Shown: positions 1 through 64,000 of the stretch, piece after piece | Layout of the letters: every line of letters begins with the position of its first letter | Numbering within the stretch: the first letter of the stretch is position 1 | NCBI GenBank assembly: GCA_021786945.1 | Contig: JAJYMK010000003.1 | Span: 393,471 to 457,470, forward strand | Reading direction: 5' to 3' | Length of the DNA: 64,000 bases | Source of the DNA: a bacterium | Lineage (GTDB): Bacteria; Patescibacteriota; Minisyncoccia; UBA6257; 02-FULL-45-10c | Notes under the pieces: generated by a model | The model's database searches: none | Told to the model about the DNA's origin: nothing | The model's input: the letters and a program-made list of their open reading frames with translations, nothing else | Program-made: the position numbers and the translations under genes

Positions 1-12
1 TCTGTTGCGGTT

Positions 13-1764
13 TTGGTGGCCGCGATACCCGAAGGATTACCCGTGGCTATGACGGCGATTCTGGCAATCGGAGTGCAAAGACTGGTAAAGAAAAATGGGG
101 TGGTAAGGAAATTGCTTGCCGCCGAAGTTCTGGGTAATACAACTATAATTTTAACCGATAAAACCGGGACGCTTACCGAAGCCAAAATGACGCTTTCAAA
201 AATCCAAACTTTCAATAAAAATTTTACGGAAAATGAAATACTTAAAATTGCCCTGCTAAATACAGATGTAGTAATAGAAAACCCGCATGAAAAAATAGAA
301 AAATGGAAAATTATAGGCAGGCCGCTAGAGGTTGCAACCGTAAAAGCCGCTGCATATAATGGCATTTTTCTAAACAAAGAAAAAAGAGAGGTTAAGATAA
401 ACGATTTCCTCCCATTTTCCTCATCCAATAAATTTTCCGCCGCCGCAATTGAATATAAAAATGAAGAATTAATTACCTTTTTTGGAGCTCCTGATATACT
501 TTTAAAAATATCCGATAAGTCCCCCGAAGAAATAAAATCAATAAATCTCGAAATAAATAAATTAGCCTATGGCGGAGAAAGAGTTTTAGGCGTTGCCGTC
601 AAAAAAATAACCAGAAATAAAAACAAAATAAGCTTATTTACCGAAAAATTTTCGGAACTTGATTTCGCGGGAATAATTTCTTTTAAAGATCCTATAAGAA
701 AGGGGGTTAAGGAAACGGTTCATAATATAGAACAAGTTGGTATAAAAACAATAATCATTACCGGAGACCACCAAGGGACAGCTGAAGCCATAGCTCAAGA
801 ACTTGGATTCAATATAAGAAAAGAGAGTGTAATAAACGGACCAGAACTCGATTATATTTCGGACTCCGAACTTCAAAGAAGGCTTCCCAATTTAAAAATA
901 GTTTCGCGTGTAAGCCCCGAAGGAAAACTAAGAATCGTAAAAGCTTTTCAGGAAAAAGGAGAGATTGTGGCTATGACCGGAGACGGAATAAATGATGCGC
1001 CGAGTCTTAAACAAGCAGACATAGGAATAGCGATGGGCTCTGGCAGCGACGTAGCAAAAGACACCTCCGAACTGATTCTTTTGGACGACAATTACGAAAC
1101 AATAGTGGCTGCAATTGAAGAGGGGCGAAGAATAATAGAGAATATCAGAAAAACAATTGTTTATGTTTTTTTAAGCCTTCTGGACGAACTTCTTCTCATA
1201 GGCGGATCTTTATTGCTAGGCCTTGCTCTTCCTATAAATGCATTTCAAATACTTTGGATAAATTTCTTCTCCGATAGTTTTCCAGCCATTGCCTTCGCTT
1301 TTGAAAATCACTTCAATTATCTTTTACAAAAACCAAAACATGGCCAGGAAAAATTAATAAACAAAGAATCTAGATTTCTCATTCTTGCAATTGGACTTAC
1401 AACAAGCTTTTCTTTGATAATAATTTATTACTTACTTATAAAATTTGGATTTAATCAAGAAATAAGCAGAACCTTTATATTTGCTTCTTTTGGAACCTAT
1501 TCCTTATTCTCGGTTTTCTCTATAAGGAACCTAAAAGAAAGTCTTTTTAAATACAATCCGTTCTCAAATATTTATCTAGACGGAGGAATTCTCATTGGTT
1601 TTGTGTTGATGAGCTTGGCAATCTATCACCCATTTCTCCAGAGATTGATGGACACGGTAAATCTTCCTTTAAACTGGCTGCTAGGCGTGCTGGGAATAGG
1701 TATAATAAATATAGTGCTTCTAGAAATCGGAAAATTCATTAATAATAAAAGACTAGAAGATTAA
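13..1764 (+). CDS. P-type cation-transporting ATPase (P2/Ca2+-type), C-terminal part; 5' end truncated by window
   Basis: DKTGTLT phosphorylation motif, PEGLP motif, TGDGINDAPSLKQADIGIAMG hinge motif, multiple C-terminal TM helices. Confidence 0.85.
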   Translation: MVAAIPEGLPVAMTAILAIGVQRLVKKNGVVRKLLAAEVLGNTTIILTDKTGTLTEAKMTLSKIQTFNKNFTENEILKIALLNTDVVIENPHEKIEKWKIIGRPLEVATVKAAAYNGIFLNKEKREVKINDFLPFSSSNKFSAAAIEYKNEELITFFGAPDILLKISDKSPEEIKSINLEINKLAYGGERVLGVAVKKITRNKNKISLFTEKFSELDFAGIISFKDPIRKGVKETVHNIEQVGIKTIIITGDHQGTAEAIAQELGFNIRKESVINGPELDYISDSELQRRLPNLKIVSRVSPEGKLRIVKAFQEKGEIVAMTGDGINDAPSLKQADIGIAMGSGSDVAKDTSELILLDDNYETIVAAIEEGRRIIENIRKTIVYVFLSLLDELLLIGGSLLLGLALPINAFQILWINFFSDSFPAIAFAFENHFNYLLQKPKHGQEKLINKESRFLILAIGLTTSFSLIIIYYLLIKFGFNQEISRTFIFASFGTYSLFSVFSIRNLKESLFKYNPFSNIYLDGGILIGFVLMSLAIYHPFLQRLMDTVNLPLNWLLGVLGIGIINIVLLEIGKFINNKRLED

Positions 1765-1768
1765 ATCC

Positions 1769-2791
1769 ATGGAAAAAACAACGAAAATAATTAAAGCATC
1801 ACTGCCCGCAATAGTGTCTATAATTGCGACTAAAAGCCTAAGAGAGGTTGAAAAAGAACTTCCGGCGGAAGTTTTTCCGCTTCTGCCATTTGGTATGCCG
1901 GACCTGCAAATTCCCGAAGAGAAAATAAATATTCGGGGAATGATTGAGGTTGGCAGCGGGTCAGGCTTTATAGTGGACCCTACCGGAGTTATCCTAACCA
2001 ACAAACACGTTATTGCCGATCCCGAAGCCGAATATGAAGTTCTAACTTCATCTGGTAAAAAATATAGAGCAGAAATTCTCGCCAGAGATCCAATCGACGA
2101 TGTGGCTATATTAAAAATTCCGGCCATTAAACTGCCATCAATGAAACTCGGCAATTCCAATAAAATCGAATTAGGTGAAACTGTATTGGCTATTGGAAAC
2201 GCTCTCGGCTTATTCAAAAATACCGTTTCCAAAGGAATTGTCTCCGGATTATCCAGGGCGATATCCCCCAACGAAGAAGAACAATTACGAGGGCTTATTC
2301 AAACAGACGCAGCTATCAATCCCGGAAATTCAGGCGGACCGCTTTTGAATCTAAAAGGCGAAGTTATAGGTATAAATGCCGCTATAATTTCAGGCGCGCA
2401 AAATATAGGATTTGCTATACCAATAAATAGCGCAAAAAAAGACCTTAAGGACGTGAGAGAATTTGGAAAAGTCCGAAGACCCCTTTTGGGAATAAGATAC
2501 ATAAATATCGACAAGAATTTACAGGAAAAACTTAATCTTCCGGTAGATTTTGGAGCTATAATCATCGGCAAAAAAGACTCCCACGAAGCCGTTCTAAAAG
2601 GAACCCCTGCTTATAAAGCCGGCTTAAAAGAAGGAGATATAGTAATGGAATGCAATAAAGAAAAAATAGATGCAGACAATACAGTTCAAGACATTTTGGA
2701 AAATATGAAAGTCGGAGACATAATGAGATTGAAAATACTAAGAAACAATAAACCAATCGAGATAAGTGTAGAGCTTAGTGAAAGAAAATAA
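1769..2791 (+). CDS. HtrA/DegP-family trypsin-like serine protease with C-terminal PDZ domain
   Basis: GNSGGPLLN catalytic-serine motif, histidine motif TNKHVI, C-terminal PDZ-like region; strong terminator immediately downstream. Confidence 0.85.
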   Translation: MEKTTKIIKASLPAIVSIIATKSLREVEKELPAEVFPLLPFGMPDLQIPEEKINIRGMIEVGSGSGFIVDPTGVILTNKHVIADPEAEYEVLTSSGKKYRAEILARDPIDDVAILKIPAIKLPSMKLGNSNKIELGETVLAIGNALGLFKNTVSKGIVSGLSRAISPNEEEQLRGLIQTDAAINPGNSGGPLLNLKGEVIGINAAIISGAQNIGFAIPINSAKKDLKDVREFGKVRRPLLGIRYINIDKNLQEKLNLPVDFGAIIIGKKDSHEAVLKGTPAYKAGLKEGDIVMECNKEKIDADNTVQDILENMKVGDIMRLKILRNNKPIEISVELSERK

Positions 2792-2794
2792 ATT

Positions 2795-2820
2795 AAAACC
2801 CCCGCATTTACGGGGGTTTT
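2795..2820 (+). terminator. Rho-independent terminator (AAAACCCCCG-loop-CGGGGGTTTT)
   Basis: GC stem plus T-run directly after htrA-like stop; also overlaps the stop of the convergent small ORF. Confidence 0.7.
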
Positions 2821-2822
2821 AA

Positions 2823-2970
2823 TTTATTTGAACGTCTCTACCTTAAAGTACTTTATTATATTTTCAGGTACCGGAATGGTTAATTTATTAAGGCTATCAA
2901 TATGAAGAACGATGTAAATCGCCACTAATATAGCGCCAACCATCAATACCAAACCAATTACTTTTTCCAT
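2823..2970 (-). CDS. small hydrophobic membrane peptide (about 49 aa, MEKVIGLVLMVGAILVAIYIVLHIDSLNKLTIPVPENIIKYFKVETFK), paralog of the 4852-4971 peptide
   Basis: ATG at 2970 (minus), single predicted TM helix, ends ...FK-stop with TTCAAATAAA; below the 60-aa ORF-track cutoff, translated by hand. Confidence 0.35.
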
Positions 2971-3029
2971 TACTTTATTATATTAAATCAATTCATAAAA
3001 TGCCATATTTAAACCATATTTTAGGCCTC

Positions 3030-3058
3030 TTGACGATTTTTTAATTTTATGGTAATAT
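3030..3058 (+). promoter_or_regulatory. sigma70-like promoter: TTGACG, 17-nt spacer, TGgTAATAT extended -10
   Basis: TTGACG at 3030-3035, 17-nt spacer, TAATAT at 3053-3058 preceded by TGG; lies about 80 nt upstream of the 3138 start. Confidence 0.5.
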
Positions 3059-3137
3059 ATTATATATAACATTATGGCTGGGAGACGAGCTATATATAAG
3101 ACACTCCCCGCTTCTTAATTAATACAATACAAAAACT

Positions 3138-4811
3138 ATGACAAATATTCTTAAAAATAGGTTTTTTATAGGCTTTTTAGCCTCTACTATTATTTCATTG
3201 GCTTCTTTAAGTTTGGCTCACGCCGCTGAAATAACAGTAACAACCTACAACGTTGATGGTAATACAATTTCCGCAAACAGCGCCCTTTTGGAAGGAATCG
3301 TTGACGTTACCAGTCATCCGGCCGAAGTATGGTTTGAATACGGAACCAGTAATTTCTTAGGGCAATCCACGGCTAAAAATATGGAAGGTTTGAATTTTTC
3401 TGCCAAAAAATTCGGCGCAGTAATTTCCGGTTTGACCGCCAATACTACTTATTATTTTCAAGCTGTAGGAAGAAATATCGATACAAATCTTGAAGTCAGA
3501 GGCCAACTTCTTACCTTCTCAACGAACAATACAGTAATACAGAGTAACTACTCAAATTCAACAGACGCAAACAGCGGATATTATACATCTAGTTCTGCTC
3601 CGGAAGTTACAACTAATCCGGCCATACTCGATTCAATAGATGTAAATTCCGCCACATTGGATTCATACATAAAATCAAACGGATCAAATACCGTAGCCTG
3701 GTTTGAATATGGAACCAATGATAGTCTTGGACAAGCAACTGAAGATTGGGGTGTAAGCGTAACCGCTTATCAAGTAGATTTCCAGAAAAAAATAACCGGG
3801 TTAATGCCGGATACAATTTATTATTTCAGGGCAGCTGCCAGAAACGACTACGGCACAATCTATGGAAGTACTTATGTGTTTAAAACAAAAGAAATAGCAA
3901 CCGGCATAACTTTTAGCCAGCCAACCGTCCTCACTTCTCCGGCGATGCTTATAAAAGACAACTCTGCCTTATTAAATGGTAGCGCTATAGCCAATAATGC
4001 CGAAACAAATGTCTGGTTTGAATGGAGCGAAGATCCAAATATGAATAATGGCGTAAATAGAAACGTTAGCCAAAGTATCGGCGCCGGTAGCAATGAAGTT
4101 TATGCCGCCTATTCACTTACCAATTTAACCGTAAATAAAACCTACTATTTTAGATTGGTTGCCCAAAACTCATATGGAACAACCAGAGGTAATATAAATA
4201 AATTTACAACTATTCACTACGTAGCCCCAACCCAAACCGTAAAGACTGTTAATGCTTCAAACGGAACTCAGGTGGCTCAGATATCGGTAAATAACGATGC
4301 GATATCGTTAAGTGGCGAATTCGACAACAATAATCCGAGAGCGGGAACGAAAACCGTCTACGCGCTAAGTTACACAAATAATACTAATTTGGTAATAAGA
4401 GACGCCGTTTTAAAAGTAACCCTTCCCAATGAGGTAAGCTACCTTGCCTCAAGCTTTGCTAATGTAAATCAGAATGGAAATACAATTACTTTGAAAATTG
4501 GCGATATAGCCGCGAAAGGAACAGGGTCTGCCAGCATAAGAGTAAGAATAACCGATCTTGCAAAAGCTCAGGTTATAAAATTTACCACAAATCTTTCCTA
4601 TAAGATTAACGGTAAATCAGGTGAGGATAATATCTCCAATGAATTAAAAGTCAGCGAATATTCCTTGGCTGCGTCAGCTCTTGATCTTCTTGGCACAATA
4701 CTTAACAATATTTTTATCGATCTTCTTCTTGGAATAATTATAGGTGCTTATGGATACCATATAATCAATAAACAAAAACAAGTTGTTGATACCGAAGATC
4801 CGCTAAAATAA
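3138..4811 (+). CDS. secreted cell-surface protein with three Fn3-like repeats of about 115 aa (WFEYGT...TYYF...RN), a DUF11-like domain and a C-terminal TM anchor
   Basis: N-terminal signal peptide; repeats containing VWFEYGTSNFLGQ / AWFEYGTNDSLGQ / VWFEWSEDPNMNNG and TTYYFQAVGRN / TIYYFRAAARN / KTYYFRLVAQN; hydrophobic C-terminus LLGIIIGAYGYHII. Confidence 0.6.
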   Translation: MTNILKNRFFIGFLASTIISLASLSLAHAAEITVTTYNVDGNTISANSALLEGIVDVTSHPAEVWFEYGTSNFLGQSTAKNMEGLNFSAKKFGAVISGLTANTTYYFQAVGRNIDTNLEVRGQLLTFSTNNTVIQSNYSNSTDANSGYYTSSSAPEVTTNPAILDSIDVNSATLDSYIKSNGSNTVAWFEYGTNDSLGQATEDWGVSVTAYQVDFQKKITGLMPDTIYYFRAAARNDYGTIYGSTYVFKTKEIATGITFSQPTVLTSPAMLIKDNSALLNGSAIANNAETNVWFEWSEDPNMNNGVNRNVSQSIGAGSNEVYAAYSLTNLTVNKTYYFRLVAQNSYGTTRGNINKFTTIHYVAPTQTVKTVNASNGTQVAQISVNNDAISLSGEFDNNNPRAGTKTVYALSYTNNTNLVIRDAVLKVTLPNEVSYLASSFANVNQNGNTITLKIGDIAAKGTGSASIRVRITDLAKAQVIKFTTNLSYKINGKSGEDNISNELKVSEYSLAASALDLLGTILNNIFIDLLLGIIIGAYGYHIINKQKQVVDTEDPLK

Positions 4812-4823
4812 TCAAATAAATAA

Positions 4824-4853
4824 AAATACCGCCAATCAATAGGCGGTATTTTT
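4824..4853 (+). terminator. Rho-independent terminator (ATACCGCC-loop-GGCGGTATTTTT)
   Basis: hairpin plus T-run after the 3138-4811 stop; overlaps the stop of the convergent small peptide gene. Confidence 0.7.
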
Positions 4854-4971
4854 ATTTGAATAAAGCCAGTAAAGTTTCACGCCATGCTGCCAATTCCGGC
4901 CCGTTAAATAAGACGTAAATAGTTATTCCACAAAATACCATTATTAATAAACCCAGTACGCGTTTCCACAT
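4852..4971 (-). CDS. small hydrophobic membrane peptide (39 aa, MWKRVLGLLIMVFCGITIYVLFNGPELAAWRETLLALFK), immediately downstream of leuS
   Basis: ATG at 4971 (minus); TM helix; N-terminus, ...IY(I/V)(V/L)... core and C-terminal FK-stop resemble the 2823-2970 peptide; hand-translated. Confidence 0.35.
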   Translation of the reverse strand: MWKRVLGLLIMVFCGITIYVLFNGPELAAWRETLLALFK

Positions 4972-5009
4972 ACTTTAAGTTTACGCTTTAATTTAAAATA
5001 GTAAAACTA

Positions 5010-7436
5010 TCAAATAACAATATTAATAAGCTTATCTTGTACAAAAATAATTTTTTTAGGCTTCTTGCTGCCCAAGAATTCCTTAACTCTCTCACGCGGC
5101 AAAACCATATTTTCTACATCCGGCTGAACCATGCCCTTCTTCAATATAATTTTATCCCTAAGCTTGCCATTGACTTGAATTAATAATTCAACGTCTTCAT
5201 CTTCTATAAGATGTTTATTGAATTCAGGCCAAGATTCTAAGTGAACCGATTTTTTATTCCCGATTTTTTGCCAAAGCTCTTCGGATATGTGCGGTGCAAA
5301 CGGAACAAGGATTTTAATGACATTTTCTGCCATTACCTTATTTATAAGATCGCTCTTCTTTTCCATTTCATTTAAAAGAATCATTAAGGCGGAAACGGCA
5401 GTATTGAATTTAAAAGCCGCTATATCTTCACCTACCTTCTTTATAGTCTTGTGCACCATTCTGTTAAGATCCTTAAAATCTTTTGGCGTAACATTTTCAG
5501 TCTTTGCCTTTTTATCAAATTTCAATTTTGCGAACAAATCATAAACCCTGTTCAAAAATCTATACGCACCAAGAATGCCAGTTGGATCCCAAGGACCACC
5601 CTGACTATACTCAGCCATAAAACAAAGATAAACTCTTACGGAATCCGCCCCGAACTTCTCAACTAATTCATCGGGGTCAACAACATTACCTCTTGATTTA
5701 GACATTTTTTGTCCGTCTGGACCGAGAATCATTCCCTGGTGACGAAGCGATAAAAATGGCTCTTTAAAATCAAGGTATCCCTCATCATGCAAAAACTTAG
5801 TAAAAAATCTTACGTACAAAAGATGCATCACTGCGTGCTCTGGACCACCAATATACATTTTTACCGGCAACCAACTTTTGATTTTATTGGAATCGGCAAA
5901 GTGTTTTTTATTTTTCGGATCAACATAACGCAAATAATACCAGGAAGAATCCACAAACGTATCCATGGTATCGGTCTCTCTTTCGGCGGGACCTCCACAT
6001 TCTGGGCATTTCACTTTCAGGAATTTTTCGGCTTTAGCCAAAGGAGACCTGCCCTTTTCATCCGGAGTATAGTCTTTAACTTTAGGCAAAACTACCGGTA
6101 AATCTTTTTCCGGAACAGGAACCATGCCGCATTCTTTGCAATAAATCATTGGGATTGGAGTACCCCAATAGCGCTGGCGGCTTATAAGCCAATCTCTGAA
6201 TTTATAATTTACTTTTTTCTTGGCACCGATAGATTCAACGATCCTATCCTTGGCAATATTGTTGGGAAGATTATCCAGATCACCGGAATTAATCATGACT
6301 CCATCACTCTCAAAAGCGGCGGTTAATTCACCATGACTCCCGTTTTCCGAAACTACCTGAATTATGGGAAGTTCGAATTTTTTGGCAAAATCAAAATCTC
6401 TCTGATCATGAGCCGGTACGGCCATTACCGCTCCAGTACCATACCCACCCAAAACATAATCTGAAACCCAAACCGGAATAACCTTTTTATTGAAAGGATT
6501 TATAACCTTAATTCCCTGAAGTTCAACCCCGCTCTTTTCTTTAACATTGGTAAGCCTATCCAATTCAGTTTTATGCTTAGCAGCCTCTATATAATCTCTT
6601 ACGCTATTTTTATTTCTTATTCTGGCTTCCAAAATTTTAATAAGCGGATGCTCTGGAGCCAAAACTAAATAAGAAACCCCCGGTAGCGTATCAGCTCTAG
6701 TGGTAAATACTTTTATTTTAAGTTCCGACTCCTCTATAGGAAAATCAATTTCGGCGCCCTCAGAACGGCCAATCCAATGCTTTTGCATGGCTTTGGTTTT
6801 TTCCGGCCAATCCAAAGTTTCCAAATCTTCAAGAAGTCTATCTGCATAATCGGTAATTTTTAAAAGCCACTGCTCCACTTCTTTTTGCTCTACAGGACCA
6901 TCACAACGCCAACATTTTCCGCCCTCAGCCTGTTCATTAGCCAAAACAGAATTACATTTTGGACACCAATTTGCCGTAACTTTCTTGCGATAAGCCAGGC
7001 CCTTTTTATACATCTGCAAAAAAATCCACTGATTCCATTTATAATATTCGGGTAAACAAGTAACGATCATTCTGGACCAATCATAAATATTACCTGTTCT
7101 TTCCAGCTGCTTTATCATGCTTTTGATATTTTCCAATGTCCACTTTTCCGGAGGCATACCATGTTTGATAGCCGCACCTTCTGCTGGAAGACCAAAGGAA
7201 TCGAAACCGAAAGGACTAAGTACATTATAACCCTCCATCCTTTTGAATCTGGCGAATACATCGGCACCGGCAAAATTATACCAATGGCCAATGTGCAAAT
7301 TCCCGGATGGATATGGGAACATTACCAAATGATAATAATTCTTTTTGCCCTTAACATTATCCTTCGCAACAAAAAGTTTTTTCTGCTTCCAATATTTCTG
7401 CCACTTCAGCTCTATTTTTTTATGATTGTAGGCCAT
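5010..7436 (-). CDS. leuS: leucyl-tRNA synthetase
   Basis: PYPSGNLHIGHWYNF class I HIGH-type motif, KMSKS, CP1 editing region, length 808 aa. Confidence 0.95.
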   Translation of the reverse strand: MAYNHKKIELKWQKYWKQKKLFVAKDNVKGKKNYYHLVMFPYPSGNLHIGHWYNFAGADVFARFKRMEGYNVLSPFGFDSFGLPAEGAAIKHGMPPEKWTLENIKSMIKQLERTGNIYDWSRMIVTCLPEYYKWNQWIFLQMYKKGLAYRKKVTANWCPKCNSVLANEQAEGGKCWRCDGPVEQKEVEQWLLKITDYADRLLEDLETLDWPEKTKAMQKHWIGRSEGAEIDFPIEESELKIKVFTTRADTLPGVSYLVLAPEHPLIKILEARIRNKNSVRDYIEAAKHKTELDRLTNVKEKSGVELQGIKVINPFNKKVIPVWVSDYVLGGYGTGAVMAVPAHDQRDFDFAKKFELPIIQVVSENGSHGELTAAFESDGVMINSGDLDNLPNNIAKDRIVESIGAKKKVNYKFRDWLISRQRYWGTPIPMIYCKECGMVPVPEKDLPVVLPKVKDYTPDEKGRSPLAKAEKFLKVKCPECGGPAERETDTMDTFVDSSWYYLRYVDPKNKKHFADSNKIKSWLPVKMYIGGPEHAVMHLLYVRFFTKFLHDEGYLDFKEPFLSLRHQGMILGPDGQKMSKSRGNVVDPDELVEKFGADSVRVYLCFMAEYSQGGPWDPTGILGAYRFLNRVYDLFAKLKFDKKAKTENVTPKDFKDLNRMVHKTIKKVGEDIAAFKFNTAVSALMILLNEMEKKSDLINKVMAENVIKILVPFAPHISEELWQKIGNKKSVHLESWPEFNKHLIEDEDVELLIQVNGKLRDKIILKKGMVQPDVENMVLPRERVKEFLGSKKPKKIIFVQDKLINIVI

Positions 7437-7510
7437 AGTTAAATATTAATATTAAAGCCAATTACATAATATTTTAGACCCAAAAACGTTTGGTAGCAAT
7501 AGAATAAGTC

Positions 7511-8341
7511 TTAATGAATTTTAAATACATCAGAAGAGTTTTTATATAAGTTAGCAGCAACATCCTCAAATATTAATCCCTTTATTTCCGCCAGTCTCTT
7601 AACTGTCTCAATCATATAAACCGGTTCGTTTCTTTGACCCCTGTGGCTTTGCGGTGCTACGTACGGACAATCGGTCTCTATAAAAATTCTTTCCACGGGC
7701 AAATATTTTATTATTTCTTCATAATTTTTAGCAAAAGTAATAACTCCTCCAAAGGTAAAATAAAATCCTAAATCAGCTAATTTTTTAGCCATATCCAGTG
7801 AACCGGCATAAAAATGCATTATTTTTGTTAAATCTTTAAATTTTGGATCATTTAATACATTCAAGGCATATTCATAGGCATTATCGCTCCCCTTGCTTGG
7901 GCGGCAATGCATCATTAATGGCTTGTTTAGTTCTCTAGCTAAATTTGCCTGTTCGGCAAAAACCCTACCTTGAATTTCCGCAGCAGAAGCATCGTAAAAC
8001 AAATCGAATCCACATTCACTTATAGCCACAACTTTTTCATCTTGAGCCAATGCTTTTAAAACTTTAATATCAAAAACTTCCGGTTCAGCGCCGAACTGTT
8101 CATTTTTATCATGATGCCACTCTTTTAATAAATGATTGGGATGAAAACCAACCGTAGCCCAGACATTGTCCGGAAACTCTTTCGCTACTTCTATAGCCCT
8201 TTTCGAAGTTTCGGCCTGAGTTCCCACGGCAATCATTTTTACCCTCTCTGATTGTGCTCTTTTTATGACCTCGGCCCTATCCGCATCAAAAGCTGGAAAC
8301 TGAATATGACCATGAGCATCCAAAAAATTAAGATTTGACAT
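7511..8341 (-). CDS. tatD: TatD-family metal-dependent hydrolase/DNase
   Basis: N-terminal LDAHGHIQFPAF (TatD HxH motif); TIM-barrel hydrolase pattern; 276 aa. Confidence 0.85.
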   Translation of the reverse strand: MSNLNFLDAHGHIQFPAFDADRAEVIKRAQSERVKMIAVGTQAETSKRAIEVAKEFPDNVWATVGFHPNHLLKEWHHDKNEQFGAEPEVFDIKVLKALAQDEKVVAISECGFDLFYDASAAEIQGRVFAEQANLARELNKPLMMHCRPSKGSDNAYEYALNVLNDPKFKDLTKIMHFYAGSLDMAKKLADLGFYFTFGGVITFAKNYEEIIKYLPVERIFIETDCPYVAPQSHRGQRNEPVYMIETVKRLAEIKGLIFEDVAANLYKNSSDVFKIH

Positions 8342-8394
8342 AATGTTTAATTCCTATTAATATACTATATACTAAATATTTGTTCGTTAACAAA

Positions 8395-8640
8395 TTGGCG
8401 CAAAGATGAAGTGATTACAGAGCCACTTCATATCAGCGCAGATGGCCGGATAAAAATCCTGAGAAAGTTGCGAGTCCTCGCCCATGAGGCCTCCTTCTCG
8501 CAAATCTCAATTCGGGAATTGACCCGAATGACCATCTCGATTTGCCCCAAGGCGGTGACTCCAATAAAGGGGTCACCGCCTCCAAATTTTATTGGCAATA
8601 AACCAATAAAAAAACTCCGATACAACTCGGAGTTTTTTAT
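8395..8640. ncRNA. unassigned GC-rich structured intergenic region between tatD start and metG stop; candidate small RNA
   Basis: local GC clearly above flanking DNA; several hairpins (GGCGGTGAC-loop-GTCACCGCC 9 bp; TCGGG-loop-CCGA; GCGAG-TCC-TCGC); ends in terminator CTCCGA-loop-TCGGAGTTTTTT; the two >60-aa ORFs here look non-coding. Confidence 0.3.
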
Positions 8641-10106
8641 TGTTTTTCTATTCTCGGAAAAAGATTTTGAATCTTGGTAACAGAAAAACCCGGCTCATTT
8701 TCTTTTAAAGAATCCAAAATCATTTGCGATGTTTGTGGTAAAAATGAAGACAGTAATAAGCCCAACTCTTTTAAGATAAACACCAAATCAAACAAGATTG
8801 ATTTTTTAGTTTCAGCAGTCAAAGATTTTTCCCATGGTTTTTTTTCATTCACATAACGATCTCCGTATTGAATCAAACTCCAAATATCCGTTAAAGATTC
8901 ACTGAATTTAAAATTTTCGGTTTTCTGTTTTACCGATTTCTTTATTTCTTTTATTTTTTCCCCAACATCGGAGGAAACACTCCCTTCTATTTTTTCTTCC
9001 TTTGAAGCCAAGGTAGATACTCTAGCGGCAAAATTACCCAGCCCATTTGCTAAATCACCATTATATCTTTCCTCAAATTTTTCATAAGAAAAATCTCCAT
9101 CTTCCGAAGACGGTATTTCTCTCAAAAGATAGTATCTCACGGGCTCGGTGCCGTATTTTTTTACCAATTCATAAGGATCGACAACGTTTCCCAAAGACTT
9201 CGACATCTTTTCGCCGTTTGCAGTAATAAATCCATGAATAAATACTTTTTTAGGAAGCGGCAATTTACAGGATAAAAGCATAGCAGGCCAAAGAGCCACG
9301 TGAAAACGAGAAATATCCTTTCCTATCATATGGACATCGGCAGGATGTTTTTTCCATTTATTTATCCCTCCATACCCACTTATATAATTAGTTAAAGCAT
9401 CGGCCCAAACATACATAACTTGAGTATCGTCATTCAAAACAGGCACTCCCCACTGCAAAGATCTTTTTGATCTTGAAAAACTTACATCTTCAAGTCCGCC
9501 TCTAATTAAAGATAATATTTCATTCTTTCTTGTTTCGGGAATAATCTTTAATTTATCTTTTTCTATCAAGTATTCCAATTCTTTTGTGTATTTAGAAAGT
9601 CTGAAAAACCAATTCTCCTCCTCTATGAATTCGAGTTGTTTTTTATGAATAACACATTTTCCATCAACTATATCTTTTCCAGTCTTAAAAGCCTCACAGC
9701 CAACACAATAGTAGCCGTTGTATTTTTTCTTATATAAATCCCCCGCCTTCAAAATTCTATCCCAGATTTCCCAAACAACAGGCCAATGATTTTTTTGATC
9801 CGTGGTTCTGACAAAATTATCCCAAGACAAATTTAAAACTTCTTTCAAGCCCCTGAATTTTAAAGATAAGCCGTCAACAAAATCTTGAGGATTTTTTCCG
9901 CTTTCTTCGGCGGCCTTTTGAATTTTGGATCCATGTTCGTCTGTGCCAGTCTGAAAAAAAACATCAAATTTTTCTTTACGGTAATGCCTAGCTAAAACAT
10001 CAGACTGCAAAGATTCTAAAGCAAAACCAATATGTGGATCGGAGTTAACATATGCTATAGAAGTCGTAACATAAAACTTCTTTTTTTGAAAAAAAAGATT
10101 AAGCAT
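8637..10106 (-). CDS. metG: methionyl-tRNA synthetase, short form lacking the C-terminal tRNA-binding domain
   Basis: DPHIGF(A) HIGH-like motif, KMSKS, zinc-knuckle CVGCE...CVIH; 489 aa. Confidence 0.9.
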   Translation of the reverse strand: MLNLFFQKKKFYVTTSIAYVNSDPHIGFALESLQSDVLARHYRKEKFDVFFQTGTDEHGSKIQKAAEESGKNPQDFVDGLSLKFRGLKEVLNLSWDNFVRTTDQKNHWPVVWEIWDRILKAGDLYKKKYNGYYCVGCEAFKTGKDIVDGKCVIHKKQLEFIEEENWFFRLSKYTKELEYLIEKDKLKIIPETRKNEILSLIRGGLEDVSFSRSKRSLQWGVPVLNDDTQVMYVWADALTNYISGYGGINKWKKHPADVHMIGKDISRFHVALWPAMLLSCKLPLPKKVFIHGFITANGEKMSKSLGNVVDPYELVKKYGTEPVRYYLLREIPSSEDGDFSYEKFEERYNGDLANGLGNFAARVSTLASKEEKIEGSVSSDVGEKIKEIKKSVKQKTENFKFSESLTDIWSLIQYGDRYVNEKKPWEKSLTAETKKSILFDLVFILKELGLLLSSFLPQTSQMILDSLKENEPGFSVTKIQNLFPRIEKQ

Positions 10107-11148
10107 TTTCCGGTTTTTCTATCTGCATCCTGCGCTTCATTTTCGTTTCAGACCAATGATTAATAACTTCCTGAACTAATACCGCCCCCGGTACAGCCAA
10201 AATAAAGCCAACAATTCCAGCCAATTGCCCACCAAGAAGAATAGCTATAAGGATTACCGCGGGATTTAAACTTGTTGTAAGCCTCATAAAAGTAGGGGTC
10301 AAAAACGTTCCCTCTAATTTTTGAATAACAACGAAGAAAATTAAAACATAAACAGCTAGTGCCTGTGATTGCGATAAAGCAATAAGAACTGCTACCGATC
10401 CACTGACAATTGGACCAACATAAGGAACTAATTCAAGGATGGCGGCCAAAATAGCCAGGACCAAACTATATTTTATTCCCAATAAAGAAAGACCTATAAA
10501 CACGGCAGTTCCTATACTTAAACTCAAAAGTATTTGACCCTCGAGCCACTTACCAATTTTATGCCTAGTCCTAAAATAAATACTCAAAATTTGATCTTCA
10601 TAACTCGGAGGCAAAATGGCTCGTAATAATTTTTCAACGCCATCTCTGTCAACCGAAAGGTAAAAAGAAAGCACGAAGGTCATAATAAACAAAGAAATGC
10701 CGCCCAAAAACTTGGACAGGGTATCAAAGAGGGATGTCCCTCCACTAAATAAAACCCCGGCTAATCTTCCAATACTTTCAGAAAAAGCACTCGAAACTTG
10801 CGAAAGCTTCTCTAAACCGAGAACCGGAATATCGGCTTTTGCCAAAACATCTATAAACGTATTTATTTCAGTAAGCGCTACCGGTAAAATTATGTAAATT
10901 AAAATAGCTATTAATAAGATAAGAAATACGAAAATCGCCAAAGCGCTCAAAACCCTTGGAATCCTGCGCTTTTCAAGCCAAGACATTATAGGATCTAAAG
11001 CCGAAGATATTACGATAGACAACAAAACCGCCAAAGAAATATCCTTGGCTAAATAAAATAAATAAGCTATTAAAAACACAAAAACCACACGCCATAAGCT
11101 TGCCCAGCTGATTTCTACCTGGATTTTACCGTTTTTTTCTAAGTTCAT
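10099..11148 (-). CDS. AI-2E family transporter (UPF0118/PerM-like) membrane protein
   Basis: about 8 TM helices, family-typical length and C-terminal ...GIVGFILAVP... segment; 8-bp overlap with metG. Confidence 0.7.
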   Translation of the reverse strand: MNLEKNGKIQVEISWASLWRVVFVFLIAYLFYLAKDISLAVLLSIVISSALDPIMSWLEKRRIPRVLSALAIFVFLILLIAILIYIILPVALTEINTFIDVLAKADIPVLGLEKLSQVSSAFSESIGRLAGVLFSGGTSLFDTLSKFLGGISLFIMTFVLSFYLSVDRDGVEKLLRAILPPSYEDQILSIYFRTRHKIGKWLEGQILLSLSIGTAVFIGLSLLGIKYSLVLAILAAILELVPYVGPIVSGSVAVLIALSQSQALAVYVLIFFVVIQKLEGTFLTPTFMRLTTSLNPAVILIAILLGGQLAGIVGFILAVPGAVLVQEVINHWSETKMKRRMQIEKPENA

Positions 11149-11221
11149 TTTTTTACTCTACTATTTAGAACGTTTCAAATAGTAAAATAGTTTCGCAAAA
11201 AATCCGATCTATATTAGATTA

Positions 11222-12487
11222 CTATAAACTAAACCCCCTTTCAAATTGAGTCTTATTCTCAAAAGGACCGATGAGAGCCAAATTCAATCCAGAATTTTTA
11301 AAAATATCGTTTGCCACCTTTTTTATATCTTTTGCACTTACCGATTTAATTTTTTTAATTAACTGTTCTGGAGTCAGAATTTTTTCTTTAAAAATTTCCT
11401 GATCTCCGTAAAATTCCGCTACAGCATCGGATGTTTCTAGGCCAATCATCAATCTTCCTATAATATGGTTTTTAGATTTATCCAATTCGGCTTTGGATAT
11501 TTCCGTTTTTTTAATTTTATTTATTTCACCGAGAATAGCTTTTATGACTATCTCAACTTTTGTATTATCAACCCCAGCGGAAATTGCCAAAAGACCATGA
11601 TCAGTATATGCGGAGTTTCCGCAATTTACATAATATGCCGCACCTAGCTCTTCCCTGACTTTTTGAAAAAGCCTAGAACTCATTCCCCCGCCCAAAATAT
11701 CGCAAAGAACCCCCAAAATATATCTGCGTTTATCGAACGTATCAAAAGACCTGAATCCTAAAACTAAATGTGTCTGATCGGATTTCTTTGTTTCCAAAGA
11801 AACCATCGGTTTACTTTGAACTTCAGTAACTTTATTCTTACCCGATTTTAAAGACTTCGGAATAACTCCAAATACTTTTTCTATTTTTTTGAGCATTTGC
11901 TTTTCATTGAAATCACCGGCAACAACTATAGTAGTAGCCCCAGGAACATAATGATTTTTTCTGTAATTTATTAATCTTTCTCGGTTTATAGCCAAAACCC
12001 CCTCCTTCTTTCCAGCTATCGGCCAACCAGCCGGCTGATCGCCATAAACTAATTCCGTAAGATTTTCGTGTACCTTGCGCATGGGCAAATCTTCATACAT
12101 ATTAATCTCTTCAATAATCACGCCCTTCTCTTTTTCTATTTCTTTTTCTTCAAAAAGCGGATTGATATACATATCAGAAATAATATCTAAAGCATTATCT
12201 ATTTTGTCTGCACCAACTTTAGCAAAATATCCAGTAGCTTCGTTGCCCGTAAAAGCATTATAAACCGCCCCCAGGGATTCCATTTCAGAAGAAATAGCCA
12301 AGGCACTCGGACGTTTTTTTGTACCCTTAAAACACATGTGTTCCAAAAAATGAGAAATGCCATTTATCTCCTTGTTTTCATATTTAGAACCGGCTTCAAC
12401 TAAAACCAAAAATGTAGCAGCCAGACTTTTTGGCATAGAAATCAAAATAACCCTCAAACCATTTTTCAAAATGTGTTTTTTATACAT
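11222..12487 (-). CDS. M16-family zinc peptidase (insulinase/pitrilysin-like)
   Basis: inverted zinc-binding motif HFLEH near the N-terminus, 421 aa. Confidence 0.8.
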   Translation of the reverse strand: MYKKHILKNGLRVILISMPKSLAATFLVLVEAGSKYENKEINGISHFLEHMCFKGTKKRPSALAISSEMESLGAVYNAFTGNEATGYFAKVGADKIDNALDIISDMYINPLFEEKEIEKEKGVIIEEINMYEDLPMRKVHENLTELVYGDQPAGWPIAGKKEGVLAINRERLINYRKNHYVPGATTIVVAGDFNEKQMLKKIEKVFGVIPKSLKSGKNKVTEVQSKPMVSLETKKSDQTHLVLGFRSFDTFDKRRYILGVLCDILGGGMSSRLFQKVREELGAAYYVNCGNSAYTDHGLLAISAGVDNTKVEIVIKAILGEINKIKKTEISKAELDKSKNHIIGRLMIGLETSDAVAEFYGDQEIFKEKILTPEQLIKKIKSVSAKDIKKVANDIFKNSGLNLALIGPFENKTQFERGFSL

Positions 12488-12495
12488 AAATAAAT

Positions 12496-13806
12496 TTATT
12501 TAATTTTTTCAGATAAGTAATTTTTAAGTTCGGAAATTTTTATTCTTTCTTGCTTAGTAGTGTCCCTACTCCTAACTGTTACAGCACCATCCTCCAAAGA
12601 ATCAAAATCAACAGTGATACAAAACGGAGTTCCAATTTCGTCTTGGGAATAATAACGTTTTCCAACATTTCCTCTGTCGTCCCATGTAAGCATAAAATCT
12701 TTTCTCAAAGAATCATATATTTCTTTGGCTTTAGAAACCAATTCGGGTTTATTCTTCAAAAGAGGAAAAACAGCGGCTTTATAAGGAGCTAATTTATAAG
12801 GCAATTTTAAAACTAACCTTTCCGGATTGGAGTCGTCAAAAGAACTGGATAAAACAGCCAAAACCGTTCTATCCACCCCCCAAGTAGGCTCGATAACATG
12901 AGGGATAATTTTTTCGTTTGTTTCCGGATCGGCATAACTCAAATCTTCCTTGCTGGCAACAGAATGATTTTTAAGATCAAAGTCTGTCCTATAAGCAAGT
13001 CCATATAATTCTTTTTTGCCAAAAGGAAATTCATATTCAAAATCAATAGTTCTTTTTGAATAATGCGCTCTCTCGCCGTCTGGAACTTCGAATTCATGAA
13101 CTTTTTCCATTTCGATGCCAATTTCCTTCATCCATCCAATCATTTCTTTTCTCCACATTTCAAAAATAGATTGCCAATCTTCATCTTTTTTAGGCGGTTT
13201 GATAAAATACTCTATTTCCATCTGCTCGAACTCTCTTGTCCTGAAAATAAAGTTACCCGGCGTTATTTCATTCCTAAAAGCCTTTCCTATTTGGGCAATA
13301 CCGAAAGGCAATTTTTTACGCGTAGTCTGCAAAACATTCTTAAAATCAACAAACATCGCCTGAGCGGTTTCGGGCCTAAAATAAACGATATTGGCCGCTT
13401 CCTCAGCGGGACCAAGAAACGTCTTAAGCATAAGATTAAACTGCCTAGACTCCGTAAAACTATCTTTGGTCCCGCAATTCGGACATGGATCTTTTACATT
13501 AATCAGATCGGCACGGAATCTTTCATGGCATTTCTTGCAGTCAACTAATGGATCGCTGAAATTTTTCAAATGACCGCTAGCTTCCCAAACTTTCGGATTC
13601 ATAATCAAAGCCGCATCTATTCCTACCACATCATCACGGGATTGAACAAAACGCCTCCACCAAAGCTGCTTAATATTATTTTTTAATTCAACGCCAATAG
13701 GGCCATAATCCCAAGAATTAGCCAAGCCTCCATAAATTTCACTGCCGGGAAATACAAATCCACGTCTCTTGCACAGCGAAATTATTTTATCCATTTTTGA
13801 TTCCAT
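12496..13806 (-). CDS. glyS: glycyl-tRNA synthetase, dimeric alpha2 (archaeal/eukaryal-like) type
   Basis: class II aaRS motifs; N-terminus LCKRRGFVFPGSEIYGG...WDYGPIGVELKNNIK typical of GlyRS alpha2. Confidence 0.9.
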   Translation of the reverse strand: MESKMDKIISLCKRRGFVFPGSEIYGGLANSWDYGPIGVELKNNIKQLWWRRFVQSRDDVVGIDAALIMNPKVWEASGHLKNFSDPLVDCKKCHERFRADLINVKDPCPNCGTKDSFTESRQFNLMLKTFLGPAEEAANIVYFRPETAQAMFVDFKNVLQTTRKKLPFGIAQIGKAFRNEITPGNFIFRTREFEQMEIEYFIKPPKKDEDWQSIFEMWRKEMIGWMKEIGIEMEKVHEFEVPDGERAHYSKRTIDFEYEFPFGKKELYGLAYRTDFDLKNHSVASKEDLSYADPETNEKIIPHVIEPTWGVDRTVLAVLSSSFDDSNPERLVLKLPYKLAPYKAAVFPLLKNKPELVSKAKEIYDSLRKDFMLTWDDRGNVGKRYYSQDEIGTPFCITVDFDSLEDGAVTVRSRDTTKQERIKISELKNYLSEKIK

Positions 13807-13946
13807 ATGAGTCTATTTCAATAATAACTTCCAAACGCGATATAGGCAAATTTTAGACAGAACAAGGAGCAAGAAGGAAATTCATAGTTTGAACTATATT
13901 TCCGACGAGCGACTCCGTTATGTATAAAACTAGCCATATCCTTTCA

Positions 13947-14066
13947 GGTTGTTATATAAAATAAATGATTTCTTCGTTACTCCTCCTCGATGTGGCTATA
14001 GCCACCATCTCGTCGTCGTGCCTTGAACTTATTTATTTATATATACAACACGTTTAGGAATTATTA
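13947..14066 (-). ncRNA. structured element copy A in the glyS 5' leader, homologous to 63879-64000
   Basis: colinear about 70% identity with copy B; conserved TAATAATTCCTAA(A/G)CG(T/C)GTTG, CAAGGCA, CGACGAG, hairpin GTGGC-TATA-GCCAC (copy B: GTGGT-GTAT-ACCAC, a compensatory change), CGAGGAGG, ...AACC. Confidence 0.5.
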
Positions 14067-14087
14067 CTGAAATAGACTCCCAAAGAA

Positions 14088-14116
14088 TAAAACCGCCTAG
14101 TGAAAAGGCGGTTTTT
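14088..14116 (-). terminator. Rho-independent terminator downstream of the 14126-15829 gene
   Basis: AAAACCGCC-loop-GGCGGTTTT with a T-run on the minus strand. Confidence 0.65.
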
Positions 14117-14125
14117 AAATTTAAT

Positions 14126-15829
14126 TTATGGCTGCACCACTCCCCCTTGTTGGCCAATAGTAATATCATTTGGCAATGCGGTGGTAATCTGATCAACTTT
14201 TAATTCAATAGAATTATTTGTAAATGCATCCGTTGCTTTCACGGTAGCCTCGCCAATAAGCGGCATATAATTTGCAATCTGAGAAGAAGACGGTGTGGCC
14301 TCTATCTGAAAAACAGCTCCAGCAGGATCGTCCACAAAACCCTTATTGGCTGGCAACTTATCCAGATTCCAGACCATTTCATTTGTTTTTTCATCAAATG
14401 TGGGCGCATTTCCAAAATCACTCTTGGCAATACCCGTAAATTTAACCCCGTCTTTGAGCTTGGCCCTTATTTCGATACCAGAAAAATCGGTAGCAAAACT
14501 TCTAAGATCCCAATGAACTGTAAAATTAGTAGCTTGGCCAACTTTTGGAGGCATGGAACCATTATTTAAAATTCCGGAGTCGGCATCTCTAAAATATGCT
14601 GCCGAAGACAAAGAAATACTTCCCGCTACTTTTGTTTCTATTTTTAAAATATTATAAGTTTTACTGGCATTCAAAGATTGCGGCACAGTCGGAGATTCAA
14701 TTTCAACCTTCACATTCAAAATAAAATCTTTATCTCCCAGTCTTCTGACGGGATAATTATTAGAGGTTTTAATGTTGAAATAAACAAATCCGGCGCTTCG
14801 CGGAGCAATATAATTAAGTTCCGGGGAATTACTTGAATTCCAAATTAAAGTATTATCCGACTTTCTAAAAACCGCCCTGGTATCCAAAGAGCCGAGATCA
14901 AAAAGCTCGCCCTGAAGCTGAGCCCTTACAACGGCATCTCTCAAAGGAACGTCGGAATTATTTATATAACTGATTACATATTTTAAACTATCTCCGGGAA
15001 CAGCAATGTAATCAGATTTATCATTAAGAATAACCCCTAAGGAAAGCGGAGATGGGGAAATAACAAGATTAACATCATTTAACTCCACAAAATAATCTTT
15101 GTCGCCCAAACTAATTTTAAATTTAGGTTTAAATGTGACTGTGGAATTATCCGGACCTATTACGCTACCCTTTATGGTAAATTTACCCTCTGATCCTTTT
15201 CTTAGATCGCCCAACTCCCAGACATTATTACCACTATCGGGTTTGGAATCCGAACTTAAAAAAGTAAAATTGGCCGGATATTCAACGCTAAATTCCAATC
15301 CATAAAAATCAACGTCGGAAACATTTTTGTAGTCAACGCCTACCTCAAATTCTTCACCGCTAAAAACTTTTTCCGGGGCTTTAATTTGTATATCGGCTCC
15401 ACTATTTAAAATTTTTATATCCTGTTCTGATTCTTTTTCGTACTTAGAAGAACCCAAAGAATAAGAAACTAAAACTTTTATTTTTTGAGTTTCATTTATA
15501 CCCCTTAAAAAAACTAAATTATATTTTTCGGAAACCAAGCTTCCCTGCCCCAAATCTCCGATATCCTTACTGTCAACCAATTTTTCCGTATTACTACCGA
15601 CAAAAGCCGCGCCATCGGGAATAGTAACGATAAGTATGACGTCTTTCAAAACAGAGCTCATCTGATTGCTAAATTCCACCTTAAAATCAAATGGTACTCC
15701 GGCCATAATTTCTTTAGGGGCAACCAAACCAACATCAAGATTTTGGCTGTTGTTATCAAAAATATAAAAAAGACTTATCCCTATAATAGCTACCAAAACT
15801 ATAATCGTAATTTTAAAAATATTATTCAT
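14126..15829 (-). CDS. large secreted or membrane-anchored beta-rich surface protein, DUF11-like repeat domains (tentative)
   Basis: N-terminal TM/signal anchor, 567 aa rich in N, S, T, G and V with repeated beta-strand-like segments; no catalytic motif recognised. Confidence 0.4.
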   Translation of the reverse strand: MNNIFKITIIVLVAIIGISLFYIFDNNSQNLDVGLVAPKEIMAGVPFDFKVEFSNQMSSVLKDVILIVTIPDGAAFVGSNTEKLVDSKDIGDLGQGSLVSEKYNLVFLRGINETQKIKVLVSYSLGSSKYEKESEQDIKILNSGADIQIKAPEKVFSGEEFEVGVDYKNVSDVDFYGLEFSVEYPANFTFLSSDSKPDSGNNVWELGDLRKGSEGKFTIKGSVIGPDNSTVTFKPKFKISLGDKDYFVELNDVNLVISPSPLSLGVILNDKSDYIAVPGDSLKYVISYINNSDVPLRDAVVRAQLQGELFDLGSLDTRAVFRKSDNTLIWNSSNSPELNYIAPRSAGFVYFNIKTSNNYPVRRLGDKDFILNVKVEIESPTVPQSLNASKTYNILKIETKVAGSISLSSAAYFRDADSGILNNGSMPPKVGQATNFTVHWDLRSFATDFSGIEIRAKLKDGVKFTGIAKSDFGNAPTFDEKTNEMVWNLDKLPANKGFVDDPAGAVFQIEATPSSSQIANYMPLIGEATVKATDAFTNNSIELKVDQITTALPNDITIGQQGGVVQP

Positions 15830-16310
15830 GGCAATATTTACAATAAAATGCCAGATCTTTTACGGAAAAAAAATCCGGCGAACCTTTAAGACAATTATTA
15901 CATTTAGCATGCATAGGGTCAAAACCCAGTATCTTCAAAGCTTGTATAAAAACCCCCTCTTCTACTTGTTTATCCTCCATACTCTTTAAAAATTCCCACA
16001 AGTCCGGATCTGGCTGATTTTCGGGAGCAATTTCTTTTATAAGATATAAGGTTTTAAATGCGGTTTTTCCAGGAATTATTTTCTTAGAAGACAGAACATC
16101 TATAAGTTGCGGCGAATTTTTATCTACTATCCTTACGGTTACATAATTAAGTGGTTCGGAATGGGCGGCTAATTTGGAAATAATTTTTCTTCCACTTGTT
16201 ATTTTTGCCACTACTTTTCCAAAATCTTTGGTAAACAAAAAAACTCTCGAGTCTTGCTCGGCCAAATCTATTTTATCCAGAACTACCGCTTCGGTAACAT
16301 ATTCCAGCAT
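15822..16310 (-). CDS. RecO-like recombination mediator, minimal form (OB fold plus C4 zinc finger), tentative
   Basis: N-terminus MLEYVTEAVVL..DSRV..FTKDFGKV typical of RecO; C-terminal CNNC...CKYC; only 162 aa. Confidence 0.45.
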   Translation of the reverse strand: MLEYVTEAVVLDKIDLAEQDSRVFLFTKDFGKVVAKITSGRKIISKLAAHSEPLNYVTVRIVDKNSPQLIDVLSSKKIIPGKTAFKTLYLIKEIAPENQPDPDLWEFLKSMEDKQVEEGVFIQALKILGFDPMHAKCNNCLKGSPDFFSVKDLAFYCKYCHE

Positions 16311-16314
16311 TATT

Positions 16315-16959
16315 TTATTTTACCAAATTTAAAGCCAGGGGTCTTCCGCCTAATTTATGCGTAATCAGCTTTATAATATAATCCAATTTCTTCGGGTCCT
16401 CTAAATAATTCAAATCATCAAGCGGAATAGTCAAAACCTGAGATTTCATAAAATTGCCGGCCCACTCATCGTATAAACGGTTAAGATCCAATAGATATTT
16501 TTCGTCTATTTTCTGCTCGAATTCCCTGCCACGCATCTTTATCCTCTTTTTTATAGTCGGAACAGAATTCTTCAGATAAATAATCAGATCCGGGGAAGGC
16601 AATAATTCCAAAATAGACTGATAAAATCCCTGATACACATCCCAGTCGCGCTTTTCTATAAATCCCCTTTCAAACAAATTTTTCGCAAATATTTCCGCAT
16701 CTTCATAAATCGTCCTGTCCTGAATGAAAATTCCTTTTTCTTTGGAAAGAGAAACTTGATCTTTAAGGCGCTGGCCCAGAAAAAACATCTGAGAATGAAA
16801 TGCCCAGCGTTTCATGTCTTTATAAAAATCAGCCAAATATGGATTTTCCGAAGCGGGCTCAAAAACAGGCGTTGCCTGAAATTTTTCCGCTAAAACTTTG
16901 GTAAGGGTGGATTTACCTGCGCTAATATTGCCCGCTATAGCTATAAAGAGATTATCCAT
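16315..16959 (-). CDS. deoxynucleoside kinase (dNK/dCK/dGK family)
   Basis: P-loop AGNISAGKST, dNK-family spacing; start reassigned to the internal ATG at 16959 because the longer ORF-track N-terminus (to 17046) overlaps tRNA-Leu. Confidence 0.7.
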   Translation of the reverse strand: MDNLFIAIAGNISAGKSTLTKVLAEKFQATPVFEPASENPYLADFYKDMKRWAFHSQMFFLGQRLKDQVSLSKEKGIFIQDRTIYEDAEIFAKNLFERGFIEKRDWDVYQGFYQSILELLPSPDLIIYLKNSVPTIKKRIKMRGREFEQKIDEKYLLDLNRLYDEWAGNFMKSQVLTIPLDDLNYLEDPKKLDYIIKLITHKLGGRPLALNLVK

Positions 16960-16960
16960 G

Positions 16961-17044
16961 TGCACGGGACAGGATTTGAACCTGCATGACCTTACGGTCG
17001 CTACCACCTCAAGGTAGTGCGTCTGCCAGTTTCGCCACCCGTGC
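16961..17044 (-). tRNA. tRNA-Leu(GAG), class II long variable arm, CCA not encoded
   Basis: cloverleaf folded by hand: acceptor GCACGGG/CCCGTGC, anticodon loop TTGAGGT, long variable arm, T-loop GGTTCAAATCC. Confidence 0.8.
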
Positions 17045-17131
17045 AAATTAACTAATAAGTATTATAACCAAAATTATATTTTTGTGAAATATAAAAACAA
17101 AAATCCCGGCATAAACCGGGATTTGAATTAT

Positions 17132-17461
17132 TTATTCAGCGGAACCAACTTTCTGTCTGGTCTGCTTTCTGGAAAGGTCTCTGATATAGTAAAGTTTTGC
17201 TCTGGAAACTTTTTTTGGAGAACTTAAAACTTCCAATTTCTGAATCTTGGTGGAATGAAGAGGAAAAATCCTTTCTACTCCGACTCCTGCCAAAGTTGTC
17301 CTTACGGTAAAAGAAGATCCGATCTCAGAACCGTGCTTTCTGGCAATAACCATGCCGGAAAATTGAGCAATACGTTCTTTGTCGCCTTCTTTAACTTTTT
17401 CATAAACCTTTACATTCGCTCCCGGTTTAATCTTATTAAAAATTTCTTTGTTTATTGGCAT
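17132..17461 (-). CDS. rplS: 50S ribosomal protein L19
   Basis: sequence typical of bL19 (..VKVYEKVKEGDKERIQ.F.G.VIA....G...SFTVR...GVGVERIFPLHSP.I..). Confidence 0.95.
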   Translation of the reverse strand: MPINKEIFNKIKPGANVKVYEKVKEGDKERIAQFSGMVIARKHGSEIGSSFTVRTTLAGVGVERIFPLHSTKIQKLEVLSSPKKVSRAKLYYIRDLSRKQTRQKVGSAE

Positions 17462-17527
17462 ATATTTGTATCACTATTTGTAGTTAACATAATACTTTAA
17501 AAAATAATTTTGGTCAACTAATAAAAA

Positions 17528-19045
17528 TTAATTCTGGGCATTATAAATCGAAAGGATTTCCGATCCGGATAAAGCCCTATTATACATAGCAACCTCATCA
17601 ATTAATCCACTAAAGAATAATCCATCCGCCCTTTTTCCTATTTTTAAAGTATCAGAATTGCTGCCATAAGTCGTAACCCCTGTAGAAACGGAGTTATTCA
17701 AACTTCCATTAATATATAATTCAACTTTACTTCCAGAAGTAAACACCCCGGATAATAAAACCCATTGATCTAACGGAACAACATTTACTGAAATGACATT
17801 TACGCTATTAGTAAATGCCGCGAAACTAAGAATTCCGTCTGGATTTATACGAATTTCGTAATTTCCTCCCTGGTTAGTACTTTGTTTTGTTAAAATCTCA
17901 CGATAATCGCCATATCCAGAAATATAAACCCAAGCTGTCCAACTAAAACTTGATAGTTGATCAACGGTTGAAGAATCCGGAACTTCAACATAACTAGAAC
18001 TTCCATTAAAACTTAAACCACTTCCACTTTTTCCAGCTACCCAACTCGCCCCATTTATACTTCCATTATTTCCATTTCCAGAAGAATCATAAACTGAAGT
18101 TCCAGTGTTTTCGTTAAATTTCCAATAACCAGTAAGACCGGAAGAGCTTAAAATTGAAAACAAATTAGATCCCGTTCCTGTACCAGTATCCGTATTAGTC
18201 ACAACGACATTCCAAGTTCCGACCGCGGCTCCAGTTATCGGGCAAGAACCTCCGGTAATAGAAGTGGCCGATGCTATAGTGAAACCGGTACAAGTTATAT
18301 CTGATTGGCCTGATTTTGTTAATTTTAATGTAGCGCCCGAAACAAAACCAGTTCCGGTAACCGAAGTCAAAGAAATTGAAGCATTATTATAGGCAAATTT
18401 AGAATTTATAGCCGTGACCGTAACCGTTCCCGGCCCTCCCCCTCCGGCAACATCGGTACCAAGAGCGGTATCAAGACTAAGATTATTTCCGATTTCAAAT
18501 CTGGTTGATTTTTGTCCCCCATCATTGGCAGCATTAGCAGCAAGGTATTTTTCTGATTCCATGGTAGCAGAAAGAGCCCAAGAGCCAGGGATATAGGTGT
18601 AGTAGTAACCATTGGCTACGGTATTGACTGGATCTATGGGAAGACTGGAGAAAAGGGTTCCGGCAGAAGATTGGACAGAAGCTAAATTAACCGGTATCCA
18701 GCCTGTACCGTCTATATTTCTGTAGTTGGCAGAAGTGGAGCAATGATAGCTACCACTGCTGAGAACTGGGAGACCAAGATCGGAACAATCAGCTTGGGCG
18801 CTGGGTAAAGATACGTAGACATCTCCATGGGTACCCATACTGGTACTACCTCCGAAGGATTAATACAGAAGAAGAGCTTGGTTGATAGATGTTAATTCTG
18901 TGATTCTATTGGCATCTCTGGATTGCTTAACTAACTGAGCTGGGTTTATGACTAAGAGAACTGTTGTTGCTAAGACTGCTAATATACCTATGACTATGAG
19001 TAGTTCTATGAGAGTGAAGGCTTTTTGGGATCCTATGCGATTCAT
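17528..19045 (-). pseudogene. type IV pilin-like N-terminus (18860-19045) and LamG lectin-domain ORF (17528-18838) in the same frame, interrupted by an in-frame TAA at 18860-18862
   Basis: prepilin class III signal KAFTLIELLIVIGILAVLA in the 61-aa ORF; 207-nt offset between the two ORFs is a multiple of 3; seven in-frame codons (SFGGSTS) link them; the downstream ORF has a LamG domain (WTAWVYISGYGDYREIL...LIDEVAMYNRALS) but no signal peptide of its own. Confidence 0.5.
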
Positions 19046-19093
19046 GTATTAATTATTTTAGCATAATTAAAAAAATGATAAAATTAACAAGAT

Positions 19094-21169
19094 ATGGCTT
19101 TTGTACCCAAAAAAAATATTTCCGGAAAACTTCACGACATCAAACATGACTCAAAGAAAAAATACCCGTCAACCGAAAAAAACGGAAAATTTTTATTTTC
19201 AAATAAAAAAAGCGGGGCTGCCAACAAAAAAAGTAAAAAATATCTGATAAGTGCAATATTTTTAATCATTATAATTTCTGCAAGTGTTTATTTTTTGTCC
19301 ATAAAAAATTCTATCGGAAACTCCATCAATTATATAAGGTACCAAATGCAAATTCTGAAAGAATCAGTTTTTAACACACAAACTTCAGAAATGTCCGATT
19401 CCCTGAATGCTATAAATTCGGAAATTCAAAACATGGGAACTAAAGCCAATAATTACGGAGTTATGGAGCTTCTCGGAATAATCGGCCAATTCAACAGCTC
19501 GCTCAAAGAAATCCCAGGAGCTTTCAATAGTATTTCCGCAATAAGCCAGAAATCAGCTCAAATTGCCGCAAATATAGATTATTTAAAAAATAATGCGCTT
19601 GGAATGATATTCGGCCAAAAAGGTGCGGAACTTACGGAAAAACTGGATTCCCTGGAAACAAATCTGGACTCACTTGAAAAACTTACAACAGAATTCAAAA
19701 GTCAGGCTCTCAAAATAAAAGATCTTAATTATAATTTAACCTCAATTTATAAAAATTTTGATGACAACTACCTTTCAATTGTATTAAGCGTATATAAAGC
19801 TAAAGAGTTAGTTTCGGCTCTTAACACTTTAATTAAATCTCCCGATGATACAAGAATATTATTACTTTTCCAGAACCCAACAGAAATCAGGCCGGCGGGA
19901 GGATTTATCGGCAGTTTCGGATACATAACTTTGAATCAAGGAAGTATAAAAGAAATAAAAATAGACGATATTTACAATGCCGACAGGCAACTAAATATTA
20001 AAGTTGCTCCACCTAGGCAGCTAAGCGCTATTACAACCGAATGGGGGGCTAGGGATGCCAACTGGTTTTTTGACTTCCCTGTTTCCGCACAAAAAGTTTC
20101 TTATTTCCTGGAAAATTCAAAATTATTCAATGATGATCAAATCAAATTCGAAAATGTGATAGCCATAAACACTAACTTTTTTAAATCTCTTATAGATATA
20201 ACCGGCCCAATAGAAATACCTCAGTATGAACTTACCATAAATAGTGATAATTTTTTGCAAGAACTTCAATATGAAGTGGAGGCCGGACAAGATAAAAAAC
20301 CGGGACAAAATCCAAAGAAAATTCTCTCGGTTTTAACACCGCTTCTTATGGATAAAATAAAAAACCTGGACGATAACGGAAAAATAAAAATGGTGAATGA
20401 AATTAAAAGATCTGTAGAGCAAAAAGATATAATGGCATTTTCCGTTAATGATGACCTGCAAAAAATATTCAGGCAATACGGATTATCCGGAGAACCTTTT
20501 GTAATTCCCAAATATTTTAGCGGTGATTATCTTGCCATAATTAACACAAACGTTGCCGGAGGAAAAAGTGACGCATTTATAAATCAACAAATACTGCTTC
20601 AAAGCCAAATTACCGAAGACGGAACAATCTACAACAACCTCTCCATATCCAGAACGCATTCCGGACAAAATGAGAAAGATTGGTGGTACAAATCGACCAA
20701 TAAAGATTTTATTAAAATTTGGCTGCCTTTAAATTCAGAAATTTTAAACGTATCAGGAAACAACGACTCTCCATATACATATATAAATCCGGCCAAAACA
20801 TTATTGAGAGACAACGATCTTAAAAATATGGAAAATACCTACATCTACAATGAAGATTATAAAATTTCCGAAGGGGAAGAAAATTATAAAAAATCCGTAG
20901 CAACTTGGATGACCACACCAGCGGGTAAAACCAAAGAATTAAAAATAACCTATAAAGAAAATAAGATTCTGGATATTAAGGACGGAGCGCAATTTAATTT
21001 CGTATTCGATAAGCAATCCGGGGTTCAAGGCTCTCTAGAGTATGAAATCATAGCTCCTCCCGGCTATATTTGGGCGGAATCCAAAAACACGAAATTTTCT
21101 TACGGAACACAGGATCCGCTTTACAGGGAAGGTATAAAGCTGACACTTAAACAAAACCTACCTCAATAA
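19094..21169 (+). CDS. large N-terminally membrane-anchored extracellular protein, DUF4012-like (tentative)
   Basis: N-terminal TM helix, 691 aa, segment LLLFQNPTEIRPAGGFIGSFGYI; this motif is recalled from DUF4012-family proteins and was not checked. Confidence 0.4.
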   Translation: MAFVPKKNISGKLHDIKHDSKKKYPSTEKNGKFLFSNKKSGAANKKSKKYLISAIFLIIIISASVYFLSIKNSIGNSINYIRYQMQILKESVFNTQTSEMSDSLNAINSEIQNMGTKANNYGVMELLGIIGQFNSSLKEIPGAFNSISAISQKSAQIAANIDYLKNNALGMIFGQKGAELTEKLDSLETNLDSLEKLTTEFKSQALKIKDLNYNLTSIYKNFDDNYLSIVLSVYKAKELVSALNTLIKSPDDTRILLLFQNPTEIRPAGGFIGSFGYITLNQGSIKEIKIDDIYNADRQLNIKVAPPRQLSAITTEWGARDANWFFDFPVSAQKVSYFLENSKLFNDDQIKFENVIAINTNFFKSLIDITGPIEIPQYELTINSDNFLQELQYEVEAGQDKKPGQNPKKILSVLTPLLMDKIKNLDDNGKIKMVNEIKRSVEQKDIMAFSVNDDLQKIFRQYGLSGEPFVIPKYFSGDYLAIINTNVAGGKSDAFINQQILLQSQITEDGTIYNNLSISRTHSGQNEKDWWYKSTNKDFIKIWLPLNSEILNVSGNNDSPYTYINPAKTLLRDNDLKNMENTYIYNEDYKISEGEENYKKSVATWMTTPAGKTKELKITYKENKILDIKDGAQFNFVFDKQSGVQGSLEYEIIAPPGYIWAESKNTKFSYGTQDPLYREGIKLTLKQNLPQ

Positions 21170-21868
21170 AAAGCTTTTCAGCTCTTTGGGCAGCTTAGCT
21201 TCAAATTTAAGAATCTTTCCTTTTTTGTCCTTAAATTCTATGACTGCAGCATGAAGAAATTGCCTGCCTAATTCCGGAAACAAATCTTTTTTCCTGCCGT
21301 ATAATTTATCGCCCACGACCGGACAATGTATCGAAGCCAAATGAACTCTAATTTGATGTGTTCGTCCTGTTTTAGGAAAAACCCTCAATAAAGTTAAGTC
21401 CTGATTTTTTATTTTTAGTCTTTTTTCTACTTCGAAATCGGTAATTGCTTCCTTAACCATTTTTGCACTATGCACACTTCTTCTAGTTGTACCGCTTTTT
21501 ATTCCTATTGGTTTGTTTATTATCCCCTTCTCATTTTTTACAATACCGTAAACCAGAGCTAAGTAAGTTTTCCTTACTTCGTGCTTTTGAAAAAGCTTTT
21601 TAAAGTATTCAAAATAGTTATTATTAAGCGGAATAATCATCAGTCCCGAAGTCTCTTTATCTAGACGATGAACTATACCCGGACGATTTCTTGTATCGTC
21701 GCCCACATTTTTAACCTGAGGATAATTTTCTAAAAGCCAATCAACTAAAGTCTCTTCGTCTCTGTTCAAATCTTCCCGATTCAAAACAGACCTATGGACT
21801 AAAAGTCCAGCGGGCTTATTTATTATTAAAAAATTTTTATTTTGGGAAATTATTTCTGGTTTCAGCAT
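21158..21868 (-). CDS. RluA-family pseudouridine synthase
   Basis: catalytic HRLDKETSGLMII motif; 236 aa. Confidence 0.85.
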   Translation of the reverse strand: MLKPEIISQNKNFLIINKPAGLLVHRSVLNREDLNRDEETLVDWLLENYPQVKNVGDDTRNRPGIVHRLDKETSGLMIIPLNNNYFEYFKKLFQKHEVRKTYLALVYGIVKNEKGIINKPIGIKSGTTRRSVHSAKMVKEAITDFEVEKRLKIKNQDLTLLRVFPKTGRTHQIRVHLASIHCPVVGDKLYGRKKDLFPELGRQFLHAAVIEFKDKKGKILKFEAKLPKELKSFLLR

Positions 21869-21902
21869 AATTTAAAATATAATTTAATTTTACCAAAAAA
21901 GA

Positions 21903-21927
21903 AAAGGGCGCCGTTAGGCGCCCTTTA
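21903..21927 (-). terminator. Rho-independent terminator whose loop contains the stop codon of the 21914-22771 gene
   Basis: GGGCGCC-TAAC-GGCGCCC followed by a T-run on the minus strand; the reading frame ends ...GGC GCC TAA inside the hairpin. Confidence 0.6.
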
Positions 21928-22771
21928 TTGTATTGAACCATGAGCTTATTTCAGCAATGCTGGAACATCGCACGCTGCGGTTCTTATCGCGATAATATTC
22001 AATCTCGTTGAATTTACCGCGCTCCTTCCAGTTGTACTTATAGGGAGTGTAGATCCCGAAAAACCATAACCTCATGCCTATTTCTACGTCTTCTTTGTAT
22101 GTGTCGCCGACGCAGTAATAATGCAAGGCGGGATTTTTTCTTTTTATTTCCTTAATCTTGGCATTCTTGTGATTCGGAACCACGAAAAATCCGTCACAAT
22201 AAGCCATAATCCCCGCTTTCTCCAATGCCTTTCTTTTATCACCCTGGATCTCGTCGTCACCCTTGGTGAGAATGAAGATTTTTTCATCCAAGTTCTTAAG
22301 GAACTTGAACAAAGGAAGAACCTCCGGCCTTATAGCCTTAGGATATCTTTCCTTTAAAAAAACCCCCTTTCCAATAGCGCTTAATTTCTGAGCTATTTTC
22401 CTATCGAATTTAACATTCGCCTCTTTACAAAAATACTTATAGCATCTGACGAGAGAAAGAGGAAAACGCGATTTGTGAAGAAGATACGGCTTTTGTGTAC
22501 GAGGATTTATGTCGTACATCATACCAAGATCCAGATCGTGCTGCTTATCCAGAATTTTAACAACTGAAAACTTCCCGTTAAAAATACTGAAAAGCTCTCT
22601 GGAAAACTCATCCAAGGCACGCTCGTAAAAAACTCCCGTATCCATTAAAGGGCCATCGAGGTCAAAAACCCAGACGCCCCTCTCAGCCTTCCAGAAAAAT
22701 AAAACACATCTTATCCTTCTCAAAAGCTTCTCCCACCACGGAAGATTCGGATTCATATATCCCCCTACCAA
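21914..22771 (-). CDS. HAD-superfamily hydrolase-like protein (tentative)
   Basis: motif I-like VFDLDGPLMDT, downstream K and GD motifs; 285 aa. Confidence 0.4.
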   Translation of the reverse strand: MVGGYMNPNLPWWEKLLRRIRCVLFFWKAERGVWVFDLDGPLMDTGVFYERALDEFSRELFSIFNGKFSVVKILDKQHDLDLGMMYDINPRTQKPYLLHKSRFPLSLVRCYKYFCKEANVKFDRKIAQKLSAIGKGVFLKERYPKAIRPEVLPLFKFLKNLDEKIFILTKGDDEIQGDKRKALEKAGIMAYCDGFFVVPNHKNAKIKEIKRKNPALHYYCVGDTYKEDVEIGMRLWFFGIYTPYKYNWKERGKFNEIEYYRDKNRSVRCSSIAEISSWFNTIKGA

Positions 22772-22934
22772 TATTTGAGATTTTAAAGAACTTATCCTAA
22801 CTTGATTCTAAACACAAAATAAAATGCTTTGCAATAGAAAACCCGCGCTTTAAGCGCGGGTAAAAACAAACATAAGAAAATTAAGATTTAAATAAATTTA
22901 TTCTTTTAAATCTATTAATAGAACAATCTAAAGA

Positions 22935-23282
22935 TTATTTTTGTTTCGCTACTTTAGAAGTAGTAATATAAGAATTTAAAACTCTGCCAATATCCCTCAT
23001 AGCCAGAATTCCAAGACCCAATAAAGCTAAAATAACAATCTTTTTTAGAATAGAAGTTGTCCAAAAAGCACGGAACATATAAATTGCCACCACTAAAGGA
23101 TTCTGAGCGCTGGCTAAAAATGCATTTTCAAAAACTTTTTGCACAAAAACCAATTTTCCCAAAAAGAATAAGGCCAGAACTAAGATAACAAGCTCAAATA
23201 CAAATAAAGGAATTATTCTCTTAAAAAGCCAGATAAAATAAACTTTCCAGGCTATTTTATTTTTTATAGTATTGTTTTCCAT
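22935..23282 (-). CDS. small membrane protein directly downstream of the ECF sigma factor; putative anti-sigma factor
   Basis: two or three TM helices, position immediately 3' of the sigma gene; no sequence-level identification. Confidence 0.3.
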   Translation of the reverse strand: MENNTIKNKIAWKVYFIWLFKRIIPLFVFELVILVLALFFLGKLVFVQKVFENAFLASAQNPLVVAIYMFRAFWTTSILKKIVILALLGLGILAMRDIGRVLNSYITTSKVAKQK

Positions 23283-23287
23283 ATTAT

Positions 23288-23860
23288 TTATATGTTTTCT
23301 TCGGCGATTTGTTTAAAAACTCTTTTTGCTCTGAACATTCTCATTTTTAAAGCTGGCATGGATATTTTTTCTATTCTGGCAATATCCTCGTAGGATCTAT
23401 CCTCAAAATAAAATAACTTCAAAACTCTGGCCAAATGCTCGGGCATTTTAGCGATAATTTTGGCAACCCCCTCCTTCATATCCTTTTCCAAGCCCAAATC
23501 ATTATTGGAAGACAGGGATGAATTATCTTCATATAAAACTGGGTCGAGGTACTCCGTGTTTCCTCTTTCTTTTTTCAATTTTTGATAATGAGTAATAGAA
23601 GTGTTTATTAAAATCCTGTAAGCCCAACTTTTGAATTCTATTCCCGGACGCTTTTCGAAATTTTTGGCGTATTTATAAATCTTAACGAAAGTTTCTTGGA
23701 CAATATCCTCGGCTTCTTCCAAGTTTTTAGTTATTCCTCTGGCCGCTCTCAAAAAAGCATCTTTATATTTATCCACTAAAAACGAAAAATAAGCCGGATC
23801 CTCTTGCGACAAAATCAAAATCTCGTCATCTCTCAAATTGTTGGAGTTTGGTAAATCCAT
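23288..23860 (-). CDS. ECF-subfamily RNA polymerase sigma-70 factor
   Basis: region 2 (DIVQETFVKIYK) and region 4 HTH (SYEDIARIEKISMPALKMRMFRAKR); 190 aa. Confidence 0.8.
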   Translation of the reverse strand: MDLPNSNNLRDDEILILSQEDPAYFSFLVDKYKDAFLRAARGITKNLEEAEDIVQETFVKIYKYAKNFEKRPGIEFKSWAYRILINTSITHYQKLKKERGNTEYLDPVLYEDNSSLSSNNDLGLEKDMKEGVAKIIAKMPEHLARVLKLFYFEDRSYEDIARIEKISMPALKMRMFRAKRVFKQIAEENI

Positions 23861-23878
23861 TTTTAAAATTTATATTTG

Positions 23879-23950
23879 TGCGCCCTACAGGGATCGAACC
23901 TATGACCTTTTGCGTGTCATGCAAACGCTCTACCACTGAGCTAAGGGCGC
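23879..23950 (-). tRNA. tRNA-Val(GAC)
   Basis: hand-folded cloverleaf: GCGCCCT acceptor, anticodon loop ATGACAC, T-loop TTCGATC; no CCA encoded. Confidence 0.8.
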
Positions 23951-23962
23951 AGCGACCGACTG

Positions 23963-24034
23963 TGGGTGTGGTAGGAATCGGACCTACGACCTCTGTCTTA
24001 TCAGGACAGCGTTCTACCACTGAACTACACACCC
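23963..24034 (-). tRNA. tRNA-Ile(GAT)
   Basis: acceptor GGGTGTG, anticodon loop CTGATAA, T-arm GTAGG-TCCGATT-CCTAC; 12-nt spacer from tRNA-Val. Confidence 0.8.
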
Positions 24035-24040
24035 ATAAAT

Positions 24041-24271
24041 CTACTTCTGCATTTTTTCTATTTCTAAGGACTTAATCTTATCTATATCAAACTTTACTAC
24101 TTGTCCCCCGGCCATCTTACCGGCATTAAGCACGTCATTTATTTTTGTAGCTAAAATATTTATCGAATAAAAGATAAATATAAAAACTACAATAAACATT
24201 AAAATGCCTAAACCCAAAAAAGTCAAATCCTGCTTATTCTTTAATTTTGATTTTATATTATTCAAGTCCAT
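24041..24271 (-). CDS. small single-pass membrane protein, function unknown
   Basis: 76 aa, one TM helix, charged C-terminal tail. Confidence 0.3.
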   Translation of the reverse strand: MDLNNIKSKLKNKQDLTFLGLGILMFIVVFIFIFYSINILATKINDVLNAGKMAGGQVVKFDIDKIKSLEIEKMQK

Positions 24272-24276
24272 ATATT

Positions 24277-24795
24277 TTATCTAAAAAATACCTTACCGCT
24301 AATTGTTGCCGAATACCCCTGACCCTTCTTGGTTAAATCAACATTAACAATATCTATAAAATATCTCCCCCCCTCGACCCCTTTTATAAAATTAGAAACC
24401 GACTCATAAGGGCCAGTAACCAAAACCTTAAAATCAATTTTTCCCGGCTGATCACCAGATCCAATAGTCTCCTGGCCAAAAGTAAAGCCGAATTCAAGAT
24501 TATTTTTTCTGGCCATATCCTCTATTTCTTTAGAGAAAGATAATAATTGGTCGCGTGGGGGTAAAATATTTTCTAAAAAACTAAAATAAGGAGCGGCTTT
24601 ATCGGATTGACCGCGCAAAATAGCCAATGACTCCAAAGAATTTGATTTTGATGCCAAAGTAACATGCTGAAGTTTAATCTGGGAAAGCTTACTGTCCAAA
24701 TCGGACTGAAGCAAAAATACCATTACTATTAAAATAGTAATACCCAACAAATAGGCCCAATTACGCGTCAATAAATTTTTATAAAACTTATTCAT
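24277..24795 (-). CDS. N-terminally anchored protein, possibly PilO-like type IV pilus assembly component (tentative)
   Basis: N-terminal TM helix followed by a coiled-coil-like segment and a small alpha/beta domain, 172 aa; weak recognition only. Confidence 0.3.
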   Translation of the reverse strand: MNKFYKNLLTRNWAYLLGITILIVMVFLLQSDLDSKLSQIKLQHVTLASKSNSLESLAILRGQSDKAAPYFSFLENILPPRDQLLSFSKEIEDMARKNNLEFGFTFGQETIGSGDQPGKIDFKVLVTGPYESVSNFIKGVEGGRYFIDIVNVDLTKKGQGYSATISGKVFFR

Positions 24796-24913
24796 TGCCC
24801 AATTTTTTTATATATATCTATTTTAACACAAAAAATTAAAATTTTTGTATATAAAGAGAAAAAGAATTTTTAGTAACAACGGGGATAAAAAATGTATGTA
24901 GTATAATAAAAAA

Positions 24914-25921
24914 ATGTCCGAAAAAAATTTTAAAGAAAAAATATATTATAACGCTATAAACATCGCTCTTAATGGTGACTACCGTAAAATAAAATCTATA
25001 AAATCTAATGATTGGGAAAATTCTTGGAAAAATATTAAAAACAACTTTACCAACATCGATCCTGATAAAGAATTTAAAAAACTTGAAGAGGCTAAGATAA
25101 AATTAATACTAGAGAACGAAGAAGATTTTCCTAAAGAACTAAAAGAGATGCCTTGGCCGCCCTTCGCCGTCTATATTCTAGGAAATTTAAAAATAAAAAA
25201 AGCGGTTGCGATTGTTGGTACAAGAAAAGCGACAAATGTAGGGAAAAATTTGGCAAGAAAAATTGCCAAAGATTTTGCAGAAAAAAGTTTTTCAATAATA
25301 AGCGGCTTGGCCATAGGAATAGATGAGGCATCTCATGCCGGATGTCTTGAGATCTGCGGACATACCGTTGGCGTCTTACCTACCGGACTAAAAAATATAT
25401 ATCCGAAACAAAACCAGGGCTTGGCGCAAAAAATACTCGAAAATGGAGGAGCGCTTTTGAGCGAATTTCCGTCCGAATACCATCCCTATGCTTCAAGTTT
25501 TATACAAAGAAACAGAATAATTAGCGCGTTAAGCCAAGCGATTATAATAATCGAGGCTCCGGAAAAATCAGGGGCCTTGGCTACAGCAAGATTTGCCCTC
25601 GAACAAAACCGTGAAATATTTGTAATTCCCGGTCCGGCGGAACACCCAAATTACAAAGGATCGCATAAATTAATAAGAGAAGGTGCCAGGCTGGTAACTA
25701 ATTCAAACGATATATTTGAGGATTTGGGCATAGAAATGGAAGAACCGAATCCAGAAAAATTATCGGAAAAAATAACTAGTGAAGAGCGAATTGTTTTAGA
25801 AGCTATAAACCAGACTGGTTGGCCGGCTTCTGTTGACAAAATATCTGAAATATCTAAAATCCAAGTACAAAAGATAAATCAAATAATTGCTTTCCTGACA
25901 ATTAAGGGCATACTTAAATAA
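24914..25921 (+). CDS. dprA: DNA processing protein DprA/Smf
   Basis: Rossmann-like DprA core GTRKAT...ISGLAIGIDEASH...GHTVGVLPTGL..IYPKQN; C-terminal winged-helix. Confidence 0.85.
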   Translation: MSEKNFKEKIYYNAINIALNGDYRKIKSIKSNDWENSWKNIKNNFTNIDPDKEFKKLEEAKIKLILENEEDFPKELKEMPWPPFAVYILGNLKIKKAVAIVGTRKATNVGKNLARKIAKDFAEKSFSIISGLAIGIDEASHAGCLEICGHTVGVLPTGLKNIYPKQNQGLAQKILENGGALLSEFPSEYHPYASSFIQRNRIISALSQAIIIIEAPEKSGALATARFALEQNREIFVIPGPAEHPNYKGSHKLIREGARLVTNSNDIFEDLGIEMEEPNPEKLSEKITSEERIVLEAINQTGWPASVDKISEISKIQVQKINQIIAFLTIKGILK

Positions 25922-25938
25922 ACGTATCGAATAAAAAT

Positions 25939-28119
25939 ATGGCAACAGAAAATTCAAAAAGCTTAATAATTGTTGAAAGCCCGACAAAGGCTAAAACTAT
26001 TTCCAAATTCTTAAAAGGCCAATATATTATTGAGTCTTCTTTTGGTCATATTCGTGATTTACCCAAAAACAACAAAAAAGCCATTGATATAGAAGGCGGA
26101 TTTATTCCTCACTATGAAATATCTAAAGGAAAGGAGAAAGTTGTATCAGAAATAAAGAAGCTTTCAAAAAAAGCCGGAGAGGTTTTCCTGGCAACCGACC
26201 CTGATCGTGAGGGTGAAGCTATAGCCTGGCATATAAAAGAAACTTGTGGGTTGAAAAACCCGAAAAGAATCGTATTTCATGAAATCACCGAAAATGCCAT
26301 AAAGGAAGCCATAAACCATCCGCGTGAAATAGACGAAAATCTCAGAAAGGCCCAGGAGGCTAGAAGAATTTTGGACAGACTTGTAGGCTACGATCTGAGC
26401 GGCCTTATCTGGAAAAAAGTCCGCTACGGGCTTTCCGCCGGACGCGTACAATCCCCGGCCCTGCGCATAATTATGGAACGCGAACGCGAAATAAGAGCAT
26501 TTGTGCCCCAGGATTATTGGGTTATAACCGGCGAATTTGAAACCAAGAATAAAAATAAAATAGCACTAACTTGCGACGAACAGCCGACTGAAGAAAAAGA
26601 AACTGACAGGATTATTGAAACCGGAAAAAATAATTCCTGGCACATAACCGCAATAAAACAAACTGAAACAAAAAGATCTCCTCGCGCTCCGTTTACAACC
26701 TCAACGCTTCAGCAAGCCGCCAGCTCAAGACTCGGCTTTTCTCCTTCACGTACCATGACGGTTGCTCAAAAACTTTACGAACAAGGTCTTATTACCTATA
26801 TGAGAACCGACAGCGTAACGATCAGTAAAGAAGCTTTGCCGGTAATCTACAACCAGATAGAAAAAATGTTCGGCAAAGAATATGTCGAACCGAGATTCTA
26901 CAAAACAAAAAGTAAAAGCGCCCAGGAAGCCCACGAAGCCATAAGGCCCACAAATGCGGCCGTAAAAAATGCCGGGTCCAATACCGAGCAGGAAAAATTA
27001 TACAGACTTATCTGGGAAAGAACCGTTTCCTCCCAAATGGCCGACGCCAAAATCCTCAAAACAAAAGTTTCCGCCAATATCATTAAAGACGGAATAATAC
27101 CGGACTTTTCGGTTACCGGCAGCGTTACTGTTTTTGAAGGATGGCTGGCCGCCGACAAAGAAGCCCAAAGCGAAGAAATCCAGCTTCCAAATTTATCGGA
27201 AAAAGAAATACTGAAATTGATAACTATAAACAGCCAAAAGAAACAGACCGAGCCCCCGGGCCGATATACCGAAGCAGGGCTTGTAAAAGAACTAGAAAAA
27301 AGAGAAATAGGACGCCCGAGCACCTATGCGACAATCATCAAAACAATTAATGATCGCGGATATGTAACCAAAGAAGGTAAAACTCTCTTCCCTACCGCCA
27401 CGGGCGAAGTGGTGAGTACGTTCCTTGAAAATAATTTTGCTAAATATATCGGAGACTCATTCACGGCCGAAATGGAAAACGAACTCGATGAAATTGCTGA
27501 AGGTAAAATCGGTTACGAAAAAGTCTTAAAAGATTTTTATGGACCATTTCTTAAGGACGTAAAATCAAAAGAAAAAATAGAGAAAATAACCAATCTTGGC
27601 CAAGCTGATGAAAAATACAAATGTCCAGAATGCGGCGGGCCGATGGTTATAAAACTATCCAAAACCGGAAAATTTCTTAGCTGTGCCAAATTCCCTGATT
27701 GTACAGGTGCTAGAAAAGAAGATGGATCCATTATGGAGGGCCCGAAAGAAACCGGAGAAAATTGCCCGGAATGTAAAAATGGAAAACTCATTGAACGCGA
27801 GGGCCGCTTCGGCAAATTTATTTCCTGCAATAATTATCCAAAATGTAAATTTATTAAAAAAAGCGCCGAAGAAGAAGCTAAGGCTAAAACCGGGGTAACT
27901 TGTCCGGAATGTAAAAATGGTGAAATAGTTGAAAGACGCGGAAGATTTGGTCCATTTTATTCCTGCTCCAATTATCCAAAATGTAAATTTATAATAAAAT
28001 CCAGACCAACGGGTAAGGTATGTGAACTTTGCGGATCACTAATGATGGAGGGCACAAAAACTATTCCGGAACGCTGCTCTAATAAAGCCTGCCCTAATCA
28101 CAACCCTCATAAAAAATAA
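25939..28119 (+). CDS. topA: DNA topoisomerase I with three C-terminal C4 zinc ribbons
   Basis: Toprim N-terminus LIIVESPTKAKTI, catalytic region, repeated CPECGG / CPECKNG ... C..C zinc fingers; 726 aa. Confidence 0.95.
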   Translation: MATENSKSLIIVESPTKAKTISKFLKGQYIIESSFGHIRDLPKNNKKAIDIEGGFIPHYEISKGKEKVVSEIKKLSKKAGEVFLATDPDREGEAIAWHIKETCGLKNPKRIVFHEITENAIKEAINHPREIDENLRKAQEARRILDRLVGYDLSGLIWKKVRYGLSAGRVQSPALRIIMEREREIRAFVPQDYWVITGEFETKNKNKIALTCDEQPTEEKETDRIIETGKNNSWHITAIKQTETKRSPRAPFTTSTLQQAASSRLGFSPSRTMTVAQKLYEQGLITYMRTDSVTISKEALPVIYNQIEKMFGKEYVEPRFYKTKSKSAQEAHEAIRPTNAAVKNAGSNTEQEKLYRLIWERTVSSQMADAKILKTKVSANIIKDGIIPDFSVTGSVTVFEGWLAADKEAQSEEIQLPNLSEKEILKLITINSQKKQTEPPGRYTEAGLVKELEKREIGRPSTYATIIKTINDRGYVTKEGKTLFPTATGEVVSTFLENNFAKYIGDSFTAEMENELDEIAEGKIGYEKVLKDFYGPFLKDVKSKEKIEKITNLGQADEKYKCPECGGPMVIKLSKTGKFLSCAKFPDCTGARKEDGSIMEGPKETGENCPECKNGKLIEREGRFGKFISCNNYPKCKFIKKSAEEEAKAKTGVTCPECKNGEIVERRGRFGPFYSCSNYPKCKFIIKSRPTGKVCELCGSLMMEGTKTIPERCSNKACPNHNPHKK

Positions 28120-28176
28120 TTTCGCTTTTGGGTAAATAGCGTTATATAATTAATCTGTCTTACAGGGAATATAACC

Positions 28177-29880
28177 ATGAATAAAGCAGAAAAAATAGAA
28201 AATTTAATAAAAGAAAATGGGAGAGTAAAAAAGGCTTATGACCTGGCTTTAAATTTACATAAAGGCCAAAAAAGAAAAAACGGTGAGCCGTACTTTAACC
28301 ACGTTCTAGCGACAGCTGAAACTATTGCTCAATGGGGCTTAGACGAAACCAGTATAATATCCGGACTTCTTCATGATGTCGTAGAAGACACTGAATATCC
28401 TCTGGAAAAAATAAAAGAACAATTTGGCGACGAAGTAGCTTTTTTGGTTGACGGGGTTACAAAACTAGGAAAAATAAAATATCGCGGCGTCGAAAGACAG
28501 GTAGAAAATCTCAGAAAAATGATGCTGGCTCTAAGCCAAGATTTAAGAGTAATAATAATTAAACTAGCAGACAGACTCCATAATATGCGGACTTTGGCTG
28601 CATTACCGCCACAAAAACAAAAAAGGATAGCCCTAGAAACTTCTGAAATCTACGCCCCCCTCGCCTACAGATTAGGGATGCAATGGATCAGCGGAGAATT
28701 GGAAGACTTGGCATTTCCCTACATTTATCCAAAAGAATACCGCTGGCTAATAGATAATATTAATGAAAAATATGAAGAGCGTGAAACTTACGCGGAAAAA
28801 GCCAAACCGATTCTCAAAAAAATTTTGGAAGACGCCGGAATAGAAGTTCTAAAAATAGATTATCGTGCTAAAAAATACTCCAGCCTTTATAAGAAACTTC
28901 TACGCTGGGACATGGATATCGAAAAAATTTATGATCTCGTAGCCTTGCGGGTAATTGTAAACAATATTGAAGATTGCTATGCAGCATTAGGAACTATACA
29001 TAATAATTGGCCGCCTCTCCCCAATAGAATAAAAGACTATATCGCTCTTCCGAAGCCAAACGGTTACAGAAGTCTGCATACAACTGTTTTTTTTGTGAAT
29101 AATAAAATTACCGAAATACAGATAAGAACAAAAGCTATGCATGATGAAGCAGAAACCGGAATTGCCGCCCACTGGGCCTACGAACTATCAAAAAATACCA
29201 AAACCTACATGGAGGGAAAATCTAGTTTCGCCGATAAACGTGAGTTGCAATGGGTCAACCAGCTAAAAAATTGGCAAAATGAATTTTCCGATCCGGAAGA
29301 ATTTCTTGAATCTCTGAAAATAGATTTTTTTAAAGACAGAATATTTGTGATTACCCCGAAAGGCGAAGTGGTTGATTTACCCGCCGGATCTACTCCGATA
29401 GATTTTGCCTATCAAATCCACAGCGATATCGGTAATAGCTGTGCCGGGGCAAAAGTTAATGGAAAAATAGTTCCTCTAGATTTTCAATTAAGATCCGGGG
29501 ATATAGTTGAAGTGAACACCCAGAAAAACAAAAAACCGTCCGAATCTTGGCTGGATTTTGTTAAAACTACGAATGCTAAAAATCAGATAAAAAGCGGTTT
29601 AAAGGGAAATGTAAAAAAACTGGTTTCCACCGAAATAAAAGGAAGCGATCTTAAAATTACCGTTGAAGATAAAATAGGATTACTTAAAGAAATCACCGCC
29701 GTATTTTCCAGAAATCATGTAAACATAATTTCTATCAATACTATTTCCAATGCACGATTTCCGACATTAAAATTCCGTTGCGATCTTACAACTACCGACA
29801 AAATTGAGAAATTGATACTGAAACTTAAAACTATAAAAGAAATAAAAGAAATAAGTTATCAGCTTTTTAAAACCAATTAA
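28177..29880 (+). CDS. rel: short bifunctional (p)ppGpp synthetase/hydrolase Rel (RelA/SpoT family: HD, synthetase, TGS and ACT domains)
   Basis: HDVVEDT hydrolase motif, synthetase-domain region, TGS-like FVITPKGEVVDLPAGSTPIDFAY, C-terminal ACT-like segment; 567 aa. Confidence 0.85.
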   Translation: MNKAEKIENLIKENGRVKKAYDLALNLHKGQKRKNGEPYFNHVLATAETIAQWGLDETSIISGLLHDVVEDTEYPLEKIKEQFGDEVAFLVDGVTKLGKIKYRGVERQVENLRKMMLALSQDLRVIIIKLADRLHNMRTLAALPPQKQKRIALETSEIYAPLAYRLGMQWISGELEDLAFPYIYPKEYRWLIDNINEKYEERETYAEKAKPILKKILEDAGIEVLKIDYRAKKYSSLYKKLLRWDMDIEKIYDLVALRVIVNNIEDCYAALGTIHNNWPPLPNRIKDYIALPKPNGYRSLHTTVFFVNNKITEIQIRTKAMHDEAETGIAAHWAYELSKNTKTYMEGKSSFADKRELQWVNQLKNWQNEFSDPEEFLESLKIDFFKDRIFVITPKGEVVDLPAGSTPIDFAYQIHSDIGNSCAGAKVNGKIVPLDFQLRSGDIVEVNTQKNKKPSESWLDFVKTTNAKNQIKSGLKGNVKKLVSTEIKGSDLKITVEDKIGLLKEITAVFSRNHVNIISINTISNARFPTLKFRCDLTTTDKIEKLILKLKTIKEIKEISYQLFKTN

Positions 29881-30980
29881 ACCGTAAAATCGTCTTCAGC
29901 CGTTCCGGAATAAGGCGGTATTTCATCGTGTCTTATTACCATTGGCAAGTCATCGGGATTAGGATCAACAACCCTCTCTTCCAAAAGCTTTTCTTCTTCA
30001 ATGGGTAAATTCAAATTTTCCAGAGGCTTTTCTATTTCCGGCATTTCCGGAACTTTTTCGATTAAATTTTCATGATGTTCTACGACCGGTGCGGTATAAG
30101 CTTCGCGCTCTTTACGCAAAATACTATCGGCTCTTTTCTGAACAAGTTTATCTATAATCCCTTGCAATTCCTCTTTTGAATAAAAATTAATGGTCAATTT
30201 TCCGCCATCACCCTCAGATTGAACCCTTACCTTAGTCCCCAATATTTCCATAAGCTGTTCTTCCAAAGAAGAAATCTCCGGATCGGATTTAGGCCTGAAA
30301 CCAGTTTGGTTAGAAGCCGTACTATCTGCCGGTTTTTCCTTTTTAGTCCTTATTCTGTTTCGTAACTCTCTAACGCTCAAATTATTTAAAACCAAATCAT
30401 CAAAAACAACCTGTTGTTCTTTAATATCAGAAACCATAAGCAAAAGCCTGGCCTGGCTTTCGTTTATCTGTCCCTTAGACAAAGCGTCTTGTGCAAATGT
30501 CGGCAAATTCAAAAGCCTCATTGTATTAGCAACTGATTCCCTGCTCTTACCCATTCTGATAGCAATCTCTCTTTGGGTTAAACCAAATTGTTCCTGAAGT
30601 TTTACATAAGCCCTGGCTGTTTCTAAAGGATTAAGATTTTCTCTCTGAATATTTTCAATAATAGCAAGCTCCAATCTTTCTTTTTCGGTGGGAGCCGCTT
30701 TAATAATGGCCGGCACTCTTTCCAATCCGACAATTTTGGAAGCCATAAGCCTCCTCTCTCCGGAAATAAGCTGATACTCCACATTCGTGCCATTCGCCGA
30801 AGGTGTTTCTATTTTTGTGACAACCAAAGGATGCAAAATTCCATACTCTCTAATTGAGCTGGCTAATTCATTAAGCGCGTCCTGATCGAAATTTTTTCTG
30901 GGCTGATAAGGATTCGGTTTTATTTTTTCAACCTCAATGTGAAAGATTGGTTCCGGACCGTTGCCTTGATTGAATTGCAT
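29877..30980 (-). CDS. parB: ParB/Spo0J-like partition protein with a long acidic C-terminal tail; no parA adjacent
   Basis: ParB box (GERRLMASKIVGLERVPAII), HTH region and C-terminal dimerisation-like region; start reassigned to the internal ATG at 30980 because the longer ORF overlaps tRNA-Leu; 4-bp convergent stop overlap with rel. Confidence 0.75.
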   Translation of the reverse strand: MQFNQGNGPEPIFHIEVEKIKPNPYQPRKNFDQDALNELASSIREYGILHPLVVTKIETPSANGTNVEYQLISGERRLMASKIVGLERVPAIIKAAPTEKERLELAIIENIQRENLNPLETARAYVKLQEQFGLTQREIAIRMGKSRESVANTMRLLNLPTFAQDALSKGQINESQARLLLMVSDIKEQQVVFDDLVLNNLSVRELRNRIRTKKEKPADSTASNQTGFRPKSDPEISSLEEQLMEILGTKVRVQSEGDGGKLTINFYSKEELQGIIDKLVQKRADSILRKEREAYTAPVVEHHENLIEKVPEMPEIEKPLENLNLPIEEEKLLEERVVDPNPDDLPMVIRHDEIPPYSGTAEDDFTV

Positions 30981-31028
30981 AATATTATTTATTATAATAC
31001 AATAATTCCTGAAAAGATAATTGAAATT

Positions 31029-31114
31029 GCTCGGGTGGCGGAATTGGCAGACGCACACGACTCAAAATCGTGCGGGTTAACCCCATGAGAGTTCGATTCT
31101 CTCCCCGAGCACCA
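31029..31114 (+). tRNA. tRNA-Leu(CAA), long variable arm, 3' CCA encoded
   Basis: acceptor GCTCGGG/CCCGAGC, anticodon loop CTCAAAA, variable arm, T-loop GTTCGATTC, then A-CCA. Confidence 0.8.
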
Positions 31115-31264
31115 AAAAACACTAAAAACACCCTCAAGTTAGGAGTGTTTTTAGATTAAACCACCCAATTTCTAAGAGTAGACAAAATAGCCGTTCTGTG
31201 ATACTATATACCTATAAATAAAGAGTATAATCAACCCCGAAAGGGGTGTTTTTATTCAATAGAC

Positions 31265-31705
31265 ATGAACAGAATATTCAAGAAAATACATAAGTTTTAC
31301 AATAAAACCGCTTCCAAATACAGCCATTCAGCTATAGTGGGTATTTTTGCTATATCTCTATTCATAAATCATACGGCTTTGGCTATTTCAACAAATCCCG
31401 AAACCGGCAAACCGGCAAATCAGATAGAGGTTGAGATCACCGCCTACTCCTCAACAAAAAGCCAGACCGACGAAACTCCTTTTATCGCCGCTTCCGGCAA
31501 AAAAGTTTATGATGGCATGGTAGCCGCCAACTTCCTGCCCTTCGGCACAAAAATAAAAATTCCTGAACTTTTCGGAGATAAAGTTTTTATCGTAGACGAC
31601 AGAATGAATATCCGATATCAAAACAGAGTTGATATCTGGTACGCCAGCACAAATTCAGCTATAAAATTTGGCATCAAAAAAACTATTATTGAAATTGTTC
31701 AGTAA
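31265..31705 (+). CDS. secreted 3D-domain (MltA/YuiC-like, DPBB fold) protein
   Basis: signal peptide; VEITAYSS..DETP..ASGKKVYDGMVAAN.LPFGTKIKIP...FIVDDR pattern typical of the 3D domain. Confidence 0.55.
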   Translation: MNRIFKKIHKFYNKTASKYSHSAIVGIFAISLFINHTALAISTNPETGKPANQIEVEITAYSSTKSQTDETPFIAASGKKVYDGMVAANFLPFGTKIKIPELFGDKVFIVDDRMNIRYQNRVDIWYASTNSAIKFGIKKTIIEIVQ

Positions 31706-32399
31706 TTAAAGAGAGTCCTGCTATTGCCGCAGTTTCGGCTCTCAAAACAAAAGGCGAAAAACTCAGGATCTTTAATTTTTCCTTTTTAGCCAATTTAATT
31801 TCTTCGTTTTCCCATCCCCCCTCCGGACCAACAAAAATCCCTATTTTTTTATATTTTGAAAAATCTATTTTAGATTCCCTTAAAGTTTTTTCGCCTATTT
31901 CAAAAAATATATTTAGATCGTTACCACTAGAATCATCTAAGGCAGATTTAAAATCCAAAGAATCGCTTAAAATAGGCAAAATTCCCCTTCCAGACTGCTC
32001 TGCCGCCTCTTTGATTATCTTCTCTAATCTGTCTCGTTTTAGGCCAAATTTTACGGTTCTAGAGGCAATTACCGGCACTATTCTGACAACTCCTAGTTCA
32101 ACAGCTTTTTGAATAACCAACTCAAAATTTTCTCTTTTTAAAATAGAACAATAAAGGATAACTTCCTGTTTAAGATCTTTGTTATTTTTTTCTGTTTTTA
32201 AAATTTTAAAAACAGCCTCGTTTTTATCCAGGCTCTCGATAAAACATTCAGCTTCATTCATTTTTCCGTCACACAAAATAATTTCGTCTCCCACCTTTAA
32301 ACGTAAAACATTTTTAAGTTGATTTATTAAATCTTTATCTGAAGATTTAATAATTTCATTATCAAAATTGAAATCTCCAAAAAATCTGTTTAAGCGCAT
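31686..32399 (-). CDS. rsmE: 16S rRNA (uracil1498-N3)-methyltransferase RsmE
   Basis: N-terminal MRLNRFF, C-terminal GPEGGW motif; 237 aa; convergent 20-bp overlap with the 3D-domain gene. Confidence 0.8.
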   Translation of the reverse strand: MRLNRFFGDFNFDNEIIKSSDKDLINQLKNVLRLKVGDEIILCDGKMNEAECFIESLDKNEAVFKILKTEKNNKDLKQEVILYCSILKRENFELVIQKAVELGVVRIVPVIASRTVKFGLKRDRLEKIIKEAAEQSGRGILPILSDSLDFKSALDDSSGNDLNIFFEIGEKTLRESKIDFSKYKKIGIFVGPEGGWENEEIKLAKKEKLKILSFSPFVLRAETAAIAGLSLITEQFQ

Positions 32400-32422
32400 A
32401 GATAAATAATAGCAAACAAAAT

Positions 32423-32446
32423 CCCCTCACTCAAAAGAGTGAGGGG
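32423..32446 (-). terminator. Rho-independent terminator (CCCCTCACTC-loop-GAGTGAGGGG)
   Basis: 10-bp GC stem with T-runs on both sides, directly after the 32453 stop. Confidence 0.65.
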
Positions 32447-32452
32447 AAATTT

Positions 32453-33013
32453 TTATTTCCTGCCTATTAAACCGCCAGACAAACAGTCGGCTATCGTTTC
32501 CAGAGCCTGTCTGCCGGTATAAACCAGTTTTTCTTTTTCTATCACAGCATAAGCGCCTATGGGATGGACAAACATGGGTAACACTACCCCGCACAACTGC
32601 TTTCCGGTTTTCTTATCTTTCCATTCCTTCGACACCCAGCCCTTAAGCCAGATTCCGCTATTTTGGCTGAATTCAAACAGAACTTCCGGAGCGCCTTCAT
32701 TCTTTATACGGTCAAAATGATTAAGCGACTCCACCAAAACACCGATAACCGGCAATTTCCCCAGCAGATCAAAAATAATCCGCTTGAAAGTATTATTTTC
32801 AAAAAGCCGGCCAACTATGTAGGCCAGTATCAAAAAAACAACTACTTTAAAGGAAAAGTTCATCCAGTTGGATCTAAAAGGATTATATCCAATAGAAAGG
32901 ACAAACCCCCACACCCAATGCAACAAATAAAAAACCATTACCAGCACAAAGGCCAGTAAAAGTCCGTTTTTTAATACGGAAAACTGGGCTTTTATATCAG
33001 CCTTTAAATCCAT
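32453..33013 (-). CDS. membrane protein, possibly DUF502-like
   Basis: two N-terminal TM helices then a soluble domain; 186 aa; family assignment weak. Confidence 0.3.
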   Translation of the reverse strand: MDLKADIKAQFSVLKNGLLLAFVLVMVFYLLHWVWGFVLSIGYNPFRSNWMNFSFKVVVFLILAYIVGRLFENNTFKRIIFDLLGKLPVIGVLVESLNHFDRIKNEGAPEVLFEFSQNSGIWLKGWVSKEWKDKKTGKQLCGVVLPMFVHPIGAYAVIEKEKLVYTGRQALETIADCLSGGLIGRK

Positions 33014-33031
33014 ATTTCCTCCCCTTATTAT

Positions 33032-33565
33032 CTAAGATTTCTTAGGTTCTAATAAGAACTTTACAATAAAAGCGCTTACAAAAGCAATAACAATCCCACC
33101 GGCAATATCCAGCGGCCAATGAACACCAACGTATATTCTAGCCAAGCCCATTAGTAATAAACTGACTATAAAAATAGCTGACCATTTTTTATAACCTAAA
33201 TAATACAATGAAAAAGCTAACGCAAAATAAAAAGTCATATGGCCCGAAGGGAAAGAAGCTTCCGTAGCGGATTGATTTATTATCGGAACTAAATTTAGTT
33301 CTACAAAAGGCCTAGTTCTGAAAAAAAAGAATCGGAAAGTTTCCGTTAAAATTCCCCTGGACAACAAAACTACCAAAGAGATAAAGCTTAAATTAAATAA
33401 TTTATCTTTTATTTTATTGGAAGAAAAAATAAGAAATAATAATATTAAAATTAATATATAACCCAAATAATCGGCAAAAAATATAGCCGATAAATCAAGA
33501 AGCCGGCTCTTGCCGACTAATTGATGAATAAAATTAAAAATTTGTAAATCTATTGAAAACAACAT
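33032..33565 (-). CDS. PAP2-family phosphatase (undecaprenyl-diphosphatase / phosphatidic acid phosphatase-like)
   Basis: PAP2 motifs ...RTRPF, PSGHMT, RIYVGVHWPLDIAGG. Confidence 0.75.
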   Translation of the reverse strand: MLFSIDLQIFNFIHQLVGKSRLLDLSAIFFADYLGYILILILLFLIFSSNKIKDKLFNLSFISLVVLLSRGILTETFRFFFFRTRPFVELNLVPIINQSATEASFPSGHMTFYFALAFSLYYLGYKKWSAIFIVSLLLMGLARIYVGVHWPLDIAGGIVIAFVSAFIVKFLLEPKKS

Positions 33566-33765
33566 TATCTTCTAACAAATGGGAGTAAACCCAAATATCT
33601 AGCTCTTTTAATGGCCTGGGCCAAAGCTCTCTGGTGTTTGGCACAAGTGCTGGAATATCTCGGATCAACAATCTTTCCCTGTCCGGAAACAAATCTCTTC
33701 AGGATTTCCAAATCCTTGTAATCAATATTTTTTAAGTTTTGTGAGCAGAAAAAACACTGGGACAT
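33565..33765 (-). CDS. rpsR: 30S ribosomal protein S18
   Basis: CFFC...IDYKD...L.RF....GKI...R....C...QR.L..AIKRAR.L.LLPF. Confidence 0.9.
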   Translation of the reverse strand: MSQCFFCSQNLKNIDYKDLEILKRFVSGQGKIVDPRYSSTCAKHQRALAQAIKRARYLGLLPFVRR

Positions 33766-33786
33766 ATTTTGAATTTAATTAATTAT

Positions 33787-34239
33787 TTAAAATGGTAAAT
33801 CTTCTTCTTTAATTTCTTCGGAATCATCACCTAATTCTATGGTCGGAACCCCCTTTTCTTCTACGACCATTTCTTCTTCGTGCATCGGAGCGGCCGATCT
33901 GGCTGTTCCTGCAGCTTTGGGACCGAGCTGGATTTTTTCGCAAATAATTTCCGTGGTTTTTCTCTTCTGTCCGGACTTATCATCCCAAGTTCTGGTCTGA
34001 AGCCTTCCTTCTACCAAGACAAGGGCTCCTTTTTTGACGAATCGTCCAACGATTTCGGCTTGCTTTCCCCAGACAACCACATTATGAAACTCAGTTTCTT
34101 CTTTTCTGTTTCCCGATTTATCATTCCAAACTCTATTTGTAGCAATGGAAAAATTAACAACCTGAGTACCCGTAGCCGTACTTTTTACTACTGGGTCGGC
34201 GGTAACTCTTCCCAAAACAAAAACTTTGTTTAAATTCAT
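33787..34239 (-). CDS. ssb: single-stranded DNA-binding protein
   Basis: OB-fold SSB sequence (NKV.L.GR...DP.......G..V..F..A.........G......F..V..WG..AE), acidic C-terminal tail ending DLPF. Confidence 0.9.
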   Translation of the reverse strand: MNLNKVFVLGRVTADPVVKSTATGTQVVNFSIATNRVWNDKSGNRKEETEFHNVVVWGKQAEIVGRFVKKGALVLVEGRLQTRTWDDKSGQKRKTTEIICEKIQLGPKAAGTARSAAPMHEEEMVVEEKGVPTIELGDDSEEIKEEDLPF

Positions 34240-34240
34240 G

Positions 34241-34675
34241 TTACTTTAAAATTTCTTCCAATTGTTCTTCTAAGGCTTCATTGGTAAGTACCGACTTACC
34301 AGCAGCTTCAGCTTTAGCCGATTTTTTACTTTCGGCTTTTTCGCCTCCCTCTTTTTTCAAAATAGGAGAAGCTATGACCAGAAATCTCAAAACTTCCGGG
34401 TTCAATCTTAAAATTCCGGAAAGTTCTTTAATGTCGGCCGGGTCAGCCTCAAAATTAACATAGCCAAAATAAGCAGAAACGTGCTTCTTAATAGGATAAG
34501 CCAATTTGATGGAATTAACCTGGGACTGATTAGTTACCGAGGCTTTGTGCTGAGCCAATAAATCCAAAACAACCTTTTCGGCAGCCGGATCCTTAAGCAA
34601 AAAAGCTAATTCGTACAATTTCTTTCCCTCTAAATTTTTCATGTTTTTTGTTGACATTGGTATATAATTTAACAA
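34241..34675 (-). CDS. rpsF: 30S ribosomal protein S6
   Basis: S6-like core (YELAFLL....) plus conserved rpsF-ssb-rpsR gene order; lysine- and alanine-rich C-terminal extension. Confidence 0.8.
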   Translation of the reverse strand: MLNYIPMSTKNMKNLEGKKLYELAFLLKDPAAEKVVLDLLAQHKASVTNQSQVNSIKLAYPIKKHVSAYFGYVNFEADPADIKELSGILRLNPEVLRFLVIASPILKKEGGEKAESKKSAKAEAAGKSVLTNEALEEQLEEILK

Positions 34676-34700
34676 ATAAAAATGTAATTGGCAAGCACTA

Positions 34701-37700
34701 TTACTCTGATTCCTCTTCGCTTTCTACTACCGGCCTTTTGCCTTTATGAAATTCCAAGCCTGTTCCTACCGGAATTAACCTTCCGATAATGACGTTTTCT
34801 TTTAAGCCTCTTAATTCGTCTACCTTGCCTTCGCAGGCGGCATTGATAAGAACACGTGCAGTTTCCTGGAATGAAGCAGCGGAAAGGAAGCTCTCCGTGG
34901 ACAAAGCAACTTTGGTAATACCCATAAGTTTCTGCATGGCTTTAGCCGGGGTTTTACCAGCTTTCTTGAGGGCTCTGTTAACCTCCAAGAATAACGACTT
35001 CTCAACCACATCGCCCGCAACCAATTCAGAATCACCGGAATCTTTAATCTGAACTCTGGAGAACATCTGCCTAACAATAACTTCAATGTGTTTGTTGTTT
35101 ATAGGAGCACCTTCGCTGAAATAAATCTTCTGAACTTCATTGATGATATACTTCTCGACCTCCTCTCCTCCCCTGAATTCAAATATTTCTTTCAAATCCA
35201 TATTACCCTCACAAAGCTGATCACCCTTCTTGATAATATCTTTTACCTTAACAAACAATGTCGATGTTCTCGGGACCTGATATTCCAAAATATTGTTCTT
35301 CTTTTTCTCTTCCGATTTTACCTTGATAATTTTTACCAAGCCTCTTTCTTCAATTTCTTCAACTACGCCATCTTCCACAGCAATATAAGCTCTGCCTTTT
35401 GGCGGACGGCATTCAAAAATTTCTTCTACTCTAGGCAAACCATGTGTAATATCTGCACCTGCCACACCACCGGTATGGAAAGTTTTCATGGTGAGCTGCG
35501 TACCAGGTTCACCAATTGACTGAGCGGCAATAATACCTACAGCCAAACCAATTTCGGCCGGCTTATCGTGACCCAAATCATTTCCATAACACTTAGAACA
35601 AACACCGTACAAACTCTTACAAGTAATTGGAGATTTAACCTTGACTGATTCAAGTGTTGATTTAGCGATAATTTCAGATTTTTCTTTATCAATAACTTCT
35701 CCGGATTTTACCAAAACTTTACCGTCAACTTTTATATCTTCGGCAGCTGTTCTGGAGTAAAGCTGATTACCATAACCAAATACCTGTCCAACCTCAGAAC
35801 CATCCTTTCTGTTTATTATTATTCCTTCTTTGGTCTTACAATCTTCCTCTTTAATAACTAAATCCTGAGATACATCAACAAGTCTCCTGGTTAAATAACC
35901 AGCTGAAGCTGTTTTCAAAGCAGTATCGGTAGTACCCTTTCTTGCTCCGTGAGTAGAAATAAAGTATTCCAACACGCTGAAACCTTCTTTTAATGAAGAT
36001 TTAATAGGCAACTCAATAAGTTCATTTTTAGGATTTTGCACTAAACCTTTCATACCCATCATTTGAACTGGCTGCGACCATGTACCTCTTGCTCCGGAGT
36101 CGATAATAGAGAAAATAGAATTGTCTTCGGTCATAGCCTGAGGAACTAATTTAGCAATTTTGTCCTTAACTTCAACCCAGATCTTAATAACCCTTGCCCT
36201 TCTTTCGGAATCAGTGAGTAAACCATCTTCGTATTGTTGTCTTACAGCCAAAACATCCTGTTCAGCTTTAGCTATAATTTCAAACTTAGCTTTAGGGGTA
36301 ACCAAATCACTGATAGCCCAAGTAATACCCGATCTTGAAGCATATTCGAAACCAATTTTCTTGATAGCGTCGATATGAAAAGCGGCCACCTCAGTACCGT
36401 AGTTTTTAATAATCTTATAAACAATTTTAGGAAGATATTTTTTGTTTACAACTTCATTTATAAATCCGAAATCTTTCGGCAAGGCAGAATTAAATATCAA
36501 TCTTCCTATGGAAGTTTCTAATTTATTTATTTTTATCAAAGCATTGATGGCGACATAATCCATTTCAAAAGCAAACATGGCTTCTTCTTCCGTGGCAAAT
36601 AATTTACCGGTTCCTTTGGCATTCTTCAAAACTTTAGTGAGATAGTAACAACCCAAAACAATATCCTGAGTCGGAACGGTAATCGGATCTCCTGTAGCCG
36701 GCTTCAATAAGTTGCGGCTGGAAAGCATCATTTCGGAAGCCTCTTTCTGAGCCTCTTCGGAAAGCGGTAAATGGACGGCCATTTGGTCACCATCGAAGTC
36801 CGCGTTAAAGGCGGTACAAACGAGTGGCGGAATTCGTATGGCTAAATCTTCGGTAAGCAAAGGCTTGAAAGCCTGAACACCCAATCTGTGAAGAGTCGGA
36901 GCACGATTAAGCAACACTTTTCTGTCGGCAATAACTTCTTCAAGAATAGCCCAAACTTCCGGAGGAGCCTGTTCAATAAGCCTGTTGGAATTTCTAATAT
37001 TATGAGCTAAACCTCTTTCCAAGATTTTATTAATCACAAATGGCTTGAAAAGCTCCAAGGCCATTTTTTTAGGAAGTCCGCATTCGGAAATCTTAAGATC
37101 TGGACCAACGGCAATAACCGAACGACCGGAATAATCTACACGTTTTCCGAGCAAATTCTGTCTAAATCTTCCCTGCTTTCCCTTCAACATGTCGGCTAAA
37201 GACCTGAGCGGCCTCTTCTGGCTAGACATTTCCTGAGAACCAAAACGAGCGGCATTATCAATCAAAGCATCAACTGATTCCTGAAGCATTCTCTTTTCGT
37301 TGACAACAATCACGTCCGGAGCTTTTAATTCCAAAAGTTTTTTCAAACGATTATTTCTGTTTATGACTCTTCTGTAAAGATCGTTCAGATCGGAAGTGGC
37401 ATATCGCCCTCCATCCAAGGCAACCATCGGCCTCAAATCCGGAGGAAGTACCGGCAATACAGTCATAACCATCCATTCCGGCCTGATATTGTTTTTCAAC
37501 ATCGAAGTCGCAAATTTTAACCTCTTTAAAAGCCTTCTTTCGTCGAGAGGATTTGTAATTACCCCCTTGCTTTCTATTTCTTTTTTGATTTCACCGATAA
37601 TTTTTTCTAAATCAATTTCTTCCAAAATTTTTCTGATGGCTTCAGCGCCGGTCCCGGCTTCAAATACATCGCCGAATCTCCTGGCCATATTATGATAATC

Positions 37701-38276
37701 GGATTCGCCCAAAACAGCGCCAACCTTCAAGCTGTTAAGCATGGACTTTGTTTCGGAAAAACCAGCCTTCAACTGATCCTGATCAACGCCTTCATCGGAA
37801 GCAGTTTTCTTTCTAGATTTATATTCTTTCTCCAATTCTTCCAAAGCTCTTTTCTTATTTTCTTCATTTACAGAAGTAATAATAAAAGCGGCATAATAAG
37901 CAACTTTTTCCACTTTCGGAAGAGGAACATCGAGCATTAAACTGATTTTGGACGGAGCATTTTTCAAAAACCAAATATGAGCAACTGGGGTTGCCAATTT
38001 GATGTGACCCATCCTTTCTCTTCTGACAACGGAACGGGTAACTTCAACACCACATTTGTCGCAGACAATACCTTTATATCTTATTCTTCTGTATTTTCCG
38101 CAATAGCACTCCCAATCTTTTGTTGGACCAAAAATTCTTTCAGAAAAAAGACCGTCTTTTTCCGGACGCTGAGTCCTATAATTGATTGTTTCCGGCTTTG
38201 TTACTTCTCCATAAGACCATTTCAAAATATCTTCAGGAGAGGCAATTTTCAATTTTATAGCTTTAAGGCTTTCCAT
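34701..38276 (-). CDS. rpoC: DNA-directed RNA polymerase subunit beta'
   Basis: [12 protein letters not shown] catalytic motif, zinc-binding CxxC...CxxC near the N-terminus, 1191 aa. Confidence 0.97.
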
Positions 38277-38278
38277 AG

Positions 38279-41200
38279 TTATTCTTCGTCATTATTATCC
38301 TGTCTAAGGAGTTCGACGTTTAACCCCAATGATTTCAACTCGCTTAATAACACATTGAACGATGCCGGGATATTTGGACTCTTGATCTTTTCTCCCTTGA
38401 TAATCGATTCATAGGAAGCTGCACGGCCAAGTACGTCATCTGATTTTATTGTCAAAATTTCCTGTAAAATATTGGCGGCGCCATATCCTTCCAAAGCCCA
38501 GACTTCCATTTCTCCGAATCTCTGACCTCCGAATTGAGCTTTACCTCCCAAAGGTTGCTGGGTAATCAACGAATAAGGACCGATTGATCTCATGTGAATC
38601 TTGTCTTCAACCAAGTGGTTGAGTTTGAGCATGTAAATAACACCCACAGTAACCTCCCTATCAAACGGTTTTCCTGTGCGGCCATCATACAAAGTTACCT
38701 TTCCGCTTTCAGGAAGTCCGGCTTTCTTTAATTCTTCTTTGATTTGTTCTTCTGAAGCTCCGGAAAGTGCCGGAGTAACAGCTCTGTATCCCAAAGTTTT
38801 AGCAGCCCAACCAAGGTGAGTTTCCAAAATTTGTCCGAGGTTCATACGGGACGCGACACCAAGCGGCGTTAAAACAATATCTACCGGAGTACCGTCGGCC
38901 AAATAAGGCATGTCTTCTACTGGTCTTACTTGTGAAATAACACCCTTGTTTCCATGTCTTCCAGCTAATTTATCACCAGCCATAACCTTTCTGAGCTGAG
39001 CAATTTCAACCTGAATTCTCCTTATAATTCCTGGTTCTAACTTATCTCCTTTATCTCTGTCAAAAATCTTGATACCCACAACTCTTCCGGACTTACCGTG
39101 AGACATCGTAAGAGAAGTGTCTTTAACATCTCTGGCTTTTTCACCGAAAATGGCCCTAAGCAATCTCTCTTCAGAAGTAAGCTCGCTTTCTCCCTTCGGG
39201 GAAATCTTACCTACCAAAATATCACCGGATCTAACTTCTGCGCCGATTCTGATAATTCCCTCTTCATCCAAGTTTTTCAATTTTTCTTCGGAAACGTTCG
39301 GAATATCCGGAGTGGTTACTTCCGGACCAAGCTTTGTATCGCGGACATCACAATAAAAATCTTCGATGTGAATAGAAGTAAATCTATCCTGCTGAACAAC
39401 TTTTTCGGAAAGAATAATGGCGTCTTCAAAGTTAAGCCCTTGCCAGGAAACGAAAGCTACGAGCAAATTCTGGCCTAAAGCCAATGTGCCGTTATCAATA
39501 GAAGGTCCATCACACAAAATCTCGCCCTTCTTTACCTTTTGGCCCTTATTTACAATAGGTCTCTGAGAAATAGAAGTGAATTGGTTAGATCTCTTGAATT
39601 TATTAAGAGTATATTTCTTTAATCCCGATTTGGTTTTCAAAACGATATTTCTGGCATCAACTTCGGTAATTTCACCAGCATCTTCGGCTAAAATAACATG
39701 GCCCGAATCTCTAGCAACTTTGTCTTCCATACCGGTTCCTACAAAAGGAGCTTCGGCTTTAATAGAAACAACGCCTTGTCGTTGCATGTTTGAACCCATG
39801 AGTGCACGGTTGGCATCATCGTGTTCCAAGAACGGAATCAAAGATGTGGCAACGGAAATAGACTGGTTTGGAGCAATATCAATCAAATCAACCTCGTCTC
39901 TTTCACAAACGTTCGGCTCACCATTAATTCTAGCTTCAACAATTTTATTTTTAATCTTTAATTTTTCATCAAATTCAACACCACCGTGAGCAATTTTATA
40001 TTTCTCCTCATCTAAAGCGTTAAGCCAGACAATTTCGTCGGTAATAACACCTTTTTTAACAACTGCATATGGAGTTTCTAAGAAACCCAAAGCATTAATT
40101 CTAGAAAAGTTAGCCAAGTGGTTCACTAAACCGATGTTAGAACCTTCCGGAGTTTCAATAGGACAAATTCTTCCATAGTGAGATCTGTGTACGTCACGAA
40201 CCTCAAAACCGGCTCTTTCTTTTGTGAGACCGCCGGGACCCATAGCGGAAATTCTACGTTTATGCTCGACTTCGGTTAACGGATTTACCTGATCCATGAA
40301 CTGGGAAAGCTGAGAAGAAGAAAAGAATTCCTTTACAACCGAAACTAATGGTCTGGCATTTACCAATTGGACCGGAGTTAAAGTATCGATATCTAAAGTA
40401 GACATTCTGTCCTGAACAATACGTTTTAATCTGGCCAAACCGATTCTTAACTTACCCTCCAACAGCTCACCTACCGGTCTAACACGCCTATTTCCCAAAT
40501 GATCAATATCGTCCGGTTCAGCGGTCTGTTCGTTATTAAGTTTAATAATCTGCCTAAAAATAGCGATAATATCGTCTAATTCCAACAATTTAGAATTACT
40601 CTTTAAATCCAATCTCTGATTTATTTTAAATCTTCCCACCTGAGATAAATCATAACGATCGAATCTAAAAAACATAGCTTCTATTAAACTCTTAGCGTTT
40701 TCCGCGGTAGCTAAATCACCCGGCCTTATTCTCTTATAAATTTCAACAAAAGCATCCATGGCATTTTTGGAAGGATCTTTTTTGAGTGTTGTTTTTATAT
40801 GCTCCAACTCTCCGTTGTCGATATCGGAAAATACCTCCAAAATATCTTCATTGGTTTCAAGTCCAAAAATTTTAAGAAGCTCTGTGGCCGGAGCCTTTCT
40901 CTTTCTATCTATTTTTACATAAATAACACCATCCGCATCCGTTTCGAATTCAAGCCAAGCACCCCTATTTGGAATAACTTTAGCGCCAAAAAGTTTTCTG
41001 CCTCTATAAACGCTGCCGGTAAAATAAACACCCGGAGACCTTACTAGCTGAGAAACTACAACTCTTTCAACTCCATTGATAATAAAAGTTCCTCTCTCGG
41101 TCATCATCGGAAAATCACCGAAATAAACTTCCTGTTCTTTTTCGTATTTAGCCTTTTTATTTACCAACTTAAGATTCGCTCTCAAAGTAGCTTCGAAAGT

Positions 41201-41440
41201 CAAATCTTTAAACTTGGCATACTCCTCATCGTATTTAGGCTCATCAAAATAAAAATCCTTGAAATGTAATTCCAAGTCTTTTCCCGCATAATCTTTGATA
41301 GGAGAAATTTCTTTAAATAATTCTTTTAGACCTTCTTTTAAAAATCTTTTATACGAGTCGGTCTGGATCTCGATTAAATTCGGCTGACCAATGAAAGCAC
41401 CTGGGTGCTTTGAAAAAACTTTTGTAGGTAGTTTTAGCAT
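38279..41440 (-). CDS. rpoB: DNA-directed RNA polymerase subunit beta
   Basis: highly conserved beta-subunit blocks (..[14 protein letters not shown]..), 1053 aa, immediately upstream of rpoC. Confidence 0.97.
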
Positions 41441-41594
41441 AAAAAAATTCGAAGCTTGCTCTGCTCGATTTTTTAGAGTTATTTAATAATATATAAATAT
41501 TAAACTATATTCAATTTTTGTCAACCACTTTACTTATCCACTTTTTATCTGCTACCTACTTTTACTATTTCATTATACCATAAATCGATTTTGT

Positions 41595-42674
41595 CTATAA
41601 GCCCAGATATTTAACCCTGTTAATATTTTGCTCTTCCAAAGTTTTGCTAAAAATAATTTTATGGGTTTTAGGATCGGACAAATAATACAAATAATCAGAG
41701 CTTTGGGGGTGAAGTGCCGCATCAATTGATGCCAAACCCGGATTACTTATTGGGGTTGGAGGCAAAATATTATGTAAATAGGTATTGTATGGTGATACTA
41801 GGGTTAGTTCTTTTTTTGTTAGTAATGGATTTTCACAATAAAAAATATATCCTCCGCACTTTGCATAAACAATGCTTGCATCTATCTGAATCGGCATCCC
41901 AATCTTTAAACGTTTATAGATAATTCCAGAAACAATCGGCCTGTCTGCATCGAAATAAGCTTCTTTTTCCACCAAAGAAGCTATTGCGAGTATTTGATAT
42001 TGATCAAAGGTTTTTTTACCGATATCGATAGTTTGATCTTTTAAAAATGGCCAGGCCTTTGCATTAAAATTATCCAATATTTTTTTAACAACATCTTCAG
42101 GATAAGAATTGATAAAAAAATTATATGTATCTGGGAAAAAATAACCTTCAATTTTTATAGGCGACTTTAAATCTTTTAAAAATCCGTAATTATTCTTTAC
42201 TGAGTCAAAATTAAAACCAGATAAAGATCCCGGTTTTATAATCCCGGCATCGCTTAACTTTTTTTCTATATCAAGAAAGGTAAAACCCTCAGGAATAACA
42301 ATTTCCCTTTCCAACTCCGGACCAGCAATCAAAATTTTAAGAATTTCAAAAGAGCTTAATGAGGTATCCAAAGAATATTGTCCCGGCTTCAATTTATGCG
42401 CATTTCCAGATATAAGAGAAAAAAAACTAAAAGATAGATTGGAGCGTATAATTCCGCTATCTTCCAAATCCTTAGAAATCTGGCTGAATCCTTCACCTTG
42501 TTTTATTTCTATTTGCTTTATATTACTAACCGTAGAAACAGGCCCTAAAGCTATCATAAAATATCCGAATAACAACATCGAAATTAAAGTAAAAACCAAT
42601 AAAAACCAAAGGATTATTTTGGTCTTAAGACTAAAAATTTTAAAACTATTTATCTGTGAATTTTCTGAATCCAT
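41595..42674 (-). CDS. mltG: endolytic murein transglycosylase MltG (YceG family)
   Basis: N-terminal TM helix, YceG signature KIEGYFFPDTYNF. Confidence 0.8.
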   Translation of the reverse strand: MDSENSQINSFKIFSLKTKIILWFLLVFTLISMLLFGYFMIALGPVSTVSNIKQIEIKQGEGFSQISKDLEDSGIIRSNLSFSFFSLISGNAHKLKPGQYSLDTSLSSFEILKILIAGPELEREIVIPEGFTFLDIEKKLSDAGIIKPGSLSGFNFDSVKNNYGFLKDLKSPIKIEGYFFPDTYNFFINSYPEDVVKKILDNFNAKAWPFLKDQTIDIGKKTFDQYQILAIASLVEKEAYFDADRPIVSGIIYKRLKIGMPIQIDASIVYAKCGGYIFYCENPLLTKKELTLVSPYNTYLHNILPPTPISNPGLASIDAALHPQSSDYLYYLSDPKTHKIIFSKTLEEQNINRVKYLGL

Positions 42675-42677
42675 AAT

Positions 42678-43763
42678 TTACTTATTTCTCAAAACAATAC
42701 TTTGTATTATACCAACAATTACGACACTAACGAGTAAATTAGAGCCTCCGTAACTCAAAAATGGAAAAGAAACTCCGACCACCGGCAAAACCCCTAAATT
42801 AGATCCCGCATTTAATAAAAATTGGGTCAGAAACATTATTACCGAGCCAAGACAAAAAAATCTAGAAAAATTATTATCACTAGCCAGTCCAATTTTTATT
42901 ATCCTAAAAAGCATTATCATAAAAACCGAAATAAGAAGAAAAGCCCCTAAAATTCCCCATTCTTCAATAAAAGCCGCCAAAATAAAATCTGTCTGTGCCT
43001 CTGGAAGAAAACCAAGTTTAACTTGAGTTCCCTGCCCGAAACCCTTCCCCAAAAAACCTGCGGATCCTATAGCTATCTTAGACTGAATCACGTTATAACT
43101 CGTTCCCAAAGGATCCTTTTCCGGATAAAAAAGACCTACAACTCTTTCTTTTTGATAATCCTTTAAAAAACCAGCCCACATTAAAACGAAAATTAAAGCA
43201 AAAGCAATTAGGGCCGCAATCAAATGCTTCCATTTAATACCACTGATCAGAAGATATCCGAACCATATGGAAAATAAAATCAAAACCGTTCCTAAATCAG
43301 GCTGAATCAGTACCAAAGCAGCTGGTAAGGCAAAATATAAAAATGATTTAAATAAATTTTTAATATGACCTATACCTATATGAGCCTTTGCCCAAAAAAA
43401 AGAAAATAAGATAATAAGAGCTAGTTTGGCTAATTCAGAAGTTTGAAATTTTAATTCCCCAAAAGACAACCAGCCCCGAACGCCACGAATAGGAGATGCA
43501 ATCAAGTAAGTAAAACCTAAAAATACAATTATAAAAAAATAAAAACCAAAAACAACCCAGGGATAATTTTCAAAAGGCCTTAAATCTATCTGAGAAATAA
43601 TAAATATCAAAATAAATCCAAAAATAAACCAAGCTAACTGCTTATAAAAAAGCCCGGAATCACTACTCAATAAAGTTATAAGCCCCGCTATACCAATAAA
43701 AAAAATGCAGGTATTTAAAACCCAATCTAAATTCTTAAGTCTGCCGAAAAAATCGTTATACAT
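42678..43763 (-). CDS. SEDS-family peptidoglycan glycosyltransferase (FtsW/RodA)
   Basis: about 10 TM helices, SEDS-typical loops; start taken at the internal ATG (43763) to avoid the 68-bp overlap that the 43841 start would give with the upstream gene. Confidence 0.8.
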   Translation of the reverse strand: MYNDFFGRLKNLDWVLNTCIFFIGIAGLITLLSSDSGLFYKQLAWFIFGFILIFIISQIDLRPFENYPWVVFGFYFFIIVFLGFTYLIASPIRGVRGWLSFGELKFQTSELAKLALIILFSFFWAKAHIGIGHIKNLFKSFLYFALPAALVLIQPDLGTVLILFSIWFGYLLISGIKWKHLIAALIAFALIFVLMWAGFLKDYQKERVVGLFYPEKDPLGTSYNVIQSKIAIGSAGFLGKGFGQGTQVKLGFLPEAQTDFILAAFIEEWGILGAFLLISVFMIMLFRIIKIGLASDNNFSRFFCLGSVIMFLTQFLLNAGSNLGVLPVVGVSFPFLSYGGSNLLVSVVIVGIIQSIVLRNK

Positions 43764-43773
43764 ACCGAATAAT

Positions 43774-44535
43774 TTAATAAGTCGGATAAATAAAAATCTT
43801 TGTGGCCGAAAAATCAACTTTCTGTTCCGAATTTTTATCAATCGCTATCAAAACTTTGTAATCCCTTTCGCCAAAAATTGGAAGATTATCAAATTTAGTC
43901 TTACTTACTCCTAAGACATTTCCGGAATTATCCATCAAAAAGGCGCTTATTTCTGTCTGGGGAATATCGAAACTATAAAGATTTTTTATTTTACCGGAAA
44001 CGGCATAAAAATCACCGTCTTTATAAGTCCTGGGATTTTGATTTTCCAGCTTAATAGATCTGAATTCAGAAGATGGGCTCCAATTCAAAGCAGAGAAAAT
44101 AACCTTTGCATATTTTATATCTCCCAAAATTTTTTGTCCCGCCTCAACAATTTTTTTATCCTGAGCAGGATAAATAAATGAATTTCCAGTTACCGATCCT
44201 AGAAGTTTATCAGCAAAACCGTAAAAATCTATCTGATATTTAAAATTCTTGAGTCCTAAATTCTGATTTGGATTATTTAAATCAAAGTCAACTGAAATTA
44301 AATCTCCCAACCTAAACATCTGTAAATTTGTATATATTAATTCTTTTGGGTATTTCTGTTCACAGGAGATTCCACAAATATTGCCGCAATCAATTCCCTC
44401 TTCTCCTTGATTCTGAATTCCGTCCGAACATGTCGGAGTTATAAAAAACGAACCGCGGAAAATAAAAAATACAATGCCGGCTATTAAAGCGAGTAAAATT
44501 CCTCCAAATAAAAATTGTTTTAAAACTCTATTCAT
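43774..44535 (-). CDS. N-terminally anchored extracytoplasmic protein, function unknown
   Basis: N-terminal TM helix, Cys-rich segment CSDGIQNQGEEGIDCGNICGISCE, 253 aa. Confidence 0.4.
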   Translation of the reverse strand: MNRVLKQFLFGGILLALIAGIVFFIFRGSFFITPTCSDGIQNQGEEGIDCGNICGISCEQKYPKELIYTNLQMFRLGDLISVDFDLNNPNQNLGLKNFKYQIDFYGFADKLLGSVTGNSFIYPAQDKKIVEAGQKILGDIKYAKVIFSALNWSPSSEFRSIKLENQNPRTYKDGDFYAVSGKIKNLYSFDIPQTEISAFLMDNSGNVLGVSKTKFDNLPIFGERDYKVLIAIDKNSEQKVDFSATKIFIYPTY

Positions 44536-44596
44536 TATTATTTATTATACAACAATGCCGCCTGTGTTTATAAATAAAAAACCCCACAAATTCTTC

Positions 44597-44717
44597 TTAT
44601 AACCGGCGTAACCTACTTTCTCGCCCAACAAATTAGGACAATATCATCGGTCTTAAACATTTTCACTTCTCTGTTCGGAATGGGAAGAGGTGGGTCATGT
44701 TTAAGTAAAACACCAGC
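44597..44717 (-). rRNA. rrf: 5S ribosomal RNA
   Basis: reverse complement contains CCCATTCCGAACAGAGAAGTGAAA...GACCGATGATA, matching the 5S loop B/C consensus; terminal helix GCTGGTG/CGCCGGT. Confidence 0.7.
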
Positions 44718-44809
44718 TAAAAGAAAAATTCGTGGGGTTTCTTAATCAATCTCAAAGATAAATTCTAACTTAAGAGGTCAGAATCTCTTATACAAAACTT
44801 CAAAAAATT

Positions 44810-47800
44810 GAAATCTTGTATAAAAGAAAATCGGTCTATTAGTACTACTCGACTAAACACATTACTGTGCTTACATCTGTAGCCTATCAACGCAGTAGTC
44901 TTCTGCGGACCTAACACATAGTCTCAGGGTGGGCTTCGTGCTTAGATGCTTTCAGCGCTTATCCCTTCCGAGCAATAGCTACCCAGCATTTCAGTTGGTA
45001 CCAAAGCTGGCAGACCAGAGGCTCGTTCAATCCGGTCCTCTCGTACTAGGATCGACTCCCTTCAAGTGTTTATAAGTGTTCTTCACACTAACGCCTACAG
45101 CAGGTAGAGACCAACCTGTCTCACGACGGTTTGAACCCAGCTCACGTATCCTTTTAAATGGCGAACAGCCATACGCTTGGGACCTTCTCCAGCCCCGCGC
45201 TAGGATGAGCCGACATCGAGGTGCCGAGCTTCGTCGTCGATAGGGACTCTCGGACGAAACTAGCCTGTTATCCCCAGGGTAACTTTTAGCCGTTGTCTCC
45301 GACCTTTCTATAAAGAATCGTCGGGTCGCTAAGTTCCGCTTTCGCGTCTGCGCGACTTGTAGGTCTTGCAGTCAAGCTGGCTTGTGCCTTTACGCGTCCA
45401 GCCCGATTTCCATCCGGGCTAAGCCAACCTTGATAAACTCCTCCATTACTCTTTAGGAGGAAAATGCCCCATTTAAACTGTCCAGCAGGCACTGTCTCAG
45501 TCAGGCTTACAGGAAAACCCTGATTCCTAACCGGTTAGGCTTTAAAGAATTAAAAATGGGTGTTTCATTGGCGGATCCATTTACCCCGAAAGATAAACTT
45601 CAAATCCTACCCACTACGCTACGTATTAAACCTTTAAAGTCAATGCCAACACACAGTAAAGCTCCTGGGGTCTTTTCGTCTTGCTGCAGGTATCCCGCGT
45701 CTTCACGGGAATCGCATTTTCATCGAGCTCTTCGTTGAGACAGTTCTCCGATCATTACACCTTTCATGCGCTTCAGAACTTACCTGAAAAGGAATTGCGC
45801 TACCTTTGGACGGTTATAGTTACCGCCGACATTGACGAGGGCTTCGGGCGATAAGCACTATACATTGCTGCATAGCACCTTCACCGTTAACCTTCTCGCA
45901 TCGGTCAGGTGTCACCCCCTATACATCCACTTACGTGTTAGCAGGGAGTTGTGTTTTTGGTAAACAGTTGCCAGAGATACTTTAGCTGCGGCCCTTCTTG
46001 CGAAGGGCAGTCCTTATTGCGAACTTACGGACGCTTTTTTGCCGAGTTCCTTAACGAAGACTCACTCGTTCCCCTGAGGCTTCTCGCCTCACCCACCAGT
46101 GTCGGTTTACGGTACGATGTCTAATATATTAACCTTAGAAGTTTTTCTTGGAAGGCTCTTCATCTGTATTAGCTAAGTAAAAACTTAGCCTTACGTCAAT
46201 TCGCGAAACTTGCCATTAAAGGCAGATATCCGGATTTGCCTGGATACCGAATCTGAAAATCAGCGACGCCAAACCATTAAGGCGCACAGACTTATTTCCT
46301 CCGTCCCTCCCTCGAATATATCAGACGGGCCGGAATATTAACCGGCTTACCCTTCAGCTGCGGCTTTCGCCATGACCTTAGGATCGCCTAACCCGTGGTT
46401 GATTGCCATTGCCACGGAAACCTAGGATTTGCGGGGATTATGTTTCTCACATAATTTGGGATTACTTATACCAACATTCTCTCTTCCTAACGCTCCATCG
46501 CCCCTCGCGGGTACGACTTCACAGCAGATAGAAATGCTCTCCTACCAGATACTATCTTTACGATAGTAAATTCGCGCCTTCGGTATCTTGCTTAGCCCCG
46601 ATACATTTTTGGCGCAACCAACCATTGAATAGTGAGTTGTTACACACTCTTTAAAGGATGGCTACCTCTAAGCCAACCTCCTATCTGTCTATGGTTGATT
46701 ACTACCTTTTACACTTAGCAAGAATTTAGGGACCTTAGACGGCGATCTGGGCTCTTCCCCTCGCGACCGTGAAGCTTTGCCCCCACGGTCTAACTAGTAA
46801 TCACGATTCCTGGTATTCGGAGTTTGATTGGTCATCCGGTCTTTCGACCTGTGAGGACCATCCAGTGCTCTACCCCCAGAAAATTTAGGATTACCGCCAG
46901 TCCGAAAACTGTTTCGGAGAGAACCAGCTATCACTAAGCTCGATTAGCTTTTCACTTCTTACCCCAACTCATCCAAGGGTGTTGCACAACCCACTAGTTC
47001 GGACCTCCCCCTAATGTTTAGTTAGAGTTCATCCTGGTCAGGGCAAGCTCGCTTAGCTTCGGGTCTTACATAAACGACTGATTTCGCGCTATTAACACTC
47101 GGTTTCCCTACGGCTTCCCCGTCTCTACCGGGTTAGCCTTGCCGTTTACATAAAGTCGTTGGCTCATTCTTCAATAGGCACCACGTTAGCCGCAATGCAT
47201 CCGAAGATGCACTTTTAGCCTTCGAGTCCTTGTAAGCATATGGTTTCAGGTACTATTTCATCGCCCTCGCCGGGCTGCTTTTCACCTTTCCCTCACGGTA
47301 CTGGTTCACTATCGGTCATCAAAAGTATTTAGCCTCACGAGATTAGTACTCGTTGCTTCCTGCAAGGTTATGTGGCCTCGCAGTACTCAAGATAGATACT
47401 CATAAATGAGTAACTCCGGTCTTTCACCGGTAGAAACGGAAAAGATTGAATTTTTTTATTTACGAGGCTATCACTCCCTATGGCTCCTCTTTCCAGAGGA
47501 TTCAATTAAAATTCAATTTTGTAACTCTTCTCTTCAAACACAACGAATAATGAACCAGAAGAGTTCACTATTCGATGGTTTGAAAAAGTTTCTATCTTAC
47601 AACCCTCAAGACTTGATAACTGAAGGGCCTGAATTGTTCATCGAGTTTAATCCCGAATTCCATCTCCAGATTTCAGAAACCTTATCGAAAGTTTGGGCTA
47701 CTCCCTTTTCGCTCGCCGCTACTTGGGGAATCACTGTTGTTTTTTATTCTTCCGCTTACTGAGAAGTTTCACTTCAGCGGATACGCTCTTCATTTCTTAC

Positions 47801-47960
47801 GAAACAAAGCAATTGCGGTTTACGCAATTAGGTTACCCCATTAGGAAATCTCCGGATCAAAGGTTGCTAAGCACCTCCCCGAAGCTTATCGCAGCTACAC
47901 CACGTCCTTCATCGCCTTTTGATGCCAAGGCATCCACCATACGCCCTTAATTTAACGTTT
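44810..47960 (-). rRNA. rrl: 23S ribosomal RNA (about 3.15 kb, ends approximate), not linked to a 16S gene
   Basis: reverse complement aligns by eye to 23S landmarks from 5' GGATGCCTTGGC and AGTAGCGGCGAGCGAA through the GTP-ase centre, peptidyl-transferase region (GGATAACAGGCT, CTCGATGTCGGCTC) and sarcin-ricin loop (CCTAGTACGAGAGGACC). Confidence 0.9.
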
Positions 47961-48283
47961 CATTACGAAACGCTGACCTCTTAAGTCAGAATTTATCTCA
48001 TAAATTATACGAAAATATGAGATCGATTTTGCTCCCATGCAAAATCATTTTGCGAACAACACATTGCGAAAAGACCATAATGTCTAAAATGTATTGTTCT
48101 GTTAAAATTTTCTCTCTAAATTTGTGGCTGATTCATTTCTGAATCAACTTTATTAAGTTGCTGTCTGCTGTTCATCCAGGTCTGTCAGTCGGTCCCGGAT
48201 TTTTCAAAAATATTTTTTTTGGAAGATCCGGGACAAACCAACTATTTTTTTTTAAAAAACTTGATTGAATTTTTTTATAAAAA

Positions 48284-48301
48284 AACCGCGTTTGCGCGGT
48301 T
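48284..48301 (-). terminator. Rho-independent terminator (AACCGCG-TTTG-CGCGGTT) between the 48473 gene and the 23S promoter region
   Basis: GC hairpin with a T-run on the minus strand. Confidence 0.5.
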
Positions 48302-48436
48302 ACTTAATACAACAAAAACTTCTCGTTTAGCCGCGCGATGTTTTGATATGTAAATAAATATTCATCAAGTAAATGTAATAATAATCAATAACCAAAAAAA
48401 TGTCAACACCTTTAAAACTAGTCGGCCAAAATAAAA

Positions 48437-48460
48437 AGCAGCGGGTTGAAACCGCTGCTT
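48437..48460 (-). terminator. bidirectional Rho-independent terminator (AAGCAGCGG-loop-CCGCTGCTT)
   Basis: 9-bp stem flanked by A and T runs, directly after the 48473 stop. Confidence 0.6.
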
Positions 48461-48472
48461 ATTTTTATGAAA

Positions 48473-49045
48473 CTACCACCCATTTCCCACCTCGCCCTTG
48501 CGCATGGCTATGAGCAGATCCTTGGCCAGAAAAGAAATCTGGGTAAGGTATTTTTTGTTTTCCGGTTTCCTGAAAAAGCCGCAAGCCGTTTCAAGATCCT
48601 GATGAAAACATTTCTTCGCATCTTCGGATGCGTAGTTGGAGGTACAGAAAATAAGGACATCTTCCCTGCCATGAACAGAGCGCACAAGCCCCGTTTCTTT
48701 CAGGTAGTTGAAGAATTTTTTTGCCGTCGAGCCGCAATATTCTTTGCCGCCGACTTCTATGCTTTCCCATGCCCCGCGGAAAATATCGCTAGGATAGAAA
48801 AGCTTATTTTTTTCGTAAAGCACTTCCATGCAGTTCATTACATCTTTGGCATTAACCAAAGCTTTTACTCCGATTTTTTCCAGAAGAAAAAAGGAGCAAA
48901 TAACGAATTCTGAAAAACCAACTTTGAGCGCAGCGTTGGGCTGATTTTTTGACAGACTTATTTCCGCCAGCAACATCGCTTCGGCTTTTTGCCAGTCCTC
49001 CTGTGTCGGTATTTTATCCAGCGCTACGTGACTAAGTATTTTCAT
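48473..49045 (-). CDS. hypothetical protein, first gene of the higher-GC island
   Basis: 190-aa ORF with coding-like composition; no motif recognised; GC visibly higher than the genome background. Confidence 0.5.
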   Translation of the reverse strand: MKILSHVALDKIPTQEDWQKAEAMLLAEISLSKNQPNAALKVGFSEFVICSFFLLEKIGVKALVNAKDVMNCMEVLYEKNKLFYPSDIFRGAWESIEVGGKEYCGSTAKKFFNYLKETGLVRSVHGREDVLIFCTSNYASEDAKKCFHQDLETACGFFRKPENKKYLTQISFLAKDLLIAMRKGEVGNGW

Positions 49046-49151
49046 CTATATCCTCCATATTTTTGACTTCAAATAACTGCAGAGAATTTTATTAGAAAAA
49101 TTGAATAGTGTCAATTAAAAAACTCCCCCCGTTGGGAGAGTTTTTTAATAT

Positions 49152-49832
49152 TTATTTTTCTATTCCGTCTTTCATCTTTTGCAAAAGATGTGCGGCAAAA
49201 TCTTTTCCGCCAAGACCGAAAGCCAAACCGCCAGCCAAAGCAAACATAGCGATAAGGCCGGTAATTACCGTGTTAATAATAGCCACGGCAACTCCGAGCT
49301 GATTCAGGGCTATTAAAAGACCGAAAGTCACAATAACCCACCAGGCAGCGGAAGAAAGAAATCCCTCTCCCCCGACTTTAGCGCTCATTACGGAAGCCTT
49401 AACTATTTTCTGCATTAAATTTGCAACAATAAGAGCCACTACCATAACTAAAATAGCAACTACAAGATTCGGAAGATAAGTCAGGATATCTTTTACGAAA
49501 TTAGACAATACGTAAAACTTCAAAATATCCGCAGCCGCAGAAAAGAAAACTAAAACCAAAAACCAATAAACTATTTCTCCGAACAAATATCCGGAATTAA
49601 GTTCCAAGTTGGCCCGCTTGGTATATTCTTCCAAACCGACTTTTTTTAAAAAATTATCCAGCTTAATAGCTATAATTAATTTTTCAACCAAGGAAGCCAA
49701 ACCAGAGGCTACGGCTAAACCAATAATAAAAACCAACAACGCGCCTATCAAAGACGGTAAAAACGATAATGTTTGAACCCAAAGATTTTGTAATGAGCTC
49801 ATTAAAACGTCCGTCCAAGTTTGAATTAACAT
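49152..49832 (-). CDS. polytopic membrane protein with repeated TM-helix modules resembling the MscS N-terminal TM_helix repeat; in the higher-GC island
   Basis: 226 aa, several TM helices with two similar repeated segments (LLVFIIGLAVASGLASLVEKLI / AILVMVVALIVANLMQKIVKA); terminator after the stop. Confidence 0.45.
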   Translation of the reverse strand: MLIQTWTDVLMSSLQNLWVQTLSFLPSLIGALLVFIIGLAVASGLASLVEKLIIAIKLDNFLKKVGLEEYTKRANLELNSGYLFGEIVYWFLVLVFFSAAADILKFYVLSNFVKDILTYLPNLVVAILVMVVALIVANLMQKIVKASVMSAKVGGEGFLSSAAWWVIVTFGLLIALNQLGVAVAIINTVITGLIAMFALAGGLAFGLGGKDFAAHLLQKMKDGIEK

Positions 49833-49919
49833 TTTTTTAAAATTAATAATTAGTTTCGACTACAATTTAATTATAGCAAAATAAAAAGACGGGATTTTAT
49901 TCCCGTCTTTATTTTCTAA

Positions 49920-50381
49920 CTAATCGTTTTTCTTGGTACCGGGAAGTACGAAGATTGCCGACTGAGGTTTACCGGTCTCGATGATCTTTTTAAGATCAAT
50001 CACCGGCCTAACCTTGCCTAGAAATTCTTCTTTATAAATATCCGAGTGAAGAATTATTTTTTCGCCCTCGGCTCTTTTTACGCCCAGGCCATTTAAAGCC
50101 TTACCATAACCGCCAAACCAGACGAAATCGTCCAGTGATAAAGTTCGGAATCCACGCCTCGAATATTCTCTTTCCCACCTGGCCCACCCCCAGAACATAT
50201 TATCAAACCCAAGCGGCTCTCCGAAATAAAGATAACTCACACCATCGCCAAACCTGGCGCCGGCCTCGATATAATTCATTTCCGCTTCTTTATCGGAAAG
50301 ACTTTTTAACCAAAGCATATAAAGCCAGTCAAAAGCTTCACCGAGCCTTCTTTTCAGTTTTTTCATCATGCTTCCTCCCAA
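49920..50381 (-). CDS. hypothetical Trp/Gly-rich protein in the higher-GC island
   Basis: 153-aa ORF, no TM helix and no known motif (FDNMFWGWARWEREY...FVWFGGYGKALNGLG); terminator after the stop. Confidence 0.45.
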   Translation of the reverse strand: MGGSMMKKLKRRLGEAFDWLYMLWLKSLSDKEAEMNYIEAGARFGDGVSYLYFGEPLGFDNMFWGWARWEREYSRRGFRTLSLDDFVWFGGYGKALNGLGVKRAEGEKIILHSDIYKEEFLGKVRPVIDLKKIIETGKPQSAIFVLPGTKKND

Positions 50382-50442
50382 ATAATTTTTAAATAACTAA
50401 ATAAAAGATACTCCTTAGATTGAGTAAAAGTCAAAATAAAAG

Positions 50443-50513
50443 TGGACCTAGGCGGAATCGAACCGCCGTCTCAGCAATGCGAATGCCGTGTTCTACCACT
50501 AGACTATAGGCCC
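50443..50513 (-). tRNA. tRNA-Ala(CGC)
   Basis: hand-folded: acceptor GGGCCTA/TAGGTCC with one GU pair, anticodon loop TTCGCAT, T-arm GGCGG-TTCGATT-CCGCC; D-stem has one mismatch. Confidence 0.65.
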
Positions 50514-50588
50514 ATCTGCTTCATATATAATAAAAAAAATAAACGGAAAACAAAAGCCCTCTTTTCAAGAGGGCTTTTGAATTGCGAT

Positions 50589-51617
50589 TTATTTCCAAAT
50601 TCCGCTTTCGTAAAAAAATAAAATAAAATATCCAACTAATAAAATAAGCCACCCAGCCGCCTGAATCAAGTCAAGTAATTGAGCACTGGACATACTAAAG
50701 TTTTCCGCGGCAATAGTGTAAACATCTTCCAAAGAATCCAGCTTTTCTTTTACACTTTTGTGCCAAGCATCAAATTTAAATTTCTTCGAAAGCAAGTCAT
50801 AAACCCTGGCAGAATACCAGTCACCTATTAGTTTGATATCTTTATCTAAAGCTTCGAATTGGGAAATTGACTGAGTTCTTATTCTAATAACCTCTCTAAA
50901 TGCATTAGCCATATCTTTATTCCTAAAAATTCTTGTCCAAATCCCCTTCTTTTCATCAGTTTGAATAAGCTTATAAACTTTTTTAAGTCTTTCATCCAAG
51001 TCTTCGTCTAAGGCGCGGTATCTAAGCAACTGAAAATTAGCCAGCTGCAAAAGATCAATAGAATCATCGAAATCACCCTTAGGGTCAAATAAAAATGCCC
51101 CATCCCAATCTAAAATAATCAAGTCATCCTTAGCATATTTAAACTGGAAAGAAAGTGTATATTCAATTTCTTTTTCATCGAGTTCTAATTTTTCGGATTT
51201 CAAAAGAGATGCTATTTTATTTCCGTGTTTTTTAATAAACAGCTCCGGGTCACCGGAATAATCGGAAATTTGATGAACAGTGAACTCCTCTCCCGTTTCA
51301 ATTCTAGCACCGCTTCTTTTACCGTAATCAATGCAAGCGTCCAAAAGCTTATCTTTTAATTCAAGAATTTCTTCGGAAAATATATCCGGCACCTCAATGG
51401 TTCCTTCGATCATTAAAGCATCGGAATAATAACTTTTAAGGATCAGTTCAACTTCATAATTCTTAACCTTAACTTTTTCTTTTCCAATAACTATCTGAGG
51501 CGGCATTGATTTCGCCAAATAATGCGGACTGCTTTTAAGTGGTACTGGCGCCGGCATCTCCTTACCCTTTTTAGCTTTATTTATTTCTGCCACTACAAAC
51601 GATGTAATTTTATGCAT
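50589..51617 (-). CDS. hypothetical protein with a C-terminal TM anchor
   Basis: 342 aa, charged soluble domain, single C-terminal TM helix (WLILLVGYFILFFY); no motif recognised. Confidence 0.45.
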   Translation of the reverse strand: MHKITSFVVAEINKAKKGKEMPAPVPLKSSPHYLAKSMPPQIVIGKEKVKVKNYEVELILKSYYSDALMIEGTIEVPDIFSEEILELKDKLLDACIDYGKRSGARIETGEEFTVHQISDYSGDPELFIKKHGNKIASLLKSEKLELDEKEIEYTLSFQFKYAKDDLIILDWDGAFLFDPKGDFDDSIDLLQLANFQLLRYRALDEDLDERLKKVYKLIQTDEKKGIWTRIFRNKDMANAFREVIRIRTQSISQFEALDKDIKLIGDWYSARVYDLLSKKFKFDAWHKSVKEKLDSLEDVYTIAAENFSMSSAQLLDLIQAAGWLILLVGYFILFFYESGIWK

Positions 51618-51628
51618 ATATCAAAAAA

Positions 51629-51847
51629 TTAATTTATTTCTACGACCTTATTCGATGAAGTTATTCCGCTTACTATTTTTATCCGCCATGAGGCTATATC
51701 CAGATTTTCAGCCAAAGCTTTTATTACAGCTTCATTCGCTTTGCCTTCCACCGGCGCCTCTTTCACTCTTACCAAAAAATTGCCTTCATCCAATTTTTCA
51801 ACACCCGGTTTTTTTGACCGTGTTTTAACTTTTACGGAAAACCTCAT
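51629..51847 (-). CDS. DUF167/YggU-family small protein
   Basis: MRFSVKVK.RSKK..VE..D...L.V.V...P.EGKAN family-like pattern; 72 aa. Confidence 0.55.
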   Translation of the reverse strand: MRFSVKVKTRSKKPGVEKLDEGNFLVRVKEAPVEGKANEAVIKALAENLDIASWRIKIVSGITSSNKVVEIN

Positions 51848-51929
51848 AAATTTTATAAGTAAAAATCTTTATAAGCGGCACACAAAGAAAAAATCTTCCC
51901 TGCGCCGCCCGTTAAAAATATTTACAAAA

Positions 51930-52142
51930 TTACTTTCTGGCAAACTTCATCATTACAACGGCTACATATACAGCCGATACTCCAACCAACAAATAAACTA
52001 ATTGGGCTAATACCGGCATAAAACCTAAAAGCAGCATTACCAAGTCATAGCTCGGGTTAATACCTACCAAACCCCAATTCAAACCGCCTACAATTACCAA
52101 GATTAAAGCGATTTTATCCAATAAAGTTAATTCTTTAACCAT
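51930..52142 (-). CDS. DUF378-family small membrane protein
   Basis: IALILVIVGGLNWGLVGI motif typical of DUF378; 70 aa, two TM helices. Confidence 0.6.
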   Translation of the reverse strand: MVKELTLLDKIALILVIVGGLNWGLVGINPSYDLVMLLLGFMPVLAQLVYLLVGVSAVYVAVVMMKFARK

Positions 52143-52266
52143 TGATTTAAAAAATTAATTAATAAGCGACCTTTTCCCGCTTATTTTGCGGTACCTCTTA
52201 ATTTTACCATACCTATAAAACCCTCCAAACCTCCTAAAAACAAAATAAAATCCGCCTCTTGGCGGA

Positions 52267-52959
52267 TTAAATTTTTATATTTTTTACAAATTCCGGCAAT
52301 TTTTCTTCGGATATCGAATCTTCTTTTCTGAAATCCCCCACCCTCGTCCTTTCCAAAAAAGAAAGATAGCCGCCGGTACCCAATTTTTTGCCTATATCCC
52401 TGGCCAGAGAACGGATATAAACACCTGGGCCGGTCACAATCCTAATTTTCAATTTTGGCCAGACGTATTCCAAGAGCTCGATGCTTTTTATTTCTACATC
52501 TCTAGGTTCCATTTCCACCACCTGGCCACTACGGGCATATTTATAAGCTTCTTTTCCGGAAACTTTAATAGCGCTATAAATCGGGGGAAGTTGTTTTATC
52601 TTCCCAATAAAATCCTTAAAAGAATTTTTTACATCTTCGGTTGTCGGCTCGTCCTGAGTCTGTCGAAGGATTTTTTCTCTTTCAACTTCGTTCAAGATAA
52701 GTCCTTCGGCGTCGTCCGTTGCGCTTTCAAATCCCAAAGTTATTTCCGCAATATATTCTTTTTCTTTTTTTACCACCTCATTTATGGTTTTGGTGGCTTC
52801 CCTGCCAACTGCTATAACCAAAACTCCCTGAGCCAAAGGATCCAATGTACCGGCGTGCCCGATCTTTACTCCGCGGACGCCAATTAGCCGCTTCACCATT
52901 TGCACGGCGTCGTTGGAAGTAATTCCTTTTGGTTTATAAAAAGCGAAAATATTGGGCAT
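52267..52959 (-). CDS. truB: tRNA pseudouridine(55) synthase TruB
   Basis: KPKGITSNDAV...GHAGTLDPLAQGVLVIAVG catalytic-Asp motif. Confidence 0.9.
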   Translation of the reverse strand: MPNIFAFYKPKGITSNDAVQMVKRLIGVRGVKIGHAGTLDPLAQGVLVIAVGREATKTINEVVKKEKEYIAEITLGFESATDDAEGLILNEVEREKILRQTQDEPTTEDVKNSFKDFIGKIKQLPPIYSAIKVSGKEAYKYARSGQVVEMEPRDVEIKSIELLEYVWPKLKIRIVTGPGVYIRSLARDIGKKLGTGGYLSFLERTRVGDFRKEDSISEEKLPEFVKNIKI

Positions 52960-52962
52960 AAA

Positions 52963-54030
52963 TTAAATTATCAGCATTCCGTCCCCGAAAGAAAAGAACC
53001 TGAATTTTTTAGAAATAGCTTTTTTGTATATATTCAAAATATTTTTTCTGCCAACAAAAGCCGAAACTAACATAAGTAAACTTGATTTGGGGACGTGAAA
53101 ATTTGTAATCAGGCTATCTACAAATCTGAATTTGTATCCTTCTTTTATAAAAATATCTGTGTTGCCGCTCAATTTCTTTATTTTTCCCGATTTATCCGAA
53201 GCCGATTCCAGCGTACGCACAACTGTGGTGCCAACCGCAACGATGGGCTTATTTTCTTTTTTAGCTTTATTCAAAATATCTGCCGACTTTCTGCTTATTT
53301 CAAAATACTCGGTATGAAGTTTTGATTTTTTAAATAAATCCTCGGATAACGGCGAAAAAGTTCCCAGATTCACATGCAGCGTGGTAAAAACAAGTTGTAT
53401 TCCGGATTTTTTAAGTCCGGCCAAAAGCTTTTTTGTGAAATGAAGCGATGCTGTCGGAGCGGCCACCGATCCTTTACGATCGGCAAAAACCGTCTGATAT
53501 TCTTTTCTTAATTGCTTTTCAGAGAGAGGAATATTTTTAATATACGGTGGAATAGGAGTTATTCCGTATTTTTCCAAAACTTCAAAAGTTTTATTTACGG
53601 AAAAAGAAGGCTTCAAAAAATAATGTCCGCCGACTTTATGTCTAACAATAAAAAATATCTTAGAATCAATCTCTATTTTTGAGCCGATATCCAAATTCCT
53701 GTCCGACAAAAATTCCAGCAAATTTCCCTTTTTACCCCCGCACCTACTAGTTAGGTGAGGGGGTGTATCTATATACAAAATTCTAGCTAAACCGCCGGTC
53801 GGTTTTTTCACAACCAAGCGCGCCGGTAAAACACGGGTATCATTTAAAACCAAAACTGAATTCTTGGATAAATACTTGCCTAAATTTTTAAAAGTATCAA
53901 AAAATACCTGTTTTGTTTTTCTTTTATATACCAAAAGCTTGGCGCTGTCCCTAGGACTAGCCGGTTTTTTGGCGATCAATTCATTGGGCAATGAATAATC
54001 ATAAAGTTTTAAAAACTTATCAAAATCCAT
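52963..54030 (-). CDS. queA: S-adenosylmethionine:tRNA ribosyltransferase-isomerase QueA
   Basis: N-terminus FDY.LP.ELIA..P...RD.S.LLV and overall QueA pattern, 355 aa. Confidence 0.85.
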   Translation of the reverse strand: MDFDKFLKLYDYSLPNELIAKKPASPRDSAKLLVYKRKTKQVFFDTFKNLGKYLSKNSVLVLNDTRVLPARLVVKKPTGGLARILYIDTPPHLTSRCGGKKGNLLEFLSDRNLDIGSKIEIDSKIFFIVRHKVGGHYFLKPSFSVNKTFEVLEKYGITPIPPYIKNIPLSEKQLRKEYQTVFADRKGSVAAPTASLHFTKKLLAGLKKSGIQLVFTTLHVNLGTFSPLSEDLFKKSKLHTEYFEISRKSADILNKAKKENKPIVAVGTTVVRTLESASDKSGKIKKLSGNTDIFIKEGYKFRFVDSLITNFHVPKSSLLMLVSAFVGRKNILNIYKKAISKKFRFFSFGDGMLII

Positions 54031-54032
54031 TT

Positions 54033-54467
54033 TTATTTTTTTAGCCCCGTCGATCCAAATCCACCCTCACCTCGCGACGTCTCGCTCAATTCTTCCACTT
54101 CTTCTATATCCACCTCTTCGTATCTGGCAATTACTGCCTGGGCTATTTTCTCCCCCTTCTTTACCTGATAGTCGTCTTTTGAAGAATTATAAAGAATAAC
54201 TTTCACCTCACCTCTGTATCCGCAATCAACGGTGCCTGGCGTATTCAAAACAGTCACGCCAAAGTTAGCAGCTAAACCCGATTTCGGCCTCACCTGTAAT
54301 TCAAATCCCATAGGAATTTCAAATTTCAATCCTGTGCCTATAAGCAATCTTTCTCCAGCTCGCAAAACAACGTCTTCAACGGAATATAAATCCATTCCGG
54401 CGTCGCCCTTATGAACATAATGCGGAATAACCGCATCTTTATTTATTTTTTGTATTTTTATTTTCAT
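54033..54467 (-). CDS. dut: dUTP diphosphatase
   Basis: dUTPase motifs GDAGMDL, RPKSGLA, G.VD.GYRGE, C-terminal RGEGGFGSTG. Confidence 0.9.
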   Translation of the reverse strand: MKIKIQKINKDAVIPHYVHKGDAGMDLYSVEDVVLRAGERLLIGTGLKFEIPMGFELQVRPKSGLAANFGVTVLNTPGTVDCGYRGEVKVILYNSSKDDYQVKKGEKIAQAVIARYEEVDIEEVEELSETSRGEGGFGSTGLKK

Positions 54468-54479
54468 AATTTTATAAAA

Positions 54480-54860
54480 TTATCCAATTTCGCTGCCCGA
54501 ACTAATTTCTTTATCAGGGTTTAATAAAGCAATTCCAGAATCATCGCTTGCGGCCAAGACCATCCCATTGCTTTCCCAAACCACTTGCTCAATTTGTTCT
54601 TCAGATATTTTGTTTTTAATGGTAAATTTTCTTGGTTCCAGGTTTGCGACAATCGCTATTTGTTTACCTATCAAACTTTCCGGCTCATAGGCCTTTCCTA
54701 TGCCGGCAAGCACCTGCCTGGTTACTGGAGCGCCATCTTCCTTTTTATCTCCGGCATCCAAAATCAGTTTTATCAATTTATCCGATCCAGCCACCCGGCT
54801 GGCTTCCAAAACCTTAGCCACCCTTAATTCAACTTTAGAAAAATCATCGTAATTAATCAT
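54480..54860 (-). CDS. standalone tRNA-binding domain protein (CsaA/Trbp111/EMAP-like; equivalent to the MetRS C-terminal domain)
   Basis: [26 protein letters not shown]......RQV.AGI, OB-fold tRNA-binding domain; 126 aa. Confidence 0.75.
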
Positions 54861-54864
54861 AAAT

Positions 54865-55662
54865 TTATTTTAGCTTAATAGCTTCCAAGAACATAAATAT
54901 AGGAATTTCTTTTCTGATTTTATCTTCAGCTTTAGCTCTGGGACCATGTTGACTCTTTTTATGAGAATTCCATTCTTCAAGTCTATCCACAGCAAATCCA
55001 TTTTTTCCCAAAAGCTTGAAGTAATACTGAAGCGGTCTATGAAAAGAAATGGTCATTTCTGCTTTATTAGCCGGGACCCGTCCTGAGCTTGCCGAAGGAT
55101 GCATTTGTATTTCAATTTTAGATTCAGAAAGATACTGGTCCACCCTTCTGTATTGAGATTTATTTTTCTCATCCCATTCCCAACTACTCTGTTTCGGAAT
55201 ACGGAAAGCGGGATGATTCAAAACCAAAAATAATTTTCCGGATGGCTTCAAAATACGCTTGCACTCCCTAAAAACACCCGAAACATTATCGATATTTTGT
55301 ATAGCTAAAACTATGACTATTTTATCTAAAGAATTATCCTTTATAAAACTTAGATTATCCGCAGAAGAAACCTTGTAATCGATTTCTATTTTTTCTTCGC
55401 CGCCTATCTTCTCGGCCAAAGATATAAGCTCCCTAGAAATATCCACCCCCATTACTTTTGCGCCTAATTTATATAATTCCCGGCTAAAAAAACCCTGGCC
55501 ACAGGCTAAATCCAAAACCGCATCGCCCTTTTTAATATCCATTAAACGGACAAGATTCGGAAGTATCAATTCTTTCTGATATGTTCCCTCTTCTTTTTCC
55601 AATAAATCCGAATACCACTCGGCTACTCTTCCCCAGGATGTTTTTTGATTAACCTTCTTCAT
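54865..55662 (-). CDS. class I SAM-dependent methyltransferase
   Basis: motif [10 protein letters not shown], Rossmann-fold MTase pattern; start reassigned to the ATG at 55662 because the longer ORF (to 55785) overlaps tRNA-Pro. Confidence 0.7.
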
Positions 55663-55677
55663 GAATTTTATAATCTG

Positions 55678-55748
55678 TCGGAGTGCTGGGAATCGAACCC
55701 AGGCCTCACGCACCCGAAACGTGTATACTACCACTATACGACACTCCG
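55678..55748 (-). tRNA. tRNA-Pro(CGG)
   Basis: acceptor CGGAGTG/CACTCCG, anticodon loop TTCGGGT, T-arm CTGGG-TTCGATT-CCCAG. Confidence 0.75.
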
Positions 55749-55789
55749 AAGTTTCTATAATATAATTATTATAGCAACGATTCAATAGT

Positions 55790-56485
55790 ATGGAAAAACA
55801 ACAACGAATAAAAAAAATAATAATAAAAAGAAAGGATGGATTTCTGACTGCTCTAGAAAAAAACTGGAGAGATTATCTTTTAAAACCATTAACCGATAAA
55901 TTCCTTAAATTTGGAATTACGGCAAACCAAATAACCTATCTGGGGTTCGGACTTATTTTTATTGCTATTTGCATGAACTTCGCAAAATTCGATCTTAGAT
56001 GGCAATTATCAATTCTTATCCTCGCCGCTTTATCAGACGCCATAGATGGCCCAACCGCCAGAAACAATGACAACGTCACAATAAAAGGAACTTGGCTCGA
56101 CCACACGAGAGATGGTCTATTGGCAGCTTGGGCGTCATATCTTATTTACTCATATAAATTATTAGGTTTAGAAATCTTAATTATAGTTTGGGCACTAGAA
56201 ATTCTACTATTTTGGATAAACATAAAAGATTTTTTAATCAAATATCTAAAAGTTGTAGATCACGAAGCAGATGTGTTGATAGAAAATTTTTCTCTCGATA
56301 ATTTACAAGCATCGGTAATTGGGAGGCTGCAATTTTTTTGTTGGATATTCGGCTACCTGCTTCTTCTGGCTAGTTTAATTATAAATATTCCGACTTTGGC
56401 TATTATAGGTGAAGCGGCTGTGATTCTGGAAATTATTTTTGCAGGACTAAACATTCTCGAAAGTTATCAAAAAACACTTATATAA
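55790..56485 (+). CDS. CDP-alcohol phosphatidyltransferase family protein
   Basis: D(x)2DG(x)2AR...G(x)3D(x)3D pattern (DAIDGPTAR...GTWLDHTRDGL), multiple TM helices. Confidence 0.7.
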   Translation: MEKQQRIKKIIIKRKDGFLTALEKNWRDYLLKPLTDKFLKFGITANQITYLGFGLIFIAICMNFAKFDLRWQLSILILAALSDAIDGPTARNNDNVTIKGTWLDHTRDGLLAAWASYLIYSYKLLGLEILIIVWALEILLFWINIKDFLIKYLKVVDHEADVLIENFSLDNLQASVIGRLQFFCWIFGYLLLLASLIINIPTLAIIGEAAVILEIIFAGLNILESYQKTLI

Positions 56486-56508
56486 AAACCGCCCATTGGG
56501 CGGTTTTT
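56485..56508 (+). terminator. bidirectional Rho-independent terminator (AAAAACCGCCC-ATTG-GGCGGTTTTT)
   Basis: GC stem with flanking A and T runs between convergent genes. Confidence 0.7.
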
Positions 56509-56511
56509 ATT

Positions 56512-57975
56512 TTAAACAAAATATTTTTTCTTTATATCCTCTTCTATTTTGGTTTGGGCTTCATTAGCCGATTTTTTAGCAAATTTAGCCATCTCTCTTA
56601 ATTGTTCTTCTTTTAAAACCAACATCTGCTTCGCCCTATCCAATAAAATTTCTTTTTTATTTATCGCCGGATCATCCAAAACCTCTTCCAATAAAATTGC
56701 CAATATATATCCAATTTTAGGACTCGGAACTAGTCCGGTTTCTTTCATCAGATCATTTCCATCCAGCTGAAGCATTTTGGCGCTTATCGGATCATTGCTT
56801 ACTTTCTCAATCCTGAATTTAAGATGCCTCAGCCTGTACGGCTGGGCCTTGGGCACGCCCGAACCAATCCTGTCGGCTTCACGCAAAGAAAACAGGTCGT
56901 CCATATTTTCCGATCCAACGCGGCGCAACAATCTCCTGGCTCCCGCGTCGGTTACCGTTTCCGGATCATAAACAAACATATGTTCCCGTATAAGCCCAAC
57001 AACTTTTTCGGTAATTTCTTTTGAGAATTTCAATCTGTCCAAAATTTGAGCGGCCATCCTGGCTCCAATTACCTGATGTCCATAAAAAGTAGCGTCGGGA
57101 CCATTTCCTCTTTTACTTTTTGGTTTACCCACGTCATGAAGCAGGGCCGCCAGCCTGATTTCCAAAGAAAAATTCTTTTTCGCCGTATATTCCAAGGACT
57201 TCAGATTATGCTCAAATACAGTAAACACATGATGCTGATTCTGTGAAACGCCAACACCCTCCATAAGCTCCGGAACGACATATTTTAAAAGCCCCAGCTC
57301 CCTTAATTTATCTATTCCTCCGGCCGCATCATCGGCCATTAAAGTTTTTGAAAATTCATCGCGTATTCTTTCCCTGGAAATAAATTCCAAAAGTCCAGCA
57401 TGCTTTTTTATGGCATTTTCGGTTTCGCCTTCAATCTCAAAACCAAGCTGCGCCATAAAACGCACAGCCCTCATCATCCTCAGAGCATCTTCCTCAAATC
57501 TTTGTTCTGGATTTCCCACAGCTTTTATTATTTTTCTGCCCAAATCCTGGATTCCGCCAAAAGGATCTATAAGCTCAAATGGTTTTTCCAAATTTATCCT
57601 CAATGCCATTGCATTTACCGTGAAATCCCTGCGAGATAGGTCTTCCTCGATTGTATTTGCAAATCTCACTTCATCGGGATGCCTCTTGTCGGTATATTTA
57701 CCCTCCAATCTATAGGTTGTGATTTCTATAATTTTCAATTTCGGATCGGAAGACTCCGTCTTTACCCCAACGGTCCCAAAATTATTTTCATACACACTGT
57801 CGGGAAAAATTTTTTGTATATCTGCGGGTGTGGCATTAGTAGTTATATCCCAATCTTTAGGTTCTTTGCCCCGTAAAATATCACGCACACAACCCCCAAC
57901 AAGGCACGCCTCAAAACCGGCTTTCAGTAAAGCTTCCGTAACTTGTTTTATTTCGGTTTTTTCGATAGTCTGCAT
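56512..57975 (-). CDS. cca: CCA-adding tRNA nucleotidyltransferase with C-terminal HD domain
   Basis: GGCVRDILRG...DWDI nucleotidyltransferase head, HD motif (LLHDVGK), 487 aa; consistent with most tRNA genes here lacking an encoded CCA. Confidence 0.85.
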   Translation of the reverse strand: MQTIEKTEIKQVTEALLKAGFEACLVGGCVRDILRGKEPKDWDITTNATPADIQKIFPDSVYENNFGTVGVKTESSDPKLKIIEITTYRLEGKYTDKRHPDEVRFANTIEEDLSRRDFTVNAMALRINLEKPFELIDPFGGIQDLGRKIIKAVGNPEQRFEEDALRMMRAVRFMAQLGFEIEGETENAIKKHAGLLEFISRERIRDEFSKTLMADDAAGGIDKLRELGLLKYVVPELMEGVGVSQNQHHVFTVFEHNLKSLEYTAKKNFSLEIRLAALLHDVGKPKSKRGNGPDATFYGHQVIGARMAAQILDRLKFSKEITEKVVGLIREHMFVYDPETVTDAGARRLLRRVGSENMDDLFSLREADRIGSGVPKAQPYRLRHLKFRIEKVSNDPISAKMLQLDGNDLMKETGLVPSPKIGYILAILLEEVLDDPAINKKEILLDRAKQMLVLKEEQLREMAKFAKKSANEAQTKIEEDIKKKYFV

Positions 57976-58037
57976 TGTTATAAAGATAACTTAATTATAT
58001 ACTGTTAAAATAATGGACTAAATAAAGTCCAACCAAT

Positions 58038-58109
58038 GCCCTTGTCGTTCAATGGATAGGATATCTGGCTTCGAACCAGAGGATGGGGGTTCGATTCCCT
58101 CCGGGGGCA
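58038..58109 (+). tRNA. tRNA-Arg(TCG)
   Basis: acceptor GCCCTTG/CGGGGGC with GU pairs, anticodon loop CTTCGAA, T-arm GGGGG-TTCGATT-CCCTC; terminator hairpin follows at 58122-58146. Confidence 0.65.
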
Positions 58110-58167
58110 CATTAAAAATAGAGCGGCCAACCGCTTTATTTTTTTAAAAAAGATTTTTTAAGCTTCG

Positions 58168-58240
58168 TGCGCCCACAAGGGATCGAACCTTGGACCGTCT
58201 CCTTAAGAGGGAGCTGCTCTACCAGCTGAGCTATGGGCGC
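58168..58240 (-). tRNA. tRNA-Lys(CTT)
   Basis: acceptor GCGCCCA, D-arm GCTCAGCTGGTAGAGC, anticodon loop CTCTTAA, T-arm CAAGG-TTCGATC-CCTTG. Confidence 0.8.
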
Positions 58241-58293
58241 ATCTTTAATCTATAAATATTAAATCAAAAACTGGTTAAATTCAACATTTTTAT

Positions 58294-59058
58294 CTATTCA
58301 TAATAACCTACTCTTCTCAACCAATAATCATTTTCCCACTCCCAAAGCTTCTTGGCACCCAAAAACGCCTGAAAATCAGACTTCCAAAAAGGAAATTCTT
58401 GCATTTCTACTACACCTCTTAAATCAGACCATTCATGCTCGTCATTTAAACACAGAGCCTTTAAGCCTTTTTTTATCTTATCTCTTCCGCCTTTTGGCCT
58501 AAGGGTGGCGCCGCAACGCAAACAGGTTTTATTCTGGTCTATCCTCAAAATCCACCTTGTTTCTAAAGACGGTATTTCGTCCAATAAAGCCTCAATATAA
58601 GCCGAAGTTTGTAAATTATAATCTCTATATATAGATTGTGATGTCTTTATGTCTAATACCCCAAATTTACCGTCAATCAAAGCAAGGGCGTCGATAGTTC
58701 CAGCATATTTATGAGTTGGATGAAAGATTCTTTTTTCTACCATATCCTTTTCCACATGAATATTTGTCTTATTAAGAAATTCAAAAAAAGCATCAACTGC
58801 AGGCTTTATTTTTTCTGGAATAGCCACGTCTTCTCCAACCATAATTTTTTCTACAGTCTCATGTATTAAAGTCCCCTCTTTAGCGGAAGTTTCAGTCATA
58901 GCTTTAGCGGCCTCATGGCTCGGCATATCGCCATAAAACTTATAAAGGGCGGGTTTAGATTTTATTTCAACAATCTTTGTAACGCGAGGATACCAAAAAC
59001 CATCTATTTCATAACCGCACTCCTCTTTAAAAGTTTTTTCATTTTTAAAATATGCCAT
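58294..59058 (-). CDS. PD-(D/E)XK-superfamily nuclease, Cas4/RecB-nuclease-domain-like, with a one-plus-three cysteine pattern
   Basis: motif IDALALIDGKFGVLDIKTS...YNLQTSAYIEA (D...D/E-x-K then QxxxY); Cys14 near the N-terminus plus C-terminal CLRC...C; 254 aa; no CRISPR array or other cas genes in the window. Confidence 0.55.
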   Translation of the reverse strand: MAYFKNEKTFKEECGYEIDGFWYPRVTKIVEIKSKPALYKFYGDMPSHEAAKAMTETSAKEGTLIHETVEKIMVGEDVAIPEKIKPAVDAFFEFLNKTNIHVEKDMVEKRIFHPTHKYAGTIDALALIDGKFGVLDIKTSQSIYRDYNLQTSAYIEALLDEIPSLETRWILRIDQNKTCLRCGATLRPKGGRDKIKKGLKALCLNDEHEWSDLRGVVEMQEFPFWKSDFQAFLGAKKLWEWENDYWLRRVGYYE

Positions 59059-59076
59059 ATGATATCAATATTTTTA

Positions 59077-59178
59077 TTAATTAAAACCAAATGCTCCCAA
59101 AATAAAAGGTTTAAATATCATCCCTAAAATAAAAATAACCACAAACAAAACCACGTAAAACAAAAAAGGCCTTGCCAT
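59077..59178 (-). CDS. possible small hydrophobic peptide (33 aa, MARPFLFYVVLFVVIFILGMIFKPFILGAFGFN) filling the gap between the PAP2-like gene and the nuclease gene
   Basis: hand-translated; exactly spans the 125-nt intergenic gap; only hydrophobic character supports it. Confidence 0.2.
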   Translation of the reverse strand: MARPFLFYVVLFVVIFILGMIFKPFILGAFGFN

Positions 59179-59183
59179 AAAAA

Positions 59184-59822
59184 TTAATCCTGTTTTAAAT
59201 AATTATAATCATTTTTGAAAACATACTCAGAAATCCTGAAAATACCGTAAGTCATAAAAAAAGCTGCAAATACATCTATTGAATAATGCAGGTGTCCAAG
59301 CAATACAGAAACTCCGGCGATTAAACTTGCCAATATAAAGATATACCTAAGTTTTTTCTTGTCCCAGAAAATCAAAGCCATTAAAAATGGCAGACCGGTA
59401 TGTCCAGAAAAAAATAAATCTCCTCCAAATACAAAAAATTTATTTATGCTGTTTATGATAAGCGGTGACTGATCCGGCGACGGCCCAATATGTGTAAGCG
59501 ATATGGAAATGGAACGTATTATAAAAAAAATTGCCGTGCTTTTTAAAACAAAGGGAATGTATTTGGGATAAAAAAACAATAATAATGCCAAAAAAGAAAT
59601 AAAAATAATTGCCCCGTCCAAAAATATAAAATCAACATTCATGGCTGGTACATTATCTAAAACAATATCTGTCACTGCTGGCCCGGCATGTTCTGTGGCG
59701 TATACGCCGGCATTGTAATTAATGATCAAGCTTGCAATCAACAATAAAAAGCCAACTAAGACTGAGACTAAGAAAGTCTTCTGCGACCAATGAACCCTAT
59801 GTTTTCCTATAATTCCCTCCAT
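59184..59822 (-). CDS. PAP2-like superfamily membrane protein (tentative)
   Basis: 6 TM helices; degenerate PAP2-like motifs FFSGHTG and GHLHYSIDV. Confidence 0.4.
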   Translation of the reverse strand: MEGIIGKHRVHWSQKTFLVSVLVGFLLLIASLIINYNAGVYATEHAGPAVTDIVLDNVPAMNVDFIFLDGAIIFISFLALLLFFYPKYIPFVLKSTAIFFIIRSISISLTHIGPSPDQSPLIINSINKFFVFGGDLFFSGHTGLPFLMALIFWDKKKLRYIFILASLIAGVSVLLGHLHYSIDVFAAFFMTYGIFRISEYVFKNDYNYLKQD

Positions 59823-59853
59823 GGGTAATAATATAAACCCAAAAAGATTTTTT

Positions 59854-60864
59854 TTAAATACCTAATAAATTTTTATAAATATCTGATGTTTTTTGGGCTA
59901 AAAATTCGATGCTCTTATTTTGAGCCAAAATTTTTGCCCCCCTGCTCAATCTTTCCCTCAATTCTTTATCGGCAATAAGTTGTTTCAAATAATTTTCAAA
60001 CTCTTCCATATTTTTTGCTTTAAGGCAGTTTTCATTATGAACCAGCCAGCCATTATAAACCGGGATATCCCGTACTAAAATCGGTAAACCAACGGCCGCA
60101 GCTTCCAAAATAGACATACCCTCATTTTCTTCATAAGAAGGAAAAATAAAAACATCTAAGGTGTTGTAAGCGGCAGCTATATCGTCAACATGTCCGGTAA
60201 ATTTCGTATTCGCCGGTAATTTTTCCGGCAATCCCTGTGAAAGCAACTTGCTGTAAATTTTTCCAAACCAAACAAATTGATTTTTAGGAAACTTCTCAGC
60301 TAGGGCCAAAAAAGTATCTATTCCTTTTCTGGGAATAACCAGCCCTGTAATACCCACAACGATTCCAGATAAATCGTATTGTTTTCGCGCCAATTCCCTT
60401 CTGCCGGAATCATAAAAATATTTTTTAACATCTACCCCATTGGACATAACCACGATTTTGGAAGCGGCGATGCCATAATTAATCAAAAGATTTTTTGTGT
60501 ATTCACTGGGAGAAAAAATAATATCAGCCTGATTATAAGCATAACCCAGATATTTTTTGGCTATAGGAGATAAAATATTACTAAATCTGAATACGCCTCT
60601 TATATCTTCGGCGCTGACATGGGACCAAATTATAACTTTCTTACCCATTCTTTTAGCTTTTTTAATCAAATACAGTGATTTGAGCCACGGCGTGTTTATC
60701 TGTAAAATATCACAAGAATCATCCCATTTTTCAGTAAATTCAATCCCCATGCTTTTCAAGATAACCCGCTGATTTTTATAAGAAGACAAGAGGCCTGTAC
60801 CTATTTTTTTAAACAAAATTCCTCCTAAAAAATGATAAAACTCCAAATAAAGACAAATTTTCAT
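59854..60864 (-). CDS. GT4-family (GT-B) glycosyltransferase
   Basis: C-terminal EENEGMSILEAAAVGLPILV motif (E-x7-E), Rossmann-like C-terminal domain. Confidence 0.75.
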   Translation of the reverse strand: MKICLYLEFYHFLGGILFKKIGTGLLSSYKNQRVILKSMGIEFTEKWDDSCDILQINTPWLKSLYLIKKAKRMGKKVIIWSHVSAEDIRGVFRFSNILSPIAKKYLGYAYNQADIIFSPSEYTKNLLINYGIAASKIVVMSNGVDVKKYFYDSGRRELARKQYDLSGIVVGITGLVIPRKGIDTFLALAEKFPKNQFVWFGKIYSKLLSQGLPEKLPANTKFTGHVDDIAAAYNTLDVFIFPSYEENEGMSILEAAAVGLPILVRDIPVYNGWLVHNENCLKAKNMEEFENYLKQLIADKELRERLSRGAKILAQNKSIEFLAQKTSDIYKNLLGI

Positions 60865-60865
60865 G

Positions 60866-62035
60866 TTATTTATTTTTAATTACTTTTTTATAGGCCTCTT
60901 CTAATAATTTTACAATTTTTTCTTCGGAAAATTCCAATGCTAATTCCCTTGAAGCTAAAGCAAATTTATGTCTGAGCTTATCGTCTTCACACAGCTCGAC
61001 AATTTTCTTGGCAATATCTTCAAAAACATCGGGAGCGACAATGAATCCGTTTTTATTATTTTTGACTATCTCGGGAACGCCCAAGGAATCGACTCCAATA
61101 ACCGGTAGTCCCGCCGACATAGCTTCCATAACGGAAAGTGGCATGTTTTCGCTCTTACTTGCAGTTATAAAAACATCTCCGGCTTGAAGAATTTTCAAAA
61201 GCTCTTTGCCTCGCGCAAAGCCATAAAATATAACTTTATCTTCAACTCCGATTTTTTTGGAAAGTTCTTTCAGATTTTCCTTATATGGCCCATCTCCCAC
61301 AATCATTAATTTCAAGCCGTGAATTTTTTTTGTGGCTATAGCCAAAGCCCTTATTACCTGATCAATACTTTTTTCATAACTTACCCTGCCCATATAGACC
61401 AATAGCTTCCCTTTTATATCTAAATCCTCTTTAAGTTTTTTCTTCTCATCTTCACTTCCGGCCGGAATAAAAAACTCTGTATCTATAAAATTTGGTACAA
61501 TTTGAGCCAAACTCTTCAGCTTCCCGATCTTTAAAGCCTCTAGCAAGGATTTTGATGGGCTCAAAATAAGATTGCATCTATTATAAAAAGCCATAGTTGA
61601 ATGCCATGTGAGCTTTTTTATTTTTTCAAAATCCAAATAAACATACTTAAGATAATGATCAAAAAAAGTGTGGTGAGTGCCTACAATCGGAATGCCGAAT
61701 ATTTTTCCAGCCAAAACAGCTTCAATACCAACACCAAATGGAGTATGTAAATGAATTACATCCGGTTTAAATTTAGCGATTTCTTTAATTCCGAAACCCA
61801 TCGGAATGGTAAGTCTCTCCCCTGGATAACCAAAAAACGGAAGTGAAGGTAAAAAAATAAGACTGGGATTATCCGAATAACCAGAAAGTTTCTTGCTGGC
61901 ATCTTTAGATGAAGTTGCGATAAAAACACGCACTTCGTGCCCGTTCTTCGCCAAAGCCGCGGCTGATTTCCAGACAAAATGAGAAACTCCATTTATTTGG
62001 GGCGGAAATGTATCGGTAAAAATTGCGATTTTCAT
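60866..62035 (-). CDS. GT4-family (GT-B) glycosyltransferase
   Basis: N-terminus MKIAIFTDTFPPQINGVSHFV, C-terminal SKSENMPLSVMEAMSAGLPVI motif. Confidence 0.85.
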   Translation of the reverse strand: MKIAIFTDTFPPQINGVSHFVWKSAAALAKNGHEVRVFIATSSKDASKKLSGYSDNPSLIFLPSLPFFGYPGERLTIPMGFGIKEIAKFKPDVIHLHTPFGVGIEAVLAGKIFGIPIVGTHHTFFDHYLKYVYLDFEKIKKLTWHSTMAFYNRCNLILSPSKSLLEALKIGKLKSLAQIVPNFIDTEFFIPAGSEDEKKKLKEDLDIKGKLLVYMGRVSYEKSIDQVIRALAIATKKIHGLKLMIVGDGPYKENLKELSKKIGVEDKVIFYGFARGKELLKILQAGDVFITASKSENMPLSVMEAMSAGLPVIGVDSLGVPEIVKNNKNGFIVAPDVFEDIAKKIVELCEDDKLRHKFALASRELALEFSEEKIVKLLEEAYKKVIKNK

Positions 62036-62036
62036 T

Positions 62037-62900
62037 TTATATATTCCTTAAAAATTCTAAAATTTCTTCTGTAACCTCCTCCTGAGAATTAGTTCCGACA
62101 AAATGACTATTTGTTTTGGAAAAAATAATTTTGGCATCCGGTAATTTTTCTTTGACTTCGCCAATTTCTTTTTTAGTGATGAAGGGATCATGCCCGCTGT
62201 ATATCAAAAGCGCCGGTACCTTAATTTTTCCTATAACATCCCTAAAATCAAAGGATACGGTTTGGGTAATAAGCCATAAATTCACCGAAATTGGCATAGT
62301 TCTGAGACCATCCAAAACAGAATCCCAGTATCCTGCCGCCTTACCGTGCTGATAATAATGATACTCTTTTCTTTCTTGCCATAAAAGCAGATTTGCCAAC
62401 TGTTCAACTATCCAGATCCCAATACGCGTTATAAAGCCTAAACCTCTGTATTCCAGAGGATTGGCATGATTTGCACCCAAAACTATTAAACCACCCAAAA
62501 ACTCCGGGTATTTAGCGGCATAATCAAAAGAGATGGATCCGCCAAAAGAATAACCAACCAAAATCGGTTTTTCTATTTTTTCCTTATCCACTATTTTTTT
62601 TAAATCTTCAGAAAAAACCGGTATTTGATATAAATTCTTATCCTTGGTCTTATCGGAAAAGCCGTGCCCGCGTAAATCAACGGAAATACTGTTGTATTTA
62701 TTTTCGTGAAGTACATTAATTATCCCCGTCCAAGTCGTATGATTCGAAGAAAGTCCATGAATAAAAATCAAAGTCGGCCTGCCCGGAAAAGAAATGTCGG
62801 AAAAATAAAAAACCTTGCCGTTCCTATTCTCTATATACTTTTTTTCCAAATCAACGTTATTCATAAGACCTGTCCTTTTCTTTTTTGTTGTAATAGGCAA
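62037..62900 (-). CDS. alpha/beta-fold hydrolase
   Basis: nucleophile elbow GYSFGG, HGLSSNHTTW oxyanion region; 287 aa. Confidence 0.7.
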   Translation of the reverse strand: MPITTKKKRTGLMNNVDLEKKYIENRNGKVFYFSDISFPGRPTLIFIHGLSSNHTTWTGIINVLHENKYNSISVDLRGHGFSDKTKDKNLYQIPVFSEDLKKIVDKEKIEKPILVGYSFGGSISFDYAAKYPEFLGGLIVLGANHANPLEYRGLGFITRIGIWIVEQLANLLLWQERKEYHYYQHGKAAGYWDSVLDGLRTMPISVNLWLITQTVSFDFRDVIGKIKVPALLIYSGHDPFITKKEIGEVKEKLPDAKIIFSKTNSHFVGTNSQEEVTEEILEFLRNI

Positions 62901-63450
62901 AAAATACTAAGGTAACCACGATACCAATACAAATCGAAGCGGCGCCAAAAAATTCAAAAAAAGAATTTATCTTTCCCACTGCCTGTCCAAAATAAAAACC
63001 GGCTAAAAGCAACAATAAAGATTTCACCAAGGTAGCCGTCATATTGGCAAATACAAATTTAGAAAAAGCCATTTTTGCCAATCCTGCGGCCACTAAAAAT
63101 AAGGCGCCTATTCCATGTGTCATCTTTCCTATAAAAAGAGTTTTATCACCGTGCTTTTCAAAATGTTTTTCAACGTGCTCCACCCTATCGGCCCTCAAGC
63201 CAATATATTTTCCCCATTTTTCCAAGAAACTTTCCCTTCCGAATCTGCCAATAGCATAATAAATAATATCACCGCCCAAATCTCCGGCCACCACCACCGC
63301 GTAAGTTATAAAAAAATTTAAATATCCAAGAGACGCTGCCAAACCTGCAATCACGGTTACAATAGGACCTTCTATAACCACCAATGGAAATAAAATAAAA
63401 TATCCGTATATTTGCAGCCAATTTATAATTTGATCCGCTGAAAAAGTCAT
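62857..63450 (-). CDS. DedA/TVP38-family membrane protein
   Basis: DedA signature (F.L..V.IEGPIVTVIAGLAASLG, re-entrant loops), 197 aa; 44-bp overlap with the hydrolase gene. Confidence 0.75.
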   Translation of the reverse strand: MTFSADQIINWLQIYGYFILFPLVVIEGPIVTVIAGLAASLGYLNFFITYAVVVAGDLGGDIIYYAIGRFGRESFLEKWGKYIGLRADRVEHVEKHFEKHGDKTLFIGKMTHGIGALFLVAAGLAKMAFSKFVFANMTATLVKSLLLLLAGFYFGQAVGKINSFFEFFGAASICIGIVVTLVFFAYYNKKEKDRSYE

Positions 63451-63488
63451 TTAATATTTAAAATATCTTAATCAAGTTTTTAAAATTG

Positions 63489-63559
63489 TTCCGGAACAGG
63501 GATTCGAACCCCAATTTTCGCTTCCAGAGAGCGACGTCCTACCATTAGACGATTCCGGA
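63489..63559 (-). tRNA. tRNA-Gln(CTG)
   Basis: acceptor TCCGGAA/TTCCGGA, anticodon loop CTCTGGA, T-loop TTCGAAT. Confidence 0.7.
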
Positions 63560-63751
63560 ATAAATAAATATATAAAATATATCTTTAAATATAATATACT
63601 TTAAATTCAAAAAATTCCATACCAGGCAGTGAAAATTCAATAGTAAAAAAAATATACATAGCAATTATTTTAGACGGTTATTAAAATTAAATTTAATTTG
63701 CCCGATATTCATATATTGATTGAATTTCTACTGCCCGGCATAGCCCATTGA

Positions 63752-63811
63752 CCCCGCACCTTTAGAAAATTAACAAAAAAAACAAAGTCTTGATTCTCTA
63801 AAAGTGCGGGG
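63752..63811. repeat. near-perfect 18-bp inverted repeat (CCCCGCACCTTTAGAAAA ... TTCTCTAAAAGTGCGGGG) with a 24-nt A-rich loop; TTGACT follows immediately
   Basis: read directly from the sequence: 17 of 18 positions complementary; not followed by a T-run on either strand, so not a canonical terminator. Confidence 0.5.
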
Positions 63812-63878
63812 TTGACTTACGTTTCCTAAGTAGTAACCTAAAAGTAGGAGAAGTTCTTTAATAAAAAAACTTATCTTG

Positions 63879-64000
63879 CTAATAATTCCTAAGCGCGTTG
63901 CTGAGATAAGTTGAAAATTTCAAGGCATGCCGACGAGCTAGTGGTGTATACCACAGCGAGGAGGCATAACACAGAAATTTTCAATTCTTAGATAGCAACC
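63879..64000 (+). ncRNA. structured element copy B, homologous to 13947-14066, truncated by the window end
   Basis: colinear blocks TAATAATTCCTAAGCGCGTTG, CAAGGCA, CGACGAG, hairpin GTGGT-GTAT-ACCAC, CGAGGAGG, ...AGCAACC; block lengths match copy A almost exactly (21/20/7/10/27/36 vs 21/20/7/10/27/35). Confidence 0.5.

Follow-up and report, generated by a model that had tools for sequence, protein, structure and literature searches.

RUP elements of Streptococcus pneumoniae have been assigned to the insertion sequence IS630-Spn1 on the likeness of their ends and on their insertion at TA (PMC2229807). Together with other MITEs derived from IS630, such as Nezha of cyanobacteria, they resemble the element described here in being non-coding, in possessing inverted ends, IS630-like and with TA at their borders in its short-form subfamilies, and in being present in many copies. 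RUP is 107 bp long and found in one species group, whereas the present element is 165-270 nt long, is distributed amongst at least five phyla and possesses a covarying internal module that the parent insertion sequences lack. To our knowledge, no ordinary MITE keeps a 60-nt internal module across phyla. Correia elements (also NEMIS) of Neisseria carry outward sigma-70-like promoters, and their inverted ends are cut by RNase III (PMC10969869). They are often located just 5' of genes, are co-transcribed with them and have ends that pair, and they may by analogy serve as a working model for the copy of the present element found upstream of glyS (copy A, below). Correia elements contain an IHF site and are genus-specific; the present element, in contrast, contains a structured RNA core that is conserved.

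Many short, unclassified rRNA insertions that contain no ORF were reported in a survey of CPR genomes, and cutting by RNase III was suggested for them (PMC11270868). Two of the copies treated below (L110 and L111) are like 23S IVSs in that they add a stem-loop to 23S rRNA where the 23S rRNA of the genome under study has none. The element differs from IVSs in being found also in mRNA leaders and intergenic regions and in having transposon ends; cutting by RNase III may be expected of it by analogy. We know of no core common to classical IVSs across phyla. In an IStron an IS200/IS605 element is joined to a group I intron, and its likeness to the present element lies in the idea of mobile DNA that removes itself from RNA and so makes its insertions neutral. 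The present element, however, carries no intron or ribozyme signature by Rfam search and is associated with another transposase family, and its splicing would be hypothetical. T-box leaders (RF00230), finally, are long structured RNAs that also lie in sense orientation ahead of glyS, whereas the element has no T-box sequence or antiterminator, is not kept at glyS and occurs at unrelated loci.

The DNA analysed here, referred to as the window, is a stretch of 64,000 nucleotides from a Patescibacteria MAG, and it contains one copy of the element on the minus strand ahead of glyS (copy A) and another on the plus strand at the window end (copy B). Both are probably non-autonomous MITEs of the IS630/Tc1-mariner kind in a long form of about 270 nt. 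The family to which they belong is unlike known bacterial MITEs in its covarying RNA module shared across phyla, its dimeric long form with inverted modules and its insertions in rRNA. A preliminary description of the window had reported two homologous structured segments of 120 nt, and these were found again in the same places: minus-strand positions 14066 to 13947 and plus-strand positions 63879 to 64000 align colinearly in MAFFT with 72% identity and one 1-nt indel. In the 64-kb window there are exactly two matches to the block TAATAATTCCTAARCGYGTTG and exactly two to the pattern CAAGGCA-N3-CGACGAG-N(10-30)-CGAGGAGG, against shuffle expectations of 0.01 and 0.00, respectively. Homology extends well past the 120 nt, the element being about 270 nt long in each copy, and the full-length copies are 79% identical over approximately 265 nt. 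Copy A (GAGTCTATTTCAG...CTGAAATAGACTC, about 271 nt) occupies positions 13809-14079 of the minus strand, as delimited by alignment with copy B, by empty sites in relatives and by inverted-repeat alignment of its ends. Copy B occupies positions 63866-64000 of the plus strand and is truncated by the window end, beyond which homology runs for another 140 nt. The sequence of this remainder was taken from contig DAIBYD010000001.1 of GCA_027424165.1 (stretch L001), where the full element lies at 2173 to 1902, equivalent to window positions 63866-64137.

In both copies homology stops shortly 5' of a start codon, that of glyS for copy A and that of a 117-aa ORF for copy B. Copy A separates the start codon of glyS from the terminator of the gene upstream. 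The terminator-like hairpin and T-run of this 567-aa gene (14089-14115, minus strand) end about 10 nt before copy A, so that there is no space for a promoter between them. Between the right end of copy A and glyS there are 2 nt if the first ATG (13806) is taken and 14 nt if the second (13794) is taken; NCBI calls the second, and this start corresponds to a protein of 432 aa (P0001, 100% identical). No ORF of at least 60 aa was found in the interior of copy A. Copy B is separated by 11 nt from the start codon of the 117-aa ORF, which possesses an AAGGAGG ribosome-binding site of its own. According to the preliminary description, a second aminoacyl-tRNA synthetase or translation gene at this place would speak for a regulatory leader; the gene there is the 117-aa ORF, for which a Pfam search gave no match.

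Further copies were sought by pattern scans of species-representative genomes and JGI metagenomes, followed by a covariance model of the core (R1). Within the window, R1 recognises only the two copies as core matches, with 86.6 bits for copy A and 77.3 bits for copy B (63896-63993, plus strand). On the two scans R1 gave 89 and 58 matches at E<1e-3, and none at that threshold among loci that match the pattern by chance; the high-GC scan matches are genuine copies of the element by R1. More than 130 copies were found beyond the window pair by pattern scan and covariance model, and the family is not lineage-specific but is distributed amongst at least five phyla. Its carriers in Patescibacteria are three Saccharibacteria MAGs, one Harrisonbacteria MAG and other MAGs. 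The Myxococcota MAG CAWHVG01 contains about 36 loci, many of them with identical cores, and three other Myxococcota MAGs contain 6-9 loci each, while Longimicrobiales (Gemmatimonadota), Planctomycetota, Elusimicrobia and an alphaproteobacterial lineage are represented by one MAG each. The only pattern match in viral contigs was rejected by R1, and BLAST against plasmids and phages gave no match to the element. That no known family could be assigned, as reported earlier, holds for every form of the element. It is unmatched in Rfam when the whole window is searched at gathering thresholds and both copies at E<=10, and also when nine Patescibacteria loci, sixteen high-GC loci and one short form are searched at E<=10. 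A resemblance to tmRNA, noted earlier for a part of copy B, did not hold, as ARAGORN found no tmRNA in the window and Rfam tmRNA gave no match at E<=10. The searchable literature, queried with core sequence strings and by topic, contains no description of the family.

The borders of the short forms resemble those of IS630-type transposons. Amongst 52 distinct short forms with the ends GTSNCCS...SGGNSAC, TA is present on both flanks in 38, often within CTAG, on the 5' flank in 44 and on the 3' flank in 43. Long forms possess TA at both ends in L165, L105 and L171 and at one end in about eight others. Copies A and B have no clean TA duplication. The junctions of copy A read GG|GAGTC...GACTC|AT, and the lack of a clean TA there indicates that the junctions have decayed or that the ends are placed 1-2 nt off. 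At locus L038 an insertion sequence abuts the element, and its right end (GTCCCCCGGATCCCTGATTTCG) matches the element end (GTCCCCCGTATCCGTGATTCCT) at 19 of 22 positions; at L143, in a different subfamily, the insertion sequence end GTCACCCGGATCAGG and the element end GTCACCCGGAACAGC agree in 13 of 15 bases, so that matches of this kind come from two Myxococcota subfamilies only. The adjoining ORFs encode IS630-family transposases with DDE_3 and HTH domains, scoring 287 (L038) and 219 bits with NF033545 (cut-off 100). No IS630 transposase was found in the 64-kb window, in L001 or in any Patescibacteria locus examined, and mobilisation of the element in Patescibacteria by IS630-type enzymes is what we infer from family membership. 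As in MITEs generally, the element is short (165-270 nt), non-coding, bounded by terminal inverted repeats and multi-copy, with filled and empty sites found for copy A, copy B and two insertions in 23S rRNA.

The empty site for copy A is found in four sets of relatives with GlyRS 87-93% identical, in which glyS is preceded by 65-75 nt, compared with 320 nt in the window. These relatives share the gene order CLIPPER-like or GT2 gene, glyS, peptidase M16 and AI-2E transporter. The flanks align to both junctions, reading TTATTCTTTT.A.ATATGGAATC in the relatives (L191, L195, L197) and TTATTCTTTGG[271 nt]ATATGGAATC in the window, and ATATGG abuts the right junction in both. As the element is missing at glyS in syntenic relatives, copy A is an insertion and not a conserved leader. 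The structured glyS leader of this MAG is a recent transposon insertion, unfit for drawing conclusions on the regulation of aminoacyl-tRNA synthetases. Copy B is likewise missing from the syntenic relatives L199 and L201, where R1 is silent; relatives of this type encode a DedA (VTT-domain) protein 81% identical and share the order DedA gene, tRNA-Gln, small ORF. Three Logan contigs break within the core.

Other copies are inserted in a variety of genes and gene borders. In L110 the element lies in sense orientation near the 3' end of 23S rRNA, between positions 3047 and 3050 of the window 23S, and in L111 it lies antisense in 23S rRNA in place of window-23S positions 1237-1273. One of these insertions is located where helix 98 is missing and the other in a variable stretch, and the 23S rRNA of the window itself is the empty site for both. 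The copy in L114 directly adjoins the stop codon of rpmI on one side and the ATG of rplT on the other, leaving 0 nt over, and that in L088 lies between gap (GAPDH) and rpiB, where the flanking TA and the first G of the element form the gap stop codon. L013 carries its copy inside an ORF, for which PRA-PH is at most a tentative family (E = 0.078) and PDB and NCBIfam gave no match. The copy of L074 is found in a tRNA-Pro-like remnant, and L165 possesses a second, unrelated copy 55 nt upstream of another glyS. The genes downstream are varied, amongst them glyS, rplT, rpiB, the 117-aa ORF and a 71-aa ORF, and rRNA or the tRNA remnant harbours some of the copies; the element does not keep to a position upstream of orthologous or functionally related genes, as a riboswitch or other cis-regulatory leader would.

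The full elements fold with z scores of -4.7 and -7.8 relative to shuffles, and copies A and B have 75 predicted pairs in common, of which 15 are compensated between them. Folding models give the element a Y shape, with a closing stem of about 30 bp (P1), arm 1, a small tetraloop hairpin and arm 2. In copy A, on the minus strand, the 5' strand of P1 is the left inverted end (14050-14079), which includes the first of the blocks aligned in the preliminary description, and its 3' strand is the right inverted end (13809-13838), defined by RNAalifold and inverted-repeat alignment. RNAalifold pairs columns 1-21 with 234-254, and inverted-repeat alignment lengthens the pairing to GAGTC/GACTC. In each of 17 long forms analysed, both window copies included, the inverted ends can be aligned along 20-34 nt, and they begin with G; these ends were set by local inverted-repeat alignment, RNAduplex having over-extended them. 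The short form, about 165 nt in length and the majority of high-GC copies, folds into one rod-like hairpin that carries the core at the tip.

Arm 1 (13953-14050, minus strand) is the conserved core module and is recognised by R1 with E = 2e-22. Its parts are, in order, a basal stem, then UCAAGGCA, then a helix in which C-G pairs alternate with tandem G·A pairs and whose strands are CGACGACGAG opposite CGAGGAGGAG, with a variable hairpin (14009-13989), and UAACGAAGAAAU. In the family as a whole the core begins with UCAAGG(C/A)A, continues with the helix 5' C-GA-C-GA-C-GA-G / 3' G-AG-G-AG-G-AG-C, which is capped by a hairpin of free sequence, and ends with (U/C/A)RACG.AGA. This helix is built of single C-G pairs interspersed with groups of two to four G·A pairs in tandem. 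Two Watson-Crick pairs stand in for the third G·A unit in copy B and in several homologues, as would be expected if the helix is real. This C-G/tandem G·A helix is an unusual and easily testable RNA motif. As had been described, the closing pair of the variable hairpin is changed from C:G to U:A between copies A and B with pairing kept, and a second compensated pair is found in the same hairpin just below the bulge (GAU/AUC and GCU/AGC). A small ORF in the core was considered for the 3-nt periodicity and for UGA or UAA often following GAGGAGG, and was ruled out, since there is no start codon, the stop position may also be AGA or CAA, and the hairpin covaries.

The tetraloop hairpin between the arms (CCUGAAAGG, 13940-13948, minus strand) was located by its sequence and by an alignment of ten long forms, and it reads CCC-UUCG-GGG or CCC-GAAG-GGG in homologues. 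Arm 2 (13838-13936) is matched by R1 on the opposite, plus strand with 23.2 bits (E = 5e-4), and an inverted module in arm 2 is recognised in every long form with 17-56 bits; judged by these matches, arm 2 repeats the core module in inverted and degenerate form. The complement of CGACGAG (14015-14009) pointed out in the preliminary description does exist on the minus strand, CTCGTCG at 13909-13903, 106 nt further on, and had been taken to suggest a larger fold. The complementarity stands, and its source is the inverted module in arm 2. A pseudoknot between arm 1 (CGACGAG, CGAGGAGG) and arm 2 (CUCGUCG, CCUCCUCG) is not supported, for the same reason and also because arm 2 has drifted in copy B, L114 and L110 with no compensating change in arm 1. 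A constant flip from C-G to G-C between arms 1 and 2 is left over by the account of arm 2 as an inverted copy.

Conservation of pairing was analysed across the family. Amongst 23 diverse cores aligned with MAFFT, 76.6% of cells are paired; amongst 79 distinct model-aligned sequences, an alignment that leans towards structure, the value is 85.2%, and changes on both sides are found in 26 of 27 pairs. The observed covariation was reached by none of 500 shuffles, and pairing falls to 33-43% in controls with slid partners. The earlier statement that the structure is under selection, made from one hairpin, is borne out by the compensated pairs between the copies and by covariation throughout the family. 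Pairing is conserved across phyla, and something besides transposition is selected in the element; compensatory change has preserved this MITE module in lineages as far apart as Patescibacteria and Myxococcota, and selection on it extends beyond transposase binding.

Asymmetry between the strands was measured by replacing the core with a GAAA loop and folding the terminal stem alone for each strand in 20 clusters of less than 85% mutual identity. The terminal stem contains 74 G·U pairs on the module strand and 37 on the other, with mean energies of -43.7 and -38.0 kcal/mol, respectively (Wilcoxon p = 0.004, for clusters that are phylogenetically non-independent and include one chance match, L098). 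The autonomous insertion sequences that adjoin copies carry no core. The conserved module lies on the mRNA strand in seven of seven low-GC copies in an mRNA context (copy A, copy B, L013, L029, L088, L114 and L165), a split made post hoc, while it is antisense in L074 and L111, both of which are stable-RNA genes. The strand asymmetry, the insertion sequences without core and the orientation towards mRNA together favour selection acting on the module strand when folded as a single strand, in the simplest case as a transcript.

On this evidence a working model may be proposed in which an IS630-family transposase acting in trans pasted the copies into their sites. At glyS the element would either be transcribed within the mRNA, by read-through of the terminator and the element, or contain the transcription start, since the terminator ends about 10 nt before copy A. 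In the latter case the right arm of the element may supply an outward promoter to glyS. A consensus scan gives a candidate, TTGCCT-17-TATTAT, in the 3' arm directed towards glyS (13821-13849, minus strand), in a scan whose number of sites is at shuffle level (3 against 1.7±1.2). Hexamers resembling TTGCCT and TATTAT were seen by eye at the same place in L029 and L088. The Y fold would rejoin the flanks by way of its closing stem of about 30 bp, and this may be why insertions at a distance of 0-5 nt from a start codon, or in the narrow gaps of dense gene clusters, are tolerated. By analogy with Correia elements the closing stem is a likely substrate of RNase III, whose cutting would be needed for the copies in 23S rRNA. 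As a best guess, the G·A-rich core may bind a protein or act as a processing signal. Should the module neutralise insertions at the level of RNA, this would explain how transposons persist in genomes of about 0.5-1 Mb with hardly any intergenic DNA to spare.

It is possible, though improbable, that the element goes further and removes itself from RNA, as an IS630-type counterpart of the IStron. The core, together with the closing stem, would then either be a new ribozyme or call in a host nuclease, with or without a ligase, for excision or precise processing of the element in transcripts. The closing stem does juxtapose the flanks in every copy, and copies are found in 23S rRNA, in the ORF of L013 and in the gap between rpmI and rplT, where no nucleotide is spare. 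The agreement of module and mRNA strands in all seven mRNA contexts, the greater stability of stems on the module strand and a cross-phylum core beyond what transposition alone accounts for also speak for such removal. If it were true, insertions at start codons, in ORFs and in rRNA would be silent, and this capacity would be common to Patescibacteria and Myxococcota. Against it stand the lack of likeness to ribozyme and intron families of Rfam and the orientation of L111 and L074, where the gene is antisense to the strong module. At the 23S sites plain expansion, or cutting by RNase III with no ligation, suffices, and the restoration of the frame in L013 is trivially true for any insertion. 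A group I or group II intron in particular was ruled out, as the element is unmatched in a search that does pick up a true group I intron at another place in the 23S rRNA of L111, and the antisense copy in rRNA also argues against this.

A second alternative, to which a low probability is likewise given, places all function at the level of DNA, with the inverted repeats and the core serving transposase binding or a DNA hairpin and the RNA fold being a functionless by-product. It accords with TA flanks and ends like those of insertion sequences, with recent bursts of identical copies and with insertions in both orientations in stable-RNA genes. Compensatory change, however, is found along the whole rod, far past the 20-28 bp of a transposase site, and the neighbouring autonomous insertion sequences do without the core. 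The twofold excess of G·U pairs on the module strand also argues against it, as the demands of double-stranded DNA would be symmetric, and some copies have Watson-Crick pairs in place of the tandem G·A helix, an exchange that typifies helices formed by a single strand.

That the element is a lineage-specific cis-regulatory leader of glyS, T-box-like or a riboswitch, is hardly credible in spite of the sense orientation of copy A directly 5' of glyS, the second such site in L165, the GGC within UCAAGGCA and the UGGA within the 3' strand of the closing stem. None of the four sets of close syntenic relatives has the element 5' of glyS, the GGC triplet may be replaced by GGA, GAC, GAA or UGA whatever gene lies downstream, copies are found in rRNA, between ribosomal protein genes and by the dozen in Myxococcota, the T-box is unmatched at E<=10, and two glyS sites amongst about 16 low-GC copies are expected by chance with p of approximately 0.15. 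The UGGA could presumably pair with the UCCA 3' end of tRNA-Gly. A GGC specifier combined with such pairing was nevertheless ruled out by the empty sites and the variable triplet, and the element is not a sensor for glycine or tRNA-Gly. The T-box-like leader suggested in the preliminary description accordingly falls with the missing RF00230 match (E<=10), the variable triplet in UCAA-NNN-A and the empty glyS sites, and its broader proposal of a lineage-specific cis-regulatory RNA is contradicted by unrelated contexts, several phyla and the same empty sites. The small-RNA gene family offered as another possibility comes nearer, but the repeat is borne by a transposon with TA-flanked IS630-like ends. 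As a regulator of glyS the finding is refuted; as a new structured RNA motif borne by a transposon it deserves follow-up.

Clustering of the ORFs within 2 kb of the copies yielded only Ser/Thr kinases, sigma-54 activators and IS630 transposases. Ser/Thr kinases and sigma-54 activators are abundant in Myxococcota generally.

Within the G·A helix of the element, the two central C-G pairs (41-115 and 44-112 of alignment A6) are replaced by G-C in every antisense, or arm-2, module. This flip extends to all long forms, including copy A of the window (arm 2, 13838-13936), and its consequence is that the strands of arm 1 and arm 2 are perfectly complementary in a crossing register but mismatched when paired as a single giant hairpin would require.

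Two copies lie between protein genes. At locus L114 the element (3690-3956) lies between the TAA stop codon of rpmI and the ATG of rplT, and accounts exactly for the gap between the two genes, with no spare bases. At L088 the element (6948-7213) lies between gap (GAPDH) and rpiB, and the TAG stop codon of gap is composed of the flanking TA and the first G of the element; without the insertion, gap would extend about 14 codons into rpiB. Other copies are found within genes or their remnants. The copy at L013 (6597-6870) splits an ORF, in the order MRYNKLVRDKIPEHI, element, CKGVIPITHIADDKEYW..., and a single frame is regained once the element and one TA are taken out; the only family match of the encoded protein is a weak one to PRA-PH (E = 0.078). 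At L074 an intact tRNA-Pro(CGG) is followed directly by a degenerate tRNA-Pro-like remnant, and the copy (4929-5198) lies within this remnant, antisense to local transcription.

A copy of another subfamily (L165, 805-1081), whose two ends both carry CTAG, precedes a further gene for glycyl-tRNA synthetase by 55 nt; this is the same gene that follows copy A in the window. This shared position is probably a coincidence (p ~0.15). The window glyS possesses two in-frame ATGs, 12 nt apart (13792-13806, minus strand), the second of which is the start in NCBI and in most relatives (432 aa). No recognisable ribosome-binding site precedes either ATG in the window genome or in the element-free relatives.

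The search pattern also matched a conserved stretch, TCAAGGGAATTCGACGAGTATGAAYTACCGAGGAGGGGTAAG, in contigs of Caldivirga and hot-spring metagenomes that have neighbouring genes in common (L019, L129, L130, L134, L138-L140, L174, L181 and L184). These are ruled out as copies and considered unrelated to the element, since R1, the covariance model of its core, rejects them.

On one side of copy B, between it and tRNA-Gln, lies an 80-nt inverted repeat (63743-63822; GACCCCGCACCTTTAGAAAA...CTCTAAAAGTGCGGGGTTGAC). The syntenic relatives without copy B, L199 and L201, carry another hairpin complex at this position.

In the rRNA region of the window (44601-47960, minus strand), the 23S rRNA is 3141 nt long against 2925 nt in the model. 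Its domain I/II contains insertions that do not align, about 71, 80 and 54 nt in length, in none of which R1 found a match. The 5S rRNA comes next after the 23S rRNA, and 16S rRNA is absent from the 64-kb window. The element-bearing Saccharibacteria 23S rRNA of L111 also holds a group I intron at 4151-4477 on the minus strand, matched by Rfam RF00028 at 62.9 bits.

Follow-up and report, generated by a model that had tools for sequence, protein, structure and literature searches.

Introduction

Patescibacteria are well known to possess type IV pili and several pilin genes (PMC9763046; PMC11623550). For cultivated Saccharibacteria, PMC11623550 describes type IV pili and several pilin genes with roles in host attachment and twitching. 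A pilin encoded in two pieces is known from Geobacter sulfurreducens, in which it is split into PilA-N (GSU1496) and PilA-C (GSU1497), the latter having a signal peptide of its own; this split is ancient and conserved across species (PMC5174107).

The closest counterparts of the gene described here are the prepilin-LamG proteins of Patescibacteria (Paceibacteria-type), a family known from annotation. As judged from the sequence, the gene belongs to this family. It encodes the same leader followed by FTLIELL, the same alpha-1 helix and head motifs (YVS.P, GWIPV, LPIDP, YYYTY, ES.KY and DGG) and a C-terminal PF13385 domain, and it shares the architecture and 59–62% identity over 98% of the length with the closest full-length relative, P0002. 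In contrast to its relatives, only this copy has a TAA in place of a conserved Gln codon, and its middle module is shared by a few of them (P0002, P0005 and P0060).

A helix-only piece of ~60 residues accompanied by an adjacent downstream ORF for the globular part resembles the PilA-N/PilA-C pair of Geobacter (PMC5174107). However, the split observed here results from a single-base change seen in one population, the second ORF had no signal peptide, and the split was not conserved. The general system and the occurrence of several pilin paralogues in a small genome are shared with Saccharibacteria (PMC11623550), and a PilO-like gene was located 5 kb away in the window. Unlike the Saccharibacteria, the bacterium belongs to another class of Patescibacteria, its LamG-tailed family is known from sequence alone, and this copy is interrupted. 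No substantive difference was seen from the ordinary nonsense pseudogenes of bacterial multigene surface-protein families, where one transition hits one paralogue and the rest of the ORF stays intact.

Organization of the locus

The window, i.e., the whole stretch of 64,000 nucleotides that was analysed, contained the gene on its minus strand (Table 1). The ATG at 19045-19043 opened a 61-codon ORF, MNRIGSQKAFTLIELLIVIGILAVLATTVLLVINPAQLVKQSRDANRITELTSINQALLLY, which started with MNRIGSQKAFTLIELL, ended with ...ALLLY (coding positions 18863-19045) and was closed by an in-frame TAA at 18862-18860. In the same frame, this TAA was followed by seven sense codons, SFGGSTS (18859-18839), and by a second ATG (18838-18836), from which a 436-codon ORF (17528-18838) extended to a TAA at 17530-17528. 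The distance between the two ATGs was 207 nt, or 69 codons. The coordinates, the in-frame TAA, the seven-codon gap and the 207-nt offset had all been given in a preliminary description of this DNA and proved exact when the sequence was read again.

Table 1. Features of the interrupted prepilin-LamG gene; positions refer to the window.
Feature	Position	Strand	Basis and remarks
Possible extended -10 promoter element TGCTAAAAT	19055..19063	-	Putative, read from the sequence; ~9 nt upstream of the ATG
Prepilin leader MNRIGSQKA, 9 codons	19019..19045	-	PF07963 and TIGR02532; predicted cleavage after Ala9, before FTLIELL
Mature N-terminal alpha-1 helix, 52 codons, FTLIELL...ALLLY	18863..19018	-	Alignment of 18 relatives; invariant Glu at mature position 5
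In-frame TAA nonsense codon, next base T	18860..18862	-	Replaces a conserved Gln codon (CAA to TAA)
Seven codons SFGGSTS, including GGAGG (18853-18849)	18839..18859	-	GGAGG 10 nt before ATG 18838; equals the conserved F-G-G coding motif
Rest of the pilin globular head	18461..18838	-	Cys pair C..HC; motifs GWIPV, LPIDP, YYYTY, ES.KY, DGG; now the N-terminus of the 436-codon ORF
Gly-rich linker and beta-rich middle module (PGTVTVTAINS...LFSIL)	18143..18460	-	Alignment; common to P0002, P0005 and P0060
C-terminal LamG / concanavalin-A-like jelly-roll domain	17531..18142	-	Pfam match 17555-18007 (PF13385)
Genuine gene stop, also TAA	17528..17530	-	Relatives stop at the equal position, ...IYNAQK/N

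No Shine-Dalgarno sequence was present between the putative TGCTAAAAT element and ATG 19045, therefore the transcript would have a very short leader or none. A simple promoter scan reported a weaker site at 19081-19052, which overlapped the TGCTAAAAT element. The block TAATTATGCTAAAATAATTAA was kept upstream of the closest paralogue, P0008, and the TGCTAAAAT/TAATTATGCTAAAATAATTAA block was absent upstream of the paralogues P0015 and P0047. A promoter common to the paralogues was therefore rejected, as the TGCTAAAAT block was shared with P0008 only and not with P0015 or P0047.

Domains and predicted structure

The 61-aa ORF matched PF07963 (N_methyl) with 30.8 bits in a Pfam search (cut-off 21.2) and TIGR02532 (IV_pilin_GFxxxE) with 25.5 bits (cut-off 16.3). 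The 436-aa ORF matched PF13385 (Laminin_G_3) with 94.5 bits (cut-off 27.6; E = 8.9e-27), and the match covered profile positions 1-150 of 151. No Pfam family was matched on the pilin head or on the middle module; units resembling the latter were repeated in P0060. The N-terminus had the form of a prepilin cleavage motif, MNRIGSQKA followed by FTLIELL, with Ala at position -1 as in P0002, P0003, P0008 and P0010. In the relatives, G, A or S occupied position -1 and was followed by an invariant F-T-L-x-E.

The 436-aa ORF had no hydrophobic segment at its N-terminus, the maximal Kyte-Doolittle mean over 15 residues being 0.51 within its first 60 residues versus 3.01 for the pilin helix, and no Lys or Arg occurred among its first 10 residues. 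The class III prepilin signal of the first ORF, the LamG/concanavalin-like domain of the second and the lack of a signal peptide on the latter, as initially described, were thus all borne out. A pilin has its helix and head in one polypeptide; at this locus the TAA at 18862-18860 parted the helix from the head. The locus is a disrupted member of the type IV pilin family and not an intact one.

An AlphaFold model was made of the closest full-length relative, P0002, standing in for the fused protein of the window. Residues 14-34 and 37-65 of this model were helical, and the helical part passed without a break into the head. The residue that corresponds to the stop, Q64, was located in the last helical turn, so the TAA cuts off the alpha-1 helix from the head. 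The LamG domain was modeled with a pLDDT of ~90, and confidence was low in the middle module. The best fold matches of this domain in the PDB were the lectin-like receptor-binding domains of clostridial neurotoxins, the lectin domains of trans-sialidases and the carbohydrate-binding domain 4 of AbnA (E ~1e-11). Judging by the modeled fold, the domain may bind a carbohydrate or another ligand.

Among 34 ORFs of the window that were scanned, the sole match to a prepilin peptidase or pilus assembly protein (PilB/C/D/M/N/O) was a PilO-like ORF at 24277-24795 (PF04350, E = 5.8e-07).

Homology across the stop codon

The joined sequence of both ORFs was used as the query of a homologue search, and 590 homologues were found, nearly all of them in metagenome genomes of Patescibacteria of the Paceibacteria type. 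Most combined PF07963 with PF13385, or with a Fib_succ_major or fn3 module at the C-terminus. The preliminary description had called a pilin N-terminus with a large lectin or adhesin tail typical of CPR bacteria, and this arrangement was indeed common among the homologues.

None of the 18 aligned relatives was interrupted where the stop occurs. The corresponding column was occupied by Q in 17 of them and by E in the remaining one; with P0100 (Q) added, a sense codon was present in all 19. Near-invariant residues flanked this column on either side, with A57 and L58 before it and F64, G65, G66, G71, Y77, S79 and P81 after it, and ~35 family-invariant columns were found in the part of the head downstream of the stop (18461..18838). 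When the pilin head was searched with tblastn, one ungapped alignment (19018-18461) crossed the stop. About two thirds of this conserved head lay inside the "second" ORF.

The sequence link between the ORFs far exceeds what chance would produce. As a single homology spans the stop and invariant residues are present on either side of it, comparison with the relatives identifies the two ORFs as one ancestral prepilin-LamG gene, halved by one in-frame TAA. The reading of the ORFs as halves of a single gene with a single in-frame stop, already made in the preliminary description, was supported by the 18 uninterrupted relatives, and the comparison of orthologues which it had proposed gave a sense codon at the stop position in every aligned relative. 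At no orthologous locus did the LamG part form a separate gene with a signal peptide, an arrangement that would speak against a split gene.

Origin of the stop codon

The paralogue P0008 reads TAT CAA TCC where the window reads TAT TAA TCC. In the column of the stop, CAA was present in P0008 and P0002, and CAG in P0004, P0018 and P0100. Since CAA occurred in both the paralogue from the same genome and the closest full-length relative, the codon comparison indicates that CAA (Gln) became TAA through one C-to-T transition at 18862.

An intact allele of this paralogue was sought both as protein and as DNA. Exact lookup of the protein with Q, K, E, L, S or Y at the stop position gave no match in a collection of 15 billion proteins; the 61-aa ORF was also missing from this collection, and only the 436-aa ORF was there. 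Two DNA pattern scans in which the mutated base was set to N gave 0 matches among JGI metagenome contigs. The intact ancestral state was thus reconstructed from the paralogues and homologues, which point to Gln. No positional orthologue by which to date the mutation was found either: a scan of genome contigs gave one pilin relative (L005) and distant LamG proteins, and the closest relatives, P0002 and P0004, were located in unrelated gene neighbourhoods.

Apart from the TAA at 18860-18862, no further stops or frameshifts were detected in the gene. It kept 83 of the 84 positions with a conservation of 85% or more across the family, including 66 of the 67 located downstream of the stop, which matches or exceeds the intact relatives. 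The 443 codons downstream of the stop thus showed no decay, so that the mutation must be very recent unless the downstream part has remained under selection. The lack of decay was read as a sign of a young mutation, with the same pattern being expected if the downstream part were expressed and selected.

The same sample yielded three intact paralogues that share the head of this gene. Of these, P0008 (Fib_succ_major tail) was found on the same contig as the gene, ~65 kb away, in an independent assembly, and P0015 (fn3) and P0047 (Fib_succ_major) both came from a different contig of that sample. A fourth, P0010 (LamG), is linked less directly, through its listing on the shared 696,638-base contig.

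Alternative explanations

Recent inactivation, a sequencing or assembly error and programmed read-through had been offered in the preliminary description as origins of the stop. The first was favoured by the ancestral Gln codon and by the undecayed downstream part, the second was disfavoured by the presence of the TAA in two independent assemblies, and the third found no support. An artefact that conceals an intact gene with CAA would be in keeping with the single-base errors known in metagenome assemblies and with the perfect conservation of the remainder of the gene. However, the 436-aa ORF was on record in five contigs, and the same TAA was found in both contigs that were retrieved, L001 and L002. 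These contigs come from separate samples, assembled with MEGAHIT (ERZ27236928 and ERZ27237183), and show 100% identity with the window over 7,311 and 4,962 bases, respectively. A random consensus error would not recur in such a manner, therefore the T was taken as the real majority base in the population, beside which a minority C allele may exist. Also, the site at 18862 was in neither a homopolymer nor a repeat, and the protein collection held no sense-codon version, hence an artefact was considered very unlikely. The stop was reproducibly present in the population; as the three assemblies apparently represent one clonal population, they confirm the base call but do not show for how long the allele has existed. 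Programmed read-through or other recoding, for example by Gln insertion at UAA, would provide a useful level of a full-length pilin-LamG protein spanning ...ALLLY-Q-SFGGSTSMGTHGDVYVSLPSAQADCSDLGLPVLSSGSYHCSTSANYR. The two halves were in frame and undecayed, and Gln, which is typically inserted by near-cognate decoding of UAA, would exactly restore the ancestral protein. Nevertheless, TAA terminated 44 of the 51 ORFs in the window, this gene included, and 14 of the 44 had the TAA-T context. Same-frame neighbours parted by TAA (FtsW|YceG and QueA|TruB) were complete, unrelated genes with full Pfam coverage. In this genome, TAA functions as a genuine stop and has not been reassigned; genome-wide recoding of TAA was ruled out by the stop-codon usage and by the completeness of FtsW/YceG and QueA/TruB. 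The stop of the first ORF was itself in the TAA-T context, and in E. coli UAA followed by U is the most efficient (tightest) context for termination. No suppressor tRNA with a UUA anticodon was found among the 9 tRNAs of the window. A structure 3' of the TAA that could promote read-through, suggested earlier as a feature to look for, was not detected: the 111 nt comprising the stop and ~100 nt after it folded no better than shuffled sequences (z = -0.07). The stop was conserved in no relative (18 aligned and P0100), therefore no conserved recoding signal was present, and programmed read-through was judged highly unlikely.

A functional fission of the Geobacter PilA-N/PilA-C type was also weighed, in which the 52-residue helix pilin would be assembled, and the head-LamG protein would be made separately from the GGAGG-ATG and join the filament. 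The cut coincides with the end of alpha-1, the point at which the pilins of Geobacter are divided; a strong Shine-Dalgarno-like GGAGG 10 nt before the internal ATG and the position of this ATG 21 nt after the stop would favour coupled re-initiation, and insertion of a stop codon is a proposed route to gene fission by separation (PMC5174107). However, the 436-aa ORF had no signal peptide and no evident route through the membrane, whereas its Geobacter counterpart, GSU1497, has such a peptide (PMC5174107). Although GGAGG (18853-18849)-N10-ATG 18838 resembles a ribosome-binding site, it equals the codons of the near-invariant F-G-G (F64, G65 and G66) and of a conserved Met, and the same GGAGG-ATG occurred inside the intact genes P0008 and P0100. 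As it is coding sequence in intact relatives, the internal start was not regarded as an adaptation. The split was unique to this population among the relatives examined, and no other split copy was found among the best 120 of the 590 relatives. Although the record of P0100 begins at the internal Met, an intact pilin gene with a TTG start is present on its contig; recurrent splitting, with P0100 as a second case, was ruled out, as P0100 is a start-site mis-call. Such a functional fission seemed very improbable. A gene fission caught in the act, in which the 52-residue pilin, similar in size to Geobacter PilA-N, may enter pili, the head-LamG part may be kept through GGAGG-N10-ATG re-initiation or low-level Gln insertion, and the TAA may tune or repurpose the gene rather than inactivate it, was likewise rated as very improbable. 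If functional fission or read-through were true, the locus would be a rare snapshot of how Geobacter-type split pilins arise. Finally, the gene might be a silent or switchable copy, re-activated by recombination with its paralogues in a form of antigenic or phase variation. At least four paralogues (P0010 being less directly linked) had a very similar N-terminal 600 nt, and the mean column identity to P0008 was ~90%, the upstream promoter-like block included. Against this, no repeats, invertible elements or simple-sequence tracts were present at the site, the stretches identical between paralogues were short (~30 nt or less), and all three assemblies were in the same state. Moreover, unlike classic silent cassettes, the gene had a promoter-like element and a start codon of its own. 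A switchable copy was held to be extremely unlikely.

Proposed consequences of the mutation

We proposed, with good confidence, that the stop was a genuine and recent nonsense mutation that left a pseudogene or null allele of a prepilin-LamG gene, not a case of programmed recoding. The ancestral gene began with a leader and the alpha-1 helix; then came a globular head specific to the lineage, a beta-rich middle module and, as its tail, a LamG lectin-like domain. The change of CAA to TAA struck the last turn of the alpha-1 helix. Translation ending at the TAA would give a 61-residue pre-protein, from which cleavage by the prepilin peptidase would leave a stub of 52 residues consisting of the helix only. 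Re-initiation may take place at ATG 18838, aided by the fortuitous GGAGG 10 nt upstream; the product of such re-initiation would carry neither leader nor signal peptide, and would probably be cytoplasmic and unable to join a pilus. Near-cognate misreading of the UAA with insertion of Gln would yield trace amounts of the full-length protein at most. The lost function is presumably covered by paralogues with other C-terminal modules.

In a redundant, modular repertoire of adhesin-pilins, it is unremarkable for one copy to be lost. The loss would represent one case of turnover in a multi-copy set of pilins, which ultrasmall episymbionts are thought to use for host attachment.

Implications for annotation

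Public records contain the 436-residue product only. The locus is best entered as a single interrupted prepilin-LamG pseudogene, rather than as a 436-residue "LamG protein" and an unannotated 61-codon ORF upstream of it. The conserved FGG..M coding motif of the pilin family mimics a ribosome-binding site with a start codon, and it can mislead gene callers even on intact genes, as in P0100. The relatives appear at NCBI under the names 'prepilin-type N-terminal cleavage/methylation domain-containing protein' or 'LamG-like jellyroll fold domain-containing protein'.

Start-site annotation and upstream regions of the pilin genes

The public record of P0100, a relative listed as starting at the Met that matched the internal ATG of the split pilin, was 343 aa long; contig region L036 encoded an intact pilin of 406 aa with a TTG start (306-1526). 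Judging from this reading frame, P0100 is a start-site mis-call. The gene caller was attracted to its internal GGAGG-ATG, which was a product of the conserved FGG..M coding motif, and other members of the family may be similarly mis-annotated.

An extended -10-like block, TGCTAAAAT, was found ~9 nt 5' of the ATG of the split pilin (window 19046-19075, minus strand), and no Shine-Dalgarno sequence was present between this block and the ATG. Such an arrangement suggests that the pilin mRNA is near-leaderless. It was also observed that a 21-nt block, TAATTATGCTAAAATAATTAA, was common to the upstream regions of the split pilin and its intact paralogue P0008 (L003 5970-6000). The block was missing upstream of the intact paralogues P0015 and P0047.

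Genomic setting of the pilin genes

The pilin paralogues of the source genome were single and dispersed, with ribosomal-protein or other core genes as direct neighbours, and were not grouped as a pilus operon (window 17132-17461, L003 4983-7245, L038 921-2730 and L037 1501-4212). Among the window ORFs scanned, the only match to pilus machinery was a PilO-like ORF, located ~5 kb from the pilin. Two large ORFs were probably further surface proteins, as proposed from their repeats (Table).

Table. Features of the window and gene neighbours of the pilin paralogues
Feature	Location	Strand	Remarks
Large ORF	window 3138-4811		DUF11 / CLIPPER-like and fibronectin-type repeats
Large ORF	window 14126-15829		DUF11 / CLIPPER-like and fibronectin-type repeats
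rplS	window 17132-17461		split pilin immediately upstream
DUF4012 protein, 691 aa	window 19094-21169		divergent neighbour of split pilin
PilO (pilus assembly protein) match, 172-aa ORF	window 24277-24795	-	PF04350, E = 5.8e-07
186-aa ORF	within window 32453-33565	-	no family match; in frame with PAP2 ORF, 18 nt after its TAG
PAP2-family ORF	window 33032-33565	-	terminates at TAG
23S rRNA	within window 44601-47960	-	followed by 5S rRNA
P0008	L003		rplJ-rplL, then P0008
P0047			secE-nusG-rplK, then P0047
P0015			neighbour gyrB

rRNA genes, composition and stop codons

The 23S rRNA spanned 3,141 nt against a model of 2,925 positions, which implies insertions of ~200 nt in total. No match to 16S rRNA was obtained in the whole window, including the stretch of ~1.2 kb 5' of the 23S gene in which a linked 16S would be expected, and therefore the gene for 16S rRNA is apparently not linked to the 23S gene.

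The G+C content of the window was 37%. Stop codon usage was strongly skewed, with TAA terminating 44 of the 51 ORFs, TAG six and TGA one. The PAP2 profile was completely covered by the PAP2-family ORF, hence this ORF and the 186-aa ORF in the same frame were probably two separate genes.

Follow-up and report, generated by a model that had tools for sequence, protein, structure and literature searches.

Unlinked rRNA genes are known in Patescibacteria (CPR), and rRNA insertions have also been mentioned for CPR members (Brewer et al., bioRxiv 10.1101/705046). Protein families common to Patescibacteria and DPANN archaea have been described as well, and gene exchange has been reported (PMC12455944 and references therein). 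The locus considered here lies in a 64-kb stretch of patescibacterial DNA (hereafter the window), and resembles the unlinked arrangement in that a 23S rRNA gene (44820–47960, minus strand) is followed by a 5S gene (44601–44717), while a Rfam scan of the 64-kb window finds no 16S gene. The 23S gene of the window is, in addition, ~216 nt longer than the Rfam model, which is consistent with rRNA insertions.

Our interest is in the interval upstream of this 23S gene, at 48300–50440, which we compared with ~15 related Patescibacteria loci, mostly on short metagenome fragments, the species relationships being drawn from one anchor protein (contigs used for comparison carry the prefix L). An earlier note on this DNA had taken the interval for an acquired island on the basis of a hand-estimated GC contrast and a nearby tRNA gene, and the value of the present analysis is mainly corrective, in that measurement and synteny point instead to an inherited neighborhood. 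The outcomes for the three genes of the interval are modest, and current understanding is unchanged by these sequence results alone.

Layout, Transcription Signals, and Base Composition

The three minus-strand open reading frames (ORFs) called by the earlier note (48473–49045, 49152–49832, and 49920–50381) are borne out as the only plausible genes among frames of at least 50 aa in 48300–50440, and we refer to them as g1, g2, and g3, respectively. The first, at 48473–49045, encodes a soluble α/β protein of 190 aa, and the second, at 49152–49832, a 226-aa membrane protein with ~5 transmembrane (TM) segments. The likely start of g3 is an ATG at 50369 or 50366, preceded by GGAGG, and the resulting coding sequence (49920–50369) specifies a soluble, mainly helical protein of 149 aa. 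The flanks are also as claimed, with the 23S gene as the downstream boundary and tRNA-Ala(CGC) as the upstream boundary (50442–50513, minus strand; ARAGORN, Rfam 61.4 bits). The 3′ end of this tRNA gene reads …GGTCCAC followed directly by TTTT, and CCA is not encoded.

All transcription signals described in the following lie on the minus strand. A promoter-like site for g3, TTGACT-18-TATCTT (50405–50434), begins 8 nt past the tRNA end, and the gene is followed by an intrinsic terminator with a 10-bp stem and then a T-run (49885–49910). The T-tail of this terminator overlaps a predicted extended −10 element for g2, TGCTATAAT (49870–49878), which comes from reading the sequence and, in a comparison with L001/L002 and L015, is kept as TGTTATAAT in L001 and L015; g2 in turn ends in a hairpin and T-run at 49125–49140. 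A promoter matching at 11/12 positions, TTGACA-17-TAAAAT (49086–49114), precedes g1, with a hairpin and T-run after it at 48436–48460. Beyond this point lies the 23S leader and promoter region (47961–48435), with a promoter TTGACA-17-TATTAT at 48406–48378, a terminator-like hairpin at 48301–48284, a long hairpin at 48234–48192, and nucleotide conservation of 71–75% in L016–L018. Terminator-like hairpins with a T-run are found at 18 sites in the region, against 3.1 expected, and a Rfam scan of 47900–50700 at a permissive threshold returned nothing beyond sub-threshold matches to terminator hairpins. The earlier claim of a separate terminator for each gene therefore stands, at 49910–49885, 49140–49125, and 48460–48436, and on these signals g1, g2, and g3 are predicted to be transcribed separately, as three single-gene units that have a promoter and a terminator each.

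The compositional argument fares less well. The three genes had been put at ~45% GC against ~33% for the rest of the window, and this holds in part for g1 and g3, which at 44.2% GC each are the two most GC-rich among the 51 ORF-genes (mean 37.2, sd 3.3), g3 having the highest value of the 51. However, the window itself is at 37.3% GC (36.9% without rRNA), g2 is average at 38.3% (rank 18 of 51), and the region as a whole is at 38.7%, such that the true contrast amounts to ~7 points in g1 and g3 and ~1 point in g2, rather than 12 points in all three. Among windows of the same length, the region stands at the 82nd percentile (z = +0.89) and so within normal variance, the outcome that the earlier note had itself named as contradicting its reading. 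By GC3, g1 and g3 rank 1st and 3rd of 51, and in their choice of synonymous codons the two genes depart only mildly from the norm (z = −1.9 and −1.1). The GC3 excess of g1 is also present in the sister species L001/2 and is missing in L014, L016, and L021, which rules out a GC excess as a trait of the whole g1 family. The small surplus in GC and GC3 that g1 and g3 show is probably a feature confined to this sub-lineage, and no mark of recent import.

Gene Content of the Interval across Related Loci

Across the related loci, a 342-aa gene, tRNA-Ala(CGC), variable cargo, and the 23S gene keep their order, and in L010, L011, L013, and L014 the conserved series extends over TruB, DUF378, DUF167, the 342-aa gene, and tRNA-Ala, and then 23S. 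Which genes lie between tRNA-Ala and 23S differs from one related genome to another. Nevertheless, g2 is found at the same site in L001–3, L011, L012, L013, L015, and L016/17, and its synteny reaches down to 57–66% anchor identity (L011, L012, and L013), while in L001, L016, L017, and L018 the 23S leader and 23S come straight after g1, whose identity is 82% in L001 and ~41% in L016–18. Against L016, identity is 85% for g2 but no more than 41% for g1. Homologs of g3 and g1 adjoin each other in L014, as do homologs of g3 and g2 in L015, and in L004 the g3 homolog is followed by a g1-type promoter and 5′ UTR homologous to those of the window (score 55 versus a shuffle maximum of 34); the promoter of g3 likewise has homologous counterparts ahead of the g3 homologs in L014, L015, and L004, and in a family tree the g3 of the window groups with known bacterial members. 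Both g1 and g3 are missing from L010 and from the outgroups L011–L013, which makes their distribution patchy, and transfer among related Patescibacteria may conceivably be their source. The orthologs are thus syntenic, although not universal in the lineage. All three genes are under purifying selection, with ω against L001 of 0.09 for g1 and 0.075 for g2, and ω for g3 of 0.09–0.14 among L014, L004, and L015, the comparison for the window's own g3 being saturated.

We consider it probable from these sequence comparisons that the region is a vertically inherited, lineage-specific neighborhood in a variable spacer that is a hotspot for insertions and deletions, and not a recent island. Under this model, the spacer between tRNA-Ala(CGC) and the unlinked 23S–5S unit of what would be a Harrisonbacteria-like member of the Patescibacteria (CPR) would have been filled by inherited genes. 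In the ancestor of the clade, 23S was probably preceded by g3, g2, and g1, and these often by a dCache histidine kinase; later losses would differ between lineages, taking g3 from L001–3, g2 from L014, and the whole trio from L010, with the full g3-g2-g1 set retained in the window. In partial support of the earlier note, interval content does differ among relatives and one polymorphism, that of g3, has its edge exactly at the tRNA 3′ end, but there is no att repeat, and the change-tolerant spacer seems to have gained and lost genes piece by piece.

This g3 polymorphism deserves separate consideration. A 543-bp segment (49899–50441, minus strand), comprising the g3 promoter, the coding sequence, and most of the terminator, is present here and not in the sister species L001/L002, whose anchor protein is 97% identical to that of the window. 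The breakpoints by blastn are 50442 and 49898, and a junction alignment places the left one exactly at the tRNA 3′ end. One could read this segment as a recent promoter-gene-terminator cassette from another Patescibacterium, brought by illegitimate or homologous recombination to the position immediately 3′ of tRNA-Ala, beside resident g2 and g1. That exactly 50441–49899 is lacking from both L001 and L002, with a breakpoint at the tRNA end, would fit such an event, as would the GC content of g3, the location of its homologs in L014, L004, and L015, none of which is beside the tRNA gene, and its identity of only 57–64% to the nearest relatives, with a position at the base of the bacterial clade in the family tree. 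We nevertheless regard recent insertion as unlikely. The gene is immediately upstream of g2 in L015 and of g1 in L014 and L004, such that its position is clade-wide, and its promoter is homologous in these loci. Moreover, the junction in L001 keeps an AAAATC…T-run like that in the 3′ half of the g3 terminator, which suggests a deletion scar, and dS between the window and L001 is ~1–1.5, leaving ample time for loss. The only candidate for a target-site duplication, the 10-nt TTTTATTTTG that flanks g3 on either side, is too short and too AT-rich to serve as an integration signature. We also considered whether an insertion could have destroyed the CCA of tRNA-Ala, and this is ruled out: an encoded CCA is lacking from 8 of the window's 9 tRNAs and from the corresponding tRNA of outgroup L011, such that its absence is normal here and no sign of disruption.

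The Three Protein Families and Their Possible Coupling

One product had been described as a membrane protein that is polytopic and internally repeated, and this is confirmed for g2, which matches Pfam PF05552 over two stretches (E = 7.7e-19) and whose N-terminal half scores 72 against its C-terminal half, compared to 37 ± 6.6 for shuffles (z ≈ 5). Residues 116–204 align to residues 24–116 of E. coli MscS (E ≈ 0.003), a stretch that covers TM1–TM3a with the Gly/Ala-rich pore helix. Compared with the MscS family (E. coli MscS; PF05552 and PF00924), g2 therefore shares two PF05552 units and the pore-lining TM3a, but stops ~22 residues past TM3a, at residue 226, without the β and α/β vestibule domains, and has an extra N-terminal duplicated TM pair. 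No Pfam model beyond PF05552 matches, the PF00924-type cytoplasmic vestibule is missing, and the scores against the NCBIfam MscS models are below cutoff (75 versus 100 bits, and 29 versus 321 bits). We know of no characterized member with such a TM-only architecture, and a literature search on PF05552 found no papers. Proteins with PF05552 are common in Patescibacteria genomes of this kind. Most likely, g2 would form oligomers in the membrane that act as a minimal pore or sensor responding to tension. It is the conserved core of this neighborhood, and such a duplicated MscS module, consisting of TM segments only, with a pore-lining TM3a and no cytoplasmic vestibule, and conserved in streamlined Patescibacteria, could represent a minimal tension sensor.

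This raises the question of whether the three genes act together as a functional module, perhaps joined by the dCache histidine kinase encoded upstream in some relatives, that is, as a membrane-tension or envelope-signal pathway in which g1 and g3 work with g2. We find this improbable. The neighbors do recur over substantial divergence, as g3-g2-g1 in the window, g2-g1 in L001 and L016/17, g3-g1 in L014 and L004, and g3-g2 in L015, with the histidine kinase directly upstream in L014, L016, and L017, and a g2-like gene lies 2.5 kb from g1 in L019, the most distant syntenic g1 homolog. However, every gene comes with a promoter and a terminator of its own, any single member can be missing (L001, L014, and L016), and unrelated genes surround the distant g3 homologs in archaea and bacteria alike. 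The most distant g1 homolog, in L021, likewise has no g2 or g3 on its short flanks (~1.5 kb upstream and 0.4 kb downstream). As PF05552 proteins are so common in these genomes, the proximity of the three genes may be inherited synteny, and the adjacency of g2 and g1 in close relatives could be simple synteny, without necessarily implying functional coupling.

The other two products had been described as soluble with no recognizable motif, and this agrees with our searches, in which g1 and g3 have no match in Pfam, NCBIfam, PADLOC, PHROGs, or PDB sequences. Sequence and profile searches against PDB, and Pfam and NCBIfam searches with each member of the two families, gave nothing credible; a POTRA_2 match in 3 of 36 family members (E = 6.5e-4) was treated as noise. 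The g1 family is tiny, clade-restricted, and fast-evolving; a search of 1.84 billion proteins turned up 7 representatives (E from 4e-124 to 7e-6), and in the inherited-neighborhood model g1 would be a cytoplasmic, quickly evolving protein kept immediately upstream of the 23S promoter. Its predicted structure is confident (pTM 0.86), and Foldseek against PDB gives a best E of 0.69 with TM < 0.3. The full-length alignment conserves P13, W18, Y84, F89, W93, and N163-K-K165-Y166, and as these residues are mostly aromatic or hydrophobic, together with the N-K-K-Y motif, they suggest a role in binding or scaffolding more than in catalysis.

In the case of g3, a first pass that returned 3 matches had made the gene look like a near-ORFan, because the word index limited that search, and a profile search overturned this impression with 228 clusters at E ≤ 0.01, at least 120 of them with E < 1e-30 among the matches listed. 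The family is unnamed, with proteins of ~135 aa, of which the window's is a long form, and has no Pfam or NCBIfam model and no annotation. It is recognized by FGDAVSY…GEC·GF…W··WE·EY··RGYRT·SLD…GGYGK, with invariant positions Y33, G37, G41, S45, G50, E66, Y69, G73, G87, and Y88; the window's protein matches both profile and motifs, and has Pro at the nearly invariant Cys52. The predicted model is only moderately confident (pLDDT 72), and Foldseek against PDB gives a best E of 0.84 with TM ≤ 0.32. Members occur on Patescibacteria contigs (the window, L014, L015, and L004) and on archaeal contigs (L023 and L024/25) at ~50% identity, the domain of life being labeled for a handful of the 228 clusters only. 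Since the family is also found in archaea, an old horizontal transfer somewhere in its history is plausible, and this widespread family, which ultra-small archaea have as well, stands alone in distant genomes.

It is tempting to go further, and to see in g1 a new fold family tied to the unlinked 23S (for example, to the 23S leader or to large-subunit biogenesis), and/or in g3 a lifestyle-linked, ultra-small-cell family of Patescibacteria and DPANN. The confident fold of g1 without PDB or viral neighbor, its fixed position upstream of 23S down to 41% identity, and the ~50% identity of unannotated g3 homologs across domains would all be in keeping with this, although we consider it quite doubtful. 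What can be said of g1 is that a tiny, fast-evolving family, with a confident predicted fold and no solved structural neighbor, appears locked beside an unlinked 23S gene.

Signs of Mobility and Comparison with Known Systems

The island proposed by the earlier note also finds little to rest on in the search for mobility genes and boundaries. None of the three ORFs of 48300–50440 is an integrase or recombinase by Pfam, NCBIfam, or PHROGs, where only PF05552 matched. A 23-nt segment from the tRNA-Ala 3′ end, whose direct repetition had been suggested as a boundary mark, occurs once in the 64 kb, even with 3 mismatches, and a repeat scan gave short AT-rich chance repeats and nothing else. An empty site, also suggested as a sign of acquisition, is not seen in any relative compared, where g2 is present in L001, L011, L012, L013, L015, and L016 and g1 in L001, L014, and L016–18; only g3 is missing, in L001/2. 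The suggestion of a small defense or membrane-stress module divides accordingly: PADLOC-DB has no family at E ≤ 1 for any of the three proteins and PHROGs gave no hit, by which a defense module is rejected, whereas a membrane-tension role for g2 is reasonable. A viral origin was likewise set aside, with no g3 relatives in viral contigs and no g1 neighbors among viral protein folds.

That all three genes arrived at tRNA-Ala as one acquired island, a small defense or membrane-stress module, is thus very improbable and already largely refuted by synteny, since g2 is syntenic down to 57–66% anchor identity and g1 keeps its place upstream of 23S down to 41%, and the adjoining tRNA, the variable interval, the GC and GC3 enrichment of g1 and g3, and two uncharacterized soluble products stand against the unremarkable composition of the region and of g2, separate predicted transcription units that occur in differing combinations per genome, and the lack of an integrase, a tRNA-end repeat, a PADLOC or PHROGs match, or a viral relative.

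The likeness to tRNA-linked integrative genomic islands is therefore one of position, variable content, and two mildly GC-rich genes, at a site immediately 3′ of a tRNA gene. Unlike such islands, the interval has no integrase, duplicated tRNA 3′ segment, or mobility genes, and two of its three genes are syntenic across species. With respect to the unlinked rRNA genes of CPR members (bioRxiv 10.1101/705046), that work gives no account of protein genes upstream of 23S, and the adjacency of g1 and 23S is specific to this clade. Finally, the g3 family differs from the families shared between Patescibacteria and DPANN (PMC12455944) in having neither name nor proposed function, but is like them in occurring on both bacterial and archaeal contigs, and with its 228 unannotated clusters, from CPR bacteria and archaea alike, it extends the list of proteins that ultra-small prokaryotes have in common.

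Layout and base composition of the region

The three minus-strand genes between tRNA-Ala(CGC) (50442–50513, −) and the 23S rRNA gene (44820–47960, −, followed by 5S) were found as ORFs where the earlier note had placed them, namely g1 (48473–49045, 190 aa), g2 (49152–49832, 226 aa) and g3 (49920–50381, with its start probably at the ATG at 50369 or 50366, after GGAGG), and the flanks and the one terminator per gene that it had described were likewise confirmed. Each gene ends in a hairpin with a T-run on the minus strand (g3, 49910–49885; g2, 49140–49125; g1, 48460–48436) and has its own promoter-like element (TTGACT-18-TATCTT for g3, an extended −10 TGCTATAAT read from the sequence for g2, and TTGACA-17-TAAAAT for g1), and thus the three are separate transcription units. 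In public gene calls g2 begins at an internal Met and is 216 aa long; the first residues of the longer form, MLIQTWTDVL, are kept in the outgroup locus L011 and in L012 and L013, which supports the 226-aa start as the probable one.

The proposed GC contrast of ~45% against ~33% proved overstated: the window has 37.3% GC (36.9% without rRNA) and the flagged 2141 bp 38.7%, which in comparison to same-length windows is unexceptional (z = +0.89, 82nd percentile). Among the 51 ORF-genes of the window (mean 37.2%, sd 3.3), g1 and g3 do reach 44.2% (GC ranks 2 and 1, GC3 ranks 1 and 3, codon-usage z −1.9 and −1.1, respectively), with g2 at 38.3% (ranks 18 and 13, z −0.6); the signal is real but modest in g1 and g3, and absent in g2. 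The high GC3 of g1 is also seen in the sister species L001/L002 (0.45 vs 0.31–0.33 in neighbouring genes) and was not found in the g1 homologs of L014, L016 and L021, and it is therefore a trait of the sub-lineage rather than a mark of recent arrival.

Comparative context between tRNA-Ala and 23S

The decisive evidence on the island question is the comparative context. Related Patescibacteria genomes, one of them named Candidatus Harrisonbacteria, were recovered using as an anchor the 342-aa gene upstream of tRNA-Ala (50589–51617, −), which has homologs in L001 and L009–L014 (protein identity 97% to L001 and 57–77% to other species). We note that this gene is well conserved and without assigned function; its product ends in a C-terminal TM segment and has no Pfam match above threshold, and the contig index lists PF27233 (MJ0711_N) for it.

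The order TruB, DUF378, DUF167, 342-aa gene, tRNA-Ala(CGC), then 23S is kept across relatives, while the content between tRNA-Ala and 23S differs. It comprises g3, g2 and g1 in the window; g2 and g1 in L001–L003; a 175-aa membrane protein (11251–11778) and g2 in L011; g2 and a 390-aa unknown protein (6413–7585) in L013; an 803-aa P-type ATPase (11182–13593), g2 and other genes in L012, where no 23S was found in the locus; and only small genes (8472–9050; DsrE-like, 108 aa, and SHOCT-like, 78 aa) in L010. With homologs marked by primes, L014 has an 8-kb block (2063–9837) ending in a dCache-HAMP histidine kinase, then g3' and g1' before the contig ends, L015 has g3' and g2' up to its contig end, L016/L017 have a histidine kinase, g2', g1' and 23S, and L018 has g1' and 23S. 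Genes turn over readily in this spacer, a hotspot in which g2 is a core resident down to 57% anchor identity and g1 stays a conserved neighbour upstream of 23S at identities as low as 41%; the evolution of g1 is much faster than that of g2 (41% and 85% identity to L016, respectively). g3 recurs directly upstream of g2 or g1, with a promoter homologous between loci, and in L004 a promoter and 5'UTR of the g1 type come after g3' (score 55 vs at most 34 for shuffles). Purifying selection acts on all three genes (ω 0.06–0.19).

Thus, of the suggestion of horizontally acquired cargo beside a tRNA gene, the tRNA-adjacent hotspot and the polymorphism of g3 stand, but the three genes together do not make up an acquired island, as g2 and g1 are syntenic in relatives; g3 alone is missing in L001/L002. 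A defence module is rejected along with the island, none of the three proteins having a PADLOC match. The region is best explained as a lineage-specific neighbourhood, passed on vertically, that lies upstream of an unlinked 23S–5S unit.

Presence and absence of g3

Homology between the window and L001/L002 stops at 50442, the 3' end of the tRNA, and resumes at 49898, the sister species lacking exactly 543 bp that hold the g3 promoter, CDS and most of its terminator. No att-like repeat of the tRNA-Ala 3' end, which would mark an integration boundary, was found in a direct-repeat check. The left edge of the gap is the spot where L001, like L002, encodes the CCA of tRNA-Ala and the window does not. 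The missing CCA was ruled out as a sign of tRNA disruption, because eight of the nine window tRNAs, including tRNA-Ala(CGC), and the outgroup L011 do not encode it either (the exception in the window is tRNA-Leu(CAA)). A 487-aa CCA-adding enzyme of the PolyA_pol/HD type has an intact ORF elsewhere in the window, at 56512–57975 (−).

The favoured reading is that the L001 lineage lost g3, since g3 stands upstream of g2 or g1 in L014, L015 and L004, window g3 groups with these bacterial members in the family tree, L001 still has a stretch similar to the g3 terminator's 3' half, and window–L001 dS is ~1–1.5. A separate insertion of g3 is possible but rather unlikely.

Gene products and the 23S–5S unit

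The description of g1 and g3 as soluble proteins without recognisable motif was right. Sequence and profile searches with g1 gave no match in Pfam, NCBIfam, PADLOC, PHROGs or the PDB, and among 1.84 billion representatives scanned exhaustively with HMMER the family has 7 members only. Its AlphaFold model (8-sequence alignment) is a confident alpha/beta structure (pLDDT 87.6, pTM 0.86), for which neither the PDB (best E = 0.69, TM < 0.3) nor a set of viral models gave a significant neighbour. Because the invariant residues are mainly aromatic or hydrophobic, plus N163-K-K165-Y166, binding or scaffolding is suggested more than catalysis, and we infer that g1 is a clade-specific non-enzymatic partner or scaffold.

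g3 looked ORFan-like in a first search (3 matches), a status overturned by a 5-sequence profile that recovered 228 clusters, of which 120 are listed, every one with E < 1e-30; the matches listed have no Pfam domain and no name beyond "hypothetical protein". The family conserves FGDAVSY·Y·GEC·GF, W··WE·EY··RGYRT·SLD and GGYGK, with a C-terminal LPSTK/E in long forms such as window g3, which has Pro in place of a nearly invariant Cys. For g3 the predicted structure is of moderate confidence (pLDDT 72) and mainly helical, and it has no PDB neighbour. Homologs with 50–52% identity to window g3 lie on two long archaeal contigs (L023, 6001–6408; L024/25, 6001–6399 in L024 and 1008–1406 in L025), where the surrounding genes are unrelated to g1 and g2 and include aEF-1β, a TFS-type RPB9/TFIIS zinc ribbon, ZPR1 and an HVO_2753-type zinc finger (all above Pfam cutoffs), as well as eIF-1A. 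The unannotated family is common to Bacteria and Archaea, domain of life being assigned for a few members only, and g3 is best viewed as a widespread protein without assigned function. That Patescibacteria and DPANN archaea share genes was reported in earlier work (PMC12455944). What value the region retains lies in the g1 and g3 families, both unannotated, and in g2, a form of MscS with the TM part only.

Between the g1 terminator and 23S lie, on the minus strand, a near-consensus promoter (TTGACA-17-TATTAT, 48406–48378), a terminator-like hairpin ~80 nt downstream (48301–48284) and a long 19-bp hairpin (48234–48192). This leader is 71–75% conserved at the nucleotide level in L016–L018, and the element (48192–48406), which has no Rfam match, could be the promoter of rrl, with an attenuator or a processing stem in its leader, or else a ~90-nt short RNA. 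The 3' part of the L011 23S is interrupted by ~256 nt (16266–16523) relative to the window 23S, splitting the blastn match, probably through a lineage-specific rRNA insertion.

The 23S and 5S genes (44601–47960, −) have no 16S within the 64 kb, an unlinked arrangement typical of Patescibacteria (bioRxiv 10.1101/705046), and the 3141-nt 23S carries a net insertion of ~216 nt over the 2925-nt Rfam model; both the unlinked rRNA and an expanded 23S have been described for Patescibacteria/CPR. As the earlier note had recognised, g2 is a polytopic membrane protein with an internal repeat. It has a match (E = 7.7e-19) to PF05552, the TM helix conserved in mechanosensitive channels, falls below the NCBIfam MscS cutoffs, and is probably a minimal MscS-like membrane protein: like E. 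coli MscS it carries a TM1–TM3a-type segment (residues 116–204 align with MscS 24–116, TM1 to pore helix TM3a, E ≈ 0.003), whereas unlike MscS it ends 22 residues past this stretch, and therefore has no cytoplasmic vestibule, and its N-half duplicates its C-half (score 72 vs 37 ± 6.6 for shuffles).
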